Assembly (NCBI GenBank): GCA_963839865.1
Contig: CAWIWS010000020.1
Location: forward strand, 569,814-633,813
Source of the DNA: an uncultured Acidobacteriota bacterium
Lineage (GTDB): Bacteria > Acidobacteriota > Vicinamibacteria > Vicinamibacterales > UBA2999
DNA: 64,000 bases
Direction of reading: 5' to 3'
Notes under the pieces: model-generated
Database searches by the model: none
The model's input: only the letters and a program-made list of their open reading frames with translations
Told to the model about the DNA's origin: nothing
In this document: piece after piece, positions 1 through 64,000 of the stretch
Layout of the letters: the number at the start of each line of letters is the position of its first letter
Numbering within the stretch: the stretch's first letter is position 1
Position numbers and translations under genes: made by a program

Positions 1-378
1 CCGGAGCGATCGCGCGCGGAGATTCGCCGCCACATCACGGGCGCCACGCGCAGCATCCACATCCTGGACCACAAGCTGTCGGATCCGGACCTGGTGGGCC
101 TGCTACGGGAAAGGCGCGCCGCGGGCGTCACGGTGTCCGTGCTGGGCGCCAAGTCGATGGGCACGCTCGTGCCGCACGGCAAGATGATGATCATCGACGA
201 GGCGGTGGCGATCATGGGCAGCACGGCGCTGTCGACGCTCAGCCTCGACTTCCGCCGCGAAGTGTCCGTCGTGATCGACGACGCGGCCCTCGTCAAGCAC
301 CTCCACACCACGTATCAGCGGATGCGAGCGCGCACCGGCGCGACCGCGGCGCTCTTGCCGGGAGATCGGATCGCATGA
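1..378 (+). CDS. phospholipase D / cardiolipin-synthase-like protein, C-terminal HKD domain (5' end outside window)
   Basis: Frame open from base 1 to the stop at 376-378. Carries the HxKxxxxD motif HGKMMIIDEAVAIMGSTALS of the PLD superfamily. Confidence 0.7.
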   Translation, partial: PERSRAEIRRHITGATRSIHILDHKLSDPDLVGLLRERRAAGVTVSVLGAKSMGTLVPHGKMMIIDEAVAIMGSTALSTLSLDFRREVSVVIDDAALVKHLHTTYQRMRARTGATAALLPGDRIA

Positions 379-1720
379 CGACACGGGAGACGGGAGTCGG
401 GAGACGGGAGTCGGGAGTCCTTCGACTGCGCTCAGGACGAGTCGCGCGATGGCTGCTCGCCGCCGGCTTCATCCTGCTGGTCGCTGCGTCGCCCGCGTTC
501 GCGCAGAAGAAGCCGGTGAAGAAGGGCCTCGTCTGGGACGACCGGCCCTCCATCGTCTTCAGCAAGAACATCCACATCGACCTGCGGATGAAGCTGCAGA
601 CCGACTGGCGGCAATTCGACCCCGAAATCAATCGCGACCTCTTCGACTTCCGCAACCTGCGCTTCGGCGTGAAGGGCGAGTTCACCAAGCATTTCGACTT
701 CGAGGTGGAACGCGAGGTCGACACCACGGAGTGGCAGTGCGGGCGACTGGAAGGACGTCTACGTCAACTGGAAGACCTTCGACGCCGTCGCAGATGCAGG
801 GCGGGCGGTTCAAGGTGCCCTTCGGCATGGAGCAGCTGACCGGCCCGACCGATACGGATTTCGCGTATCGCAGCCTGGGCTCTTCCATCATCGCGCCCGC
901 GCGCGACAAGGGCGGCATGGTCCATGGCCGCTTCTGGGGACGCGACCTGACCTACCAGGCCGGCGTGTTCAACGGCGATGGCGACAACGGCAAGCTGAAG
1001 GGACGCGCAGTTCGTGCTGCCAGGAGAGGAGGAACCGGCCGCCGGTCCCTCGGTGGCGGCGCGCGTGACGGCGACCCTGCTCCGGAAGCTCCCGGTGCCG
1101 AAGAAGATGCAGAGCATCCGGCTCGGCGTGGCCTACACGAACGGCGAGCTGCCCGAAGGCCTCAACAGCCTCAAGGGCGAGTCCGTGTTCGGCAAGAAGT
1201 ACTTCGACAACGTCTACGTGAAGGGCCGCCGGCAGCGCATCGGCACGGAGTTCGAGTGGACGCCCGGTCCCATCGGGGTCAAGGCCGAGTGGATGCAGGC
1301 GCGCGAGGATCGGCGGCAGCAGGGCAATCGGAACGAGGACCTGTCGGACTTTCTCAGCACGGGGTGGTACACGAGCGGCACGTGGCTGCGTGACGGGCGA
1401 GAAGAAGGACGGCAACATCAACCCCCGCAAGCCGCTGTTTCGCGGCGGCGCCGGGGCGATCGAAGTGGGCGCGCGCTACGACGTGCTCGGGTTCAGCAGC
1501 GCGAGCCAGGCGGGACCGGCGTACACCAATCCGCGGGCCGACCACCAGGTCCCCAACAGCCGACCAGGTCTGGACGTTCGGCCTCAACTGGTTTCCCAAC
1601 CGCTGGGTGAAGGTGGTGGCCAACGGCATCCACGAGACGTTCGAGGATCCGAACCGGACGCCAAAGGCGGGCTACACGTCGTTCTGGGCGGCGCTGGTGC
1701 GGACACAGCTGGTGTTCTGA
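375..1720 (+). CDS. phosphate-selective porin O/P-like outer-membrane protein, about 4 apparent frameshifts
   Basis: Signal peptide LLAAGFILLVAASPAFAQ. Porin-like segments follow in frames 0,2,0,1,2: IHIDLRMKLQTDWRQF, RFKVPFGMEQLTGPTDTDFAYRS, GVFNGDGDNGKLKG, IRLGVAYTNGELPEG, and the C-terminus WTFGLNWFPNRWVKVVANGIHETF...LVF with stop at 1718-1720. Confidence 0.6.
384..440. repeat. GGGAG(A/T)C heptamer x5 followed by CTTCGAC..GCTCAGG tail (dispersed element family, copy 1)
   Basis: GGGAGACGGGAGTCGGGAGACGGGAGTCGGGAGTC + CTTCGACTGCGCTCAGGACGAG. Related copies at 29358-29417 (opposite strand) and 36226-36243. Confidence 0.6.
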
Positions 1721-1721
1721 G

Positions 1722-2968
1722 GTGATGATGGCGATGCGTCACTACGGATGGGCGGCGGTCCTCGTGCTGGTCCTGGCCGGACCCGTCGCGGCGCAGACCT
1801 CCGACGACTTCTTCAATCCCGAGGTCCTGCAGCGCGTGGAGCTGTGGATGAACTCGAAGGACTGGGAGAAGCTGAAGCAGAACTTCGAGGAGAACACCTA
1901 CTACCCGGCCGACGTCGTCTGGGGCGGCCAGACGGTGCGCAACGTCGGCATCCGCTCGCGCGGCCTCGGCTCGCGGAGCGCCACCAAGCCCGGCCTGCGG
2001 GTGGACATGGATCGCTACGCGACGGACCAGACCTTCCTGGGCCTGAAGTCCTTCGTCCTGGACAACCTCACCCAGGACGCCTCGGGCGTCAAGGAAACCA
2101 TGACCATGCGGTTCTTCGCGCGCCTCGGCATCCCCGCGTCGCGCGAGACGCACACGCGCCTCTACGTCAACGGCGAGTACGCCGGGCTGTACGCGCTGAT
2201 CGAGTCGGTGGACAAGACGATGCTGGCCCGCGTCTACGGCAAGATCGGCGACGACACGCAGAACGACGGGTACCTGTTCGAGTACAAGTACCAGCGTCGG
2301 GTCGCCCTGGCGGTTCCAGTACCTGGGGCCGTCGCTCGACCCCTACAAGGTGTACTTCGACGCGAAGACCCACGAGGACAAGAGCGACACGAAGAAGTGG
2401 GGGCCGATCGAGGAGGTCAACCGGCTCGTGAACGACACGCCGGCGGCGAGCTTCGAGGCGACCGTCAACCCGAAGCTCGACCTCACCAAGTACATCCAGT
2501 ACATGGCCGCGCAGAACTTCGTGGCGGAAAACGACGGCTTCCTCGGCTACGACGGGATGAACAACTTCTATTTCTACCGTCTGGAGAACAGCGACCAGCA
2601 CGTGTTCATCGCGTGGGACGAGGACAACGCGTTCCTGAGCCCGGACTTCCTGATCAACACGCGCCACGACGAGAACGTCCTGATGTCGAAGACGATGGCG
2701 CTCGACAAGTATCGAGTCGCTGTACTACACGTCCCTCTCGGAGCAGGCCGCGTCGGCCGCCGACGGCGACTGGCTGCAGAACGAGATGCAGCGCCAGCTG
2801 GACATGATCGCCGACCCGATGCGCGAGGACACGAAGAAGCCCTACACCAACGACGACCACGCCGCGGCGCGTGCCGCGATGCTGGCGTTCCCCGCCGCGC
2901 GGGTCACCTACGTGCAGTGCGAGGTGGCAAAGACGACCGGCCAGGCGAAGCCCGCCGGCTGCCAGTAA
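1722..2968 (+). CDS. CotH-family protein (secreted), 2 apparent frameshifts
   Basis: Signal peptide. CotH-like blocks: VVWGGQTVRNVGIRSRGLGSR, LKSFVLDNLTQDASGVKE, LYVNGEYAGLYALIESVDK, then FVAENDGFLGYDGMNNFYFYRL...FIAWDEDNAF in frame +1, and the tail in frame +2 ending at 2968. Confidence 0.65.
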
Positions 2969-3573
2969 GGCGCTTCACGGCGGCCGCGAGCCCATCCTCC
3001 GACAGATCCAGGACGCCCCTGGTGCGCGAGCCCTCGAGCGCGTCCATCATCGCCGCCCGCGCGCGCTTCGACTGAACTCGACTCGTTCGTCTGCGGCCTC
3101 GAGCAGGCCCGCGCAGTATTCGGCATACCCGCGGTCCGGCTCGCGCTTCCAGCCGTCGCGGCGCTTGCGTTCCGCGGCGAGCCCCCGGGCGTCGGCGGGC
3201 GGGCACGAAGCGGAGCACGTCGCGCAGCCAGCCGTCCGCGAGGTCGCACGCCACGCCAAAGGCCACGGCGGTCTCCACGTACGGCGCCGCGATCACGATG
3301 CCGCCCTCGCGGAGCACCGGCGCGATCTCCCACCGGACGCGGAACGCCAGGTCCGCCGCGTACAGGAGCGTCAACGTGCGCGGCGAGATGGTGCGCGTCA
3401 CCCTCTCCCTGCGCCAGTTCACCAAACAGCCCCGACGCGTCCCAGTGGCTGACCGCGCAGGCCATGCCCCGATCGCGCAGCCGGGCCGCGAGGGCGTCGG
3501 CGGCCTTCCGGACATCGTTGCCGCGCGAGCCGTCGATGGCTACGAGCCGGCCGGGGGAGACTTGCTCAGCCAT
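2904..3573 (-). CDS. thymidylate-kinase-like protein (degenerate P-loop), frameshifted; 3' end uncertain
   Basis: The N-terminus LVAIDGSRGNDVRKAADALAARLRDRG resembles the dTMP kinase fold. It continues in another frame as TLTLLYAADLAFRVRWEIAPVLREGGIVIAAPYVETAVAFG. Confidence 0.4.
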
Positions 3574-4291
3574 TCTTCAACCGCGTCCTTGCTGTGCGTG
3601 GTCCACGGGCGCTTCTGCACGCCCTCGACAAGCGCGCGCACGCGGGTGTGCTGGCGATACACGGCGTTCGCCGGCGTCCACGGTCACGAACTGGAAGATG
3701 AGGGACAGGTTCTCGTACTCGGTGACCACGCGTTCGATGAAGCGTCCGTAGCTGGCGAGCGGGATCGTCGAGGCCCGTCACGTCCTGCCCGGCTTCGTAG
3801 AAGTGCGGCGCGCGGGTGGACGCGATGCGCCGGCTCGAGTCTTCCGGCGCCATCGAGAAATACAGCACGAGGTCCGGCCAGAGCAGCGGCGAGTAGACGT
3901 GAAGGAGCCAGTCGAGGTCGAGGCCGCGCGCCGCGTCCCGCGCCAGCGCCGTGAACAGGTAGCGATCGGCGAGCACGGTCTTGCCGGCCCACAGCGCCGG
4001 GAGGATCGTCGTCTCGATGCGGTGGCGGAAATCGATCGCGTGGAGCAGCGAGTACTCCTCGACCGAGAGTGTCCGGATGCGCTTGCGCGCCTTGAGGAGC
4101 GGCTTGACGAGCGGCGACGACGCCCAGCGCGTGGACACGACCTCATGGCCCTGGCTTTCGAGCCACCGCTTGATTAGTTTGCGCTGCGTCGTCTTGCCGG
4201 ACCCTTCGGGGCCTTCGAAGGCGATGAGCAGGCCGCGCGATCGATCCTTCGCGGCGATCGAGTGCTTGGCCGGACGCTCCGCGGAAGCCAT
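3566..4291 (-). CDS. tmk: dTMP (thymidylate) kinase, C-terminal part frameshifted
   Basis: P-loop LIAFEGPEGSGKTTQ, plus LADRYLFTALARDAARGLDLDWL. Downstream of about 3770 the sensible sequence (SYGRFIERVVTEYENLSLIFQFVTVDA) is in another frame. Confidence 0.7.
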   Translation of the reverse strand: MASAERPAKHSIAAKDRSRGLLIAFEGPEGSGKTTQRKLIKRWLESQGHEVVSTRWASSPLVKPLLKARKRIRTLSVEEYSLLHAIDFRHRIETTILPALWAGKTVLADRYLFTALARDAARGLDLDWLLHVYSPLLWPDLVLYFSMAPEDSSRRIASTRAPHFYEAGQDVTGLDDPARQLRTLHRTRGHRVREPVPHLPVRDRGRRRTPCIASTPACARLSRACRSARGPRTARTRLKNG

Positions 4292-4308
4292 GCGGACAGT
4301 CTACGCCG

Positions 4309-4857
4309 CTATTTGATCCACTCTTTCGGGACCTTCGCGGCGTCCGCCTGCTTGTTGAAGGCGTCCTGTTGACGCAGGACCTGGTCGAGCACCGACTGAG
4401 CCTTCGCCAGAAGCGCGGCGATTTTCGCCTGCTCGCGCTCGTCGCCCGCGGCCGGCTTCGACACGGCGGCCACCGCCTGGCGCGCTTTCTCGACCTGCAG
4501 CTTCAAGTTGGACGCGTTACTGCGCCAGTAAGCTTCATCGGGCTTCACCTCGCCCGCCTGGGCCTGCGGCGGTGTCTCCGCGGATGCGACGGCCGCGCTC
4601 GCATTGCCCGGCGCCGTCGTCGGCGTCCCCGCGGCTGTCGGCGGGGCCGCGCCTTCGCGTGAGCCGACGCTCGACGACCCGGTAGGGTCCGGGCGCAAGT
4701 CGGCATTCGTGTAGGTCCTGGTTGGCGCGGCAATGCCGGTCCGGCGGGCCTCTTCCTTCTTGGCGACGTCGGCGAGCGACTGCGCGGCCAACGGCGACGC
4801 GCACAGGGCAAGGATGGCCATTCCCGCTGCAAACGTGGATACGAGACACGTCCTCAT
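4309..4857 (-). CDS. secreted hypothetical protein (low-complexity Pro/Ala/Thr region plus C-terminal helical region), last gene of the pilin operon
   Basis: Signal peptide MRTCLVSTFAAGMAILALCASPLAAQ. Its start overlaps the pilX-like stop by 4 nt. No domain recognised. Confidence 0.5.
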   Translation of the reverse strand: MRTCLVSTFAAGMAILALCASPLAAQSLADVAKKEEARRTGIAAPTRTYTNADLRPDPTGSSSVGSREGAAPPTAAGTPTTAPGNASAAVASAETPPQAQAGEVKPDEAYWRSNASNLKLQVEKARQAVAAVSKPAAGDEREQAKIAALLAKAQSVLDQVLRQQDAFNKQADAAKVPKEWIK

Positions 4858-6308
4858 TGGCTCTCCAGCCAGCCCCTGATGTTGTTCACGTAGGTCGTCA
4901 CGCCGGGAATGAACGTACCAGGCGTCGAGATCGCGCCGACCAGGCCGTTGTAGGTGATCCGCGCATTACCGGAAATCGTGTTGGCGTCGAGGAGCGTCCC
5001 CACCGGCTGGTCCTGCGCGATGATCTGCCCTCGGATTTCGGCGTTGCCTTGCAGCCTGAGCTGGCCGCGAGCCAGGCTCTGCCCTTCCACCGTGAAGATG
5101 CCGGTGTCGAGGTCGACGTTGCCCAGGATGTCCAGGTCGCCGTCGGTGACGAACTGCCGGTGGGTTGAGGAGTTGTACGGTTCCAGCTTCGGGGTGCCGG
5201 CGACGTGGATGTCGCCCGTCGCGATCAGCGTCATCGGCAGGACGGGATTGCTGCCATTGGTGCCGAGGTGGCCGGTGATGCTCACATTGCCTTCCACGTA
5301 GTAGGTGCCATTGGCAGGGCGCGAGTTATTGGCGGTCCACGTGCCGCTGGCATACGACCAGGCCCCACATGGGGCGTTGCAGGACGCGGCCTCGTTGGCG
5401 ACGGTGGCCGGGTTATCGAGGGTCTGAACCTTGGCAACGCCGGCCACCACCACGAGCTTGTGCGTGGCCGTGCTCAAATAGTCAACCGCGTTGACGTTGG
5501 GCACGTTGACCGACGGCATGTTGCCGCCAAAGGTGCTGGTGGGGTCGGTGGGATGCCAACTGCCGGGATTGAAGGTGCCTGACGCAGTCGTGTCACCGGT
5601 AATCGTGGCCGAGCCATCGACTACGAGGTTCCCGTTCGCGTGCACGTTCCCTTCGGTGCCGCTGATGCCCGCGTTGCCCGTGACGGTCAGGTTGCCGTTC
5701 ACCAGGATCGCCGGGTTCGAGACGGTTGGCGCCGTCGTGGTGCTCGGGGTCGTGTTGTCGAAGGATTCGAGGACGCGCGAGACGCGGACAACGGTGTTGT
5801 TGGGGCCGAAGCCGGTAGCGCGGAGGATCAGCCGGTCGTTGGTGTTGGTGTAGGCGCTGCCGTCCTCCATCATCGCGACCAGTTGTTCCGGGCTCAACGT
5901 GGTCTGGTACAGCGACGGGTCGTCGTCGTCCAGGATCTGGATGGTGTAGGTGTACTGGCCGTCTGTGCCGAGCGCGTACGGGGAAGTGCCGGTGAGCAGG
6001 GAGGCGAGGCTGCCGTTGTCGGCATTCACGGTCGCCGTCGGATTGTCCGCGTCCACCAGGCCGTCCGGCCCGGCCAAGAGGTTGATGGTGTTGTTGTGGA
6101 CCACGGCTTCGGCCGCGCGGTTCAGGCCGGCCTCGGCGGCCGCGCGGGCGCCCGCGTAGGTCACTTCGTTAGCGGCCATGGCGGCCTCGACCCGTCCATG
6201 GAGGGCAAACCCGCTGGCCAGGCCTGTCATCACCGCCATGAGCAACAGGACGATGACCAGGGCGAAGCCTTGCTCCCGACCGTTGGATGGACGAACTTGG
6301 GTGCTCAT
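4854..6308 (-). CDS. pilX: PilX-like type IV pilus minor pilin / pilus assembly protein
   Basis: N-terminus EQGFALVIVLLLMAVMTGLASG...AMAANEVTYAGARAAAEAGLN is a PilX_N-type hydrophobic segment. A long Thr/Asn/Gly-rich beta-type domain follows. Intact 484-aa ORF. Confidence 0.6.
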   Translation of the reverse strand: MSTQVRPSNGREQGFALVIVLLLMAVMTGLASGFALHGRVEAAMAANEVTYAGARAAAEAGLNRAAEAVVHNNTINLLAGPDGLVDADNPTATVNADNGSLASLLTGTSPYALGTDGQYTYTIQILDDDDPSLYQTTLSPEQLVAMMEDGSAYTNTNDRLILRATGFGPNNTVVRVSRVLESFDNTTPSTTTAPTVSNPAILVNGNLTVTGNAGISGTEGNVHANGNLVVDGSATITGDTTASGTFNPGSWHPTDPTSTFGGNMPSVNVPNVNAVDYLSTATHKLVVVAGVAKVQTLDNPATVANEAASCNAPCGAWSYASGTWTANNSRPANGTYYVEGNVSITGHLGTNGSNPVLPMTLIATGDIHVAGTPKLEPYNSSTHRQFVTDGDLDILGNVDLDTGIFTVEGQSLARGQLRLQGNAEIRGQIIAQDQPVGTLLDANTISGNARITYNGLVGAISTPGTFIPGVTTYVNNIRGWLESQ

Positions 6309-6318
6309 TTGCTCCTCA

Positions 6319-7002
6319 CTAAATCAGCCGGGCCCGCACTCGAATTTCCGACGACAAGGTTCTGGTCACCGGCGCGTTGGTCGCGGGGTCGAGCGTGCGC
6401 GTGCGCACGGTGATCTGGATTTCGACGAAGGCGATGTTGGCGGCCACGGCGGTGATGTCGTGGTTGGTGTCGCGATAGACGAAATGGAGGTCCTGGATCA
6501 CGCGGTCGGTCCGGGTCGATGCCGCGCCCCCCAGGTTGTTGTCGAGGAAGACGATCACGTTGTTCGCGGCGTCGAACGAAATCGTCACGTCTTCGTTGGC
6601 CTGGTCGCAGGCGCCCGTGGCGTTTGGGCCCCCGATCAGGCCATCGGGCGGATTGGTGTCGGATTGCAGGCGAATGTCGTTGTCCACGCCGTCGTCGTCG
6701 GGGTCGATGCGGATGGCCTCGACGGCGGTAGGGTCGGACGGGCAAACGGTTGTGGCCTTGCTGAAGGGGTTGTTGCCGGCGCCGCGAACCAGGCGCCCGA
6801 TCCACTCCAGCGCAAAGCGGCCTTCCTGCATGGCCACCGCGTCCTCCACCTGGCGCCGGTAGCCGTTCTGGATCTGCGAGGTCAGCGCCACAGCGCCGCC
6901 CACCACGACCATCGAAATGGTCGTGGCCACGAGCAGTTCCGCGAGCGTGAAGCCGCGCTCGTTTCTGTCGGTTCGGCGACGTGGCGAAGTGACTGAAGTC
7001 AT
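6319..7002 (-). CDS. pilW: PilW-like prepilin-type minor pilin
   Basis: Internal Met at 7002 followed by the prepilin motif ERGFTLAELLVATTISMVVVGGAVAL. It reads as the C-terminal half of the 400-aa ORF 6319-7521. Confidence 0.6.
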   Translation of the reverse strand: MTSVTSPRRRTDRNERGFTLAELLVATTISMVVVGGAVALTSQIQNGYRRQVEDAVAMQEGRFALEWIGRLVRGAGNNPFSKATTVCPSDPTAVEAIRIDPDDDGVDNDIRLQSDTNPPDGLIGGPNATGACDQANEDVTISFDAANNVIVFLDNNLGGAASTRTDRVIQDLHFVYRDTNHDITAVAANIAFVEIQITVRTRTLDPATNAPVTRTLSSEIRVRARLI

Positions 7003-7004
7003 GG

Positions 7005-7521
7005 CTACCGCCGCCTGATGAGCGACACGAACTCGACCGGCATGGACGTCCGGCGATCGTCGAGGGTCACGGATCACGCGAACCGTGACCTGTCGCAAGT
7101 CCGCGGCCCCGCCGGAGGCGACGTCGGTGGGTCCCGCGACCACGTACCATCGCCGCGTGACGCCTGGCAGGGCCTCCCCAGTGATCGGGTCCACAGGGGT
7201 GTCGAAATAGTTGGCGACATTCGAGGCGAGGGTGTCGGAAGGGCTCACCTGGACCTCGGCGGCGGCGAAGTCGAGCGACATCAGCTCATCGATCTTGTCC
7301 TGCGCCAGCCGGACCGACTGGGTCTCGTTGCGGCCCAGCATCTGCATGCGGATGGTGATGGCCATCAACTCGGCGAGCGCGACGAGGCCGACGGTGACGA
7401 TCACCATGGCCACCAGCGCCTCGATGAGCGTGAACCCGCGCTCGTCAGAAGTTGCCAAAGGTGATCTGTCCGGTGGCACTGACGGTAAGCGCGCGTATTC
7501 TGGTTGAGCCATATGACACAT
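7005..7521 (-). CDS. pilV: PilV-like prepilin-type minor pilin (true start uncertain; probable frameshift near the 3' end fuses it to pilW)
   Basis: Prepilin motif ERGFTLIEALVAMVIVTVGLVALA. The alternative frame gives ...VTLDDRRTSMPVEFVSLIRRR with TAG at 7005-7007, just upstream of the pilW ATG. Confidence 0.55.
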
Positions 7522-7948
7522 TCACGGTCAAGGGCAGGGCCCCACTGGCCGCCGAAAACGTCCCGCGGCCGTTGACTTCGAGCGTGGGAACGGTGCCGAA
7601 GCTGACGCCCTCGGGCATCGGGATGATGCCGCTGTCCAGGGCTTGTTGATCGCTGCACCGGGTCGACGCCTCGTCGATCAAGGCGTCGCCCGTAACCTGC
7701 AGAATTCGCAGCTGGCCTGCCGCCGGGCAGTCGAACCGGATGCGGAAAGTCGTGTTCCGACTGATCGCCATGAGTCGCGCCTGGCGGATCTGGGAGCCGA
7801 TGGTTTCGGCCCCGGTCCAGACCCTGTTGCGGTTGATCGCCTCGCTCATCACGGGAAGGCCCACGGCGGCCAGGATCCCGATGAGGCCCAGCGTCACCAG
7901 CACTTCGAAGAGGGTGAAACCCCGTTGACCTTTCACGACCATATCCAT
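7445..7948 (-). CDS. GspH/FimT-family pseudopilin (minor pilin)
   Basis: N-terminus QRGFTLFEVLVTLGLIGILAAVGLP, then IRQARLMAISRNTTFRIRF, typical of the GspH/FimT domain. Intact. Confidence 0.7.
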   Translation of the reverse strand: MDMVVKGQRGFTLFEVLVTLGLIGILAAVGLPVMSEAINRNRVWTGAETIGSQIRQARLMAISRNTTFRIRFDCPAAGQLRILQVTGDALIDEASTRCSDQQALDSGIIPMPEGVSFGTVPTLEVNGRGTFSAASGALPLTVNVSYGSTRIRALTVSATGQITFGNF

Positions 7949-8192
7949 AGCAATCGGCAGACCACGCCTCCATCCACGGTCTCAACACTCAAGTCGCTGC
8001 AGAAGAAAGGCTTGCAGGAATTAGTCACAGTCTGGCCATTCGTAAAGTGTTCCAGAGTGCGACACATGACGGCTAATTCTGTAATGAACGCGGCCCTCCA
8101 GAGGGACAACAGCGGACACCAGGGCCCGACGGAAGGGTGCCCCCCAAGGCTCTCGATACTAGGGCGGATGCATGGGCGGCCCGATATAATCA

Positions 8193-10499
8193 GTGGTTTC
8201 AATGCGTCGGCTGTTCGCGCTTCTCTATATTTGTCTCTGCCTCGGTAGTCCGGCACTCGGTCAGCAACAGGGCGGCGACAAGCGGGTCATTGGCCCGCCG
8301 GCCCCCGACGCCCCTGACGTGATCTCCCGCGACGATAAGGGCCACGCCACCATCCGCACGATGCGGTTGCCGTCCCCGCTTGTCTTCGACGGCGTGCTGG
8401 ACGAGGCCTTCTACTCGGCGGTCAAGCCGATCGGTGACTTCATCCAGATCGAGCCGATCGAGGGCGCCGCGGCCACCGAGAAGACCGAGGTGTGGGTCTT
8501 CTTCGACGACAAGAACGTGTATGTGTCGGCGCGGATGCACGAGAGCGCGCCCGACAAGCGCGTCACCAGCGACATGCGCCGCGATTCGAACAACCTGTAC
8601 AACAACGATCACTTCGGCGTGATGTTCGACACGTTCGACGACAAGCGCAACGGCTACAACTTCTACGCCAACCAGCAGGGCGGGCAATTCGACGCCCAGA
8701 TGACCAACGAGCAGCCCAACCCCAACTGGAACGGGCTGTGGGACGTGCGCACCGCCAATTTCGATGGCGGATGGACGGCGGAGTTCCGCTTCCCGTTCCG
8801 CTCGATGCGCTTCAAGCCGGGCGCCACGGTGTGGGGCATCAACTTCCGCCGGATGGTCCGCTGGAAGAACGAGGTGTCGTTCCTCGTCGCGATGCCGCAG
8901 TCCTACGGCCGGCGCGCCTTCGCCATGGCGTCCTCCGCGGGGACGATGGTCGGCCTCGAATCCCCGGTGAGCCTCCGCAACCTCGACATCAAGCCGTACG
9001 CGCTCGGCTCGAGCACCACCAACAACCGCTCGACGCCGCCCGTGGCGAACGACGTCAACGCGGAGTTCGGCGTGGACGCCAAGTGGGGCATCACGCAGTC
9101 GTTCATCACCGACTTCACCTACAACACCGACTTCGCGCAGGTCGAAGACGACGAGGCGCAGGTGAACCTCACGCGCTTCAGCGTGCAGTTCCCCGAGAAG
9201 CGCGAGTTCTTCCTCGAGGGGCAGGGCACGTTCAACTTCGCGGGCGGCGGCGCGGGCCAGGGTGGCGGCGGGGTGCCCACGGCGATTCCCCAGGGGGGAG
9301 GCGGGGGCGCCCCCAACAACACGCCGGTGCTGTTCTTCAGCCGGCGCATCGGCCTCCAGAACAACGTCGTCGTCCCCATCGTGGGCGGCGGGCGCCTGCT
9401 CGGCCGCGCGGGCAATTACCAGATCGGCGCGTTGCAGATGCACACGGGGGACTCGGTGGACGCCAGTGCCGACCCCACCGACTTCTCCGTCCTGCGGGTC
9501 AACCGCGACGTGCTCAAGCGGAGCCGCATCGGGATGATTGCCACGCGGCGGTCCCCGGGCGCCCGGGGCGACTACGTGAACACGGCCTACGGCGCCGACG
9601 CCCAGTTCAACTTCTTCAGGGACCTGTCGATCAACAGTTACTGGTCGAAGACCGATACGCCGGGCAAGTCGGACCACGACGAGAGCTATCGCGGCAACGT
9701 GGCCTGGAATGCCGACAAGACCGGCTTCCAGGTGGACCACACCTACGTCGGCGAGAACTTCAACCCGGAGATCGGGTTCCTTCGCCGCTCGGCGTTCCGC
9801 CGCTCGTATGCGTCCGCGCGCTACAGCCCGCGGCCCAAAGGCGTGAAGGGCGTGCGCAAGGTTTACTACGAAGGCAGCTACGACTACTACGAGGACGCCG
9901 CCAGCGACCCCGAATCGCGCGAGGCACAGGGCGCGTTTCGCCTGGAGTTCACCAACAGCGACCAGGTCGCGTTCGAGTATTCCGCCCAGTTCGAGAAGCT
10001 GGACGCGAGCTTCAACCTGGGCAACGGCGTCGTCATCCCGCCCGGGGCCTACGACTTCAACCAGGGCAAGTGGATGTACAGCCTGTCGCCGCAACGGCCG
10101 CTGTCCGGGTACCTCGAAGCCGTCTACGGCGCGTTCTACGGCGGCACGCTGCGCGCCGTCACCTACCGCGGGCGTGCGGAGTTCGGCCCGCGGTTCCTCG
10201 TCGAGCCGGTCCTGTCGTTCAACTACTACGACACGCCGTACGGCGATGGCGACTCCAATATCATCAGCACGCGGCTGACGTACGGGCTGTCGCCGCGCAT
10301 GTTCGCCTCGGCGCTCATCCAGTTCCAGTCGGCGAACGACAGCGTCTCCACGAACGCGCGCTTCCGCTGGGAGTACCAGCCCGGCAGCGAGCTCTTCGTC
10401 GTCTACAGCGACGGGCGCAACACCATCGGCGGCGGCTTTCCCCCGCAGCTGGACAACCGCAGCTTCGTCGTCAAGGTGACGCGGTTGTTCCGTTGGTAG
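8193..10499 (+). CDS. DUF5916 / CBM9-like domain outer-membrane protein (paralog 1, intact)
   Basis: Signal peptide. Blocks NDHFGVMFDTFDDKRNGYNFYANQQG, WTAEFRFPFRSMRF and WGINFRRMVRWKNE. Long beta-rich C-terminal region ending ...VVKVTRLFRW. Confidence 0.6.
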   Translation: MVSMRRLFALLYICLCLGSPALGQQQGGDKRVIGPPAPDAPDVISRDDKGHATIRTMRLPSPLVFDGVLDEAFYSAVKPIGDFIQIEPIEGAAATEKTEVWVFFDDKNVYVSARMHESAPDKRVTSDMRRDSNNLYNNDHFGVMFDTFDDKRNGYNFYANQQGGQFDAQMTNEQPNPNWNGLWDVRTANFDGGWTAEFRFPFRSMRFKPGATVWGINFRRMVRWKNEVSFLVAMPQSYGRRAFAMASSAGTMVGLESPVSLRNLDIKPYALGSSTTNNRSTPPVANDVNAEFGVDAKWGITQSFITDFTYNTDFAQVEDDEAQVNLTRFSVQFPEKREFFLEGQGTFNFAGGGAGQGGGGVPTAIPQGGGGGAPNNTPVLFFSRRIGLQNNVVVPIVGGGRLLGRAGNYQIGALQMHTGDSVDASADPTDFSVLRVNRDVLKRSRIGMIATRRSPGARGDYVNTAYGADAQFNFFRDLSINSYWSKTDTPGKSDHDESYRGNVAWNADKTGFQVDHTYVGENFNPEIGFLRRSAFRRSYASARYSPRPKGVKGVRKVYYEGSYDYYEDAASDPESREAQGAFRLEFTNSDQVAFEYSAQFEKLDASFNLGNGVVIPPGAYDFNQGKWMYSLSPQRPLSGYLEAVYGAFYGGTLRAVTYRGRAEFGPRFLVEPVLSFNYYDTPYGDGDSNIISTRLTYGLSPRMFASALIQFQSANDSVSTNARFRWEYQPGSELFVVYSDGRNTIGGGFPPQLDNRSFVVKVTRLFRW

Positions 10500-10509
10500 A
10501 CAAGGTGTC

Positions 10510-12799
10510 ATGCGCCTCCTGATCGCGTCGTTTCTCCTCGCGCTCGCGCCCTCTGCGTTCGCGCAGCCGGCGCCGCCGGCGCCGGGGCACCCCGTGCCGC
10601 CGGAGATCGTGGCGCGCAATGCCCAGGGCCATGCCGTCCTCCGGACGATGCGGCTGCCGTCGCCGTTCCAGATGGACGGGAAGCTGGACGAGGCGTTCTA
10701 CAGGGACGTGAAGGGCGCCGGCGACTTCATCCAGCAGGAGCCCCACGAAGGCCAGCCCGCCACCGACAAGACGGAGGTGTGGGTGTTCTTCGACGACAGG
10801 AACATCTACGTCGGCGCGCGCATGTGGGAGACCGACTCGTCCAGGCGCGTGACGAGCGACATGCGGCGCGACGCGCCGAACATGTACAACAACGATCACA
10901 TCGCGGTGCTCTTCGACACGTTCAACGACCACCGCAACGGCTACGGGTTTTCGGTGAACGCCCAGGCGGGCCTGTTCGACTGGCAGGTCACCAACGAGCA
11001 GCCGAGCAACAACTGGAACGGCCTGATCGACATCCGCACGGCCGACTTCGAGGGCGGCTGGACGGCGGAGCTCGTCATTCCCTTCCGCTCGATGCGCTTC
11101 AAGGAAGGCAGCACCGAATGGGGCATCAACTTCCGTCGCATGGTGCGGTGGAAGAACGAGCTGACGTTCCTCTCGCAGGTGCCGATCGCGTTCGGCCGGC
11201 GCGGGCTGTCGATGGTGTCGGTGGCCGGGAGCCTCGTGGACCTGCAGACGCCCCAGAAGCTCCGCAGCGTGGACGTCAAGCCCTACGTCCTCGGGTCCTC
11301 GACGACCAACAACCGCGCCACGCCGCCGCTCGTCAACGACGGCAAGGCGGAGTTCGGCGTGGATGCCAAGTGGGGCATCACGCAGTCGCTCGTCACCGAC
11401 TTTACCTACAACACCGACTTCGCCCAGGTGGAAGACGATGAGGCGCAGGTGAACCTGACGCGCTTCAGCGTGCTGTTTCCCGGAGAAGCGCGACTTCTTC
11501 CTCGAGGGCCAGGACGTCTTCAACTTCGCCGGCGCGGGCGCCAACCAGGGCGGCGGCGGCATCCCCACCGCGGTGCCGAACCAGGGCGGCGGAGCCGCGA
11601 GCGTGGTGCCGATCATCTTCTTCAGCCGCCGCATCGGCTTGCAGAACGGACTCGAGGTGCCCATCCTCGCCGGCGGGCGCGTGCTCGGCCGCGGCAACGG
11701 CTTCCAGATCGGCGCCCTCCAGATGCATACGGAGGCCTCGGACACCGCGAGGGCGGAGGCCACCGACTTCTCGGTGTTGCGCGTGAACCGGGACGTCCTC
11801 AAGCGCAGCCGCGTCGGCATGATTGCGACGAGGCGCGCGCCCGGCGCCAACACCGACGCCGACGGCTACACCTACGGGGCCGATGCCGCCATCAACCCGC
11901 TGCAGGAGATTGCGGTCAACGGCTACTGGGCGGGTGTTTCAAGCACCACAGGCGCCGCGGGTGCCACGGGGCTGGAGACGCAGAGCTATCGCGCGCAGGT
12001 CAACTGGAACGCCGACAAGACCGGCTTCCAGGTGGACCACAATTACGTCGGCGATCGTTTCGTGCCCGAGATCGGCTTCCTGCGCCGCACGGCGTTCCGG
12101 CGCACTTACGGGCAGGCGCGGTTCAGTCCCCGGCCCAGGACGTGGAAGCCCGTGCGGAAGATCTACTACGAAGGCAGCTACGACTATTACGAGGACACGG
12201 CCGGCCATCCCGAGTCGCGCGAAGGCCAGGGCGCGGTCCGCATGGAGCTCGCCAACGGCGATCAGTGGGCCTTCGAGTATCTCGGATCAGTTCGAGGGGC
12301 TCGACGCATCGGTTCCAGGTGACGCCGGGCGTGGTGGTGCCGACGGGCGCCTACACGTTCAGGCAGGGCAAGGGCATCTACTCGCTTTCCCCGCAGCGCA
12401 AGGTGTCGGGCACGGTCACGGCGACTTACGGCGGGTTCTACGACGGCACGCTGAAGGCGATGGAGGTCCGGTCGCGCGTGGAATTCGGGTCGCAGTTCTA
12501 CGCGGAGCCGACGGTGTCGCTGAACTACTTCGACACGCCGTGGGGCACGGGCGACGCCAACCTGATCAGCTCGCGCTTCACGTACACGCTGACGCCCGCG
12601 GATGTTCGCGTCGGCGCTCGTGCAGTACACGTCGGCGACCGACTCGATGAGCACCAACGCGCGCTTCCGATGGGAATACCAGCCGGGCAGCGAGCTGTTC
12701 GTCGTCTACAGCGACGGGCGAAACACGACCGCCCCCGGGTTTCCGTCGCTGGACAACCGGAGCTTCGTCGTGAAGGTCACGAAGCTGTTCAGGTTCTAG
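10510..12799 (+). CDS. DUF5916 / CBM9-like domain outer-membrane protein (paralog 2, about 4 apparent frameshifts)
   Basis: Collinear with 8193-10499 (NDHIAVLFDTFNDHRNGYGFSVNAQAG, WTAELVIPFRSMRF, WGINFRRMVRWKNE). One break is resolvable as an extra G at about 11482. C-terminus ...VVKVTKLFRF, stop at 12797-12799. Confidence 0.6.
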
Positions 12800-12826
12800 G
12801 ACCGGCAAAGCCGGACGCAAATCGAC

Positions 12827-12864
12827 GGGTCCTACTTTTCCGGGCAGCTGCGGAAAATGGACCC
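12827..12864. terminator. hairpin between convergent genes (putative bidirectional terminator)
   Basis: GGGTCCTACTTTTCCG / CGGAAAATGGACCC inverted repeat, between the DUF5916 paralog 2 stop and the pruA stop. Confidence 0.45.
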
Positions 12865-12885
12865 GGTCTATTTTCCGTCTATTCT

Positions 12886-14520
<1,635 letters not shown>

Positions 14521-14546
14521 AGCTCCATTCTAGATACAATTCGCGC

Positions 14547-16894
14547 GTGAGATCATCCTTGGCGCGCCTGGCGTTGGTCATGCTCGCCTTCCTGGCGATG
14601 CCGGGGCTGCCGCGGGCGCAGCCGGCCGTCCCGGCCCTCACGTTCGGCGGCGACAAGGAATTTCCTCCCTACGAGTATCTCGACGCGGCCGGCCAGCCGC
14701 AGGGCTTCAACGTCGCCCTGGTTCGCGCCCTCGCGCGCGAGGCGGGGATCCGGGTCGAGATTCACCTCGACCGCCCGCGAACAGCGGATGACCGACTTCG
14801 ACGAGGGCCGGACCGACTTCATGTTCCTGGCCAACACGGACGATCGGGCCGCCCGATACAGCCTGCTGGACCAGACGTGGACGCTGGCCCAGGTGCTGAT
14901 GTTGCGGCCGGGCCGGGCGTCGTACCCGTCGGGGCTCGATGGCCTCTGGGGCCTCCGCATCGCGGTGGACCGCGGCTCGATCAACCACCGGCTGCTCGAG
15001 TCGCTGCCCTCGTCCCGGCAGCCCACGCTCGTCGTCACCTCGACGCGCGGGGAGGCCGTGGCCGCGTTCGAGCGGGGCGACGTGGACGGCGTGGCCGGCA
15101 ACCACCTCGCCACGCGGGCCCTCCTGGCGGGACACGACCGCGGCGGTGGAAGTGCCGCTCATGGCCCGGCCCTACCAGCTCGCGGTGCTGCCAGGGCACG
15201 AGGCGCGCGTGGAGCCGCTCCGCCCGGCGCTGGCCCGGTTGAAGGCCGACGGCGAATTCGACCGTCTCGTCGAGACCTACCTGACCAACCCGACCCAGCT
15301 GACATGGCTCGATCGGTACGCGTGGCCGCTCGGCGTCGGCGGGGGCGTGGTGGCGCTGCTCTTCATGGGCTCGTGGGTCTGGAACCGCTCGCTCCGCAAG
15401 CAGGTGCAGGCCCGCGCCGAGGCGATGGAGCGAACCGAGCGGCGCTATCGCGACCTCGTGGACAACGCCAGCGACATGATCTACCGCACCGATCCGTTCG
15501 GGCGGTTCACCTTCGTCAACCCCGTCGCGGCGCGCATCCTCGGCTTCACGGAGCCCGAGCTGCTGACGATGCGGTACTTCGAGTTGATGCGGCCGGACTT
15601 CGTGCCGCGCGCGATGGCGTTCTACGAGCAGTCGGCGAAGTCGCGCGAGACCACGTACCTCGAGTTCCCGGTGCGCACGAAGGACGGCCTCGAGCTGTGG
15701 GTGGGCCAGCACGTGCGGCCGATCCTCACCAGCGGGCGCATCGAAGGCTTCCAGGGATTGGCGCGCGACATCACCGACCGCGTCCTCGCGCAGGCCGAAC
15801 TTGAAGACGGAGCGCGATTTCGTGTCGGCCGTGCTGGACATGGCGCCGGTACTGGTTACGGTCATGGAACAGGACGCGGCGGCTGGTGCGGTTCAACCGC
15901 GCGTGCGAGGAGCTCACCGGGTTTCGCGCGGACCAGGTGCTCGGCAAGCCGTTCTGGGAGTTGCCGTTCCTGCTCGACGAAGACCGCTCGGGAATGCGCG
16001 AGCGCATCGCCGCCCTCACCCTGTTGTCGGAGCCGACACGGTCGATCGCGTGTGGCTCGATCGCACCGGCGGGCGGCGGCTGATCGAGTGGGCGGTCGGC
16101 GCGCTGCCGCACCAGGACGGGCACGCGGCCCACGCCATCGCCATCGGCAACGACGTCACGGAGACGCGGGAGCTCGAGCGACTCAAGTCGCAGTTCGTCT
16201 CCATGGTCAGCCACGAGCTGCGGACGCCGCTGACGTCGATCCGCGCCTCGATGCAGTTGATGCTCGCCGAGAGCATGGCGCACGCGCACCCCGAATCCAA
16301 CCAGCTCGTGCAGGTGGCGCTCTCCAACGCCGACCGGCTGATCCGCATCGTCAACGACATCCTCGACATGTCGAAGATCGAGGCGGGCGAGCTCACGGTG
16401 ACGCCGCGGCGGACGGCGGCCGGCCCGATCGTGGGCGACGCGATCCGGGCGGTGGAGGGCGTGGCGCGGGACGCCGAGGTGTCGATCTCCGTGCCCGTCA
16501 TGACCGGGCTGCCGGACGTGCTCGTCGACGCGGACCGCACGGTCCAGGTGCTGGTCAACCTGCTGTCCAACGCGGTGAAGCACGCGCCGTCGGGCTCGTC
16601 GGTCGAGGTAACGGCGGCGCGCGAGGGGGCGACGGTGGCCATCGCCGTGCGCGACCACGGCCCCGGGATTCCGCGCGCGAAGCTCGATTTCATCTTCGAG
16701 CCGTTCACGCAACTCGACGGCAGCGACACCCGCCGCATCCCGGAACCGGCCTGGGCCTCACCATCGCCCGCGCGCTGGCCGAACGTCAGGGCAGCACGAT
16801 CAGGGTGGCGTCAGAGGAAGGTCACGGGGCGACGTTCACGGTGACTCTCCCGATCGAGACGGGAGAGGGAAGCTTGACGGGAACCGACACTTGA
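14547..16894 (+). CDS. sensor histidine kinase with periplasmic solute-binding (SBP_bac_3-like) domain, PAS domains, HisKA and HATPase_c; 6 or more apparent frameshifts
   Basis: Signal peptide then LTFGGDKEFPPYEYLD. PAS-like YRDLVDNASDMIYRTDPFGRFTFVNP. H-box SQFVSMVSHELRTPLTSI. N/G boxes NLLSNAVKHAP, DHGPGIP, GTGLGLTIARALAE. Confidence 0.75.
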
Positions 16895-17003
16895 CGGGAG
16901 GGGACGCTTGACGGGATCAATCCTCCCGACGAGCATCACTTCCCGTCAAGTGTCCCCGTCCCGTCAAGCTTCCCCCTCCCGTCAAGTGTCGGTTCCCGTC
17001 AGC
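16861..17003. repeat. CTTGACGGGA / TCCCGTCAAG tandem-repeat palindrome filling a convergent intergenic region
   Basis: Three 17-18 bp units ending CTTGACGGGA on the left, three to four reverse-complement units on the right. Unit order on the right arm is permuted (3',1',2'). It overlaps the last codons of the kinase gene. Confidence 0.7.
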
Positions 17004-18410
17004 TACCTGATCGCAATCGCCCTCCACTTCCCCTGCCGGAAGCGGAACACCGTGAGCACGCAGCGCGTGAAGTGGCCGAGGACGATGGCGAGCCAGATGT
17101 CGCTGGGATGCAGCGGCCGGGTGGCCTGGATGATGGTGACCATGCCGAGCGGCACGGCGATCTGCGACGCGAGCGTGATGAAGAGCGGGCTGCGCGTGTC
17201 GCCCGTGCCCTGCAGGCCGCCGGTGTAGGTCAGCGCCAGCGTGATGAAGAAGCCCGACACCGCGAGGTATTGCAGCAGCTGCTGGCCGATCGTGGCGACG
17301 TTGGCTTCGGTGGCGCCGAAGATGCCGAGCAGGGCGTGCGGAATCGACCAGGAACATCGACGCCGACAAAGGCGGCCACGGCGAGGCCGATGCGCGAGGC
17401 GGTATGGACGCCCTGGATCGCGCGGTCCACGTGTCCCGCGCCGAGGTTCTGTCCGGCGATCGTCGCGGCCGCGCCCATCAGGCCCACCGACGTCCACGTG
17501 ATCAGCGAGAACAGTTCCGTGTAGCCGATGGCGTAGGCGGCCTGCGCGGCGGCGCTGTGCTCGAGCGACCCGATGTAGCGCAGCAGCATCACGCCCGCGA
17601 CGTTCATCGCGATGCCCTGCACGCCCGTCGGCAGGCCGAAGCGGAAGAGCGAGCGGATGATGGTCCAGTCGGGCCGCCAGTCCATGTGGCGCGAGAAGCC
17701 GAGGACCAGGTTGCCCTTGAACAGCTGCACCAGCGCGTAGATGCTCACCGTGCGACGACGCAATCACCGTGCCCATGGCCGACCCCGCCGTGCCCATCGC
17801 GGGGATGGGGCCGAGGCCGGGATCAGGATCAGGTTCAGGACGATGTTCAGCAGCGTCATGCTGACGCCGAGGCGCAGCGGCGTGCGGGCGTCGCCCGCGG
17901 CGCGCAGCGCCGAGGTCAGCATGAAGAACAGCAGCATGCCGATGCTGAAGGAGAAGTTGATGCGCAGGAACGGCAGCGCGAGCGCGCGCACCTCGCCGGG
18001 CGGCGTTGACCCAGTTGAGCAGGACGGGCGCGGCGAAGTAGCCGATCGGGCCCATCACGGCGTACATCGCGATGGCGGTGAGGAACGCCTGCTGCACCGT
18101 CTTGTTGACCTCGATCGACCTCGCCGGCGCCGACGAAGCGGGCCACGAGCACGGCCTGGCCGGTGAACAGCGACGCGATGAAGACGATGACGACGAGGAA
18201 GATCTGCCAGCTGACGCCGATGGCGGCGTTGCCGGTGTAGCCGATCAGGTGGCCGACCAGGACGTGATCGACCACGCCCTGGAGTCCCGCGATCACGTTC
18301 TGGAGCATCGTCGGCCACGCCAGCTTCCAGACGGCGGGGCCAATGGGGCCTTCGACGAGCGAGCGGTCGAACGGGGTGTTCTTCTTCTCGGGCGACGCCG
18401 GATCGGCCAT
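17003..18410 (-). CDS. MATE-family efflux transporter, several apparent frameshifts
   Basis: N-terminus WKLAWPTMLQNVIAGLQGVVDHVLVGHLIGYTGNAAIGVSWQIF. Further MATE-like TM segments lie in other frames, e.g. TPLRLGVSMTLLNIVLNLILIP and LQYLAVSGFFITLALTYTGGLQGTGDTRSPL. Confidence 0.7.
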
Positions 18411-18474
18411 CAAGACAAGCAACGCGACCACACGCTGGAGCGCGAGCCACGATTCTACTCCACGGCCCTGCCGC

Positions 18475-20379
18475 CTACACGTCGAGTTCGACGGCGTCTT
18501 CGGCGCGGTCCATGATGAACCGGAAGCGCGCCGACGCGTCCTTGCCCATCAGCTCGTTGATCACGCGGTCGGTCACGAGCTGATCGGCGATCTCCACCTT
18601 CAGCAGGCGCCGGGTCCGCGGGTTGAGCGTGGTCTCCCACAGCACCTTGGGCATCATCTCGCCCAGGCCCTTGAACCGGGTGATCTCCGGGGTGGCGCGG
18701 CCCGGCCTTCTGCCTGATGATCTGCTCCTTCTGCGCCTCGTCGAGCGCCCAGAAGGTCTCCTTGCCGATGTCGATGCGATAGAGCGGCGGCTGCGCGAGG
18801 TAGACGCGGCCCGCCGTCATCAACTGCGGCAGGTGGCGGTAGAGGAACGTCAGCAGCAGCGTGGCGATGTGGTGGCCGTCGGAATCGGCGTCGGCCAGGA
18901 TGATCACCTTGCCGTAGCGCATGCGATCGAGATCGAAGTTCTTCCCGACGCCGCAGCCGAGCGCCGTGACGAGGTCGGCGAGTTCCTTGTTCTCGAGCAC
19001 CTTCGCGGTGGAGACACCTTCGGTGTTGAGCACCTTGCCGCGCAGCGGCAGGATCGCCTGCCGCGCGCGGTCGCGGCCCTGCTTGGCCGAGCCGCCGGCC
19101 GAATCGCCCTCGACGACGAAAAGCTCGCTGGTGATCGAGCCGGGGCTCGTGCAGTCGGCGAGCTTGCCGGGCAGGTTCACGCGGCCCGCGGTCGGGCCCT
19201 TGCGGACGACCTCGGCCTGCGCCGCGCGGCTGGCCTCGCGCGCGCGCGCCGAGAGGATGATGCGGGCCACGATCGCTTCGGCCACCGACTGGTTGTTGTT
19301 CAGCCAGTGCTCGAGGCCCGGACGCACGAGACCGTCCACGCCCGACAGCACCTCGGGGTTGTTGAGGCGATCCTTGGTCTGGCCCTGGAACTGCGGCTCC
19401 GCGATGAAGATCGAGACGATGCCCGTCATGCCCTCGCGAATGTCCTCCGCACTGAGCGTCACGCCCTTCGGCGAGAGGTTGTGGGTGTCGATGTAGTTGC
19501 GCACGGCCTTGCCGATGCCGGCGCGCAGGCCGTTCTCGTGCGTGCCGCCGGAGCCGGTGGGAATGCCGTTGACGTAGCTGCGCAGGTGCTCGTCGGTGGA
19601 CTCGGTCCACTGCAGCACGAGCTCCAGCTTGATCCCGTTCTCCTTCTCGAGCGTGAAGGGCACGTCATGCACGGGCTTGCTGCCGCGGTCGGCGACGATC
19701 TTCTTCAGGTAGTCGACGAGGCCTTCAGCGTGCTGGAAGGTGTCCTTCTGGCCCGGTGGCCTCGTCCTCGAACACGACCTTCACGCCCCGGTGCAGGTAG
19801 CTGGCCACTTCGAGCCGCTCACGGATGATCTGCGCGTCGAACTCGACCTTCGGGAAGATCGTCGGGATCGGGTCGGAAGAACACCGTCGTGCCGCTGCCG
19901 CGCGCGGCGCCGACCTTCTTGAGGCCGCCGGTGGGCTTGCCCTGCTTGAAGCTCATCTCCCACTGGAAGCCGTCGCGGCGGACGGTGGCGACGAGCTCGC
20001 GCGAGAGCGCGTTCACGACGCTTGCGCCGACGCCGTGGAGGCCGCCGGCCGTCTTGTAGTTACCGGCCTCGAACTTGCCGCCCGCGTGGAGCACCGTGAA
20101 GATCACCTCGAGGGCGCTCTGCTTCGTCTTCGGGTGCACGTCCACCGGGATGCCGCGGCCATCGTCCTCGATGGTGATCGACGAGCCGTCCTTGTGGAGC
20201 GTGACGCGGATGTTCGACGCGTGGCCGTTCATGGCCTCGTCGATGGAGTTGTCGAGCGTCTCCCAGACGAGATGATGCAGGCCCGTGCTGCCCACGCCGC
20301 CGATGTACATGCCGGGGCGCTTGCGAACGGGTTCGAGTCCTTCGAGGACGGTGATGTCTTTTGCGGTGTAGGAGGCCAC
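18475..20379 (-). CDS. type IIA DNA topoisomerase subunit B (GyrB/ParE), about 4 apparent frameshifts
   Basis: [51 protein letters not shown], Toprim [33 protein letters not shown]-terminus [18 protein letters not shown]. About 635 aa, without the long GyrB insertion. Confidence 0.85.
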
Positions 20380-20394
20380 GGGATGATTATAGGA

Positions 20395-20485
20395 GGTTCA
20401 ACGCGAGGGTTCAGCGCGGAGGTTCAGCGCACGGGTTCAACACGAAGGTTCAACACGGGGGTTCAGCACAAGGGTTCCGCGCGAT
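20395..20485. repeat. seven tandem 13-bp repeats GGTTCA(A/G)C(G/A)CNNN
   Basis: GGTTCAACGCGAG GGTTCAGCGCGGA GGTTCAGCGCACG GGTTCAACACGAA GGTTCAACACGGG GGTTCAGCACAAG GGTTCCGCGCGAT. Lies between the topoisomerase B start and the DUF1835 3' end. Confidence 0.85.
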
Positions 20486-21459
20486 TCATTCCAGCGCCAC
20501 TGCGGACCTGATGTCGTGAGGTGCGCGCCGCCGAACCATCGGTCGATGCCGTTGAGCGTGATGTGGTCCGCGTGGCCGGCCATCACGCGCTCGCCGTCGG
20601 GTGTGAGGACGAGGCGCGGCGAGGTGGCGTCCTCGCTCCACCACCCAAGGTCGTTCCAGTCCGCGGGCGCGGGGCCGTCGGTTCGCAGCAGCGGCCGCGG
20701 GCCGGCCAGGAGCGGACGGATGTGCCACCACCATGCGGCGTCTCCCATGAAGACCGCGTCCTCGGCGGCGTGATTCGCCGCGAGAAACACCTGGGGCGCG
20801 CCGCCGACGCCGGCCGCCACCGCGGCGAGCGTCTGCGCCTCGGTCCGCGAGAGGCCGGTTTCCGTCGAGGGAAATTGCTGGAGATGGCGGCGAAGCGCCG
20901 GGAAGAGATGCGGAATCGGCGAGGCCCCTGCCGAGCCGATGGCCGAGCCTGAAGGTTCGGCCCCGCAAATTCCGACGAGGCCCGCCGGATCCGGCGAGCG
21001 GAACGCGGCCCAGGCGCGCGACGCGAGGTCGCGTTGCTCGGGCGTCACGGTCGTCCGTGCGTGAAACCACTGGGTCAGGCGTTCGGGTGGCTGTGCGCCG
21101 AGGTAGTCGCCCGCAAGGATCGCGGTGACCCTGGGCCCGCTTTCGGGGAGCCGGTCCAGGACCTCGAGGAGCTGAAGCTGGTCGTACAGGTCGTGCTCGA
21201 ACCACAGCACGATCTCGTCGTCGCTGAGCGCGGCGATGAGCGTGTCGTCCCGACGCATCAGGTGCCGCTCGATCTCCTCCGCGGTTTCCGAACCGAAGCC
21301 GGCGAGGAACCGTGCGCGCTCCGTACCAAACGCGGCCCGATCCGCGTCGGCGCGGACCGGGCCTTCATGCAGGACATCGTCCCACGGCAGCACATGGCCT
21401 GGGAGTCCCAGGTCGTGCAGCCGCGTCACGACGACGGAGCCGTTCGTAACGTGCAACAT
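20437..21459 (-). CDS. DUF1835 (+DUF3658-like) domain protein
   Basis: Intact 340-aa ORF. The N-terminus MLHVTNGSVVVTRLHDLGLPGHVLPWDDVLHEGPV...IVLWFEHDLYDQLQLLEVL matches my recollection of DUF1835. The last about 15 codons lie inside the 13-bp repeat array. Confidence 0.55.
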   Translation of the reverse strand: MLHVTNGSVVVTRLHDLGLPGHVLPWDDVLHEGPVRADADRAAFGTERARFLAGFGSETAEEIERHLMRRDDTLIAALSDDEIVLWFEHDLYDQLQLLEVLDRLPESGPRVTAILAGDYLGAQPPERLTQWFHARTTVTPEQRDLASRAWAAFRSPDPAGLVGICGAEPSGSAIGSAGASPIPHLFPALRRHLQQFPSTETGLSRTEAQTLAAVAAGVGGAPQVFLAANHAAEDAVFMGDAAWWWHIRPLLAGPRPLLRTDGPAPADWNDLGWWSEDATSPRLVLTPDGERVMAGHADHITLNGIDRWFGGAHLTTSGPQWRWNESRGTLVLNPRVEPSC

Positions 21460-21523
21460 CGTTCAGCCCGGCGGTTCAGCGCTTGGGTTCAGCACGATGG
21501 TTCAGCGCAAGGTCAGCGCGCGG
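21460..21523. repeat. four to five tandem 13-bp repeats of the same GGTTCAGC(G/A)C family
   Basis: CGTTCAGCCCGGC GGTTCAGCGCTTG GGTTCAGCACGAT GGTTCAGCGCAAG GGTCAGCGCGCG. Lies between the NYN-LOTUS gene stop and the DUF1835 start. Confidence 0.8.
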
Positions 21524-23205
21524 GCGACTTCCGCTTGCGCGCGACGGGCGCCTTCTTCTTCTCCGCAGCGGCAGCCGGGGCCTTGCGCGCGCGGGTGGCG
21601 CGCTTGGGCTTGGCGGCGCGCGCCGTCGGCTCGGCTTCGTTGCCGGGCTCGGGTCCGGAGGTCTCGGCCTCGTCGATTTCCTCGACTTCCGCGTCGATCA
21701 CGACCGGGGCCGGCAGGGCTTCGTTGCCGGGCGACGGGCCCTCACCGCTGTCGTCCAGGACCGGCGCGGCGTTCACCACGAGGCCCCACCCGTGCGGCAG
21801 GCTCTTGCTCGCGGTGGCCGCGTTGCTGAACACGCGGAGCGCGCCCTGGCGATCGCGTTCGAGGCGCAGGATGCCGTCCTTCTGGCACGCGCGCATCAAT
21901 TCGGCGATGGAGCCGAAGCGGCGTTCGTCGAAGTCGGGCTGCACCGTGCGCAGGAACTGCTTGAACTGCCGCGGATACATCGGCCACCGCGGTGGCGTCG
22001 TGGCCTCCGCGAGCGCGCGACGCACGACGGCCACGCCGTCGCCAAGCGACGCGGTGCTTTCCGAGCGATCCTGGGGTTCGGCGCCGGGACGTTCCTTGTT
22101 GCCGATCTCCCTGACGTCGGTGTCCATGTCGTCGCCGTCGCCTCCGCCCGCCTCGAGCAGCTCACGCGCGGCGCGGCGGCCCGCTTCACGAGCCGCGGAA
22201 ACCGGATCGGCGGACTCGAAGCGCGAGACACGGTCCGGTCGTTCAGCACGGCCGACGGGTTCAACGCGTTCAACGGGTTCGACTCGTTCAACGCGTTCGG
22301 TGAGTTCGCCTGTTTCAGAACCGGTTGAACCCGTTGAACCAGTTGAACCCGTTGAACCGCGTTGAACCCGTTGAACCCGTTGAACCTGTTGAACCCGCAG
22401 ACTCCATCTCATTGAGCTCCACCAGCGTGCTGCGACCCTGGTGCTTCAACGACACCAGGCCGTGCTGCGCCAGCTTGTCCGCGAAGTCGCGGAAGCTGCT
22501 GACGCCGTAGTCACGCTCGGAGAAGGACGAGTCCAGCTGGAGCAGCGTGCTCTTGAGCAGGCCCAGTTGCGGCGAGACCTCGCGGTCGGCCAACACCTTG
22601 AGCGCGCGCTTGACGAGCGTGAACGCCTGCTCGACGGGCTGCGTGCCACTGGCCACGGCGCGCGGGCGCTCGCCGCGCTCGTGTCGCGGATGGCTGGCGG
22701 CCCGGCCCCGGTCCGGGACGATGTTCTCGTAGGCGATGAACTCGGTGCAGTTCTTCTGCATCACCTGGCTGGTGAAGGCGCGACCGCCGACGACGAAGAC
22801 CTTGCGATCGTACTGCTTCAGTTTCTCGACGAGCGTGATGAAGTCGCTGTCGCCGCCCACGATGACGAAGGCGTTGATGTGGGAGTGCGTGAACGCCATC
22901 TCCAGCGCGTCGAGCGCGAGGTTGATGTCGGCGCCGTTCTTGTCGCCGCCGGGCGTCATGACGCGCTGCACGAGGCGCACGGCGTGATTCGCCATCGCGC
23001 GGCCGTAGTCGCCCGAGCGCTTCCAGTCGCCATAGGCGACCTTGGTGATGATCTCACCACGCTCCTTGACGGCTTCGAGCACCGCGCCGATGTCGAATTG
23101 GAGGCCGAGTGTTGTTTTTACGCCGATCTCGACGTTGTCGAAGTCGATGAACACGGCGATCTTGAGTTTCTGGTCTGACATGTGATCCTTGCTGAGTACT
23201 GACAT
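21513..23205 (-). CDS. NYN (LabA/DUF88) nuclease-like domain + two OST-HTH/LOTUS domains + Lys/Ala-rich basic tail; one frameshift inside an internal repeat
   Basis: NYN: KIAVFIDFDNVEIG...FVIVGGDSDFITLVEKLKQYDRKVFVVG. LOTUS 1: LKSTLLQLDSSFSERDYGVSSFRDFADKLAQHGLVSL. LOTUS 2: FKQFLRTVQPDFDERRFGSIAELMRACQKDGILRL. Tail AAKPKRATRARKAPAAAAEKKKAPVARKRK. ORFs 22315-23205 and 21513-22412 overlap in the (GST)n repeat. Confidence 0.7.
22241..22396. repeat. inverted arrays of 9-bp repeats (GTTCAACNN x about 6 then GTTGAACCN x 8) inside the NYN-LOTUS coding sequence
   Basis: Left arm 22241-22310: GTTCAACGC GTTCAACGG GTTCGACTC GTTCAACGC.... Right arm 22324-22396: GTTGAACCC x8 variants. On the minus strand it encodes (GST)n and (ERVEPV)n. 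Confidence 0.85.
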
Positions 23206-23385
23206 CTGGCCTGAAGGCCTAAGGGTGCGGGGTGAGGACGGGAGCTGTGCTGACTTACCGGCTGGGGGGCAGTGTCTTCACGCCTCCGAGCCACCAAGTC
23301 TCCACGCCGTTCAACCGCAGGTGTACTGTTCAGTATACCCCGCGGCGGCACGAGCGTTGCAGAATAGACCCATTGGAGGCTTCAC

Positions 23386-23997
23386 ATGCGTAGGATATGC
23401 ACTCAATACCGGTCGGTTTCGGCTCTTTTGGTGATGGTGGCCGCGGCGACCGCGTGGGCGGTGCCGGCGGCGGCCCAGCGCCCGGAAGTGCAGAAGCTCT
23501 TCCAGGCGGGCTCCTACGACGAAGCCGTCGAGGCCGCCCAGGGCGCCGACCCCGCGTCGGCCTACCTGGCGGCGCAGGCGCTCCTCAAGCTCGAGCAGAA
23601 CGATCAGGCCGCGGCGGCGTTCCGGCAGATCCGCGCCGGCGGCGATGAGTCGTGGAAGCTCGTGGCCGAATCGGGCGAGGCGCTGATCGCCAACGACGGC
23701 GCACGCGCGCTCGACCTCGCGCAGCAGGCCGTGGCGGCCGGCGACACCTCGTGGGCGGAGTATCAACTCGGCCTCGCCGCGAGCAAGCAGAACGACTTCA
23801 ACACCGCGGTGCGCGCGTTCAACCGCTCGATCGAGCTGAAGGGCGACTTCGCCTACGCGCACTACTACGCCGCACTCGCCCACCAGCGTATCCGGCAGCT
23901 CTCGAAGGCCGCGGAGCAGTTCGAGGCCTTCCTCCGCCTCGCCCCCGACGCCCCGGAACGGCAGGCGGTGGTCGCGATTATGCGAACCCTCAAGTAG
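23386..23997 (+). CDS. secreted TPR-repeat protein
   Basis: Signal peptide LLVMVAAATAWAVPAAAQ. TPR-like helices: AEYQLGLAASKQNDFNTAVRAFNRSIELKGDFAYAHYYAALAHQRIRQLSKAAEQFEAFLRLAP. Confidence 0.65.
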   Translation: MRRICTQYRSVSALLVMVAAATAWAVPAAAQRPEVQKLFQAGSYDEAVEAAQGADPASAYLAAQALLKLEQNDQAAAAFRQIRAGGDESWKLVAESGEALIANDGARALDLAQQAVAAGDTSWAEYQLGLAASKQNDFNTAVRAFNRSIELKGDFAYAHYYAALAHQRIRQLSKAAEQFEAFLRLAPDAPERQAVVAIMRTLK

Positions 23998-24072
23998 AAA
24001 GTGGAAAGTAGAAAGTTGAAAGTAGAAAGTGAAAGGGCCTTTCCACTTTTCACTTTCCACCTTTCACTTTTT
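23997..24072. terminator. AT-rich GAAAGT-repeat hairpin between convergent genes (putative bidirectional terminator)
   Basis: GAAAGTG GAAAGTA GAAAGTT GAAAGTA GAAAGTGAAAGG GCC TTTCCACTTTTCACTTTCCACCTTTCACTTTTT. It abuts both stop codons. Confidence 0.6.
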
Positions 24073-27000
24073 AGAAGATGTGCCCAATCCCGACATACCA
24101 CCGGGCGCTCTTGAGGCTGTTGGCCGCGCGCGTGGAGGTCGGGGTGACCAGGTCGGCGGGGATCCCGACGTCCGCGCGCAGCAGGCCCACCGGCGTGTTG
24201 AGGCGCAGGCCGCCACCGTAGCCCACCTTCAGGCTCCCCAACGACAACGACTCGTCCTGGTGCGTGATGGTGCCGGCGTCGATGAACGCGACGCCGCCCA
24301 CCCACTTCGACAGGGTGAACCGCGCCTCCTCGTTAAGCACCACCATCGACTGGCCGCCCTCGGGCAGCCCGAAGAAGTCCGTCGGCCCGAGGCCGCCTTC
24401 CCCGTAGCCGCGCACCGTCGTGGCGCCGCCCGCGCGGAAGCGATCGCTCGGCAGCAGCTCGTCCGGCCCGAACACCAGGCCCAGCTGCGCGCGCGACGCG
24501 AGCACGAGGCGCCGACCCATCGGCGCGAAGTAGAACTGCTGCAGCAGCAGCTTGCGATTGGTCACGTCCGCCGCCAGCCAGTCCGCGGCCTGTTCCCAGG
24601 ACGCCGACGAGAACGTGCCGCGGCGCGAGTTCAGAGGGTCGTCACGCCGATCCCACAAGACGGCGGCTGTGATCCGGCCGAGGTTCGCCGTGAAGTCGAG
24701 CGGCAGCGGATCGATCGGTGACGGGTCGGGGTCGTAGGTGTGATTGCGCTCGTACCGGTATCCGTAGACCACCTGCACGCCGTTCCTGCGCCACCGCTGC
24801 TCCACGCTGGCGCCAATGCGATCGGCCAGCGCCGAGATTTCGTCCGCATCGTCGCGCAGGCGCTGGCGCTCGACAAAGCTGTAGAGCAGTGAGCGCGCGC
24901 GCCAGCCGAAAAGCCGGGACGTGCCAAAGAAGATGTTGGCGTCCTGGGTGTCGTATTGGTATTGCGCGAAGCCGCCGACCGTGAGCGCGCGGCCGAACAA
25001 GTTCTGGTTCTTCACTTCCGCCACGACGCCGAAGTTTTCCTTGCTGGCGAATTCCTCGATGGACGGCGTGCGTTCGCCTTCGAGCTGGAAGCCGTAGCGC
25101 AGGGTCCACTCCGGATATTCCTGCACCGTCACCGCCGCGCGAACCGGCTGGACGCCGTCGACGACGTCCCCGACCGGTTGGGCATCGATGTCCACGCGGC
25201 GAAACACGTTCGTGTCGTAGAGGCGCTTGCGCGCGACCGACCAGTCGTCCAGGTTGACGGGCTTGCCCACGGAGAAGCGCAGCGCCTCGGCCACGACGTT
25301 GGGATTGGTGTGGTCCGCGCCGGCGGTGGTGACCGCCTGCAGCACCTGCTGCGGTCCCTCGACCACCGCGAAAGTCACGACCACCGCGTCGCCGTCGCCC
25401 ACGGCGGTCTCGGCGTCCACTTCCGCCGCGTTGAACCCGTCCAGGCGGTACCGATCCGCGATCCGCTGCCGCGCGTCGCTCACCGCGGAGGAAACGAACG
25501 GCGACGGCGGCAGGATCATCGCCGCGCCGCGCGCGGCCGCGAGGCGCGTTTCAGCGACGCCTGAGAAGCGCACCTCGCTAATGCGCGCCTGCGGGCCCTC
25601 GACGATGCGCACGGGCAGCACGCCGGTGGTGTCCTCGATGTCCAGCGGACCGGCGGTAACGGCGGCCTTCAGGTATCCCGCGTCACGATACAGCGACTGA
25701 ATCGCGGTCGCCACGGCCGATGGATCGATCCACGCCTCCAGGTCCAGGCCCGCGCCGGTGACCTCGGCCTTCAGCCTGTCGGACGAGACGGCGGTGTTGC
25801 CCAGGAAGCGAATCTCGCGCGCCGTCACCGGCGCGCCAGGCGTCACGTCGATGCGCAGGCGCTTGGCGTCCGCCGACGGCCGCTCCATCGTGCCCACCAC
25901 GATGTTCGCGATGCTGCCGCTGGTGACGAGGTAACGACGCACGCGCGTGGTGACCTCGTCGATCAGGAACGGGTCGAACACGGTGCGCGTCCAGGCGGCC
26001 TGGAGCGCCTTGAGTTCCGAGGCGGGCAGGTCGGCGCCGCGCACCACCAGCGTCGTGACAGGGCCGGGGTCCACGCGGTATTCCAGCGTGATGCCGCGGC
26101 CGCCCTCGCCCTCGATCCGGCGCACGCGGACACGCGCCTCGAAGCGGCCCTGCGCGTGCAGGGCGTCGCGGACGGCGTCGATGTCGCGCTGCAGGTCGAG
26201 GAACTCGAGAGGGTCGCCGGGGCCGAGCTTGATGTGTTTCCGCGCGTCCGCCTCGACCGCCGGCGTGGCGTCCACGAACGTGACGGCCACCACCGTGGGG
26301 CGCGCGGCCCTCACGCTGCCCGGCGTCTGGCCGCCGCCGCCGAACGTGACCTGGTGGCGGATGCCGAGCCCCAGCGTCGCGTTGTCCCTCGAGAGACCGC
26401 GCAGTTCGAGGTTGGGCCAGGGGAAGTAGCTGACGATCACGGTGGACTTGCCGCTCTCGCGGAGGTTCTGCGACAGCGTGACCTCGACCTGGCTGCTGAC
26501 GCGCTTGGCGATGGTGAGGCGCGTGGCCGGATCGGCCTCGTTCGCCACGAGCAGGGGATCCTCGCGGAAGTCGGTGTCCACGTAGTCGCCGCGCTCCACG
26601 CGCAGCGCGTCGAGGCCGATCGCCCGGCCGGTGAGGCCGAGCACGTCGGCGGAGAGCAGCGTCAGCGCGCTGCCGGCCCCGGCGCCGCCGCCCACGATCT
26701 CCGCCGCCAGCTCGCCGCTGGTCTTCGAGCCGTCCTCCGACGTGAGGTCGATCGAGGGATGGTCCAGCGTGCCCGTCAGCGTCATCGTCACCGTGTCGGT
26801 GCCGACGCGGGCGTCGGCCGCGATGTTGAACTCGGGCTCGATGCGGCGAAGGTTGGTGAACGACACGTCGCCGCGCGTGAGGCGGAACGTGCGGCCGGCG
26901 AGATACACGCTCCCGGCCTCGCGCATCGTCACGCGGCCGGTCATGCCCGGGGCCGCCACGGTGCCGACGACGCGAAGGTTGGCGCCGGCCTCGAAGCGGC

Positions 27001-30000
27001 CATAGTTGTTGTCGACCACGATGTCCTCGGTGGTCGTCACGCCCAGGTTGAGGCGGATGCGATCGAGATAGGGCTGCGCGACAACGGGGACCGACGGCGC
27101 CGCCGTCCGGCGCGCGAGCGCGGCGAGCGAGATCGTGTCGGTGTAGGCGCTGCGTTGGACGCGGATGTCGCCGGTGACGGTCGGGGATTTCGGATCCGGC
27201 ACGAACGTGACGAGCCCGTCAATCTCGCTGCGCAGGCCCCTGGGAAATTCGAGCGCCACGCCCTCCGCGTTGATGAAGATGGCGCCACCCGAGAGTTCGC
27301 GGCCATCGATCTCCACCGAGCCGCCGATGGCCACCTTGCCGCCGTTGGCAAGGCCCGTGATGGCGCCGAGACGGATCGTCCGGCCCTCGAGCATGATCGG
27401 ACCCGCGAGCTCGGTCAGCACCATGCGCGGATCGGAGATCGCGAGCTCGGCGTCGGCCAGCGTGATGCGGCCCTGGAGCGAGGGCGCCTCGAAGGTGCCG
27501 GTTACGCGCGCGTCGAGGTCGGCGGTGCCGTCGAAGCCCACCGTGGGCGCGAACGCGGAGAGCACGCGGAGATCCACCAGGCCGGTGACCGACATCTCAA
27601 TCGGCGACTCGCGCTCCGACGAGAGGTCGAGGGTCCCCGACAGGTTGAGCGGGTTGCCGGCGACGGTCCAGGTCATGTCCGCGAGGGTCACGTGCCCCGT
27701 GGCGAGCTCGATGCGCGAGGGTCGCGCCTGCTCGACGGGCAAGCCGGAGAATGTGAACGACGCCGTCTCGAGGTCGAGCGAACCGTCGACCGCCTTCAAC
27801 TCGAACGTGGGCACGCGCGCGCGGCCGCTGGCGGAGAAGTCTCCCAGGATGCCGGCCGTCGCCACCGTGCCGGAGATGCGGGGCATCGTGAGCGTGTCGC
27901 CGTCGAGCGTGGCCTCCAGCGAGAGGTTCCGGAGCACCGGCGATTCCGCGGTGGGCCCCACGGTGGCGTCGCGCACGGCCAGCGTGGCCGACGTGCCCGC
28001 GCGCTGCCCGTTGGACCTGAACACCACCGAGACGGCGCCCGTGGCATCGGCCGTGACCGGCAGGCCGAAGGCGCGCCCCATCCGCACGAGCTCCTGCAGC
28101 GCGCCGTCGAAGGTCCCTTTCAGTTCGCCGTCGAGCCGATCGGTCCACTCCCCAGACGCACTGAGGCGCCCGGCCCCTACGCGCATGTTCACCTCGTCCA
28201 GCGTGAGGCGCTTGTCGACCAGGCTCAAGTGCGCGGGCGCGGTGAGCGCGAGGGGCACCCCGCCGACGGTGACGTCAATCTCCTGGAGGTTCGCGTAGAC
28301 GGTGGGATTGGTGTTGCCCTCGAGCGCGCCCGACGCGGTGGCGCTCAGGCTGACCGCGCCGAGGACGCCGCCTTCGAGCGCGTCGACCATCGCGGCCAGC
28401 GGCTCCAGCGTGACGCGGTTGAACGCGCCCGTGGCGCGGTACTGGTACGGCGCGGCCGTCTGCACCGTGCCCGTGACCAGCGCACCGAGCGACGGGGCGC
28501 GCGCCATGAAGCGCGCGTGGTCGCCCAGCAGGTCAACGGTGACGTCGCCGCTGCCCACCAGCGCGCCGGCGGTCCCGCCCGATACGGCGAACTCAATCCG
28601 TCCGGCGCCGGCCGGACGATCGATCGTGCCCGCACCATCGAACTGCGCCTGGAGCACCGCGTGGGTGTCGCCCTCTTTCAGGAGCGAGCCGGTCCACGTG
28701 AGGCCCTGGCCCTTCAGGCTCGCGGTGTAGCTGCCGGCGTCCCAGTCGTACCGCAGGCGCCCCGTGATGGCGCCCGCGCCTTCGCGCAGATCGATCGAGG
28801 TGATATCGACGGCCTCCGCGGTGACGCGCCCGGTGGCCACGAGGCTGTCGACGGATTGATCCGCGAAGGTCAGAGACTGCCCTTCCACCGTTCCATCAAG
28901 AAAGAACGCGTCGAACGTTCCGCCGAGCGTGGCGGTGGCGCGAATGGGTCCGCTCAGCCGCCACGCGTCCGGCAGCGCGGCTTCGAGCGCCGAGGCGTCG
29001 GGCGCGTTCACCTGCAAGGCACCGGTCAGCGTTTCTTTCGTGATGTTCGCCGTGACGTCTCCGGTCACGCGGGCCGTGCCGCGTGCGAGATCGATGGAGG
29101 ACACGGTCACGTCGCGGACGCTGCCCTCGACGTTGGCGCCGCCCCGGACGGCGCCCAGCGAGGGAACCTCCACGGCCTCGGTGGCGAGCCGGGCCTGGTA
29201 GCGGGGATCGGCGAAGGAACCAGACAGCACGATCGGCACGTCCACCGCGCCGTGCAGTTCGCGCACGATCGCGGGGATCGTGATGCCAAACGTCGAGAGA
29301 CTGGCGGCGGCCGTGGCGACGTCGAGGACCTGCGCGTGCGCATTGCCGGCGAGCGTGCTCCCCCCGGCTCCCGACTCCCGGCTTGCCCTGAGCTTGGTCG
29401 AAGGGCTCCCGACTCCCGATTCGATCTCCCCCTCCACCCGCCCGTCGACGTTGAGGCCGTCCATGTGATGCGCGTGATCGAGCGTCCAGCGATCTCCGAC
29501 GAGCCGGCCGTCGAGCGTGCCGCTCACCGCGACGAGGCCCTTGCCCGCGCTGGGCGTCGCACGGTTCGCGACCTGGAGCCGGCGCGGGGCGGAGGCCTCA
29601 AACGTCAGCGATCCCTCGAGCCGCGACCCGAGCGGCTGGGGCGCGACCTCACCCAGTCGCAACGCCGCGCGGGCATCGACGCCGTGCCACTCCGCGCGCG
29701 CCTGCGAGGGCGCGTCGCCGAAGGGCACGGTGAACGACGCGACGAGCGTGCCGCCCGTGGCGGGTGTCAACGTCACGCCGCCGCTCGTCACGGCATCGAG
29801 CGTGACGCGAATGGGCCCGGCGATGCGCAGGCCGCGCTCGAGGCCCACCGACAGGTCGTCGCCGCTGGTGGTGAAATCGATCGTGGGCTCGTCCGCGGGG
29901 CCCGTGATGGCGCCGGCGATCCGCACGGAGCCGGCGACGGCCACGGGCGGCGGCACCCACGCGGCGGCGGACGCCACGTCGGTCGTGCCGTCGAACGCCA

Positions 30001-30733
30001 GGTCCAGCGCCGGCGCGTCGAGCGTGCGTGTCACGCGGCCCTTGACGGTCACGTCGACTTCGGCGGCCTTCAGCCGGAACCCGTCGAACGTCACGCCGGA
30101 TCCGTCGAAGGCGAGCTGGGTCTCCGTCGGCGCCAGCGTCAGCGTCCGGTCCTGCACGCGGAGCGCGGTGTTCCCGCGGATCGCGAAGAGGCCGCCCGCG
30201 CCCGGCGCCCGGTTGGCGAGATCCGCATCGATGTCCGGGACCCGGAGGTCGAAATCGCGCAGCACGTCGGTATAGCGGATCTGGAACGCGTGCAGGCCGA
30301 GGCCGCGGACGTCGAGACGCCGCGGCGTCGCCGGCGCCGGCCCGCCGTCGGACGGCGGCAAATTGGTGACGTCGTGCGCGTCGCGGCGAATGTCGACCAC
30401 ACCGCCGTCGATGTCGAGCCGATCGATGGAGAAGTGGCCGCGATAGGCGGCCCACGGCAGTCGGACCTCGATGCGCCGGGCGACGAGGAACGGCGCGTCC
30501 TCGTGGCCCACGGCGGCGAGGCGCACCTCGGTGACGACGACCCGGCGCGTGAGCGCGTTGTAGTCCAGCGCGCCCGCCTGGAGGGTCAGGTCATAACGGG
30601 TCAGGAAGCCGGTGGCCCAGGCGAGGACGCGTGCACGGGTCCAGGGCGTATGGACGGCCAGCAGGGCCACGGTGGCCAGCGCGACCGCTCCACCGGCCGC
30701 CAAGGCCACGCCCCTTCTCCACCGCGTCGCCAT
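24071..30733 (-). CDS. TamB-like (AsmA/DUF490) protein fused in one ORF to a POTRA + Omp85/BamA-TamA-type beta-barrel
   Basis: Uninterrupted 2220-aa ORF. N-terminal signal-anchor ALAAGGAVALATVALLAV, then a long repetitive beta-rich region. DUF490-like end ...TVIVSYFPWPNLELRGLSRDNATLGLGIRHQVTFGGG at about 26335. POTRA-like repeats follow directly (VVAVTFVD..., REIRFLGNTAVSSDRL, ISEVRFSGV). Omp85 barrel ends ...RFRAGGATTVRGYGEGGLGP...ARWYVGIGHIF. Confidence 0.75.
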   Translation of the reverse strand: MATRWRRGVALAAGGAVALATVALLAVHTPWTRARVLAWATGFLTRYDLTLQAGALDYNALTRRVVVTEVRLAAVGHEDAPFLVARRIEVRLPWAAYRGHFSIDRLDIDGGVVDIRRDAHDVTNLPPSDGGPAPATPRRLDVRGLGLHAFQIRYTDVLRDFDLRVPDIDADLANRAPGAGGLFAIRGNTALRVQDRTLTLAPTETQLAFDGSGVTFDGFRLKAAEVDVTVKGRVTRTLDAPALDLAFDGTTDVASAAAWVPPPVAVAGSVRIAGAITGPADEPTIDFTTSGDDLSVGLERGLRIAGPIRVTLDAVTSGGVTLTPATGGTLVASFTVPFGDAPSQARAEWHGVDARAALRLGEVAPQPLGSRLEGSLTFEASAPRRLQVANRATPSAGKGLVAVSGTLDGRLVGDRWTLDHAHHMDGLNVDGRVEGEIESGVGSPSTKLRASRESGAGGSTLAGNAHAQVLDVATAAASLSTFGITIPAIVRELHGAVDVPIVLSGSFADPRYQARLATEAVEVPSLGAVRGGANVEGSVRDVTVSSIDLARGTARVTGDVTANITKETLTGALQVNAPDASALEAALPDAWRLSGPIRATATLGGTFDAFFLDGTVEGQSLTFADQSVDSLVATGRVTAEAVDITSIDLREGAGAITGRLRYDWDAGSYTASLKGQGLTWTGSLLKEGDTHAVLQAQFDGAGTIDRPAGAGRIEFAVSGGTAGALVGSGDVTVDLLGDHARFMARAPSLGALVTGTVQTAAPYQYRATGAFNRVTLEPLAAMVDALEGGVLGAVSLSATASGALEGNTNPTVYANLQEIDVTVGGVPLALTAPAHLSLVDKRLTLDEVNMRVGAGRLSASGEWTDRLDGELKGTFDGALQELVRMGRAFGLPVTADATGAVSVVFRSNGQRAGTSATLAVRDATVGPTAESPVLRNLSLEATLDGDTLTMPRISGTVATAGILGDFSASGRARVPTFELKAVDGSLDLETASFTFSGLPVEQARPSRIELATGHVTLADMTWTVAGNPLNLSGTLDLSSERESPIEMSVTGLVDLRVLSAFAPTVGFDGTADLDARVTGTFEAPSLQGRITLADAELAISDPRMVLTELAGPIMLEGRTIRLGAITGLANGGKVAIGGSVEIDGRELSGGAIFINAEGVALEFPRGLRSEIDGLVTFVPDPKSPTVTGDIRVQRSAYTDTISLAALARRTAAPSVPVVAQPYLDRIRLNLGVTTTEDIVVDNNYGRFEAGANLRVVGTVAAPGMTGRVTMREAGSVYLAGRTFRLTRGDVSFTNLRRIEPEFNIAADARVGTDTVTMTLTGTLDHPSIDLTSEDGSKTSGELAAEIVGGGAGAGSALTLLSADVLGLTGRAIGLDALRVERGDYVDTDFREDPLLVANEADPATRLTIAKRVSSQVEVTLSQNLRESGKSTVIVSYFPWPNLELRGLSRDNATLGLGIRHQVTFGGGGQTPGSVRAARPTVVAVTFVDATPAVEADARKHIKLGPGDPLEFLDLQRDIDAVRDALHAQGRFEARVRVRRIEGEGGRGITLEYRVDPGPVTTLVVRGADLPASELKALQAAWTRTVFDPFLIDEVTTRVRRYLVTSGSIANIVVGTMERPSADAKRLRIDVTPGAPVTAREIRFLGNTAVSSDRLKAEVTGAGLDLEAWIDPSAVATAIQSLYRDAGYLKAAVTAGPLDIEDTTGVLPVRIVEGPQARISEVRFSGVAETRLAAARGAAMILPPSPFVSSAVSDARQRIADRYRLDGFNAAEVDAETAVGDGDAVVVTFAVVEGPQQVLQAVTTAGADHTNPNVVAEALRFSVGKPVNLDDWSVARKRLYDTNVFRRVDIDAQPVGDVVDGVQPVRAAVTVQEYPEWTLRYGFQLEGERTPSIEEFASKENFGVVAEVKNQNLFGRALTVGGFAQYQYDTQDANIFFGTSRLFGWRARSLLYSFVERQRLRDDADEISALADRIGASVEQRWRRNGVQVVYGYRYERNHTYDPDPSPIDPLPLDFTANLGRITAAVLWDRRDDPLNSRRGTFSSASWEQAADWLAADVTNRKLLLQQFYFAPMGRRLVLASRAQLGLVFGPDELLPSDRFRAGGATTVRGYGEGGLGPTDFFGLPEGGQSMVVLNEEARFTLSKWVGGVAFIDAGTITHQDESLSLGSLKVGYGGGLRLNTPVGLLRADVGIPADLVTPTSTRAANSLKSARWYVGIGHIF
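29358..29417. repeat. GGGAGTC-family element (copy 2), inserted in frame inside the TamB-like region
   Basis: The reverse complement reads GGGAGTCGGGAGCC CTTCGACCAAGCTCAGGGCAAG CCGGGAGTCGGGAGCC. It encodes ...ESGVGSPSTKLRASRESGAGG.... Confidence 0.6.
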
Positions 30734-30765
30734 CCCTTCGATTCTAGTCTCCTAATCGGCTACCA

Positions 30766-31332
30766 TTGGCGGTGGAGGATCAGCTTATGCAGTTGACAGC
30801 ATGGCTCAAGGTCGGCCTGACGGCGGCCATGAGCCTGGCATCGAGCGGCCTGGGCCTGGCTCAGGCGCCCGTGGCCTTGAAGGTGGGCGACATGGCGCCC
30901 GCGTTCAGCGCGCCCGGATCGGACGGCAAGACCCACGCGCTGGCGGATTCCAAGGGCAAGCAGTACGTCGTGCTTGCGTGGTTTCCAAAAGCGTTCACCG
31001 GTGGTTGAACGGCCGAGTGCAAGTCGCTCCGTGAGAGCGGCGATCTCATTCGGAAGTACAACGTCGCGTACTACATGATCAGCGTCGACACGCTCGAGGA
31101 CAACACGCGGTTCGCCAAGGAGCACGAGGCGGACTATCCGATCCTCAGCGACGTCTCGAAGGAAATCGCCAACAAGTATGGCGTGCTGGGGAAGAGCGGC
31201 TTCGCAAACCGCTGGACCTTCTACATCGGACCGGACGGCAAGATCCTCCACATCGACAACGCGGTGAAGCCCGCGTCGTCCGGGCCAGACATGGTCGCCC
31301 AGCTCGCGACGCTGAACGTACCCAAGCGGTAG
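30766..31332 (+). CDS. BCP-type peroxiredoxin (AhpC/TSA family) with in-frame TGA at the peroxidatic Cys position (candidate selenocysteine, or nonsense/error)
   Basis: ORFs 30766-31008 and 31075-31332 are in the same frame. Read-through gives [14 protein letters not shown][TGA][27 protein letters not shown]..., matching the BCP motif PKAxTxGCTxxxC. Confidence 0.7.
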
Positions 31333-31354
31333 CCGTTCGCGATCGAGAATGCAG

Positions 31355-31386
31355 AAGGCCGGGCCCTCGGGCCCGGCCTTTTTTTT
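31355..31386 (+). terminator. rho-independent terminator after the peroxiredoxin gene
   Basis: GGCCGGGCCC TCG GGGCCCGGCC followed by a run of 8 T. Confidence 0.85.
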
Positions 31387-31665
31387 CCCGACGTTCCCGC
31401 CGCGGACACGCCTCTGGGCGCGCGACGAGATGTGTCTCCCGACACGAGCTATCCCCGCCCGAATTCTGAGCGGGGGTCTCGCTCGGCGGTCAAATGCCCC
31501 TGCGGCGGAACAAGCACTCCGCGAACTCGCTTCGCTCAAACAACGCCTGTCCCTGCCTTCGGGTCATTTGTCCGGCGCAGGCGCGGTTCTCCGAGGGGCC
31601 GAACCCGGATCGCGTGGGACGAGAGGCCGCACGCGGTTCAGCGGGCCGAGCCTGAAGGCTCGGCC

Positions 31666-32490
31666 CTACTTGTTGCCGATCGCCTTCTTGATCGCCTCAA
31701 CGGCGATGTTCGCGCGGATCTCCACCAGCTTCTTCCCGTTGGCCACGGTCGTCTCGAGCGGAAGCAGCGTCTGGCCGTTGATCGACGCCTTGCCCGTGTC
31801 CTGGCGCTGCTTGAATCGGATCTTCTCGGGGTCGAGCACCGCGATGATCGAGTTCACGCTGTAGTCGTCGTGAATCCCCTCGTCCTTCGTCTTGGGGACG
31901 CCCAGCGAGTCCCACGCGCCGTCGGCCGCGTTCCAGCTGTCGTAGTACTCCTTCACGTAGTGGACGCCAGGGCCGGCGTCCCCCCACGCGGCGGTGAGCC
32001 TCTTCGCCACGTTGTCGAGTCCGCGCTGGTCGCCGCCGCTGTCGCCGATGAGGATGATGTGCTTGAAGCCGTTGGCCTTGAGGCTCTGCGCCTCGTCTTC
32101 GACGAAAGCCTCGAAGGTCTCCGGCCGCACCTGGATCGTGCCGGGCGTGGCCGAAAAATTGCCAGGCTCGAACGGCACGAGCGGCGCGATGAGCGCGTTC
32201 CCGAGCTTGCGCGCGATCGCCTCCGCGGTGACGCGCAGCACGAACACGTGCTTGCCCGTGGGCACGTAGGGCCCGTTCTGCTCGGTGCTCCCCGCCGCGA
32301 TGATCGCGGTGGTCTTGCCGGCCTGCATGGCGTCGCGCACCTCCATCCACGTCAGCTCCTCGATCCACACCTTGTCGGCGGCGGGTATCGGGCGCGGCGT
32401 CGTGAGGTCGAACTGGCGGCGCTGGGCCGCGGCGCTGGAGGCGATGGTGAGCGCAAGGCATGCGCAGACGAACGTTGGGCGGAGAATCAT
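31666..32490 (-). CDS. creatininase-family amidohydrolase, secreted
   Basis: Signal peptide FVCACLALTIASSAAAQ. Blocks GSTEQNGPYVPTGKHVFV and FKHIILIGDSGGDQRGL are typical of the creatininase fold. Intact. Confidence 0.65.
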   Translation of the reverse strand: MILRPTFVCACLALTIASSAAAQRRQFDLTTPRPIPAADKVWIEELTWMEVRDAMQAGKTTAIIAAGSTEQNGPYVPTGKHVFVLRVTAEAIARKLGNALIAPLVPFEPGNFSATPGTIQVRPETFEAFVEDEAQSLKANGFKHIILIGDSGGDQRGLDNVAKRLTAAWGDAGPGVHYVKEYYDSWNAADGAWDSLGVPKTKDEGIHDDYSVNSIIAVLDPEKIRFKQRQDTGKASINGQTLLPLETTVANGKKLVEIRANIAVEAIKKAIGNK

Positions 32491-32515
32491 GGCGGCAATT
32501 ATCGCCTATCCTTGA

Positions 32516-33529
32516 ATGCGCATGAACTTCCGGTCCGACAACATCCTGGGCTGCCCTCCAGCAATCCTAGAGGCCATCGCCCGCGTCAACGACACGCCGA
32601 CACACCCCTACGGCAACGACCCCATCACCGCGCGGCTCGGGCCGCTCGTGTCGGAAGTCTTCGAGCACGAGGCGTTCGTGTTTCCCGTGTCGTCGGGGAC
32701 GGCGGCCAACGGCCTCTCGCTCGCCACGGTGACGCCGCCATGGGGCGCGCTTTTCTGCCACTCGCTCGCGCACATCTACCGCGACGAGTGGTGCGCGCCG
32801 GAGTTCTTCACCGGCGGGGCCCGGTTGACCACCGTCGAGGGCGATGGCGCGAAAATGTCGCCGGCGTCGCTGGCCGCGCGTATCGCCTCCACCACGCACG
32901 CGGGCAAGCCGGCGACGGTGTCGGTCACGCAGGCCACCGAAGCCGGCACGGTGTATCGACTTGACGAGCTCCGCGCCCTGGCCGACGTCAGTCGCCACGC
33001 GAAGCTGGCACTCCACATGGACGGCGCCCGCTTCGCCAACGCGGTCGCGTCGCTCGGATGCTCGCCCGCGGACCTGTCCTGGCGCCTCGGCGTGGACGCG
33101 CTCGCCTTCGGCGCCACCAAGAACGGCACGCTCACCGCGGAAGCCGTCATCGTCTTTCGGGCGGATCTCGCGGACGAAGTGGCGAACCGGCGCAAGCGCG
33201 CAGGACAGGTGTCGTCGAAGATGCGGTTCCTCTCCGCGCAGCTCGAGGCCTACTTCGCAGACGACCTGTGGCTGAAGAACGCGCGCGCGGCCAATCGCAG
33301 CGCGCGGCGGCTGGCGGACGGGTTGACGGCACGCGGCGTGGCCCTGGCGGCGCCGGTCGAGGCCAACCTGGTGTTTCCGCGATTCAACGAAGCGACGCGA
33401 GCGGGGCTTCGGGCGAAGGGCTTCGAGTTCCTTGACTGGTTCTCGCTCGGCGCGGACACGGTGCGGCTCGTGTGCGGGTTCTCGACGCCCGACGCGCAGG
33501 TGGACGCGCTGCTGTCGGCGATCGGCTAG
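32516..33529 (+). CDS. ltaE: low-specificity L-threonine aldolase / beta-eliminating lyase family (PLP)
   Basis: FRSDNILGCPPAILEAIARVN...YGNDPITARL...SSGTAANGLSLA...DGARFANAV...FGATKNG (PLP lysine motif). Intact. Confidence 0.75.
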   Translation: MRMNFRSDNILGCPPAILEAIARVNDTPTHPYGNDPITARLGPLVSEVFEHEAFVFPVSSGTAANGLSLATVTPPWGALFCHSLAHIYRDEWCAPEFFTGGARLTTVEGDGAKMSPASLAARIASTTHAGKPATVSVTQATEAGTVYRLDELRALADVSRHAKLALHMDGARFANAVASLGCSPADLSWRLGVDALAFGATKNGTLTAEAVIVFRADLADEVANRRKRAGQVSSKMRFLSAQLEAYFADDLWLKNARAANRSARRLADGLTARGVALAAPVEANLVFPRFNEATRAGLRAKGFEFLDWFSLGADTVRLVCGFSTPDAQVDALLSAIG

Positions 33530-33560
33530 CGCCGCGGCGCCGGGCTGGCGCAGATCAGGA

Positions 33561-34019
33561 TCACGCGATACGGGTCTGCCGGCGGGATCTCCGGCTCGCC
33601 GTCCGCGCCGCCGTCCCATGTGCCTCGCCCCAGGCACCCACGTTGCCTTTTTGGTACGCGAACGATGTGCCGTCCTTGCCGTCTGCGCTGAACTCCGGCA
33701 TCTCCGTCCAGCCGCGGGCCTCGAAGCCCTCGCGCAGGCGGCTGGCGGGTTCAGCCGTGTCCTTCAGTTTCTTGAAGCTTCCGTCGATGACGAGCCGGCA
33801 TCCGCGGACGGGCGCGCTGAGGGTCTCGTCGGTAAACATGCCGGTGCCGCGCCTGATGCGGGCACCGCGCGCCTTGTTCACCATCTGGTAGGCCGCGTCG
33901 CAGGCGGCGCGGACCTCGCCCGGGATCGGGTCGGTGGCTCGCGGCGCGCCTTGTGCCTGCGCGGAGACGGCCACGGTGAGGAGCGCCGCCGACACGACGA
34001 CGCTGCCCGTCATGCGCAT
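33561..34019 (-). CDS. small secreted hypothetical protein, translationally coupled to the acylase gene (TAATG overlap)
   Basis: Met at 34019 with signal peptide MRMTGSVVVSAALLTVAVSAQAQG. The acylase stop TAA (34019-34021) overlaps this ATG. The extreme C-terminus may be frameshifted. Confidence 0.5.
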   Translation of the reverse strand: MRMTGSVVVSAALLTVAVSAQAQGAPRATDPIPGEVRAACDAAYQMVNKARGARIRRGTGMFTDETLSAPVRGCRLVIDGSFKKLKDTAEPASRLREGFEARGWTEMPEFSADGKDGTSFAYQKGNVGAWGEAHGTAARTASRRSRRQTRIA

Positions 34020-36221
34020 TACTTGCCCGGGTGGTACTCGCGCTCGATGTGGCCCTGCAGCTGCGCCTTGTAGAAGTAGACGTCGCGCAGCTCGCCCTTC
34101 GTGTAGCGCTCGGCCTGGTCGTTGAAGTGCGGCGACTTCGGATCGCCGCTCTCGCCGCCGGCCGAGACGGCCTTGGCCTTCACCTGGTCGCCGAACTCCA
34201 CCACCGCCACGAAGCTGTTGCCGTTGGTGCCGTACATCTTCTTCGTCGTCGGATACGACCGCGCGCCGAACGACGCGAGCGAGCCCCAGCGCGAGGACGT
34301 GAAGCCGACGGGAATGCTCGGGCCCGCATCGTTGAACGGATGGACGATGTCGCCGGTGAGGCGCTGGAAGCGGTTGACGTCGCCCCAGGGCGTGTCCCAC
34401 TTGCCGAAATCGGCCGCGAGCTTGTCGGACGCCGCCGCGAGGGACTCGAGTTGCTGCTGCGCCGAGGCCTTCGTCTCCATGAAGTCGTAGATCGACACGC
34501 CGGCCTTGCTGCGCGTCGGGCCCGACGCGCGCCCAGAGGTCCTCGCCCCAGTAGACGGCCAGCGCCGTCGGCACGGACGTGACCGACCAGCGGTAGTCCC
34601 ATCCGCGCAGCGCCTTGATCTGATCGGCCAGCTTCGCCTTGAGCGGGTTCGACGCGGCCGTCGCGTCATAGGCCTTGAGCAGCCGCGGCACGAGGATGTC
34701 GAACTCGGTGAGGTAGCTGTCGAAGGCGGCCGCGATCAGCGAGTCGGGCGTGAAGTCCTTCTTCTTGTCGAGCACGCGAATCGCGTGGATGCCGCGCGGG
34801 TTCTCCGTGCCGCTCTCGACGTAGGCCGGGTAGTCCTTCTTCTTCGGGCTGTTGGCGCCGGCCACCGAGTAGGGCCAGTTGTTGGTGTTCTGGATCCACC
34901 CGTTCGGCGGGTTCATCACGTTGGGCGCCTCGTCCACGGAGTGGATGCCCTGCCATTCGGTGGCGGGGTTGCTGCCGTCCACGGGCTTGGTCCAGTCGAA
35001 CTTCGGATCGCGCTTCGGGATGAAGTTGGCGTGGAAGTAGGCGATGGTCCCATCGGCGTCGGCGAACACCGTGTTGTTCGACGAGTTCGTATGCAGCTCC
35101 ATCGTCTGCTTGAAGTCCTTGTAGCCCTTGGCCTTCGTGCGGCTGTAGGACTGCTCGAGCGCCTTGAGCGGCTCCTGCATCAGGCGGACGCTCACCCACT
35201 TGCCGTCGGCCTCGCGCACGACCGGACCGTGGTGCGTGCGGTAAATCGTGAAGTCCTTCTTCGCCATCCCGGTGGCGGTCTTGTAGGGCACCGAGATCAC
35301 GCTCGTCGTCATCTTCCGCTCTTCGGTGCCGTACTTGTAGTAGAAGCCGTCGTCTTTCTTGATGACGGTCTCGAGGTACTCGTCGATGTTGTCCACGCCG
35401 CTCGACGTGTGCATCCAGCCGGCGCGCTCGTTGAAGCCCTGGTAGATGAAGAACTGGCCCCACGTGGAGGCGCCATAGGCATTGAGGCCTTCTTCGCTCG
35501 TCACCTGCGCTTCGGAGCGGAAGAAGAAGGACGTGTGCGGGTTGATCCAGAGGAGCGCCTTGCCGGACGCGCTGTTGGAGGGCGCGATGGCGAAGCCGTT
35601 GGAGCCGGTCGGCTCGGCGGGATAGATGAACTCGTCGACCGACGCCATCTGCTTGGGACCCTTGCCGTAGAAGTTCTCCAGCTGCGTGAGGTTCACGCGC
35701 TCGATGTCGCCGCCGATGCTGCCCTCGCTGAAGGTGAGCGCCATCCAGGGCTCGAACTTCGTGATGACGCGCGGCTTCACGTTCGGGTGCGTGGCCAGGT
35801 AGAAGTTCAGGCCGTCGGCCCACGCCGTCATCAGCTTCTGCAGCCACTCCGGCGCCTTCGCGTACTGCGCCTTCATGTCGGCGGGGTCGATGAACAGCTT
35901 CATGCGGAGGTCACGGTAGACCTCGCCTTCGCCTTCCGCCTCGGCGAGCCGCCCCTGCGAGTTGATGAAGTTGGTCTCCACGCGGTTGAAGTCGTCTTCG
36001 GCCTGCGCGTACATCATGCCGAACACCGCGTCCGCGTCCGTCTTGCCCGTGATGTGGGCGATGCCCCAGTTGTCCCGGACGATGGTGATGCCCTGGGCGC
36101 GTTGTTCCCAGGCGGCCTGCTCGGGGCTGACCTGCTTGGTTGGGGCCTGGGGTGCGGCGCACGAGATGGACGCCGCAAGGAGAAGGAGGACGAGGTTCTT
36201 CATGGGGGCGAATTGTGACAC
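34019..36221 (-). CDS. penicillin acylase family protein (Ntn hydrolase, S45; possibly acyl-homoserine-lactone/beta-lactam acylase), one apparent frameshift near 34520
   Basis: Signal peptide. ITIVRDNWGIAHITGKTDADAVFGMMYAQAEDDF. Nucleophile context EPTGSNGFAIAPSNSASGKALLWINPH. C-terminal part in ORF 34019-34669 (GDPKSPHFNDQAERYTKGELRDVYF). Confidence 0.75.
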
Positions 36222-36242
36222 AAACCGGGAGTCGGGAGTCGG

Positions 36243-36890
36243 CTAGGCCTCCAGCGCGTTCAGGCGGTCGCGGAAATGGTCCGTCCACATCGCGGGCAAT
36301 TCCGGCGCAGCCAGGGCTCGACGGTAGAGGTCCACATCTTCGAGATCCTCGACGTAGAGATTCACGACGTCGGTGACGCTGACGCCGTCCGTCGCGCGGC
36401 TCGTCACCGTGATGGCGTCGCCGGCGCCGATCTCGCCTTCGCGCAGCACGCCCAGGTAGAAGCCGCTTCGGCGGCTGGCGAGGAAGCGCTTGACCATGTC
36501 GTCCCTGCCGAAGCGCACGCCAAGCTTGTGGCACGGCATCCGCGGCTGAATCACGACGAAATCGGCGGAGCCGATGCGGAGGCGGTCGCCGATGCGAACC
36601 TCCGTCTCGATGAGGCCCTCGGTGGTGAGGTTTTCGCCGAACGACCCCCACGGCAGGTCCATGCCCGGCAGCTCGCGCGTCCAGAACGCGTAGTGCTCCG
36701 ACGGGTAGACGTACACGGCCTTGTTGGGCCCGCCATGCACGGTAAGGTCGGCCTGCTGGTTGCCGTCGATGCCGGCGGCGCCGACGTGGACACGCCCTTC
36801 GACTGGGCTCTTCCAGATCGACGTGTTGACGATGCGGCCGCGCGACTCGACGTCACGCGGCCGCCCGACTTGCAGCGAGAGGATCCTCAC
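36243..36890 (-). CDS. MOSC domain protein
   Basis: GTG start at 36890. IDGNQQADLTVHGGPNKAVYVYPSEHYAFW...GENLTTEGL...IGSADFVVIQPRMPCHKLG is typical of MOSC. Confidence 0.7.
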   Translation of the reverse strand: MRILSLQVGRPRDVESRGRIVNTSIWKSPVEGRVHVGAAGIDGNQQADLTVHGGPNKAVYVYPSEHYAFWTRELPGMDLPWGSFGENLTTEGLIETEVRIGDRLRIGSADFVVIQPRMPCHKLGVRFGRDDMVKRFLASRRSGFYLGVLREGEIGAGDAITVTSRATDGVSVTDVVNLYVEDLEDVDLYRRALAAPELPAMWTDHFRDRLNALEA

Positions 36891-37183
36891 GGGCTCGACA
36901 ACAAACGGCCTATTCGGCCGTCGTGGGATCGATCGATCGTCTTGATCTCGGAGATCTTGTCCGCGGGGAACCCGCCCTGGCGCGCGTGCTCCAGCAGCAT
37001 CTCGGGATTGGGCGCGCGGTACATGCACATGACCTGGTCGTCGGTCACGTAGCTGTGGACCCACTGGATCTGCGGGCCCATCTTGTTGAGCACGCTGCAC
37101 GACTTCTGCGAGATGCCCTTCAACTGTTCCGCGGTGAGCTTGCCTGCGCCGGGGATGTTGCGCTCAATCAGGTACTGCGGCAT
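36887..37183 (-). CDS. DUF4242-like small protein (3' end altered by a GATC tetranucleotide expansion)
   Basis: MPQYLIERNIPGAGKLTAEQLKGISQKSCSVLNKMGPQIQWVHSYVTDDQVMCMYRAPN. Removing one GATC from GATCGATCGATC (36927-36938) gives ...KTIDPTTAE with stop at 36910-36912. Confidence 0.55.
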   Translation of the reverse strand: MPQYLIERNIPGAGKLTAEQLKGISQKSCSVLNKMGPQIQWVHSYVTDDQVMCMYRAPNPEMLLEHARQGGFPADKISEIKTIDRSHDGRIGRLLSSP

Positions 37184-37225
37184 GAACCGGTCTCCTCGTG
37201 ATGGTGAGTTGATGGTGATTGATGG

Positions 37226-38006
37226 CTACTTCGGCTTCCTGTCCGCAAGGAACCACTCGAAGCCCTCGCGCACGACCGGGGCCGGCGCGCCGTGGCCGCC
37301 ATCGTACTCGCGATAGGTCACGTCGTAGCCTTCGGACTTCAGCTGCGGCACGTACAGCCGCGCCGTGCGGTCGATGGGCATCTGGTGATCGTTCGATTCC
37401 GTGGGCGAGGAAGATCTTCGGCTGGCCCTGCTTCCGGAACGGCTGCATCAGGCCCGTCGAGAAGATCATCAGGTGGTTGAAGGTGTTGCCGTACGCCAGG
37501 CCCATCCCGAGCGCGTAGCCCGCGCCGTCGGATACGCCGCCGAGCGCGACGTGCGACCGATCGACGTCGAGGAGGTCGGTGACGTGCCGGTAAGCGGCGC
37601 CGAGGTAGCGGACGTCGACGTCGAAGCCGGGGATGTCGACGCCCCAGGTCATGCCGCGTGATTCGGGCCCGATGAGGATGACGCCGAATTCGTCGGCGAG
37701 CGGGAACAGCGAGCGCAGGCTCTGCCCCGATCCCGAGAAGCCGTGCAGCCACATGATGACGGGCATCGGCGTGCCGTCCTTGTAGCTCCTGGGCACGTAC
37801 AACGTGCCGTCGCGGTCGTCGTCCGAGAGGCCGAGGCGCGTCTCACCGTAGGGGATCGGATCCTGTGCGGCCGACGGAGCCGGCGTCTGCGCGTCAGCGC
37901 TCCGGGCGCCGTGCAGCAGGCCGAAGGGCGCCCGCGGCGCCGAGAGAGAGGAATGCCCGCCGATCCATAGGGGCGTCACGTTACTACGCACGGCCCGGGT
38001 CGGCAA
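37226..38006 (-). CDS. alpha/beta hydrolase (carboxylesterase / PHB-depolymerase-like esterase), one apparent frameshift; start uncertain
   Basis: PVIMWLHGFSGSGQS, the nucleophile-elbow context VALGGVSDGAGYALGMG, and the tail ...YDVTYREYDGGHGAPAPVVREGFEWFLADRKPK in another frame with stop at 37226-37228. Confidence 0.6.
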
Positions 38007-38028
38007 GAACGGGTTCCGCCGGGTGTAG

Positions 38029-39220
38029 GATGCTCGACCAGGATGACGCGAAGACGCCGCGGCCCCTGAGGCAGCGACGCCTGGAATCCATCGACGTCGT
38101 CCGCGGCGCCATCATGATCCTGATGGCCCTCGACCACGTCCGCGACTTCTTCGGCGTGCCCGGCGTGAATCCCGTCAACGTGGCGCAGACCACGGTGGCG
38201 CTGTTCATGACGCGCTGGGTGACGCACTTCTGCGCGCCGGTGTTCTTCCTGCTGACCGGCACCGGCGCATTCCTGTCCCGGCGCGACAAGCTCCACCCGC
38301 GAGCTGTCGCGATTCCTGTTCACACGGGGCCTGTGGTTGATCGTCCTCGAGCTCACCGTCGTCCGCTGCTTCGCGTACCAGTTCAACGTGGATTACCAGG
38401 TCACGATGCTCCTGGTGCTGTGGGCGCTTGGGTGGTCCATGATCGCGCTCGCGGCGCTGGTGTGGCTGCCAGCGCCCATCGTCACGGCGATCGGCATCGC
38501 GATGATTGCGACCCACAACCTGCTGGATGGCGTGCGCTTCGCCGACCCGCTGTGGGCCATCCTGCATGCGCCCGGGGTTCGTGCTGTCCGGTCCGAACGT
38601 GGTGTTCGCGTCCTATCCCCTCATCCCGTGGATCGGCGTGACGGCGGCCGGCTACGGGCTTGGAGAGGTCTATCGATGGGAGGCCGCGCGCCGGCGGAGC
38701 GCTTCTCGCATGGCTGGGCGCGGGCCTCTCCCTTGGCTTCATCGCCCTTCGCGCGCTGAATGTTTACGGCGAGCCGTCGCGATGGGCGACGCAAGATGCG
38801 ACCGCGATGACAATGGTCTCGTTCCTGAACACGACCAAGTACCCGCCGTCACTGCTCTTCCTCCTGATGACGCTCGGGCCCGCGTTGCTCTTCCTCCGCG
38901 CGGTGGATGGCGGGACGCCGCGGTTCCTGCGGCCGGCCCTCGTGTACGGCAAGGTGCCGATGTTCTACTACGTGCTGCATTTCGCGCTCGTTCACGCGCT
39001 GGCCGTGCTCGCATGCTACGCGCGGTACGGCACGGCGCACTGGATGTTCGAGTCGCCCAACCTCGGGCAGTACCCGTTCACCGCGCCGCCCAACTGGGGA
39101 TGGCCGCTGCCGGTCGTGTATGCGATCTGGATGCTGGTGGTGGTGGCGCTATATCCCGCGTGCCGGTGGTTTGCGGCGGTCAAGCAGCGCCGGCGCGAGG
39201 CGTGGCTCAGTTACCTCTGA
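38029..39220 (+). CDS. DUF1624 (heparan-alpha-glucosaminide N-acetyltransferase-like) integral membrane protein, 3 apparent +1 frameshifts
   Basis: RLESIDVVRGAIMILMALDHVRDFF...FMTRWVTHFCAPVFFLLTGTGAF, continued in frames 0, 1, 2 up to ...YPACRWFAAVKQRRREAWLSYL. Confidence 0.6.
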
Positions 39221-39235
39221 CGCGCGGCCGCGCGG

Positions 39236-39611
39236 TCAATTCTCGGCCAGGTGCCCGTTCCAGCCCACCCAGGCAAATCGCCAGGCGCCGTCCTCTGTCT
39301 TCTTGAAGACGTGGACGAACCGGAACTGCGAGGACACGAGCTGCCCGCCGACCTCGCGGGTCCAGATGCCGACACCCGCGCCGGTGGCGAAGCGCCACGG
39401 ACCTCGATCCGATCAAAGGTGAAAGTGAAGGTCTTCAGTTCCGGCAACGTGTCGAGGAACGGCACAGGGCCAGGCCGGAGGCCGCCGGAGCATCGGCCGG
39501 GGAAAAGACGACGTCGGTGGTGCACAGGGCCAGCAGCGCGTCCCAGTCCCGATCAAGCGAGGCCTGAATCCATGGGGTGGCGGTGGCTCGTATCGCGGCG
39601 GTGTCGTCCAT
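39236..39611 (-). CDS. SnoaL-like / NTF2-fold (DUF4440-like) protein, frameshifted
   Basis: MDDTAAIRATATPWIQASLDRDWDALLALCTTDVVFSP... then LPELKTFTFTFDRIE... and ...QFRFVHVFKKTEDGAWRFAWVGWNGHLAEN in other frames. Confidence 0.45.
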
Positions 39612-39776
39612 ACCCTCCCCTTTCGGTTGCTCAGAATAAGGGGCGGTCCGGAGGGTGTCTGGTACACCGGACGCAGGTTCATGCGCCCTTTACGCGTTGA
39701 AGATGGCCTGACGCCGCGCCTATCGCCTGACCGAAGGACCGCCGGGTCATCGGGACATGGCCAAAGGGGCGCGTGC

Positions 39777-40358
39777 TCATTCGGTGTCAAACCATCCTCT
39801 CTGTCTGACTTCTTCGAGACGAGCTTCGAGGTAGTCCCACAGCGCTGGGCATCCGGCCACGATCGGCGGCCCGACGCGACGCACGACGCGGTCGTGCGTG
39901 ATGCCGTTCTCGCGCCAGCTCTGCCCGTTGTTGGCGAGGTTGAGCAGGACCGGCATCGCGCGGTCGGCGGCATGGGCGAAGCGCGCCTCCGCGGTTTCGG
40001 CCGCCTCGAATTCCTGCCAGAGCGCCATGAACCGATCGCCGTGCTGTGACGGGAGCATCCCGAAGATCCGCGTCACCGCGGCCAACTCGGCGGCCTTGCG
40101 CTCCTCCCAGCCGTGCTCGGCGTAGACCATCGTGTCGCCGGTGTCGATCTCGCCGATGTCGTGCACGAGGAGCATCTCGATCACGCGGTTGATGTCGACC
40201 GGTTGGTCGGCGTAGTGCGCCATCGACGCGGCGAGCAGCGCAATCTGCCAGCTGTGCTCGGCGGAGTTCTCGTAGCGATCGAGGCCGAGCGGACGCGTTT
40301 TGCGCGTCACGCCCTTGAGCTTGTCCAGTTCCAGAATGAAGTCGACGATCTGCTGCAT
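39777..40358 (-). CDS. HD-domain phosphohydrolase (YfbR-like 5'-nucleotidase family)
   Basis: ENSAEHSWQIALLA...LLVHDIGEIDTGD...EARFAHAADR. Intact. Confidence 0.7.
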   Translation of the reverse strand: MQQIVDFILELDKLKGVTRKTRPLGLDRYENSAEHSWQIALLAASMAHYADQPVDINRVIEMLLVHDIGEIDTGDTMVYAEHGWEERKAAELAAVTRIFGMLPSQHGDRFMALWQEFEAAETAEARFAHAADRAMPVLLNLANNGQSWRENGITHDRVVRRVGPPIVAGCPALWDYLEARLEEVRQRGWFDTE

Positions 40359-40379
40359 GGTCGTGCCCTTGGAGGTTGG

Positions 40380-40910
40380 CTATCCGACGAGGTGGCGATA
40401 GTACACCGTCGTGGCGCAGAACCCGCCCTGGGGATACAACGCGTAGTTCGGAATCACGCCGACGCGGGTCCAGCCGAGGCGCTCGTAGAGGCGCGCGGCA
40501 TCGCCATCGGTGACGGCGTCGAGGACGAGGAGCGTCTTGCCACATTCGCGCGCCGTGTCCTCGGCGGCCTTCATCAGCGCCGCCCCCAGGCCCTGGCGGC
40601 GGACCCGCCGATGCACCTGCATCTTCGCGAGGTCGGCGCGGTGCGGCTGGTTCTCGGGGAGGTCGAAGATCAACTGCACGGTGCCGCAGATCCCCTGGGC
40701 ATCCTCGGCGACGAGCAACGCGCGCTCACCCGCGGTCACGCCCTTCGCGACGCGGCGCCAGAAGGCCACGGCGCGCTCGCGCGTCAGCGGCTGCATGAAG
40801 CCAATCGATGCGCCGCCCTCGACGCAGTCGATCATCACGTCGGCAAGCGCCTCGATTTGTTGCTCATCGACGGCGTGCAGACGCCGTATCTCCCATCCTG
40901 ATGTGCTCAT
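40380..40910 (-). CDS. GNAT-family N-acetyltransferase
   Basis: The acetyl-CoA motif region VHRRVRRQGLGAALMKAAEDTARECG is typical of GNAT motif A. Intact. Confidence 0.7.
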   Translation of the reverse strand: MSTSGWEIRRLHAVDEQQIEALADVMIDCVEGGASIGFMQPLTRERAVAFWRRVAKGVTAGERALLVAEDAQGICGTVQLIFDLPENQPHRADLAKMQVHRRVRRQGLGAALMKAAEDTARECGKTLLVLDAVTDGDAARLYERLGWTRVGVIPNYALYPQGGFCATTVYYRHLVG

Positions 40911-40919
40911 CGTCTTGCC

Positions 40920-41531
40920 TCAAGATGCCGCACCGTCATGGCGCGACAGGCGCGTGGTGAGGTGGCGCTTCACGTCCGGCCACTCGGCGGCCAGGATACT
41001 GAAGAGCACCGTGTCGCGCACGGTGCCGTCGCGCCGGGCCTGGTGATGCCGGATGACGCCGTCCTTCTTCGCGCCGATTCCGGCGATGGCGCGCTGGCTC
41101 GCAAAATTGAAGTTGTCCGTGCGGAGCCCGACGACGGCGCACCCCAGGTCCTCGAACGCGTGCGAGAGGAGCAGCAGCTTGCACCCGGTGTTGACATGGC
41201 TGCGCTGGCACCGCGCCGCGTACCAGGTGTAGCCGATCTCGACGCGATCAACGTCGGGGACGATGTCGTGATAGCGGGTGCTGCCGACGATGTCGCCGGA
41301 GGCCAGGTCTCGAACGGCCCACGGCAGCATGTGTCCAGCCTGCGCGCCGGCCAGGGCAGCCGTGATGTACGCGCCGGTCTGGCCGGGCGTCGGAACCGAG
41401 GTGAACCAGAGCTCCCAAAGCCGGCCATCCGTGGCGGCGGACGCCAGGCCGTCGTGATGCGCCATCGACAAGGGCTCGAGTCGAACGCCATGGCCTTCGA
41501 GTGTCACGGGCGCGGGTGCGATCATGGCCAC
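40920..41531 (-). CDS. GNAT-family N-acetyltransferase (RimJ/RimL-like)
   Basis: VRLEPLSMAHHDGL...RVEIGYTWYAARCQRSHVNTGCKLLLLSHAFEDLGCAVVGLRTDNFNFASQRAIAGIGAKKDGVIR. Intact. Confidence 0.7.
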   Translation of the reverse strand: MAMIAPAPVTLEGHGVRLEPLSMAHHDGLASAATDGRLWELWFTSVPTPGQTGAYITAALAGAQAGHMLPWAVRDLASGDIVGSTRYHDIVPDVDRVEIGYTWYAARCQRSHVNTGCKLLLLSHAFEDLGCAVVGLRTDNFNFASQRAIAGIGAKKDGVIRHHQARRDGTVRDTVLFSILAAEWPDVKRHLTTRLSRHDGAAS

Positions 41532-41564
41532 TACCTTAATATGCGGGCCGCGCGCGTGTCAGCC

Positions 41565-41966
41565 TCATGCGCCGGGTCCGCGCGACAGCGAATGACCGAT
41601 CATGATCCGGTGGCCGTCCACTGTGCGCAAACCGAACTCGCGCATCCCCCAGGGCTTGTCCTCGATCACCGACAGCAGTTCAGCGCCTTTGGCCTCGAGA
41701 TCCTCGTAGTAGGCTTCGGCATCCGCCACGCGAAGATAGGCGAAGTAACTGTGGCATCCGAGTTCGCTCGCCGCGAGATCGTCCGGGCACTCGCCGAGCA
41801 TGATCATGCAGCCGTCCCGGGCGACGAAGATCCAGCCCTCGGGCTCGGCCACGATCTGAAAGCCCAGCATCCGCATGTAGAAATCGGCGGACCGGCGCAC
41901 GTCGTGGACCGCGAGCACGTAGTGGTTCTGCAGGATCTGTGACATGAGATCGTCTCCCTGCATCAA
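41565..41966 (-). CDS. VOC / glyoxalase-bleomycin-resistance family protein
   Basis: HYVLAVHDVRRSADFYMRMLGF...AYLRVADAEAYYEDLEAKGAELLSVIEDKPWGMREFGLRTVDGHRIMIG. Intact. Confidence 0.7.
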   Translation of the reverse strand: MMQGDDLMSQILQNHYVLAVHDVRRSADFYMRMLGFQIVAEPEGWIFVARDGCMIMLGECPDDLAASELGCHSYFAYLRVADAEAYYEDLEAKGAELLSVIEDKPWGMREFGLRTVDGHRIMIGHSLSRGPGA

Positions 41967-41968
41967 GG

Positions 41969-42730
41969 CTAATCTCCCAAACGCCGTTCCGACAATCTCG
42001 CGCGGTCGTCGCTCTCGAGATAGTCGGCGATCTCTTTGGCCGGTGCTTCCGGCGGCACGAGCCTGCCCTCCACGGCCAGTTGCTTGAAGAAGCCGACGAT
42101 GGGGAGTGATTCGACGGTGCTCGCGCGGACGGTCGCCTGCATCGCCGTGTCCACGACACCGGGCTCATACGAGAGGATGGTAGCGTCTGGATGGGGGCCG
42201 CCTGGCCGATCCGGTGAATCGAGCTCGCTCGCGAGGACCATGCCGGCCATCCGCAGCGCGGCCTTCGTGCTGCAGTAGACACCGAGTCCGGGGAACGCCG
42301 CCACCGCTGCGCCGGAGGACACGTTGACAATCCGAAGCGCGACGTCCCTCGCGGCGTGACCCACGACCCAACCCATCAACCACGTTGGCGCCGTGAGGTT
42401 CGCGGCGCAGACCCTTTGCATCTGGACGGGATCAATATGCGTGACCGGACCAAGCAGGCCCGGGTCCGCGGCGCAGTTGACCAGGCCAATCCGGCTCGGG
42501 GCGCGGCTCGGGAGACGAGGGCCGATCTCCGCAGTCACCCTGGCGGCGAGGCCACCGGTGTCGGACAAGTCGATGCGCACGTGAACGTAGCGGGGACTGC
42601 CGACCGTCGCGGGTCGCCTCGACATGCCAACGACCTGCCACTCCCGCTTCACGAGCTCGAGGGCCACGGCCTCGCCAATCCCGGAACTCGTGCCGGTGAC
42701 GAGGGCGATCCGGGTTGAAGGGTCAGACAC
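41969..42730 (-). CDS. SDR-family oxidoreductase
   Basis: IALVTGTSSGIGEAVALEL (TGxxxGIG) and the catalytic YCSTKAAL (YxxxK). Intact. Confidence 0.8.
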   Translation of the reverse strand: MSDPSTRIALVTGTSSGIGEAVALELVKREWQVVGMSRRPATVGSPRYVHVRIDLSDTGGLAARVTAEIGPRLPSRAPSRIGLVNCAADPGLLGPVTHIDPVQMQRVCAANLTAPTWLMGWVVGHAARDVALRIVNVSSGAAVAAFPGLGVYCSTKAALRMAGMVLASELDSPDRPGGPHPDATILSYEPGVVDTAMQATVRASTVESLPIVGFFKQLAVEGRLVPPEAPAKEIADYLESDDRARLSERRLGD

Positions 42731-42933
42731 CTGGGCACTCCATATCGAGGGATCGGCGACGAGCGTGAGCGGAGCTTACAAGAAAATCGGGCGCGCGGTC
42801 AGCCGCGCGCCCGTCGAGCGTTCCGGTCGGAGAATGCCAGGCTACGGCAGACGCAGGACCTGGCCGGGCTTGATCTTGTCGGGGTCGGCCAGCTGGGTGG
42901 CGGAGTGTCCTGTTTTGATCACCCAGTTCTCTA

Positions 42934-43857
42934 TTACCGCCCCGCGACGCAGCGTTCGGGGTTGACGGCCTTGGGCAGCACCAGCGGCGCCGCCGTGACG
43001 GCGCCGGCGAGCTGGTCGAAGGCGATTTGCTGCAGCGACCTGGCTTCCGGGCGGGAGAGTCCCAGTTCGTAGGCCGAGCACTCGTTCTCGCCGAGCGAGC
43101 GCGGGTCGCGTCCGGTGACGCTGCCGAAGATGACGAGCGCCTCGAGGTAGTACCCGTGCGTGCTCGCGTGGTAGTTGTCGTAGGTCCAGAGGTCGAGCTT
43201 CCCCGCCTCGATGCCGTCGTAAGGATTGGCGTCGGCGACGCCGCTCTGGATCGCGCGCGTAAAGGCTTCGCCGACCGGGATCACCGCCCTGGCCGCGGCC
43301 GCGCCGGCGGCCTTATCGTAGGCCGCGCGCACGTCGCGGGCCATCGCCTCTATGGGCTGGCCGGCCCACGCGCCCTTTGCCGGGTACGTCTCATCCGCGC
43401 GCGACCATGTCGACATCAGATACAGCGAGACGTTCGGGTTGCGGGTCCGAAGGAAGTCCGCCATCTGCTTGCTCGTGGCGATGAGCTTCGCTGGATCGCG
43501 GGGCTTGTCGGCATCCAGCGTGCTGTAGCCGTGCATCACCACCGTGTCCCAACTGCGCCGGCCGATCACCCCGCGTTTGTTGTCGAGGTGAAAGTCCAAT
43601 CCGCTGCCGCCGCGGGTCTCGAGCGACACGTCGTAGTCGAGACCCGCCTGCTGCGTGAAGGACTTGAACAGCGCGGGCACGCCGCCGATGCCTTCGTTGT
43701 TGAGATCGGTCACCGTGTCGGCGCGATAGAACCGAACGGCCGATCCGGAACCGAAGAGGAAGCTGTTGCCGATGAACAGCACGCTCTCGCCAGACGCGGC
43801 GGCCGTCGTGCCCAACGCCAGCATCACGCTGGCGACTACTGCCGATGTGAACTTCAT
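42934..43857 (-). CDS. secreted SGNH/GDSL-like hydrolase-fold protein
   Basis: Signal peptide, then VLFIGNSFLFGSGS (block I GxSx) and WDTVVMHGYS. Intact 307 aa. Family assignment is tentative. Confidence 0.5.
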   Translation of the reverse strand: MKFTSAVVASVMLALGTTAAASGESVLFIGNSFLFGSGSAVRFYRADTVTDLNNEGIGGVPALFKSFTQQAGLDYDVSLETRGGSGLDFHLDNKRGVIGRRSWDTVVMHGYSTLDADKPRDPAKLIATSKQMADFLRTRNPNVSLYLMSTWSRADETYPAKGAWAGQPIEAMARDVRAAYDKAAGAAAARAVIPVGEAFTRAIQSGVADANPYDGIEAGKLDLWTYDNYHASTHGYYLEALVIFGSVTGRDPRSLGENECSAYELGLSRPEARSLQQIAFDQLAGAVTAAPLVLPKAVNPERCVAGR

Positions 43858-43881
43858 GACACCTCCTCAGGCCGACCGACG

Positions 43882-44274
43882 TTACCGGACCAGTCCGCGC
43901 CCACCAATCGGTGCCGTCTCGAAGCGCTCGCCAAAACCGCTGATGAGCGGACGGCCCTTCGCGATGGCCCGCTGGACGGACGGCAGCTTCAGCGACGCCT
44001 GGTGGCTTTCCGGGCTGTCCCAGGCTTCCGTAATCCAGATCGCGTCCGGGTCAGTGGCGTCTTGCGCCACGACGTAGCTCAGGCAGCCCGGCATGTCCGC
44101 GGAGCTCTCGAGGAGGATCGCGATCAGGGCATCACGCTGCCCTGGCGCAGCCTTCATCTTGCCGATCAACCCGTACATCTTCGTTTCTCCCTTGAGCCTG
44201 GCAGGATAGACGACCGCCGCGGCGATCGCCGTGGAACTGATGACTTCAACAAATTCTCGACGGGAAAGATTCAT
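43882..44274 (-). CDS. antibiotic-biosynthesis-monooxygenase (ABM) domain protein with Tat-like leader
   Basis: SRREFVEV leader. MYGLIGKMKAAPGQRDALIAILLES...CLSYVVAQDATDPDAIWITEAWDSPESHQASL is typical of the ABM fold. Confidence 0.6.
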   Translation of the reverse strand: MNLSRREFVEVISSTAIAAAVVYPARLKGETKMYGLIGKMKAAPGQRDALIAILLESSADMPGCLSYVVAQDATDPDAIWITEAWDSPESHQASLKLPSVQRAIAKGRPLISGFGERFETAPIGGRGLVR

Positions 44275-44763
44275 AGGCGCGACCCTCGTGATTGCCCGAT
44301 GGCCCGGCGCTGCCGCAACACCTCGTAGGCCGCCACCGCGACGCTCGTCGACAGGTTGAGCGACCGCACGCGCGGCGACAGGATGGGCATCGTCACGAAC
44401 CGATCGCGATAGCGCTCGTGGAGTTCGGCCGGCAACCCGCCGGTTTCGCGCCCGAAGATGAGGACGACTCCCTCTTCATCGCCGAGTGGCGCGTCCCAGA
44501 ACATCCGCGTCGCCTTCGTCGAGAAGAAGTAGGGTTCGCCGAGCGCCGGGAGTTGCTGCCTCGAAGGCGCTCCAGCTCGGCCAGACCCGCAGATCGACGT
44601 GCTCCCAGTAGTCGAGCCCGGCGCGCTTGACCTGCTTCTCGTCGAGCGAGAAGCCGAGCGGCTCGATCAGGTGCAGGGTCGCGCCGACCGCGAGGCACGT
44701 GCGGCCGGCGTTCCCGGTGTTCCAGTGGATTTCGGGATGGACGAGTACGACATGTATGGCCAA
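44271..44763 (-). CDS. trmL: tRNA (cytidine/uridine-2'-O)-methyltransferase TrmL (SpoU/TrmH family), about 2 apparent frameshifts
   Basis: IHVVLVHPEIHWNTGNAGRTCLAVGATLHLIEPLGFSLDEKQVKRAGLDYW and LIFGRETGGLPAEL...MPILSPRVRSLNLSTSVAVAAYEVLRQ. Putative TTG start at 44763. Confidence 0.75.
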
Positions 44764-44770
44764 TGGCGCT

Positions 44771-45568
44771 CTACCGCTTCTTCCCTTTCGCCGCGGCCCG
44801 GGCGCGGTCCTGCTTGACCCGGAGGCGCGCAAGGCGCGTGATGAGCGCGTACGGGATGGGCTGGTCGAGCGGGAACTTCAGGTTGCCCTTGGGCCCCGCG
44901 TACTTCGCGAGCGCTTTCTTCAGGGCCGCGTCTCCGGACACCGGTGGGTAGAGGCCGATGTGCGCCTTGAAGGCAGCGAAGTAAATCAGGACGCCATGCT
45001 GCTTGAACGCAGGCATGCGGTAGCTGATGGTCTCCTGCGCTCCTGGCGCCGCGGCGCGGATGGCCTTCCGGATCCTGATCAGGATTGGCTGGACCCCGAG
45101 GGGGGCAGCCGCGATGTAGTCGTCGATGCTCCTTGGCGCCGTCGCGCGAACCGGCTTCATCTTCTTCGCCGGTTTCGCCTTGGCGCCGGCGTTGAGGGCG
45201 ACCACCTGGCGAATCAGCGCCTTGAACGCCGACTCATCGACGTCTTCTCCTTCGTGGATGTCGATCGCGCGGCGCGCGTTGCCGTCGAGGCTCGAGTTGA
45301 AGAGACGGGCTGGATCCGTCAGGGACGCGCCCTTCAAGAAGGTGAGCTTCACGACCTTCTTGTAGGACTCGCCGGTGCAGATGATGCCGTCGTGCGACCA
45401 CACCGGCGTGCCCATCCACTTCCACTCCTCGACGACATCCGGGTCGGCTTGCTTGATCAGTCTGCGGAGCCGGGCGAGCATCTTGCCCCGCCAGTCGCCC
45501 AGCTCCTTGATCTTCTCGTCAATCATCCGAGATGGAGACGTTCCGCCCTGAGACCCGCCTTTTTTCAT
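44771..45568 (-). CDS. protein with two DUF1801 (YdhG-like) domains
   Basis: ATG at 45568 preceded by GGAGG. KIKELGDWRGKMLARLRRLIKQADPDVVEEWKWMGTPVWSHDGIICTG and DYIAAAPLGVQPILIRIRKAIRAAAPGAQETISYRMPAFK. Confidence 0.6.
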   Translation of the reverse strand: MKKGGSQGGTSPSRMIDEKIKELGDWRGKMLARLRRLIKQADPDVVEEWKWMGTPVWSHDGIICTGESYKKVVKLTFLKGASLTDPARLFNSSLDGNARRAIDIHEGEDVDESAFKALIRQVVALNAGAKAKPAKKMKPVRATAPRSIDDYIAAAPLGVQPILIRIRKAIRAAAPGAQETISYRMPAFKQHGVLIYFAAFKAHIGLYPPVSGDAALKKALAKYAGPKGNLKFPLDQPIPYALITRLARLRVKQDRARAAAKGKKR

Positions 45569-45588
45569 GGGATTTCCACCCTCCAGGT

Positions 45589-46050
45589 TTACAGCCCGAA
45601 CTGCCGAAGATGATGGTCGACGTGGCCGTAGCCCCAGAACAGCCACTCCTCCCGCGTCATCGCGCCGAACCCCGGATGCCGCCCGCGCGGCGAATCGGGT
45701 TGCACGAAGCGACGGATGTGCGCGACGAGCGCCTGTCGGTCGCGCTCGAAGTCGCCGGGCCTGGTCCCACCCCGCTGCGGATCGAGTTCGGGACGCGTGG
45801 GCACGCCGTGCGGCCACGGGAACGACGTGTTGATCGCAATCGACTTGACCACCGTGCGCAGCAGCCAGTTCTCGATGGACGACGCGTCCTTCTCACCGAA
45901 GGCGACGAGAAAGAGGTCCGACAGGTGCACGAGCATCTCGGGCGCCGACATCCTGCCCCAGCGCCGTCGCGTCGAAGGCTCGAGGCGGCCGAGCCGCTGG
46001 AGCAGCTCGTCGACGTTCGCGGGCTCAACGAGGGAGCGATGAGGATGCAT
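45589..46050 (-). CDS. DinB-superfamily protein (DUF1569-like)
   Basis: RWGRMSAPEMLVHLSD...HPGFGAMTREEWLFWGYGHVDHHLRQFG. Intact. Confidence 0.6.
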   Translation of the reverse strand: MHPHRSLVEPANVDELLQRLGRLEPSTRRRWGRMSAPEMLVHLSDLFLVAFGEKDASSIENWLLRTVVKSIAINTSFPWPHGVPTRPELDPQRGGTRPGDFERDRQALVAHIRRFVQPDSPRGRHPGFGAMTREEWLFWGYGHVDHHLRQFGL

Positions 46051-46629
46051 TCAGGAAGCGCGGAGCGACCGCACCTCGTGGCGAAGCGCCACCATGCCGC
46101 TCTTGTACGCCTTCGCTTCCACAAGGTGCAGGCCGACGTCCCTGTTGAGTCCTGCGAAGAACGGGATCCCTTCGCCGATCAGGACGGGCACGATCGAATA
46201 GCGGACTTCATCGGCCAGCCCGAGGCGAAGGCACTCACCCGCGACGGCGCCACCTCCGACGAACCATATGCTGGGGAACGATGGTTTCAGCCGGTCATTC
46301 ACCAGGCGCGCGAGATCGCCCGAATAGAACTCGACGGTATCCCTGGTCTTCGGCAAGTGACGACTGGTCAGGACGAACGTGGGCTTGTCGCCGTAAGACC
46401 AGCCGAACCCCCTGGCTTCGAAATCCAGGGCGGTCTCGTAGGTGCGTGAGCCCATGACATAGCAGTCGATCGTCTCGAGGAACGCCTGGACGAACTCCGG
46501 GGTCATCGTGTCCCCGCTCTCACACGTGTCTGCGGTCTCCAGCCAGTCCACGCGCCCGTCCTTTCGGGCAATGAACCCGTCCAGGCTGGCCACCATGTGG
46601 ATGGTGACGCAGCATCCCTTGCTCGCCAT
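46051..46629 (-). CDS. dihydrofolate-reductase-like (RibD C-terminal domain) family protein
   Basis: VASLDGFIARKDGRVDWL...YVMGSRTYE...IWFVGGGAVAGECLRLGLADEVRYSIVPVLIGEGIPFF. Intact. Confidence 0.7.
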   Translation of the reverse strand: MASKGCCVTIHMVASLDGFIARKDGRVDWLETADTCESGDTMTPEFVQAFLETIDCYVMGSRTYETALDFEARGFGWSYGDKPTFVLTSRHLPKTRDTVEFYSGDLARLVNDRLKPSFPSIWFVGGGAVAGECLRLGLADEVRYSIVPVLIGEGIPFFAGLNRDVGLHLVEAKAYKSGMVALRHEVRSLRAS

Positions 46630-46662
46630 GATTACCCCTCCGTTTGGAGTGGGAGTTTACCG

Positions 46663-47575
46663 TCAGGGTTCTCCGGCACTCAACCTCCCAGGGGTTACGC
46701 GGGACGCGTTCGCGACGGCCGGCGCCGCCCACGCGCGACTGGATCCGAGATCCAGCGTGAAGATCCAGTCCTGGATGAAGGCTGCCCCGAGCATGCCGTC
46801 ATAGATCATGTCCCGTGTCCTGATCGGCTGTCGAATCGGCCCAAGGCCGTCGATCTCGATGAGCCCTTGGCCCTGGTTGTCCACGAGACCGGCCATCCGG
46901 GCCACGTGCGGCGCCACCAGCGCGGGGTCGCCATTGCCGGAATCAAGCAGGAGCCACGCGCGGCGCCCACCCGCTCGGGCCGCGATGTACACGGTGGTCT
47001 CGGCTCCCGTCGGCCCTGTGGCCACCCTGATCGTGAGCGGCCGCATGCCTCTGGTCCGTTCCGCAAGGCTGTTGGCCGACTCGATCGTGATCCTCCCCGC
47101 GGCGAGGTCAATTGTCACCGGTCGATCGCGAAATGACCGCAAAGACACCACGCCGTCGGCCGGGGGCGCGCCCTTGGGCAGGATCGACCTGAGATCGAAC
47201 ACCCCGACACGCTGATGGGCGATCGCGACATCCCCCAGCCGCAGCAGCACATCGTCGCAGTACTCGAATGCGACCTGCTCGCCGCCTGCGCGAAATCCAA
47301 TCGCGCGGCCGTACGGCGTGCAACCGATCGCCGACGCGACCTCCGGCGTGATGATGGTCTCACCGCCACCGGTGTCGAAGATGAACGGATGCGCAGTGTC
47401 CGCGACGGTCACCACCATCGATCGCAACGGGCCTGCATAGACTGAGAGTTGGATGGTCGCCGGGCGGTCGCCGGGACGTGGCGCCACTACGGGGCTGTCT
47501 GGGTGAGCACATCCGGCGATCGCGGCTGCGAGAATGGCCGGAAGCGCCAACCTCCATGTCCCCCTCGCAATTGTC
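46663..47575 (-). CDS. retropepsin-like aspartic protease, probable lipoprotein (start uncertain, no ATG; TTG 47550 possible)
   Basis: Lipobox-like ILAAAIAGC and two Asp-protease motifs, FIFDTGGGETII and LLLDSGNGDPAL. Confidence 0.55.
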
Positions 47576-48059
47576 AGAACAATCCCCAGCGCTTGACGCG
47601 GGATTTGTACACCTCGTAGTCCGTGCCGTGAGCGAGGAGGAGACGCTTCTCCTCGGTCGGGACGATGTAGAGGGCCAGAAAGAGAAAGAACAGCGGGCCG
47701 TGCAGAAGGAGGGGATCGAGGGTCCCGAAGAGGAGAGTCAGGCCGACAAACGGGAGGAAGTCGAAGAGGTAGAAGGGATTCCGCGCCGCGGAGAAGGGGA
47801 ACTCCGTGATCAGTTCCCTGGCGTGCTCCTTGAACATGGGACTTGCGCGGTGTCTGGCGAAGAACTTGAACATCCAGATCTTGCTGGCGAGGAATGCCAC
47901 GACGCACGGCACAAAGAGGGCCCAGCCGAGAGGCGTCGCGGATGGGGGAGTGCGCAGGACGGGAAGGAGCCACACCCCGAACGCCCATTGCGCCAGAATG
48001 ACCAGCAACTGGATGACGAACATTTGGGGCGGCTGGATCCCGACTTCTCGATTAGCCAT
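47574..48059 (-). CDS. isoprenylcysteine carboxyl / phospholipid methyltransferase-family membrane protein
   Basis: TM-rich. SAARNPFYLFDFLPFVG...IVPTEEKRLLLAHGTDYEVYKSRVKRWG matches the ICMT/PEMT C-terminal signature. Confidence 0.6.
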   Translation of the reverse strand: MANREVGIQPPQMFVIQLLVILAQWAFGVWLLPVLRTPPSATPLGWALFVPCVVAFLASKIWMFKFFARHRASPMFKEHARELITEFPFSAARNPFYLFDFLPFVGLTLLFGTLDPLLLHGPLFFLFLALYIVPTEEKRLLLAHGTDYEVYKSRVKRWGLF

Positions 48060-48096
48060 GGCTGCTCCGGTGTAATCCCATTCGCATCATTGTCAT

Positions 48097-48435
48097 CTAG
48101 GATGGTGTCGAGTGCAGCAACGCCGTTCGCCATCCGGCACTCGACCGACGAAGGATCATGCTCTCGAGCCAGCGACGCTGGCGGCGTCCTTGCTGGTCCG
48201 TGATCTCGGAGGCAAGGAAGTACACGGCGTACGCCAGGAGGGCGCCGTTCTCCAGCAGGAGGTAATCGTCGGTCAGACAGGCGCGATACTTCGCCTTGTC
48301 GAGTCCGCGATAGGCCGCGTAATAGTCCTCAACCGCCCGCTTGATGGCCGGGTCTTCGTCCCGCGACGCGCCGAGTGAAGTGCACGCGCCCGCCACGGCG
48401 AAGCCGGTCGCACCGAGAAAATCCCGACGGTTCAT
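48097..48435 (-). CDS. small Tat-leader SnoaL/DUF4440-like protein
   Basis: MNRRDFLGATGFAVAGA leader. ...ESMILRRSSAGWRTALLHSTP is typical of the DUF4440 C-terminus. Confidence 0.45.
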   Translation of the reverse strand: MNRRDFLGATGFAVAGACTSLGASRDEDPAIKRAVEDYYAAYRGLDKAKYRACLTDDYLLLENGALLAYAVYFLASEITDQQGRRQRRWLESMILRRSSAGWRTALLHSTPS

Positions 48436-48531
48436 GAGCCTTCTCTCCTAGATGCGGATCGTTGTCGCTATGTGGCATCCGACACTGTCTTGCCGTGTGT
48501 TCTTCAGGCGGCGCCACGTGGCGCGCCGACG

Positions 48532-49431
48532 CTACAGCACCTGCGCTTTGCCCATGACCGCCTCGCACTTCTGGCGGACCTCCCGGGCGATCTCGTACGG
48601 GTCGCCGTCGCGGAATTTCGGGAGGAACAGCTCGACAGACAGGGGACCCGAGTATCCCTTCTCGGCCAGCTTCTGCAACATCGGAACAATCGGGGAGACG
48701 CCGTCGCCTGGAATGAACCGGCTGTTGTTGTCGAGGAGCTCTCGCGGCATGTTCGGCACGTCCTGGAAATGCACGTGCTGGATCTCGCCCGGCCTGATCT
48801 GGTCCATATCCTCGAGCTTATTGAGGCCGGACCAGAAGTGATAGAAGTCGAACATCAGGCCGAAGTTCGGATGTGCCGCCTCGCGCGTGACCTTCAACGC
48901 GGTCAACAGAGTCGACATGTACGGCGACGAACGCACGAACTCGACGCTGCATACCATGTTGAACATCTTGGCCGTGTCTCCCACGACGCGCATGTGGTCG
49001 GCCACGATGGCGTAGTCGTCGGCCGTGAGCTTCTGGGCGCCTCCGCTCGTCGTATAGACCTTCTTGACCCCGAGGAACGCAAACATCTCCAGGCGTTTCT
49101 TCAAGCTGTCAATGGCTCCCGCGTGATTCGGATTGGGCTCGAGGAGCCCGTTCACGCCCACTGCACCGTGCACCACGGTGAGCCCGTTATCCGACAGCAC
49201 CTTGCGCGCGCCCTCGAGGGTGTCGGTCTTGATGAAATCGTCGACCAGCGCGGCGTTGAGTTCGACGTTCCTGATCCCCGCCCTCGCCCATCCTTCGAGC
49301 GCGCCCCGATAGCCGGCCCCCGCAGACGTGTTCGAGTGCAGGCACAGCGTCATCTTGCCGCCGACGGCGAAGCTGGCCCGAGGCGCGATAAGCATCAATG
49401 GGGTCAAGAACACCGATCGTCTGGACAGCAT
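48532..49431 (-). CDS. sugar phosphate isomerase/epimerase (xylose-isomerase-like TIM barrel), secreted
   Basis: IRNVELNA...VEFVRSSPYMSTL...HPNFGLMFDFYHFW...IQHVHFQD...LSVELF. Intact 299 aa. Confidence 0.7.
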   Translation of the reverse strand: MLSRRSVFLTPLMLIAPRASFAVGGKMTLCLHSNTSAGAGYRGALEGWARAGIRNVELNAALVDDFIKTDTLEGARKVLSDNGLTVVHGAVGVNGLLEPNPNHAGAIDSLKKRLEMFAFLGVKKVYTTSGGAQKLTADDYAIVADHMRVVGDTAKMFNMVCSVEFVRSSPYMSTLLTALKVTREAAHPNFGLMFDFYHFWSGLNKLEDMDQIRPGEIQHVHFQDVPNMPRELLDNNSRFIPGDGVSPIVPMLQKLAEKGYSGPLSVELFLPKFRDGDPYEIAREVRQKCEAVMGKAQVL

Positions 49432-49629
49432 GGAAGGAGCCCCTGGTAATTTGGTAGATCAGAACAGTGTCGACAGTCTCTCGCCTAGGTCCGCAAGCGG
49501 ATGGTAGCCTTCTCGTGGGCCGCGCCGGACCAAATTCGACCGCCAGGGAGTCCAGGCTTCCTGGCGCCCAGGTGTCCCATGCATCGTTCGTCGATTGAAT
49601 CCACCGCATCCGACGGCAGATCTTTGGCC

Positions 49630-49668
49630 CGCTACTTCCGGCCGCAACGCCGTCGGCTGCAGCCGCCT
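49630..49668 (-). other. degenerate terminal attC-like site
   Basis: CGCAACGCCGTCGGCTGCAGCCGCCTGTTAGAGG retains the conserved GTCGGCTGCAGC..GC.TGTTAG half of the other attC sites, but the partner half is short and degenerate. Confidence 0.4.
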
Positions 49669-49669
49669 G

Positions 49670-50080
49670 TTAGAGGGCTCGTGCCTTTCCGGATTCCGTG
49701 TTCGATCCTTCGAGACGTGCCGACCTGGCCCCGCTCATGCGCCTCACGATGACGTCCAGGGTGATCGCGAGCGCGATGCCCGCCGTGTTTGCCACAAGGT
49801 CAAGGCGATCGTACACGTTCTTCATCAGGCCAAAACCGTCCAACACCTCGAACAGTTGCACGACCATGAACGCGAGCGCCGCCGCGGATGCGCGTGGGAG
49901 GTGCGACCGGGCCGTCACACGCCTCGCCAAGAAGTACACCGCGAACGACGCAGCAACGTTGCCGCCATAGCTCTGAACGAGCTCATCGGCAGGGCCTGCG
50001 TAGTGGCCTTTGAGCACAAGACCGCCGACGCCGAGCAATACAAAGAGGACGTCTTGAGCGCGTCTCGACATCTGCAACAC
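49670..50080 (-). CDS. cassette 8: small integral membrane protein, function unknown
   Basis: 136-aa ORF with 3-4 hydrophobic segments (VLFVLLGVGGLVL, AASFAVYFLA, LAFMVVQLF, TAGIALAITLDVIV). The GTG start lies in the attC core, with an ATG at 50071. Confidence 0.5.
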   Translation of the reverse strand: MLQMSRRAQDVLFVLLGVGGLVLKGHYAGPADELVQSYGGNVAASFAVYFLARRVTARSHLPRASAAALAFMVVQLFEVLDGFGLMKNVYDRLDLVANTAGIALAITLDVIVRRMSGARSARLEGSNTESGKARAL

Positions 50081-50198
50081 CTAACGCCGTCTCTCGCAGC
50101 CCGTCGGCGCAGGAACTGTCCGTTTAACGCTTGCGCTCACCCGCGGCCCCGGGGGGGCTCTTGACAAGGCGGCCGCCGGGTGCAGCGCGTGGTTAGGC
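50079..50198 (-). other. attC site (120 bp)
   Basis: ACCTAAC at 50079-50085 and GTTAGGC at 50192-50198, with an internal imperfect palindrome. Confidence 0.7.
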
Positions 50199-50214
50199 AC
50201 CGTTTTGGGCTCCT

Positions 50215-51009
50215 TCACCGTGCTGTCAGCGGCTCCAAGCCGGTTTTTCGAATGATAGAGGCGGAGGCTGACGACGCGAAGAAATCGATGAGATCCTTTG
50301 CGGCCTCCGGCCGCTTGGCGCCCACGACGACGCCCGCGGAGAAGACAGTCACTCGTTGCGCCGCTGGCGGAAGAGGCCCTACGTACTCGATGCCTGAAAC
50401 GGGGAGCAGTTCGCTGATCTGCTGAAACCCGATCTCAGCCTCGCCCCGCGCCACCACTGCTCCAACGGGCTCGGCCAGGATCTCCTTGCTCTTACCGAGG
50501 ATTTGATCGGCAATACCGAGGCGTTGGAACAATTCCTTGGAAAGGTAGACGCCGCTAGCGCTGGAGGAGTAGGCGATGGACTTGGCGCCCAGCAGCGTTC
50601 TCTTGAGTGCCTCGATGGAGCTGATATCAGGCTTGGGCGTTCCGGCTCGAACCGCCATGCCGATGCTTGAACGCACGAGCTGCACGCGGCTATTCGGCAT
50701 GACCTTACCGCGCTTGACCAACTGAAGTAGCGCCTCGTCTGCCAGGATGACCACGTCGGCCGGCTCACCCCGGTCCAGTCGACTAGGAATGGTGGTTGGG
50801 CCTTCCCCCATCGAAGCTCCGGTGATCGTCACGACCGTGCTGTGCGTGGTGCGCTCGAACTCCGGCACCAGTTGGAGAAACGCAGCACTGAACGCGCCGG
50901 ACGTCATAACCCTCAGTTCTTGTGCGCTGGCATGCGCAGACGCACACCACATCAGCCCGATGGTGATGAATGTCCTTGCGATTCGACCAGCAATGGACTT
51001 TGGTTTCAC
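50215..51009 (-). CDS. cassette 7: periplasmic substrate-binding protein (ModA/PBP-like)
   Basis: Signal peptide. LRVMTSGAFSAAFLQLVPEFE...ADVVILADEALLQLVKRGKV...IAYSSSASGVY...IGFQQISELLPVSGIEYVGPLP is typical of molybdate/tungstate-type SBPs. Confidence 0.65.
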   Translation of the reverse strand: MKPKSIAGRIARTFITIGLMWCASAHASAQELRVMTSGAFSAAFLQLVPEFERTTHSTVVTITGASMGEGPTTIPSRLDRGEPADVVILADEALLQLVKRGKVMPNSRVQLVRSSIGMAVRAGTPKPDISSIEALKRTLLGAKSIAYSSSASGVYLSKELFQRLGIADQILGKSKEILAEPVGAVVARGEAEIGFQQISELLPVSGIEYVGPLPPAAQRVTVFSAGVVVGAKRPEAAKDLIDFFASSASASIIRKTGLEPLTAR

Positions 51010-51049
51010 TGCAGTCCCCGATCAGATGCCGTTGTTCACGAATCCGTGC

Positions 51050-51143
51050 GCCTAACGCATGGCGGTTGAGCGGCCGGCGGTAACCGTCACCCGCATGAAG
51101 CAGCTAGCTTATCTCGCCGGTCCGCTCCAACCGCTGGTTAGGC
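51050..51143 (-). other. attC site (94 bp)
   Basis: GCCTAAC at 51050-51056 and GTTAGGC at 51137-51143. Confidence 0.75.
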
Positions 51144-51182
51144 TGCTTCGCGGACCGCGCGCCGCGAATCGCGTCCAAGTTG

Positions 51183-51663
51183 TCACTTTGTCGCAGGAAG
51201 GCTGTTCCAGATATCCCGATGCAGCTTCCAGGAGCCATCGACCTGCCGCTTCCAGACCACCACGTACTTGGCCATCGCCGTCGTCGGCTCCTTTCCCGCC
51301 GACTGAATCGTTAGGGAGACGTTCCCTACTTCGTCGGCGACGTCACCACTCCTGCCCACATCAATGGTTGTCAGCGCCGCACTCTGAACCCCGCCATCCC
51401 TTTGAGCCTTCCAAAACTCTCCGATGGCTCCGTTTCCGCGGATCATCTCGCTGTCTGGCGGAAATGCGATCGCGTCGGACGTATACATCGCGGAGAGGGC
51501 TTTGGCGTCGCCCCGTGCAAAGGCCTCGCTGAACTTGGCGTTCGCCGCCTCGATAGCGGCTCGCGCGTCACGTATGCCTTCGTCGTTCGCTTTCGATCCT
51601 GCACAAGCAGTCGACGAAATCGCCGATCAGGCCGAAAAGGACAACCGCTCGTGTGGACAACAT
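51183..51663 (-). CDS. cassette 6: secreted SnoaL/DUF4440-like protein, one apparent frameshift near 51600
   Basis: MLSTRAVVLFGLIGDFVDCLC leader, then (other frame) AIEAANAKFSEAFARGDAKALSAMYTSDAIAFPP...KYVVVWKRQVDGSWKLHRDIWNS. Confidence 0.6.
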
Positions 51664-51739
51664 GCGCACCTCCGTTGAACCGCATTGAGCCAACATCGTG
51701 ATACCTCAAAGTATCTCGACGCTTCACACCCTGGAAGCA

Positions 51740-51835
51740 GCCTAACGACCGGCCGCTCAGCCGCGAGCGGCGGGCACGGTCACGCGAAGGAGTCTAAACC
51801 AACTGCCGCTCGTCGGTTGCAGCGGCTTGTTAGGC
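51740..51835 (-). other. attC site (96 bp)
   Basis: GCCTAACGACCGGCCGCTCAGCCGCGAGCGGC...GCCGCTCGTCGGTTGCAGCGGCTTGTTAGGC. Confidence 0.85.
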
Positions 51836-51857
51836 TGCGCGGAGAGCTAAGGGGCCG

Positions 51858-52373
51858 TCACGCCTCGCGCGCGCCAGCCCGCACTATACGAGCGGTGACC
51901 GAAAGCTGCCCGACGTGGCGCATCGCGTGCTCAGCGCCATGCACCAGGCAACCGATGACGGTCGAAGGGAGCTGGGCCCGTCCCACGCCACGAAAGTCGC
52001 CAAGTGTTGCAACATCGATCGTGCGAAGCTCCGCAATGGCAGTGTCCACTCGTGTCGATAAGGCGCCCAGAACTGACGCCACATCCGCAACGAGAAGCTC
52101 CTGGCCTTCCGACCGAATCGCCGCGAGTTGTTCTGCAGACAATGCGTTCCCTCGGGCGTAGGCAAAGAGGCGATCGATGACTCCGGCAATATGTCGCACA
52201 TGGAACGCGGCGGAGGCCACCCCGGCAGGCCGGGCGTTCCATTCTTGCTCCGTCAAAGGCTCGACGATCTCACCGACACTCTCGCGCACTTGAAGAAGAA
52301 TGTGCGCGATTGGTTGAAGGACGGCGGGCACGCCGTCGATGGGACCGCGCTGCCACCACTCGGTGTTCGCCAT
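51858..52373 (-). CDS. cassette 5, second ORF: DinB-family protein
   Basis: Met at 52373. WNARPAGVASAAFHVRHIAGVIDRL...LVHGAEHAMRHVGQLSVTARI is the DinB four-helix His-triad pattern. Confidence 0.65.
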   Translation of the reverse strand: MANTEWWQRGPIDGVPAVLQPIAHILLQVRESVGEIVEPLTEQEWNARPAGVASAAFHVRHIAGVIDRLFAYARGNALSAEQLAAIRSEGQELLVADVASVLGALSTRVDTAIAELRTIDVATLGDFRGVGRAQLPSTVIGCLVHGAEHAMRHVGQLSVTARIVRAGAREA

Positions 52374-52425
52374 CTGTCTTCGACTCCCTCGTGGAAAGCG
52401 ACCCGCCACGCCACAGGGCGCGACA

Positions 52426-52755
52426 TCAATCGACGATGAACAGGCGGGCGCCAACACTTGTGTGAGAGCGATGAGGTTCAGCGTTGTCTGACACTTGATA
52501 GCTCATGCCTGGACGCAGCGTGAACGAGCGACCGTCTTTGAGCTCGGTGTGAAGCTCGCCGTGGATGCAAAGAAGAATGTGGCCCTTATCGCACCAGTGA
52601 TCTGACTTGTAGCCGGGCGAATACTCAACCGTACGAACACGAATGTCACCGAACATCTTGGTTCGCCAGACAGCGAGACCAACCTCGCCTTTGTGTTCGG
52701 TACTCTCAACCTTGGACCAGTCGGTTGTAGCGAACGGAATGGACGACATGTGCAT
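52426..52755 (-). CDS. cassette 5, first ORF: small cupin-fold protein
   Basis: 109 aa. IRVRTVEYSPGYKSDHWCDKGHILLCIHGELHTELKDGRSFTLRPGMSY is a cupin beta-barrel pattern. Confidence 0.6.
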   Translation of the reverse strand: MHMSSIPFATTDWSKVESTEHKGEVGLAVWRTKMFGDIRVRTVEYSPGYKSDHWCDKGHILLCIHGELHTELKDGRSFTLRPGMSYQVSDNAEPHRSHTSVGARLFIVD

Positions 52756-52776
52756 GAGGCGATTCTCTCCTGAGCG

Positions 52777-52873
52777 GCCTAACGCCCTGGCGCTCAGCCG
52801 CGAGCGGCAGCTACCTTCTTCGCAAAGGGGTCTAAACCATCTGCCGCTCGTCGGCTGCCGCGGCTGGTTAGGC
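52777..52873 (-). other. attC site (97 bp)
   Basis: GCCTAACGCCCTGGCGCTCAGCCGCGAGCGGC...GCCGCTCGTCGGCTGCCGCGGCTGGTTAGGC. Confidence 0.85.
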
Positions 52874-52878
52874 CGCTT

Positions 52879-53169
52879 CTACGCCGCGCCGAGCGACTCA
52901 CGCGAACCGTGATGAACGGTCAATACGTGAATCTCGCTTGAACTGACGATTCGGTAGACGATTCGATCGGGACGAAGAACGACCTCGCGCACTTCCGGAT
53001 CGCTGAACTCTGGCACGGCACGACCAGAATGCGGGAAATCCTGCAAACGCTCAACGGCACCAAGAAGCCGCCGTACGGTGACTGTCGCGTAGTGAGTCGA
53101 ATCCGCTTCAATGAACGCGTGGATCGCGGCCAAGTCGTCCTGTGCGCGCTCGGTCCAGAGGATAGTCAC
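52879..53169 (-). CDS. cassette 4: ParE/RelE-family type II toxin
   Basis: ILWTERAQDDLAAIHAFIEADS...LQDFPHSGRAVPEF...VREVVLRPDRIVYRI...IHVLTVHHGSR. 4-nt overlap with the upstream antitoxin ORF. Confidence 0.75.
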   Translation of the reverse strand: MTILWTERAQDDLAAIHAFIEADSTHYATVTVRRLLGAVERLQDFPHSGRAVPEFSDPEVREVVLRPDRIVYRIVSSSEIHVLTVHHGSRESLGAA

Positions 53170-53354
53170 GCCAGAAAGCGCTTCTTGACCTCGTCGTGAC
53201 TAACCACTTGCCCGGCGCGCGACTGCTGGAGCCCCTCTTCGATCTTGGCGATGAAGCACAGCCGCTCGATTGCGTCCTCGATAGTCGCACCATCGGGCAA
53301 CGAACGGATGGCCTCAAGGGCGCGCTGCTTGTCCGTTTCGGTTGGCATGATCAA
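53166..53354 (-). CDS. cassette 4: putative antitoxin
   Basis: 62-aa acidic ORF directly upstream of the ParE-like toxin and overlapping it by 4 nt. Confidence 0.6.
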   Translation of the reverse strand: MIMPTETDKQRALEAIRSLPDGATIEDAIERLCFIAKIEEGLQQSRAGQVVSHDEVKKRFLA

Positions 53355-53390
53355 ATCCTAGCATCGTCACAGGGAGATTGCTCGTCGTCG

Positions 53391-53462
53391 GCCTAACGCC
53401 TGGCATCAGCCGCAGCGCGGCTGGAGCCCGCGCCGCGCTGTCGGCTGCATGCCCTGTTAGGC
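53391..53462 (-). other. attC site (72 bp)
   Basis: GCCTAAC at 53391-53397 and GTTAGGC at 53456-53462. The TAA stop of ORF 53457-53930 lies inside the inverse core. Confidence 0.8.
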
Positions 53463-53930
53463 GGCACGCCTCTCATCACTACCAGTGCCCATGACCTGCG
53501 CCGCCATCCATAGAAACAACCCTGCACACGCCGCATACGGAATCCGGCGATACCAGAAATTGGTCTCGATCAGGCGCGCGAGTAGCTCAAGTGATCGCCC
53601 GTGCGCACTCAGTTCGAGCTGGATTGGCACTTGGATCGTGACGGTGGAGATCCACACTACGGCCTGCATCGCGATCGCGGCCCAAACCGCCCACGCTTGA
53701 ATCACGGCGGGCCGAGACCACAACATCAGGACAGTAAAGACGGTGCCAAGCACGAGTGGTGCGACCAAAAACGCCAGCACGCGCGGGGAGATGAACTGAT
53801 GGTATCCGATGAACTCCGCCTCGCCGATGAGATGCCAACTCGCGTAGTTGACAAAGCCCTCCATGCACGCCGCGCCAGTGCCGTAACAGACGAGTGTAAA
53901 TGCCGTCAAGAAGATCAGGCGCGATCGCAT
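53457..53930 (-). CDS. cassette 3: four-TM membrane protein (DUF1772-like)
   Basis: 157 aa, four hydrophobic helices. The pattern NYASWHLIGEAEFIGYHQFISPRVLAFLVAPL resembles DUF1772 (anthrone-oxygenase-like) proteins. Tentative. Confidence 0.5.
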   Translation of the reverse strand: MRSRLIFLTAFTLVCYGTGAACMEGFVNYASWHLIGEAEFIGYHQFISPRVLAFLVAPLVLGTVFTVLMLWSRPAVIQAWAVWAAIAMQAVVWISTVTIQVPIQLELSAHGRSLELLARLIETNFWYRRIPYAACAGLFLWMAAQVMGTGSDERRAA

Positions 53931-53975
53931 ATCACTCCGCTTTCCGATTGAATGTGCCGCGAGGTCAGCCGAGCC

Positions 53976-54070
53976 GCCTAACGACTTGCCGCTCAGCCGC
54001 GAGCGGCGGCCCGGTCATGCGAAGGAGTCTAATTCATCAGCCGCTCGTCGGCTGCAGCGGCTTGTTAGGC
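53976..54070 (-). other. attC site (95 bp)
   Basis: GCCTAACGACTTGCCGCTCAGCCGCGAGCGGC...GCCGCTCGTCGGCTGCAGCGGCTTGTTAGGC. Confidence 0.85.
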
Positions 54071-54077
54071 GGCGTGT

Positions 54078-54392
54078 TTACAGACGCGGGCCAGTCCCCC
54101 GACTCGCGTGCCAGACAGCAACGACTTGGATCGAGCGGGTAGGAGCCTCGACCACGCGGTAATACACGTGATAGCTCACGCGACTGAGGAGGATTCGGCG
54201 CACGCCGACCAGTCTGGCGTTTCGGGCCCTGGCACCAACGTCCGGCTGAGAGGCGATCAGTTGGAGCGCCTGATCGATCTCGTCGGTCAGCGCGGCAGGA
54301 GCCTTCTCACGGTTCGCGCGCCACCAGTGGGCGGCCTCTTCAACCTGCTTGGACGCTCGCCGCGTGAAGCTGATTGGAAGCTGCTGACTCAC
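54078..54392 (-). CDS. cassette 2: ParE/RelE-family type II toxin
   Basis: ISFTRRASKQVEEAAHWWRANR...IASQPDVGARARNARLVGVRRILLSRVSYHVYYRV...IQVVAVWHASRG. 4-nt overlap with the upstream ORF. Confidence 0.7.
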   Translation of the reverse strand: MSQQLPISFTRRASKQVEEAAHWWRANREKAPAALTDEIDQALQLIASQPDVGARARNARLVGVRRILLSRVSYHVYYRVVEAPTRSIQVVAVWHASRGTGPRL

Positions 54393-54610
54393 ACCCGAGT
54401 CCGGAGCGCGCGCAAGACCTCTTCGGCGGGGATGGTCTCTCCACGATCGCCCTCCGCCATTGACTCGAGAAGCTCCGCCTCGGCCGTGGCGTCGAGTTCG
54501 AAGGTTTCGTCGCCTTCCCGCGAGAGGACCGTCACGACCGCGCCATCTGGCAACGGCTCGCCATCGAGGATGATCTTTCCGGACACGACTCTCCCGGAGG
54601 TAATGACCAT
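54389..54610 (-). CDS. cassette 2: putative antitoxin
   Basis: 73-aa acidic ORF (…ELDATAEAELLESMAEGDRGETIPAEEVLRAL) overlapping the toxin start. Confidence 0.6.
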   Translation of the reverse strand: MVITSGRVVSGKIILDGEPLPDGAVVTVLSREGDETFELDATAEAELLESMAEGDRGETIPAEEVLRALRTRV

Positions 54611-54649
54611 TTCGGTGATTCTAACCCGGATGTCATCCGCGTGTCGTCC

Positions 54650-54747
54650 GCCTAACGCTTGCGGCTCACTTGCGGCGGCCGCACGACGACGTTTCGAACG
54701 GCCCCGATGTTACCGCGGCGGCCGACAAGTGCAGCCGCTGGTTGGGC
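54650..54747 (-). other. attC site (98 bp)
   Basis: GCCTAAC at 54650-54656 and GTTGGGC at 54741-54747. Confidence 0.7.
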
Positions 54748-54773
54748 CGCCTCGAATATCAGACGCTACTCGT

Positions 54774-55332
54774 CTATCGCCTTTGGTGCCCGGTCAGCAA
54801 CGCGACTATCTGGCTGAGCCCGGCCCGCCTCGCCATCTCAACCGGCGTCTCGCAGTCGTCGATTCTGGTCGGACGTTCGGGATCGGAACCCGCCTCAAGC
54901 AAGATCTCCACAGCCTGCAGATTCTCTTCGCTGACCGCCATGTGCAGTGGCGTGTAGTCGTTGATGCCGCGTTGATGTGGATCCGCTCCGAACTCCAGCA
55001 GCAATCGAAGGAGGTCTCTGAGGTCGGGTCTGGTCGAAGCCGTTGGATGGGTTCGACTGCCCGACAACGCCGCGATAAGCGGTGGAAACCCGTCATGATC
55101 AGCTGGGTTCGGATCTGCGCCGATTTCAAGCAGGGTGCGGATGAAGGGAAGGGGACTGTGATAGATCGCGTTTATCGAGACAGCGACCTATCGCCAGTGG
55201 CATGGGCCCATTTGGCACGATTCCGGGGTCATCGACAGCCGCTCGCAATGCGGCAAGATCACCGTCGCGGAAAGCGGCGTCGATCCTCCGGAATTGTTCG
55301 GCCTCCGCGCAGCGTTCTGCTTCAGATTTCAT
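54774..55332 (-). CDS. cassette 1: ankyrin-repeat protein, one apparent frameshift near 55185
   Basis: After the frame switch: IRTLLEIGADPNPADHDGFPPLIAAL...LLRLLLEFGADPHQRGINDYTPLHMAVSEENLQAVEILLEAGSDP (ANK repeats). Confidence 0.65.
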
Positions 55333-55647
55333 GTCCCTTGTCGGCCCAACTAGTAATTAACCTGCGACATCCTACCCCCGATTCTTCCGGTTATCGACGA
55401 ACCATCCAGGCATATCTGCGGCCCCACCCGCGCGCCCACGGTGTTATGCAGGTCTGCGTAATACGGGACACGTCCCGCTGGTAACCATGGCGCCACGCCC
55501 GGGCGATGCCCTTCTCGCACGCAGGCCAGTCGCCAGAATTGCGGCGCCGGCGAGCCCACGGGATGGAAGAAACTGCGAGACCCGGCCAGCTTGGCCTGCC
55601 CTTTCCTCGCAAATGCCGTCGGCACAGGATTCGCTTCATCGTCCGGA
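55333..55647. promoter_or_regulatory. intI-cassette intergenic region: expected attI site and divergent Pc/PintI promoters
   Basis: Position between intI and the first cassette. Candidate crossover core on the cassette strand is GGTTAATTA, about 55352-55362. A 6-bp inverted repeat CGGGAC-AC-GTCCCG lies at 55464-55477. No promoter was verified. Confidence 0.4.
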
Positions 55648-56628
55648 ATGCCACCCAGCACACCCGCCGCCAAACCGCGACTCCTCGATCAACTTCGCCA
55701 TGCCTGCCGACTCCGCCACTTCAGTCCGCGCACCGAAGAGGCCTACTGCCTCTGGTCTCGCCGATTCATCCTCTTCCACGGCAAGCGACACCCCGCCATC
55801 TCGGCGCGGAAGACGTCACCCGCTTCCTGTCGTCGCTCGCAACCGACCACCACGTGAGCGCCTCCACTCAGAACCAGGCGCTCTGCGCACTGCTGTTCCT
55901 CTACCGCAGCGTCCTCGCGCGCCCGCTGGACAACCTGCCGGAGATCACCAGGGTCCGCACACCACCGCACCTGCCCGTCGTCCTCACCCGCGCCGAAGTG
56001 CGAGCCGTCCTGAGACACCTCTCCGGTGTCCCGGGAATCGTCGCGTCGCTTCTCTATGGGTCGGGCCTCCGCTTGCTCGAATGCCTGGCGTTGCGTGTGA
56101 AGGACCTCGACCTCGAACGCGGCGAGATCACCGTTCGCCAAGGCAAGGGCCGCAAGGATCGCATCACCATGCTGCCGTCCAGCGTGGTCCCGGCCCTCAG
56201 AACCCACCTCGATGCCGTCCACCGCCTCCATGAGCAGGACCTCGCTGTCGGCCTCGGCCGCGTCGTCATGCCAGATGCGCTCGACCTGAAGTACAAGGGC
56301 GCCGCGACGTCGTGGCCCTGGCAATTCGCCTTCCCCGCGGGCCGCATCTGCCGGGACCCGCGGTGGGGCTCACCGACGCGGTTCCACCTGCATGAGACCG
56401 TCATCCAACGAGAGATGACAGCCGCCGTCCGCAAGAGCGGCGTCACCAAGCGCGCCACCTGTCATAGCCTCCGCCACTCGTTCGCCACGCACCTGTTGGA
56501 AGACGGCTACGACATCCGCACCGTGCAGGAACTCCTCGGCCACGCGCGACGTGAGCACGACGATGATCTACACGCACGTGCTGAATCGCGGCGCCCTGGG
56601 CGTGAAGAGCCCGGCGGACCGGCTCTAG
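55648..56628 (+). CDS. intI: integron integrase IntI (tyrosine recombinase), 2 apparent frameshifts (about 55795 and about 56545)
   Basis: [61 protein letters not shown] (Arg). IntI-specific insertion [52 protein letters not shown]. In a third frame [14 protein letters not shown], with stop at 56626-56628. Confidence 0.85.
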
Positions 56629-56846
56629 GCGCGGCCTGACCGCGCCGCGAGCACGGCCACCGGGACGCCGCGGACGCGTCGAGCCGTCCTCGACCACGAT
56701 CGTCAAAAACGAGCCGGAGGCCATCACTGAAGCGTGGGGATGGGGGCCCCCACGCGCTTCGATCAGAGACGTTGAGCCGCAGGCTCGTTTTTCGAGGCGG
56801 CGAGTCGCGGCGCGGCGGCCTGGTGGTCGCGCTCGCGGCGAGTGAC

Positions 56847-56882
56847 GGTCCGGCTAAAGCCGGACACCACAGTCAGGTCCGG

Positions 56883-56901
<19 letters not shown>
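56847..56901. repeat. two tandem copies of a hairpin REP unit GGTCCGGCTAAAGCCGGACAC(C/T)ACAG
   Basis: Copies at 56847-56872 and 56876-56901. Each has the stem TCCGGC/GCCGGA. They overlap the last codons of the topoisomerase A gene. Confidence 0.75.
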
Positions 56902-59357
<2,456 letters not shown>

Positions 59358-59390
59358 GGCTCAATCAGGATAACAGAACCGAGGCGTACG

Positions 59391-59489
59391 GGCCACAGAG
59401 ACACAGGAACGGAGAATTCCTTCTAAACGCAGTGCCGCTAAGCAGCGCTGCCCGAAAATAGTCTTCCGTGTCTCCGTGTCTCTGTGGCC
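59391..59489. repeat. long hairpin whose arms are GAGACAC(G/A)G-type short repeats (putative terminator/REP)
   Basis: The left arm GGCCACAGAGACACAGGAACGGAGAA (59391-59416) pairs with the right arm TCTTCCGTGTCTCCGTGTCTCTGTGGCC (59462-59489). Lies between the FAD oxidase stop and the topoisomerase A start. Confidence 0.65.
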
Positions 59490-59495
59490 TGGTAT

Positions 59496-60875
59496 TTACA
59501 TCCCGGGAATCAACTTCCCCGGATTCATCAGGTTCTGCGGATCGAGCGCGCGCTTGATCGTGCGCATCACGTCGAGGGCGTCGCCGTGCTCGCGCTCCAG
59601 GTACTTCAACTTGCCGATGCCCACGCCGTGCTCGCCGCTGCAGGTGCCGCCGAAGCGCAGCGACGCGCTCGACCAGCCGCTCGCAGAGCGCGGTCACGCG
59701 CGCGAATTCCGCCGGGTCGCTCGGGGTCCAGCATGATGATCAGGTGGAAGTTGCCGTCGCCGGCGTGCCCCACGAGCGGCGCCTCGACGCCCGTCTCGCG
59801 GATGTCGGCCTGCGTCTCGAGGATGCACTCGGCCAGGTGCGCGATGGGCACGCACACGTCCGTGGTCCACGCCCGCGCGCCGGGCCGCGACGCCACGCGT
59901 GGCGTAGTACGCGTTGTGCCGCGCCTGCCAGAGCGTGGCGCGGTCCTCGAGCGTGGACGCCCACTGGAAGCCGCCGGCGCCGTGCTCGCGCGCGATCTCC
60001 TCCACGGCGCGGATCTGCTCGTCCACCATCGCCTCGTTGATGCCGTGGAACTCGAAGAAGAGCGTCGGCGCGAGCGGGTAGTTGGTCTTCGAGTACGCGT
60101 TCACCACGCGCGAGCTGCGCCTCGTCGATGATCTCCATGCGCGCGACGGGGATGCCCAGCTGGATCGTCTGGATCACCGTGTTGGCGGCGCCTTCCATCG
60201 ACTGGAACTGGCACACCGCCGAGCGCACCGCCTCGGGCCGGCCGTAGAGGCGCAGCGTCACCTCGGTGATCACGCCGAGCGTGCCTTCGGATCCGACGAA
60301 CAGCCGCGTGAGGTCGTAGCCGGACGAGGACTTCCGCGCGCGGCCGCCCGTCCGGATGACGCGGCCGTCCGCCAGCACCACCGTCAACCCCAGCACGTTC
60401 TCGCGCATCGTCCCGTAGCGGACGGCGGTGGTGCCCGACGCGCGCGTGGCCGCCATGCCGCCGATGGTGGCGTCGGCGCCGGGGTCGATCGGGAACATCA
60501 GGCCCGTGTTCTTCAGGTGATCGTCGAGCTTGAGGCGCGTGAGGCCCGCCTCCACCGTGACGTCCATGTCGTCGGGGCTCAGGCGCAGCACGCGCGTCAT
60601 GCGCGTCAGGTCGATCGAGACGCCGCCGTGGATCGGCGTTGACGTGCCCCTCGAGCGAGCTGCCCATGCCGAACGGCACGATCGGCACGCGGTGCGCGCG
60701 CGCAGGCGGCGACGATGGCGGACACTTCGTCGGTGGTCGTCGGGAAGACGACGGCGTCGGGCATCGCCGGGGCGTGCCAGGACTCGCCGTGGCTGTGGTG
60801 CTCGCGGACGGCGTTCGCCGTCGACACGCGGTCGCCGAGGGTGGCCCGGAGTTCCTGAATCAAGTTGTCAGACAT
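59496..60875 (-). CDS. FAD-linked oxidase (GlcD / D-lactate dehydrogenase family), 5 or more apparent frameshifts
   Basis: [85 protein letters not shown]-terminus [17 protein letters not shown] with stop at 59496-59498. Confidence 0.75.
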
Positions 60876-60900
60876 GGGCTTATCTAGAATACTTTCACCG

Positions 60901-62525
60901 ATGAAGTTTCGAGGGACGTTGATCGTCACGGGCGTGTTCGTGGCCCTGGCGGTCATCGCCGGCGTGCGCTACCAAGGCGGACGCGCCCCGGTGGAGGAGG
61001 TCTACACCCCGTCCTTCTCCCACGTCGTCTACGCGCCTCCGGGCGAGGCGCTGCGGGCGCTCGATACCCGGCTCCACGATCCGGCGGGTGTCGGCACCCT
61101 CCGGCAGCTCCTCCCGGACGAAGCCGGCATCCTCTGGATCTCGCTGCTCGTGCTGCTGGCCGTGGGCTTCGACTACGCGCGGCCCTGGAGCGGGCGCAAC
61201 GTCGATCTCCTGGTCGCCGGCGCGATCAGGCTGGTGCCTCATCGGCTCGATTGACCTGTTCGTCGCGGCCTCGAAATTGCGCGACCCGTCTCGATACGGC
61301 CTCATCCGTCTCGTCTTCATGGCCGTGGTCGGCCTCACCGCCATCCTCCTGGTGCGGATGGCCTGGCGATCGCGGCGGCCGGACACGTGGACGTGGACGC
61401 CCACCCTCGACATTCGCGCGCTCGCGGGCATCGCGGCATTCACGGTGGTCCTCTCGCGTCGCGATGCCGTTCCTGCATCCGGCCGAGGACTCGAGCTACT
61501 TCACCGATCTTGGCGGCCAGCGGCTGCGCGAACGGGGCCTGCTGCCCTACGGCGATCCGATGCTCACCAAGACGCCTGGCGCGGCGTACGCGCCGCTGAT
61601 GTACGCGGCGCAGGCCACGATGCAGTTCATCCTCGCGGAGCCCGCCAACGCGACGTCTCCGGACACGCCAAAGCCCGGCGAGTACATTCGCGCCCGTCGC
61701 CGATCTCGTCGCAACTGCTGCTGGCGGGCTTCCAGTTGATGGCGGCGTGGGCGCTCTTCCGGATCGGGCGGCGATGGGCCGACGATCGCCTCGGCCTCGC
61801 GCTCGCGGCGCTCTACTGCGGGTCGTCGTTCGTGCTGGGCATCGGCGGCGCCTCCGATCAGGTCGGCGGGATGACCTACGTCTCGCACATCCTGCCGCCC
61901 GCCGTGACGCTCGTGGCGTTCCTCTATCTCGATCGGCCCGCGCTCTCGGGCGCGCTGCTCGCGTCGGCCGCAGCCTTCGGCTTCTATCCCGCGTTCATGT
62001 TCCCGGCGTGGCTCGGCTATCAATGGGGCACGTCGCCGAAGGCGGCCGCGCGGTTCCTCGCCGGCTTCATGGCGCTCTCGCTCGTCGTCGGGGTGTGGGT
62101 GCTTCTGGCGTCTCGGCCGGCGCCGGGCCTGGGCCTCATCGCCACCATCCTTCGCGACACGCTGGGCCACCACACGGACCCGGACGGCTACGGCATGAGC
62201 CCGTTCGGCCTCTGGGGCCAGCAGACGGGCGTCCTGGCCTGGATGCTGGCGCCTCTCGCCGGCACCTCCGCGCTGTCGTCGCCCTTCTTCATCCTGCTTC
62301 TGCGGATACCTCCTCGCCACGGGCGTGATGGCCCGCAACGCGGGGATGGTGGGACTGGCGCTCCTCACGGCCACGACCGCGATGGGTGCTAACATCTGGA
62401 AGATACACGCGACGGCGACCTACGTGACCTGGTACTACCCCTTCCTGCTCCTGGGCACGTTGGGCCCCGGGTTCCTGATCCGCCGCGCGGCCCACACCAT
62501 AGATGAACGCACCAAGCCAACCTAA
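60901..62525 (+). CDS. large polytopic membrane protein (possibly a glycosyltransferase-C-like/DUF2029-type), about 4 apparent frameshifts
   Basis: At least 10 hydrophobic segments spread over three frames: ILWISLLVLLAVGF, LIRLVFMAVVGLTAILLV, LLLAGFQLMAAWALF, FYPAFMFPAWLGY, FMALSLVVGVWVLLA. No catalytic motif recognised. Confidence 0.45.
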
Positions 62526-64000
62526 GACCGCCCTCGTCATTGGCGCGGGACCCGCCGGCCTCACCGCCGCCTGGGTCCTGGGCCGCCAGGGCGTTCGCGT
62601 CCACGTCCTCGAAGCCGACACCATCGTCGGCGGCATCGCGCGCACGTCCGAGTACAAGGGATTCCGCTTCGACATCGGCGGCCACCGCTTCTTCTCGAAG
62701 GTCCGCGCCGTGGAGGCGCTGTGGGACCAGATGCTCGGCCCGGAGATGCTCACGCGCCCGCGCCTGTCGCGCATCTACTACGACGGCAAGTGGTTCGACT
62801 ACCCGCTGAAGGCGGGCAACGCGCTGGCGGGCCTCGGCCTCTTCAACGCGGCCGGCATCGGCCTGAGCTACATCTGGCGCCAGGCCTTCCCCATCAAGCC
62901 CGAAGTGAGCTTCGAGGACTGGGTGGTCAACCGCTTCGGCTGGAAGCTGTACAACACCTTCTTCAAGGCCTACACGGAGAAGGTGTGGGGCATTCCCTGC
63001 ACCGAGATCGGCGCGCAGTGGGCGGCGCAGCGCATCAAGGGCCTGTCGCTCTGGTCCGCGGCGCGCGAGATGCTCCTCGCCCCCTTCCGCTCGAAGTCGT
63101 CGACGAAGATCCGCAGCCTGATCGAGGAGTTCAAGTACCCGCGGTTCGGTCCCGGCATGATGTGGGAGACCTTCACGACGCAGGTGCAGGCGCAGGGCAG
63201 CACGGTGACGATGGCGTCGCCGGTGGTGAAGCTGCATCACGCGAACGGCCGCATCACCGCCGTGGACTACGCGCACGAGGGCAAGACGCACATCGGTGCC
63301 GGTCGAGGCCGTGGTTTCGACGATGCCGCTCAGGCAGTTGATCGCGGCGATGGAACCGGCGGCGCCCGCCGACGTCCGCGCGGCGGCCGAGAAGCTGTCG
63401 CTACCGCGACTTCCTCACCGTGGCCCTCATCGTCGATCAGGAGACGATGTTCCCGGACAACTGGATCTACGTGCACGATCCCGGCGTGAAGCTCGGGCGC
63501 ATCCAGAACTTCAAGAACTGGAGCCCGGAGATGGTGCCGGACCAGTCGAAGACGTGCCTCGGCCTCGAGTATTTCTGCTTCGAGGGCGACGGCCTGTGGA
63601 CGATGTCCGACAAGGACCTCATCGCGCTCGGCACGAAGGAGCTGGCCGTGATCGGCCTGGCGGATCCGTCGAAGGTGCTCGACGGCACCGTGGTCCGCAT
63701 GCCGAAGGCGTATCCCGTCTACGACAGCGGCTATCTCGAGGCGCTCGAGGTGCTGCGCGTCTACTGCAACACGTTCACGAACCTGCAGCTCGCGGGCCGC
63801 AACGGCCTGCACAAGTACAACAACCAGGACCACGCGATGGTCACGGGCATCCTGGCCGCGAAGGCGCTCCTCGGCGCCAAGGCGGATCCGTGGCTGGTGA
63901 ACGTGGAGGACGACTACCACGAGCAGTCGTCCCCCGATGACGCATTCGACCCGAGCACCGACCTGTCCGAACTCCTCGGCACCCAGCCGAGGGTGCCGAC
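62503..64000 (+). CDS. NAD(P)/FAD-dependent oxidoreductase (amine-oxidase / UDP-galactopyranose-mutase-like), 2 apparent frameshifts; 3' end outside window
   Basis: Rossmann motif ALVIGAGPAGLTAAWVL...VLEADTIVGG. FDIGGHRFF. YTEKVWG. Later NLQLAGRNGLHKYNNQDHAM. Frame open to base 64000. Confidence 0.7.

Follow-up and report, generated by a model that had tools for sequence, protein, structure and literature searches.

A conserved fusion of TamB and an Omp85 barrel in one polypeptide of Vicinamibacterales, a soil lineage of Acidobacteriota

In a 64,000-nucleotide stretch of DNA (the window) from a soil lineage of Acidobacteriota, order Vicinamibacterales, a single open reading frame (ORF) joins a TamB-like protein to an Omp85-type outer membrane barrel, which raises the question of whether the two are truly one protein and, if so, what such a protein would do. 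An earlier note, made from the sequence alone, had described this ORF as an intact frame of 2220 residues in an otherwise frame-broken window. Both parts of that description were borne out: the translation contained no internal stop, and frame was lost in genes on both sides of the ORF, with three frameshifts in gyrB, at least one in the NYN gene, and a split AhpC/TSA gene. The ORF had a GC3 of 0.91 in its own frame and was the longest stretch of uniform codon phase in the window. A Pfam search with a 1546-aa ORF antisense to it (26156-30796, plus strand) returned no match. A low-coding stretch of the window was also checked for rRNA, and none was found. The strings GLGIRHQVTFGGG, RFRAGGATTVRGY, and GIGHIF quoted in the earlier note were found where it had placed them. 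The features of the locus are as follows.

24071..30733, minus strand: whole fusion ORF, 2220 aa plus stop, ATG start, without internal stop
30653..30712, minus strand: predicted signal-anchor or transmembrane helix, residues 8-27 (GVALAAGGAVALATVALLAV), after the basic MATRWRR
26738..30589, minus strand: long β-rich TamB/AsmA-like region, residues ~49-1332 (AlphaFold2 strands)
26396..27349, minus strand: Pfam TamB/DUF490 (PF04357), residues 1129-1446, 83.2 bits, E 2.9e-23
26546..26719, minus strand: helical segment within DUF490, residues 1339-1396 (C-terminal model)
26342..26521, minus strand: terminal amphipathic strands of the TamB part, residues 1405-1464 (model)
26342-26377, minus strand: last TamB strand TLGLGIRHQVTF, β-signal-like (…GIRHQVTF), ending at F1464
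26297..26341, minus strand: linker GGGGQTPGSVRAARP, residues 1465-1479 (low pLDDT in the model)
25118..26296, minus strand: five POTRA domains, residues 1480-1872 (model and Pfam)
24074..25108, minus strand: 16-strand Omp85 barrel, residues 1876-2220 (model and Pfam)
24404-24442, minus strand: loop-6 motif RFRAGGATTVRGY, of the (V/I)RG(Y/F) type
24074-24097, minus strand: C-terminal β-signal YVGIGHIF at the end of the barrel
23386..23997, plus strand: convergent neighbouring gene for a 203-aa TPR protein (Pfam TPR families)

The HMM scan suggested in the earlier note placed the TamB/DUF490, POTRA, and Omp85 models all above their Pfam gathering cut-offs. Residues 1 to about 1466 had been proposed to be TamB/AsmA-like, and the membrane anchor, the β-rich run, and the DUF490 end were each recovered using Pfam and AlphaFold2. 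Residues 8-27 form the only strongly hydrophobic segment of the protein (mean Kyte-Doolittle (KD) 2.36), lie within a modelled helix at residues 2-27, and fall in a region for which the consensus of the homologs is MxxxRR…HTP; from hydrophobicity and model, an uncleaved N-terminal anchor of the TamB type is predicted. In the N-terminal model (pLDDT 87.6) the helix is followed by about 65 consecutive strands, and the run continues into the C-terminal model; as far as strand content goes, these almost unbroken strands at high pLDDT would allow a β-taco. Weak DUF748/YhdP Pfam matches were obtained near the N-terminus, and precomputed TamB_N, DUF748, and YhdP matches are held by homologs. Foldseek comparison of the N-terminal half with the PDB gave weak matches only (TM ≤ 0.2), to the ApoB100 β-belt, LptD, and a TamB fragment (E 0.06), probably because, to our knowledge, no structure of the full-length TamB bridge has been solved.

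The PF04357 match, against a gathering cut-off of 22.4 bits, covered profile positions 8-363 of 381. The 18 profile positions left unmatched are as many as the residues from the end of the match to F1464, and the DUF490 end is complete. Within it, helices were modelled at fragment residues 280-288, 294-312, and 328-337; in Escherichia coli TamB, three conserved helices (αH1-3) lie above the β-taco end (PMC13119328). Five strands follow at fragment residues 346-405 (pLDDT ~60-82), with a short one at 317-321 that lies outside residues 1405-1464. The last strand resembles a β-signal with an aromatic or hydrophobic end, as in TamB: of 106 fused sequences, 83 have F as the terminal residue of the TamB part and 20 have L, I, or V. 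The NCBIfam TamB equivalog, which models the proteobacterial protein, has a cut-off of 825 bits and scored 30.

The second part of the ORF, proposed earlier to hold POTRA repeats and a complete Omp85 barrel, was likewise recovered by Pfam and by the C-terminal AlphaFold2 model (pLDDT 79.5), in which a β-rich region, helices, terminal strands, a disordered linker, five POTRAs, and a 16-strand barrel succeed one another. The models had pTM values of 0.54-0.57 (0.57 for the C-terminal one), which leaves the arrangement of the domains uncertain. The POTRAs are five β-α-α-β-β units (PF07244, 81 bits, above the gathering cut-off), and with the barrel behind them (PF01103, residues 1911-2220, 129 bits, also above the cut-off) they have the build of the Omp85 superfamily. 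The R and G of the loop-6 VRGY are invariant among homologs, and the barrel ends in F in 66 of 67 loci. BamA was the best family model for this part, ahead of TamA, and the Foldseek matches ran in the same order, with full-length five-POTRA BamA (~830 columns, E 1e-40) followed by TamA; the TM-scores for open and for closed BamA differed by too small a gap to discriminate between the two states. Neither equivalog cut-off was reached: the BamA model TIGR03303 scored 168 bits against 297, and the TamA model NF047950 scored 55 bits against 625, with five POTRAs present and not three.

At the junction, for which structure prediction had been suggested, a disordered linker was modelled between the terminal TamB strands and POTRA1. 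The earlier description of a junction without stop, signal peptide, or spacer holds for the first two and fails for the third, since 15 residues rich in Gly, Arg, and Pro (GGGGQTPGSVRAARP) separate the last TamB strand from POTRA1. Over 106 distinct junctions the linker had a median length of 15 residues (5th-95th percentile 13-20) and a hydrophilic composition (R 19%, G 18%, P 14%), and its length was conserved more than its sequence. It lies where unfused Omp85 proteins carry their signal peptide. No leader-like segment was found at the junction of the window, where the maximum KD was 0.89 and that peak was the first POTRA strand, so the Omp85 part has no cleavable signal peptide of its own; the 106 fused linkers are hydrophilic, whereas leaders of unfused partners reach KD 2.5-3.2.

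Relatives of the protein were encoded in 170 species-representative genomes, and the best 80 all aligned across the junction. In place of the two polypeptides of a TAM complex, the window had a single ORF, and so did each of the 79 related loci taken from such genomes, the junction being in frame in every one; 51 of these were complete uninterrupted ORFs, 19 were cut solely by contig ends, and nine were frameshifted, none at the junction. A query spanning the junction retrieved 158 representatives (50% identity clusters) at E ≤ 1e-30 from a library of 1.84 billion proteins, and about 140 of the best 150 of these aligned in one stretch over it. The same architecture, which the earlier note had proposed to look for in relatives, was also found in more than 100 clusters (90% identity) of 2,000-2,400 aa with PF04357, PF07244, and PF01103 all present and identities between 54% and 24%.

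An indel error or misassembly merging two genes in a frame-broken assembly might be suspected, given the frameshifted gyrB, NYN, and AhpC genes that flank the fusion in the window. Its probability is nevertheless negligible: the in-frame junction is shared by 79 of 79 loci from many independent assemblies, the nine frame-broken ones break elsewhere, and the junction of the window is homologous to the conserved linker. The earlier argument that this is a genuine covalent fusion and no read-through is upheld by the conserved junction, the hydrophilic linker of conserved length, and the missing leader. The TamB-Omp85 fusion is real and vertically conserved. Three sequences considered as unfused close orthologs (P0129, P0079, and P0076) were rejected as fragments of fused genes broken by frameshift or insertion. 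At the distant locus L083, the fused gene is broken by an insertion of ~970 bp with an IS630-type transposase gene.

Two separate genes with a leader on the barrel protein, which according to the earlier note would speak against a fusion, were absent from the close loci and were found in distant relatives only (loci L082, L086, L088/89, and L090/91, ~25-28% identity; one labelled Vicinamibacteria). The order tamA then tamB, given there as canonical, was mostly reversed in these unfused relatives, where tamB precedes omp85 as in the fusion. TamB is 28% identical to the fused part over ~500 residues and Omp85 ~26%, and TamB ends in the same RH…F/K motif (…RVRHAF before the stop in L086; …RHAF or …RHSK among the standalone relatives). 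Unlike the fusion, these operons have two genes, the stop codon of the first abutting or overlapping the start codon of the second: L082 has a GTGA stop/start overlap and a barrel-protein leader MILALLLAALPAVTS, and L086 has TAA ATG at the boundary and a clear signal peptide on the barrel protein. The barrel protein, with its own signal peptide, is longer in the unfused form (861-987 aa), which suggests extra POTRA-like units. A small third gene with weak PPIase/SurA-like matches comes next, in place of the TPR neighbour of the fusion, and the operons lie downstream of acetyl-CoA carboxylase genes, whereas the fusion lies in the context AhpC … TPR-NYN-gyrB; with these differing contexts, the two forms may be orthologs or paralogs. 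The assemblies with a standalone TamB (DASSJI, JBKPHV, and JBKPEH) did not overlap with those that bear the fusion. The unfused pairs look like the ancestral or sister state, and as such they explain the origin of the fusion and do not refute it. Most likely, we infer from these sequences, it arose from adjacent tamB and omp85 genes with abutting or overlapping codons, by loss of the stop and conversion of the leader into the linker.

The TPR protein encoded by the convergent neighbour of the fusion gene has a signal peptide of the Sec type and lacks a lipobox cysteine. Of the 73 loci whose sequence extended far enough, 69 had a homolog within 1.5 kb downstream of the fusion; L083 also had one, despite a different upstream context. 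It gave no match to BamD-specific models. Speculatively, it may be a periplasmic partner of the fusion.

The closest functional precedent is the TAM of E. coli, in which TamB's C-terminal strand and β1 of TamA make up a hybrid barrel, the TamB β-signal strand being antiparallel to β1, with crosslinks from TamA T267/E269/G273 to TamB E1258/Q1256/D1252 (PMC13119328). Contact through POTRA and DUF490, as stated in the earlier note, stands and is incomplete in that the hybrid barrel is also known (PMC13119328). TAM and fusion share the TamB-type anchor, the β-rich region, and DUF490 helices with a β-signal-like terminal strand, as well as an Omp85 with POTRAs, a 16-strand barrel, and the VRGY loop-6 motif; the periplasm-spanning layout is expected for the fusion from its sequence and models. 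TAM, however, consists of two chains encoded tamA then tamB, whereas here one chain has TamB before the barrel; TamA has three POTRAs and its own signal peptide, whereas the fused barrel part has five and none; the TamB part is ~200 residues longer than in E. coli (1,464 vs 1,259); and the fusion scores far under both the TamA and TamB equivalog cut-offs.

TamA has been proposed to descend from a second, TamB-linked BamA copy of Acidobacteria (Heinz et al. 2015, PMC4494059). Like the fusion, this copy belongs to Acidobacteriota and is a BamA-like Omp85 with a genetic tie to TamB; it differs in having separate genes, the order bamA-tamB, and up to seven POTRAs (PMC4494059), and neither 'fusion' nor 'fused' appears as a word in that paper. 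Borrelia likewise pairs TamB with a five-POTRA BamA-type protein and not a three-POTRA TamA, although as separate proteins, with BamA there sole and essential (PMC5582053, PMC11361582). Single-chain arrangements are known from unrelated families (Mla and Lpt, as against AsmA/TamB and Omp85): the transenvelope MlaD of diderm Firmicutes, as outlined in PMC10665443 (cited in PMC13018214), has inner membrane, periplasmic, and outer membrane parts in one chain, and the LptF/G-LptA-LptD fusion of Thermotoga merges a lipid route into one polypeptide (PMC10160955).

It is likely that the fusion is a single-polypeptide TAM, and probable that it serves as a phospholipid bridge whose own barrel docks it to the outer membrane. 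The uncleaved signal-anchor helix would keep the N-terminus in the inner membrane while the entire chain beyond it was exported by Sec, and ~1,300 residues of TamB-type β-rich region would cross the periplasm to the complete DUF490 end, with its helices and then amphipathic strands, the last β-signal-like and ending at Phe1464. The flexible 15-residue linker, in place of the partner's former signal peptide, would lead on to the five POTRAs and the 16-strand Omp85 barrel with its own C-terminal β-signal. A periplasmic junction, judged topologically consistent in the earlier note, fits the single N-terminal transmembrane-like segment and the hydrophilic linker. By analogy with E. coli, the TamB β-signal strand may dock on β1 of an Omp85 barrel, which in the simplest case would be that of the same chain, and the outcome would be a permanent bridge from inner to outer membrane, probably moving phospholipids and supporting outer membrane biogenesis. 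The C-terminus of E. coli TamB is found on the periplasmic side, close to where β1 begins, and with only 15 residues from there to POTRA1 the POTRAs would be forced into a closed loop under the barrel. A fuller form of this model, held tentatively, is a self-contained conduit with the TamB strand permanently docked in cis, a hybrid barrel of ~22 strands, a POTRA ring closed by the linker, and the TPR protein as accessory. If true, it would prove from a natural case that TAM, in its working state, is a stable lipid bridge docked to Omp85 rather than a machine that folds substrates.

Docking might instead occur in trans, the TamB strand entering the barrel of another copy or a separate BamA to give dimers or chains. 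Self-docking may be out of reach for a stretch of 15 residues that runs from the end of the strand to POTRA1, which in sequence is the POTRA most remote from the barrel, unless the POTRA arm bends back; the pTM is only 0.57. In the BAM complex of E. coli the POTRA domains bend round to a ring-like shape, and a curvature of this kind could permit self-docking; docking in trans is judged unlikely. A polyprotein, with the Arg/Pro-rich linker cleaved in the periplasm to release an ordinary TamB and an ordinary Omp85, is less probable still. Its linker is disordered, exposed, and basic, with ERRVRP in many close homologs and SVRAARP in the window; against this, neither a protease motif nor a precedent was identified, the conservation of linker length and not sequence suggests a geometric constraint, and cleavage would leave the retention of the fusion in all loci examined unexplained.

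A BamA-like role may nonetheless belong to the protein, as suggested by its five POTRAs and best model. At its strongest this would make the fusion the main or only BamA with a tethered TamB, chiefly an outer membrane protein insertase, as proposed for TamB-BamA of Borrelia. BamA is its nearest family and fold match, TamB pairs with BamA where TamA is absent (PMC5582053; PMC4494059), and no second Omp85 gene was seen in the window or in ~1.5 Mb of related loci, an absence that weighs little at ~20 kb per genome. We consider this improbable because the score stays under the BamA equivalog cut-off; the gene lies among AhpC, TPR, NYN, and gyrB and outside the skp (ompH)-lpxD/fabZ/lpxA context of canonical bamA; and the barrel module is nearer to tamB-linked Omp85s (155 bits against that of L086) than to a canonical BamA linked to skp/lpxD (88 bits). 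Acidobacteria are moreover reported to have a canonical BamA besides the second, TamB-linked copy (PMC4494059), and a permanently occupied lateral gate would, it can be argued, impede substrate folding (PMC13119328). That the fusion is the sole Omp85, and thus also inserts itself, is very improbable. The single canonical-looking BamA that was recovered, in skp-lpxD context (P0185), was considered as the BamA of a fusion genome and rejected, being an Omnitrophota locus.

With the single-polypeptide TAM as the preferred reading, the locus bears on an open research field, namely the phospholipid route to the bacterial outer membrane and the true role of TAM. One conserved protein of 2,220 residues holds both partners that other Gram-negatives make separately, and its retention across an abundant soil order is independent evolutionary evidence for a fixed 1:1 unit, implying that the TamB C-terminus is kept beside an Omp85 protein. 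If the lipid route proposed by analogy applies, this would add to Mla and Lpt a third family with a trans-envelope lipid route reduced to one polypeptide. The fusion offers a single-chain object of defined stoichiometry for structural study, and it poses a biogenesis puzzle, in that the C-terminal barrel would have to fold in the outer membrane while 1,460 residues of β-sheet still tie its chain to the inner membrane. No report of a natural TamB-Omp85 fusion was found in the literature searched. Such proteins are currently annotated as 'TamB domain-containing protein' or 'BamA', either of which misses the two-part architecture. A divergent fused protein (P0099) comes from a marine TARA scaffold, where an Mla operon lies nearby.

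The fusion gene was read as a single ORF, and Pfam searches placed three families on its one protein, each above the gathering cut-off. This upheld the domain description that the earlier note had drawn from the DNA, together with its claim of an intact frame. GC at the third codon position was 0.91 in this frame, and by codon phase the ORF was the longest uniform stretch of the whole window, as had been supposed. The features of the gene and its product, including those predicted by AlphaFold2, were as follows.

24071-30733, minus strand: fusion ORF, 2,220 codons, ATG start, zero internal stops
Residues 1129-1446: TamB/DUF490 (Pfam)
Residues 1465-1479: linker GGGGQTPGSVRAARP, 15 residues, rich in Gly, Arg and Pro
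From residue 1494: POTRA repeats (Pfam)
Residues 1911-2220: Omp85 (Pfam)
Start of the C-terminal model: further strands of the β-run (AlphaFold2)
Residues 1339-1396: helical segment (AlphaFold2, C-terminal model)
Inside the helical segment: one short strand; next, five amphipathic strands, the last of which reaches F1464 (same model)
After F1464: linker, low confidence (same model)
Residues 1480-1872: five POTRA units, β-α-α-β-β (same model)
Residues 1876-2220: sixteen barrel strands (same model)

The sole strongly hydrophobic segment was located at residues 8-27, after MATRWRR, and no leader-like segment was seen by hydrophobicity at the TamB/POTRA junction, in agreement with the proposed N-terminal anchor and leaderless barrel half; the 15-residue linker contradicts the statement that the halves lack a spacer. 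The Omp85 module was complete: its loop 6 contains the VRGY motif, and its C-terminus has a β-signal of its own, YVGIGHIF. The public call of the protein (P0001, 2,212 aa) begins 8 codons downstream of the ATG (window 30710-30733, minus strand), at a GTG after GGAGAAGGGG. The ATG at 30733 retains the basic MATRWRR and agrees with the homolog consensus MxxxRR…HTP, and the membrane anchor is intact with either start. An antisense ORF of 1,546 codons (window 26156-30796, plus strand), which overlaps the gene on the opposite strand, gave zero matches in a Pfam search; it is a shadow ORF of the kind usual in high-GC DNA and does not merit annotation as a gene.

From alignments of 34 homologs, AlphaFold2 models were made of two overlapping halves of the protein. 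In the N-terminal 1,100 residues (pLDDT 87.6), helices at 2-27 and 30-45 were followed by about 65 β-strands with hardly a break between them, and a Foldseek search of the PDB with this half gave no strong match. The C-terminal model (1,161 residues, pLDDT 79.5, pTM 0.57) covered the junction, as the earlier note had suggested, and led from TamB strands through the linker to the POTRA units and a 16-strand barrel. Its best PDB matches were full-length five-POTRA BamA chains (E ~1e-40, ~830 aligned columns), with TamA ranking behind BamA. The predicted end of the TamB part has the same layout as DUF490 of E. coli TamB, in which three conserved helices precede six membrane-embedded strands, the last being the β-signal strand (PMC13119328). 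Since the Pfam TamB match ends 18 profile positions before the end of the profile and exactly 18 residues remain up to F1464, the TamB part looks complete to its final residue. Among 106 distinct junctions, the linker was hydrophilic (19% Arg, 18% Gly, 14% Pro) with a median length of 15 residues (5th-95th percentile 13-20), and the last TamB residue was Phe in 83, a further 20 having Leu, Ile or Val. That the length of the linker is conserved while its sequence varies suggests a constraint of geometry rather than a recognition site.

That the protein is a genuine covalent TamB-then-barrel fusion, and no accidental read-through, was borne out by its relatives, which share the architecture. When 5.8 billion protein clusters were searched, the three Pfam families were found together in more than 100 clusters of 2,000-2,400 residues, at identities from 54% down to 24%; where a source gave a name, this was mostly 'TamB domain-containing protein [Vicinamibacterales bacterium]' or else 'BamA/TamB'. 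When 63 of these clusters were aligned, the junction was continuous in every row (63/63). With one genome scanned per species, relatives turned up in 170 genomes, the best 80 of which all matched across the junction and were nearly all Acidobacteriota or Vicinamibacterales MAGs; odd phylum labels on a few scanned genomes (Acidimicrobiia, Bifidobacteriaceae, cyanobacterium) were taken to be mislabels. A complete uninterrupted ORF of 2,158-2,452 codons was present in 51 of 79 distinct loci, while 19 were open right to the contig end and 9 were broken. All nine broken loci had MFD-type isolate names, contigs of 0.35-4.6 Mb and scattered frameshifts, and in each of them residues 1465-1480 were crossed by one single-frame alignment. 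From 1.84 billion representatives, a 351-residue query spanning the junction drew 158 matches at E <= 1e-30; of the top 150, nearly every one aligned across the junction in one stretch, and about half were full-length. An artefact is effectively excluded by an in-frame junction common to related loci and clusters. The interpretation in the earlier note is correct, and we regard it as virtually certain that the fusion is real and conserved.

Against the syntenic locus L085, the fusion protein showed ~42-62% identity (gyrB 86-97%, NYN protein ~81-85%), the TamB half having diverged more than the half with the POTRAs and the barrel; at the level of sequence identity, it is a fast-evolving protein. 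Among the fused genes examined, the one that had diverged furthest, P0099 (2,016 aa; locus L080), lies on a TARA marine scaffold, ~4 kb upstream of an operon of MlaE-MlaF-MlaD type (19892-23371), another lipid-trafficking system. Disrupted fused genes were found in two loci from long contigs. In L083, an insertion of ~970 bp in POTRA1 (12830-13799) carries an IS630-type transposase gene; in L084 (13352-16304), the gene is frameshifted and IS481-type transposase genes lie immediately downstream.

Relatives with two separate genes and a signal peptide on the barrel protein had been named as counter-evidence. Close relatives supplied none, the candidate unfused orthologs P0129, P0079 and P0076 being pieces of fused genes cut by frameshifts or the L083 insertion. 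In distant relatives (~25-28% identity), two genes do occur in the same order, tamB then omp85. In locus L086, tamB (1,370 aa, ending …RVRHAF) runs directly into TAA ATG, and the 987-aa Omp85 protein has a clear signal peptide. In L082, a Vicinamibacteria MAG, the TGA stop of tamB (1,283 aa, ending …RLRHSK) overlaps a candidate GTG start from which Omp85 would have the hydrophobic leader MILALLLAALPAVTS. L088/89 and L090/91 share this arrangement, and L092 has the reverse order (omp85-x-tamB), which is that reported for Acidobacteria in 2015 (PMC4494059). The simplest history would be loss of the tamB stop in a tamB-omp85 operon, the barrel leader having turned into the linker. The unfused operons follow acetyl-CoA carboxylase genes, a neighbourhood unlike that of the fusion, so they are possibly paralogous rather than orthologous to it. 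A small third gene (154-226 aa) follows them (L086 11042-11614, L088 8967-9617, L090 13189-13737, L082 14439-14903), and weak PPIase/SurA-like matches in L086 and L088 suggest a periplasmic chaperone; it differs from the TPR neighbour of the fused form.

In E. coli, TamB's C-terminal strand pairs antiparallel with TamA β1 (TamA T267/E269/G273 with TamB E1258/Q1256/D1252), which places the TamB C-terminus at the periplasmic face, next to the start of β1, and it is the hybrid barrel so formed that upholds lipid homeostasis in the outer membrane (PMC13119328). The fusion combines in one chain an anchor in the inner membrane, a bridge of TamB type, a complete DUF490 whose end resembles a β-signal, and the whole of an Omp85 module. 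After Sec export, its C-terminal barrel would be inserted by BAM, and the …IRHQVTF strand would then dock on β1 of an Omp85 barrel, in the simplest case that of the same chain, giving a permanent bridge that probably carries phospholipids. With 15 residues of linker from the docked strand to POTRA1, the five POTRAs would be obliged to loop back under the barrel. By analogy with E. coli, we lean slightly towards this docking-and-lipid mechanism. Docking may instead take place between copies, or the linker may be cleaved to give two ordinary proteins.

The fusion may also be the main BamA of the cell with a tethered TamB, as its five POTRAs and best family match, to BamA, would allow; its BamA equivalog score is below threshold, however, its gene context is non-canonical, and its barrel module scored 155 bits against the tamB-linked Omp85 of L086 versus 88 bits against a skp/lpxD-linked canonical BamA. 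Fusion-bearing genomes may also hold a canonical BamA or an unfused tamB-omp85 pair; in the about 20 kb read per genome, the single lead to such a BamA was from Omnitrophota. The predicted TAM-like working, built from TamB and Omp85 family members, would use one polypeptide instead of two, without a three-POTRA TamA and without the signal peptide of the TAM barrel protein. In principle, the systems most like it are transenvelope MlaD of diderm Firmicutes and, in Thermotoga, the fusion LptF/G-LptA-LptD. Searches of the openly searchable literature turned up no paper that mentions a fusion of TamB with Omp85, and the papers covered include the 2014 and 2015 Omp85/TAM surveys, a 2024 TAM review, the TamL paper and the two TamAB structure papers of 2026; since the proteins are already in databases under generic names, the architecture is, as far as can be told, recorded but undiscussed. 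For specialists in outer-membrane biogenesis, it offers natural evidence on the working state of TAM and a single-chain object for structural work.

The surroundings of the gene contained the following features.

18455-20379, minus strand: frame-broken gene
21513-23205, minus strand: frame-broken gene
23386-23997, plus strand: TPR protein, 203 aa, just downstream of the fusion gene
30766-31332, plus strand: frame-broken gene

The window is otherwise indel-ridden, as had been noted: genes to either side of the fusion ORF have lost their frame. Compared with the intact gyrB of L085 (86-97% identity), gyrB carries 3 frameshifts; the NYN-domain gene carries at least one, and AhpC/TSA is divided between two ORFs. 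No long homopolymers lie where these genes break. Zero breaks in the 6.66-kb fusion ORF would be unlikely under an even spread. The TPR protein has a Sec-type signal peptide (…AAATAWAVPAAAQ, then RPE) without a lipobox, and no BamD-specific match was found for it. Of 73 related loci, 69 have a homolog <=1.5 kb downstream (67 of them in convergent orientation), and so does the distant L083, with another upstream context. The TPR protein may be an accessory partner of the fusion; the NYN gene is likewise present in 62 loci, so the adjacency may only reflect order-wide synteny. Elsewhere, a stretch at ~47500-56640 (GC ~60-63% versus 67% for the window, with a weak codon-position GC signal) gave no match in Rfam. 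Its end is marked by a tyrosine integrase gene (55506-56639, plus strand) beside a gyrA fragment (56896-59118, minus strand), and the stretch is probably an integrated mobile element.

Follow-up and report, generated by a model that had tools for sequence, protein, structure and literature searches.

In the window, the whole analysed stretch of 64,000 nucleotides from an uncultured Acidobacteriota bacterium, a tyrosine recombinase gene adjoins small open reading frames separated by imperfect palindromes. The locus raises the questions whether this is an integron, of which kind, and whether its integrase is intact. The region represents, with high confidence, a genuine and complete chromosomal integron, comprising an integrase gene, an insertion site and eight gene cassettes. 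The host is a soil Acidobacteriota, Vicinamibacterales-like. Integrons are a well-known kind of gene-capture element; the array, its cassette set and its position next to a gene for a type IIA topoisomerase are new instances, and otherwise nothing is essentially different.

Recombinase, palindromes, open reading frames and a dip in GC content are all present where an earlier note on this DNA had placed them. The array is located upstream of intI on the opposite strand. Its eight cassettes, with 11 open reading frames, are delimited by seven intact attC sites together with a degenerate copy at the terminus and an orphan half-site. As that note had observed, the array is less GC-rich than its flanks (61.7% versus 67-68%). 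The motifs GCCTAAC and GTTAGGC occur 12 times on both strands, all within 50192-54656, against an expectation of 2.4 +/- 1.6; none of 100 shuffles reached 12.

The integrase

The intI gene (55648-56628, + strand) is distributed over three frames as assembled and encodes 326 amino acids after bridging. The bridged protein matches the integron-integrase model TIGR02249 with 419.3 bits (cut-off 265) over model positions 1-315 of 315, a full-length match obtained only after bridging two 1-nt frame breaks. Alignment with VchIntIA (2A3V) is gapless from end to end (E 3e-80) and runs through the insertion that sets IntI apart from XerC/D, confirming the former assignment of the recombinase. XerA aligns in two pieces only, skipping residues 190-244. 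All catalytic residues (R, K, H-x-x-R, H, Y) are matched to their counterparts R135, K160, H267, R270, H293 and Y302 in VchIntIA. The closest IntI proteins, annotated as Vicinamibacterales, Acidobacteria or Acidimicrobiia, share 66-78% identity; identity to IntI1 is 52.8%.

The attC sites

[quoted passage not shown] Folded as DNA, six of the seven sites gave z-scores of -3.9 to -6.3. A covariance model was built solely from these seven sites. attC1 (54650-54747, 98 nt; z-score -3.9) scored 83.6 bits on the + strand and 16.6 bits on the - strand; its bulged bases are at 16 and 23. attC2 (53976-54070, 95 nt; -5.1, 101.5 bits; bulged C16 and T23), attC4 (52777-52873, 97 nt; -6.3, 97 bits) and attC5 (51740-51835, 96 nt; -4.3, 103.1 bits) constitute a near-identical subfamily with 83-90% identity. 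Four sites with nearly identical arms had been counted before; attC3 (53391-53462, 72 nt; -5.3, 50.6 bits; bulges at 15 and 22) is only a relative, which reduces the number to three. attC6 (51050-51143, 94 nt) yielded a z-score of -4.9 and 84.5 bits.

A palindrome formerly described as 120 bp long does not fold as a single site (z-score 0.1). It consists of attC7 (50122-50198, 77 nt, L core GTTTAAC; 55.3 bits), which adopts the canonical fold with bulges at 16 and 23, preceded by an orphan half-site (50079-50121, + strand). Starting with the core motif ACCTAAC, the half-site has an R'-L' arm similar to the 5' arms of this family but no complementary arm; a lost cassette probably left it behind. 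The degenerate terminal attC (49599-49675, + strand) has lost the outer R' core but keeps its inner stem and the R''-L'' arm (GCCGTCGGCTGCAGCCGCCTGTTAGAG). On folding, the inner stem forms over about 12 bp and the R box does not form; the site is missing from the covariance-model matches even at E<=10. The distal end of the array, with these two remnants, is in decay.

Folding of the bottom strands revealed the extrahelical bases that the earlier reading had called for. The bulges are single bases confined to the 3' arm of the + strand. They lie at positions 16 and 23 (15 and 22 in attC3), separated by a 6-bp stem, and 9 of the 24 consensus pairs contain compensatory changes. This geometry matches that described for functional attC sites (PMC5027507). 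Every site in the window has C as its first extrahelical base, where G is usual.

In the window, the seven-site model found nothing else above 18 bits. Elsewhere it recovered 132 sites clustered beside IntI genes at 86 loci from many phyla. Applied to the clinical class 1 array estX-psp-aadA2-cmlA1-aadA1-qacL, it detected exactly the six attCs (E 4e-7 to 2e-3); the match ranked after them had E 0.65. As proposed, the palindromes are attC sites, and they form a related family. A search of Rfam, which holds no attC family, gave no matches.

The attI site and cassette exchange

The attI site (55350-55490) is bounded by the crossover between 55349 and 55350, GCCCAA|C on the + strand. The sequence at the crossover, C|TAGTAATTAACC, is conserved, as are the block CTAGTAATTAACC and further blocks at 55443-55464 and 55477-55487. 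An alignment of three integrons (the window, L001 and L004) is conserved to the right of AA|C and divergent to the left, on the cassette side. The R core of attC1, GTTGGGC, is the perfect complement of GCCCAAC at attI. Likewise, the R core of an attC perfectly complements the L core of its intI-proximal neighbour and not its own L core. Core swaps of this kind are seen at 10 of 11 junctions in L001 and at 7 of 8 in L004; the window has two informative junctions, and both conform. The core-swap junctions and the conserved attI show real cassette recombination.

A XerC/D-type recombinase lying by chance beside REP-like palindromic intergenic repeats is hardly conceivable as an explanation. Generic tyrosine-recombinase similarity is all that speaks for it; the XerC and XerD models give 130-150 bits, far below their cut-offs. 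The recombinase exceeds the cut-off of the integron-integrase model and contains the insertion specific to IntI. The palindromes have the strand-asymmetric attC geometry and show reciprocal recognition with clinical attCs. Integrase model, insertion, core-swap junctions and recovery of the clinical attCs refute it.

As an integron integrase, IntI would join the folded bottom strand of an attC (the + strand of the window) to the double-stranded attI at 55349/55350, inserting a cassette, and recombination between two attCs would excise one. The result is the eight-cassette array, with transcription directed away from intI. The search for sigma-70-like Pc or PintI promoters found none; a promoter is presumably present, and the system may be active today.

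The gene cassettes

All cassette genes are encoded on the - strand. Cassette 1 (54656-55349) encodes an ankyrin-repeat protein, read from the ATG at 55332 to the stop at 54774 across a frame break near 55185; after bridging it matches Ank_2 (5.8e-19). Cassette 2 (53982-54655) harbors an antitoxin-like open reading frame (54389-54610) and a ParE toxin (54078-54392; ParE_toxin, 2.3e-11) overlapping by 4 nt; ParE homologues occur in other attC-bearing contigs. Cassette 3 (53397-53981) encodes a membrane protein of 157 amino acids (53457-53930, from the list of open reading frames) with no family match. In cassette 4 (52783-53396), a RelB/ParD-like antitoxin (53166-53354; weak RelB_ParD match) is paired with a ParE toxin (52879-53169; ParE_toxin, 2.7e-14), and the gene pair recurs in an Eisenbacteria integron array (L036). 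The two ParE-type toxin-antitoxin cassettes would stabilise the array.

Cassette 5 (51746-52782) contains two genes, a DHCW-motif cupin (52426-52755; NF038084 DHCW_cupin, 3.4e-53), with a homologue at one further locus, and a DinB-family protein (51858-52373; DinB_2, 8.3e-16). Cassette 6 (51056-51745) codes for a putative DUF4440/SnoaL-like lipoprotein, whose gene runs from the ATG at 51663 to the stop at 51183 and is interrupted by a frame break near 51622; the bridged protein matches DUF4440 (1.3e-15). The ModA-like periplasmic solute-binding protein of cassette 7 (50128-51055; gene 50215-51009; SBP_bac_11, 2.9e-41) has a 63%-identical homologue directly before the same attC arm in the metagenome contig L117. 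Cassette 8 (49676-50121) encodes a membrane protein of 133 amino acids (49670-50071, likewise from the list), with a weak VanZ-like match under the cut-off (0.006). Homologues of four of these cassettes (2, 4, 6 and 7) reside in contigs shown to carry attCs. Stop codons had been described as next to or inside the inverse core; they lie inside it in cassettes 3 (TAA) and 8 (where the core is decayed) and 5-39 nt before it in the others.

The chromosomal site

Next to intI, the window contains a gene for a type IIA topoisomerase A subunit of the GyrA/ParC family (56922-59357, - strand; NF004044, 779 bits), split over four frames. It has 87% nucleotide identity to contigs L004-L006, where an intact gene for 813 amino acids follows intI in the same arrangement. 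This gene identifies the chromosomal site as a conserved one and offers an internal control against which assembly errors can be judged. At the same site, L004-L006 carry entirely different cassettes with attCs 84-91% identical; attC1 shares 84-91% identity with two L004 attCs. Sequence comparison argues for vertical descent at this site, because the intI-topoisomerase junction is kept in the L004 lineage, in which IntI has diverged to 76% identity.

That the integron is mobile, or is part of a plasmid, transposon or genomic island, instead of being a resident chromosomal platform, is very improbable. In favour of this reading, the integron occupies one end of a 25.6-kb segment (31.3-56.9 kb), in whose place two related genomes have 4.4 kb, its GC content is below that of the flanks, and its attC arm type is common to integrons with IntIs only 52-70% identical. 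Against this stand the contig of 772 kb with housekeeping genes, the lack of transposase, tni, conjugation or phage genes at 31-49 kb or adjoining intI, the distance from IntI1 and the retained junction.

The earlier note was right to see a chromosomal integron in an Acidobacteriota background, with eight cassettes whose attCs are related. The label of a sedentary, homogeneous, VCR-like array holds only in part. In pairwise comparison the attCs are on average about 66% identical, and their number, 7-8, compares with a criterion of more than 19 (Cury et al., 2016). The integron is missing at the locus in two of three related lineages. The 'uniform' arm occurs in at least 120 metagenome contigs, next to IntIs that are only 52-70% identical, and, on these matches, is a soil-wide attC type and not an array-specific signature. 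Integrons of Acidobacteriota were said to be poorly characterised, which is true experimentally; they are already in the literature, with a taxon-specific attC model (PMC8352920).

Frame breaks in intI

Both frame breaks suspected in intI are indeed present in the sequence. In the first (55788-55794), one C is absent from a C run at about 55791 (CCCC versus CCCCC in the nucleotide alignment), and tblastn with the L004 IntI changes frame at 55791-55794. The second (56544-56548) is one added base at about 56547 in a GCGCG context (CACGCGCGACG versus CACGCG-GACG), with a tblastn frame change at 56546-56548. It sits just upstream of the catalytic tyrosine, which as assembled is outside the reading frame.

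Integrase inactivation with supply in trans is frequent among Xanthomonas chromosomal integrons. True inactivation of the present integrase by two frameshifts, with a frozen array changeable only via integrases in trans, is unlikely. It would agree with two breaks in 981 nt, the tyrosine out of frame, the degenerate distal attC and orphan half-site, the breaks inside cassettes 1 and 6, and an uneven distribution in which some long genes are unbroken, among them a 6.7-kb open reading frame (24074-30751). Compared with intact orthologues, however, the adjacent topoisomerase gene has three breaks and the neighbouring FAD-oxidase gene at least two, an equal or higher density. The latter contains uncompensated 1-nt indels at 59665, 60112 and 60699, several sharing with the second intI break an extra base in GCGC context, and at least 18 further candidate breaks occur over the window. 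IntI has no in-frame stops or catalytic-residue substitutions and is 76-78% identical to its relatives over the full length. Gene calls are similarly truncated in two related contigs, L087 and L088, with contig_NNN names that resemble those of long-read assemblies. The intI breaks are most likely assembly (or sequencing) indel errors, because the topoisomerase gene has three breaks and so many more candidates are spread across the window; the integrase is thus probably intact.

Comparison with known integrons

Soil and freshwater bacteria have chromosomal integrons, among them those with the Acidobacteria-type attCs that Ghaly et al. (2021; PMC8352920) modelled as a group. These integrons share with the window an intI divergent from a unidirectional array and small, mostly uncharacterised cassettes. 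Their attCs are related within a taxon, and the nearest IntIs are 66-78% identical.

The Vibrio cholerae superintegron is the archetypal sedentary chromosomal integron. In common with it, the window has an IntI that aligns end to end (E 3e-80), a chromosomal location, toxin-antitoxin cassettes within the array and a near-identical attC subfamily. It differs in its 8 cassettes versus well over a hundred, and in attCs of 72-98 nt with about 66% mean identity versus a nearly uniform repeat. Two extrahelical bases (C16, T23) contrast with three in VCR2 (G16, T20, T24).

With class 1 mobile integrons (IntI1, attI1, resistance cassettes), the layout is shared, IntI is 52.8% identical to IntI1, and the attC model derived from the window finds every attC of one array. 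Unlike them, the window element is chromosomal, lacks resistance genes and a Tn402/tni or 3'-conserved segment context, and has an attI unrelated in sequence except for the core.

Xanthomonas chromosomal integrons occupy a fixed site associated with ilvD. They resemble the present one in being anchored beside a conserved housekeeping gene and in cassette content that varies among related lineages (bioRxiv 10.1101/2025.06.18.660453). Phylum and anchor gene differ, and the evidence from the window does not support a decayed integrase.

Integron integrase

The recombinase gene intI (55648-56628, plus strand) encodes a protein of 326 amino acids, obtained by joining three frame segments across two 1-nt frame breaks. 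This bridged protein matches the NCBIfam integron-integrase model TIGR02249 over its full length with 419 bits, compared with a cut-off of 265. The XerC, XerD and XerA models yield 130-160 bits, far under their own cut-offs. VchIntIA, the crystallised integrase of Vibrio cholerae (2A3V), aligns without gaps (E 3e-80), and this alignment spans the IntI-specific insertion, residues 190-245, without interruption. The archaeal XerA aligns in two pieces only, skipping that stretch. The counterparts of VchIntIA R135, K160, H267, R270, H293 and Y302 are all kept. With the frame breaks bridged, the model score and the 2A3V alignment place the enzyme in the IntI subfamily with its additional domain, as proposed earlier from the sequence.

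The nearest relatives share 66-78% identity and are annotated integron integrases from metagenome-assembled genomes of Vicinamibacterales, Acidobacteria and Acidimicrobiia. Thousands of close homologues occur in metagenomes. The neighbouring topoisomerase gene (type IIA A subunit, GyrA/ParC family; 56922..59357, minus strand) is closest to proteins of Vicinamibacterales and Acidobacteria. The guess of an Acidobacteriota-like host is thus supported.

attC sites

In the window, the motif GCCTAAC or its complement was counted 12 times (2.4 expected), a number that none of 100 shuffles reached. All occurrences are confined to 50192-54656. Eleven small minus-strand ORFs are located between motifs of this type, and the GC content of the array is 61.7%, compared with 67-68% in both flanks. 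Core motifs, ORFs and GC dip, like the frame-broken recombinase, are as the earlier note described them.

Seven intact sites were delimited, from attC1 (54650-54747) outward from intI to attC7 (50122-50198). Their bottom strand corresponds to the plus strand of the window. In all seven, GCCTAAC, GCCCAAC or GTTTAAC is paired with GTTAGGC or GTTGGGC, so that an R'' core of the form RYYYAAC and an R' core of the form GTTRRRY, with the AAC triplet, form the R box. Site lengths are 72-98 nt, inside the admitted range of about 57-141 nt, and the terminal loops vary. The attC-to-attC spacing is 0.5-1.0 kb, where up to 4 kb from intI and from each other is allowed. Six sites form extended imperfect hairpins, their fold z-scores ranging from -3.9 to -6.3. 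The consensus structure comprises a 7-bp R box and an unpaired asymmetric spacer (5 nt versus 2 nt). It contains two single-base bulges, restricted to the 3' arm of the plus strand, and compensatory changes are found in 9 of its 24 pairs. In four attCs, the bulges occupy positions 16 and 23 from the 3' end and enclose a 6-bp stem; they are off by one in attC4 (15/16 and 23), attC6 (17 and 23) and attC3 (15 and 22). The expected bottom-strand folding is therefore present, with extrahelical bases at about 16 and 23 on this strand only. In functional attCs, the extrahelical bases lie at 16 and 23/24 and are spaced by 6 bp (Nivina et al., 2016; PMC5027507). The window sites have the same geometry, save the base at position 16, which is C in every site instead of the usual G.

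A palindrome of 120 nt at 50079-50198, earlier taken as a single attC, was rejected with a fold z-score of 0.1. Its inner 77 nt are the canonical attC7, beginning with GTTTAAC, and an orphan half-site (50079-50121) precedes them. The terminal copy was correctly called decayed: its outer core is lost and one arm plus the inner stem are left. It was rejected as a functional attC, a covariance model of the window sites being silent there at E<=10. Older decayed cassettes left of 49.6 kb were likewise rejected; among the small same-strand accessory genes at 39.8-49.5 kb, the model found no attC-like signal above noise. In total, the 64 kb contain seven intact sites, one degenerate site and one half-site, and no others. 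An Rfam scan of the whole window gave no hits, which is uninformative because Rfam holds no attC family.

The covariance model was trained on the seven window attCs alone, as a stand-in for the attC model of IntegronFinder. The seven sites score 50-103 bits on the plus strand and 17-29 bits on the minus strand, and nothing in the rest of the window exceeds 18 bits. Applied to 86 loci, drawn from many phyla and encoding IntI relatives, the model identified 132 sites at E<=1e-3, in arrays adjoining integrase genes. Annotated plasmid integrons served as class 1 controls. The clinical class 1 array estX-psp-aadA2-cmlA1-aadA1-qacL yielded exactly six sites, one behind every cassette gene and all six in the right strand orientation, with E values of 4e-7 to 2e-3; the next match had an E value of 0.65. 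The model likewise recovered the dfrA14 and aac(6')-IIa attCs. Since a model of the window sites recovers class 1 attCs, the palindromes have sequence and structure in common with attCs established by experiment. A contig of a Klebsiella metagenome-assembled genome (L078, IntI 59% identity) was rejected as a class 1 control, as it contains no attCs. The top-scoring class 1 site, the cmlA1 attC (L212 1811-1880, 34.6 bits), has the arm motifs GCTCAGCCG and TCGGCTGCAGCG in common with the window attC family.

Weak matches to the model, about 18 bits on both strands, were obtained in a palindromic cluster of TTGACGGGA / TCCCGTCAA repeats at 16850-17000. A copy with 79% similarity is located in the intI-topoisomerase spacer of the related contig L004 (11052-11123), and the corresponding spacer of the window has none.

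attI and gene cassettes

Cassettes of integrons are circular permutations: the 5' start of each, which lies inside the upstream attC or attI, holds the final six bases of its R' core. At 10 of 11 junctions in L001 and 7 of 8 in L004, two related arrays, the R core of an attC is fully complementary to the L core of the next site towards intI, and pairing with the site's own L core is usually mismatched. Just two window junctions are informative, because almost all cores are identical, and both fit this pattern. The unusual GTTGGGC of attC1 complements GCCCAAC at 55344-55350, the attI junction, and attC7, with GTTAGGC, fits the L core of attC6 and not its own GTTTAAC. The attI crossover, GTTGGGC on the top strand at 55344-55350, is located at the first cassette boundary beside intI and conforms to GTTRRRY. 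In an alignment of the regions upstream of intI from the window, L001 and L004, a conserved C|TAGTAATTAACC lies directly right of the crossover and unrelated sequence lies to its left. As conservation starts at the crossover in all three, attI is fixed to the base. The core-swap junctions and the attI boundary show that cassette recombination is real.

No sigma-70 consensus match for Pc was found at 55250-55900, a scan that may not suit Acidobacteriota promoters. A terminator scan of the attI and intI 5' region also found none. The blocks GTTATGCAGGTCTGCGTAATAC (55443-55464) and GCTGGTAACCA (55477-55487), about 95-135 nt away from the crossover, are conserved in the window, L001 and L004. GTTATGCAGGTCTGCGTAATAC resembles the accessory repeats of attI1 bound by IntI1, GTTA(T/C)GCAG, and could be an integrase-binding or promoter element.

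The eight cassettes encode diverse products. Cassette 1 carries an ankyrin-repeat protein, cassettes 3 and 8 one membrane protein each, and cassettes 2 and 4 a ParE toxin each, with a small antitoxin-like ORF upstream in a 4-nt overlap. Cassette 5 encodes a DHCW-motif cupin and a DinB-family protein, cassette 6 a DUF4440/SnoaL-like putative lipoprotein and cassette 7 a ModA-like solute-binding protein. Resistance genes are absent from all eight. Cassettes 2, 4, 6 and 7 have homologues in other contigs with demonstrated attCs. In one of them (L117), the cassette-7 homologue (63% identity) stands directly before the same attC arm as in the window. The cassette-5 cupin has a homologue in one further fetched locus.

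Frame breaks in intI

The intI frame is interrupted twice, near 55791 and near 56547; this had been read as either an inactivated integrase or sequencing errors. Three short-read contigs (L004-L006) served as reference. They carry an intact 813-aa topoisomerase A-subunit gene immediately downstream of intI, as in the window, with 87% nucleotide identity. Compared with this reference, the window's topoisomerase gene is split into four frames and the adjacent FAD-oxidase gene into at least three. The indels are all single-base. Many consist of one extra base within GCGC or CGCG, as is often the case in the FAD-oxidase gene, and this pattern suggests a systematic error of long-read sequencing. 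The second intI break has the same signature. A GC3-based frame tracker, which picks up the known breaks, marks at least 18 candidates over the 64 kb. Examples are about 1016, 1402, 2315, 2729, 13563, 14767, 15119, 18682, 34508, 37388, 38307, 44547, 61429 and 61673. The breaks of the topoisomerase gene, at 57180, 57889 and 58148, and those of the FAD-oxidase gene fall inside 56922-60863. Cassettes 1 and 6 are also frame-broken. The spread is uneven, with one ORF of 6.7 kb intact. The protein collection contained no copy from the same species, its closest IntI being 78% identical. Because the neighbouring genes are equally broken, the indel signature is shared, candidates occur window-wide and intI is otherwise undamaged, assembly error is the most economical reading of the intI breaks and very probably the correct one. 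In error-prone long-read metagenome assemblies, neighbouring essential genes should be checked before a broken intI is scored as a pseudogene.

Genomic context

The integron lies on a chromosome-like contig of 772 kb that also carries housekeeping genes. Its surroundings showed no mobile-element genes, and in a Pfam scan covering ten ORFs at 31.6-46.7 kb, metabolic or accessory genes were the only ones returned. With 52.8% identity to IntI1 and no plasmid or transposon location, the element falls outside the mobile classes 1-5. The intI-topoisomerase junction is common to the window and the L004-L006 lineage, whose IntI has diverged to 76% identity; its cassettes differ from those of the window, and its attCs are 84-91% identical to attC1. 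Two equally related genomes (L087 and L088) have neither intI nor attC at this locus.

In these two, 31.3-56.9 kb of the window is replaced by 4.4 kb (window 31329-56921; L087 12406-16826; L088 12432-16473). This replacement of 25.6 kb by about 4.4 kb makes the interval between the AhpC/TSA gene and the topoisomerase gene a variable hotspot. Besides the integron, the segment bounded by these genes contains small accessory genes over about 18 kb (GNATs, SDR, HD, RibD_C, DinB-like, SnoaL-like), and no mobile-element genes were seen inside 31329-56921.

Other observations concern layout and repeats. The classical divergent layout is found in the window, L001, L004, L063 and L067. An "inverted integrase" layout, with the attC array downstream of intI and the bottom strand on the opposite strand, occurs in many IntI relatives, among them L008, L009, L019, L031, L032, L036 and L039. 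In L004 (7535-9601), L005 and L006, attI is separated from the first recognisable attC by two genes, one for an IS91-family Y2 transposase and one for a second tyrosine recombinase. The intI-topoisomerase spacer of the window (56848-56894) contains a perfect hairpin, GTCCGGCTAAAGCCGGAC, in two copies 29 nt apart and nowhere else in the window (0 expected); the two copies may act as paired bidirectional terminators or represent a REP-like element. At 8303-12800, two paralogous segments of about 2.3 kb each lie in tandem; they are 70-81% identical and look like a tandem gene duplication.

Comparison with known integrons

Sedentary chromosomal integrons have been defined by more than 19 attCs and presence in 100% of a species' genomes (Cury et al. 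2016; PMC4889954). High attC similarity within the array was used as a third criterion. The window array has eight cassettes and seven intact attCs, short of that number. No genome of the same species was found, the best IntI match being 78% identical; at greater distance, L004-L006 carry the integron at the same site. The sedentary assignment in the earlier note agrees with the 772-kb contig, the lack of mobile-element genes and the shared intI-topoisomerase junction, but not with L087 and L088, which lack the integron. Mean pairwise attC identity is about 66%, with almost uniform cores. Three sites, not four as reported before, are 83-90% alike. A 31-nt attC arm occurs exactly in at least 120 metagenome contigs, some beside IntIs only 52-70% identical, and is not specific to this array. 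Eight cassettes, this mean attC identity and an arm found soil-wide speak against a strong form of the proposed VCR-like homogeneity, which is supported in part. A soil metagenome contig of 3.6 kb (L096, 430-3580) contains seven exact copies of the 31-nt arm, about 520 nt apart, and is far more homogeneous than the window array.

The soil attC type has the arm GCCGCTCGTCGGCTGCAGCGGCTTGTTAGGC and C, not G, as first extrahelical base, and is common to integrases only 52-70% identical. It is conceivable, albeit somewhat doubtful, that the element represents a lineage-restricted Vicinamibacterales platform fixed beside the topoisomerase gene, using this very abundant C16 type. If C16 marks a distinct mode of IntI-attC recognition outside Proteobacteria, it would open integrase specificity in uncultured soil phyla to experiment.

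To our knowledge, Acidobacteriota integrons are known from surveys, without experimental study. They are poorly characterised in the experimental sense only, as surveys exist and Acidobacteria integrons have been published together with a taxon-specific attC model (PMC8352920). The integron kind is already known; nothing here is mechanistically unexpected, and the element brings neither resistance genes nor a new mechanism. It adds one well-resolved, complete Acidobacteriota (Vicinamibacterales) integron with exact attI crossover, attC geometry and cassette boundaries. The most fitting description is that of a small, resident chromosomal integron, intermediate in type.
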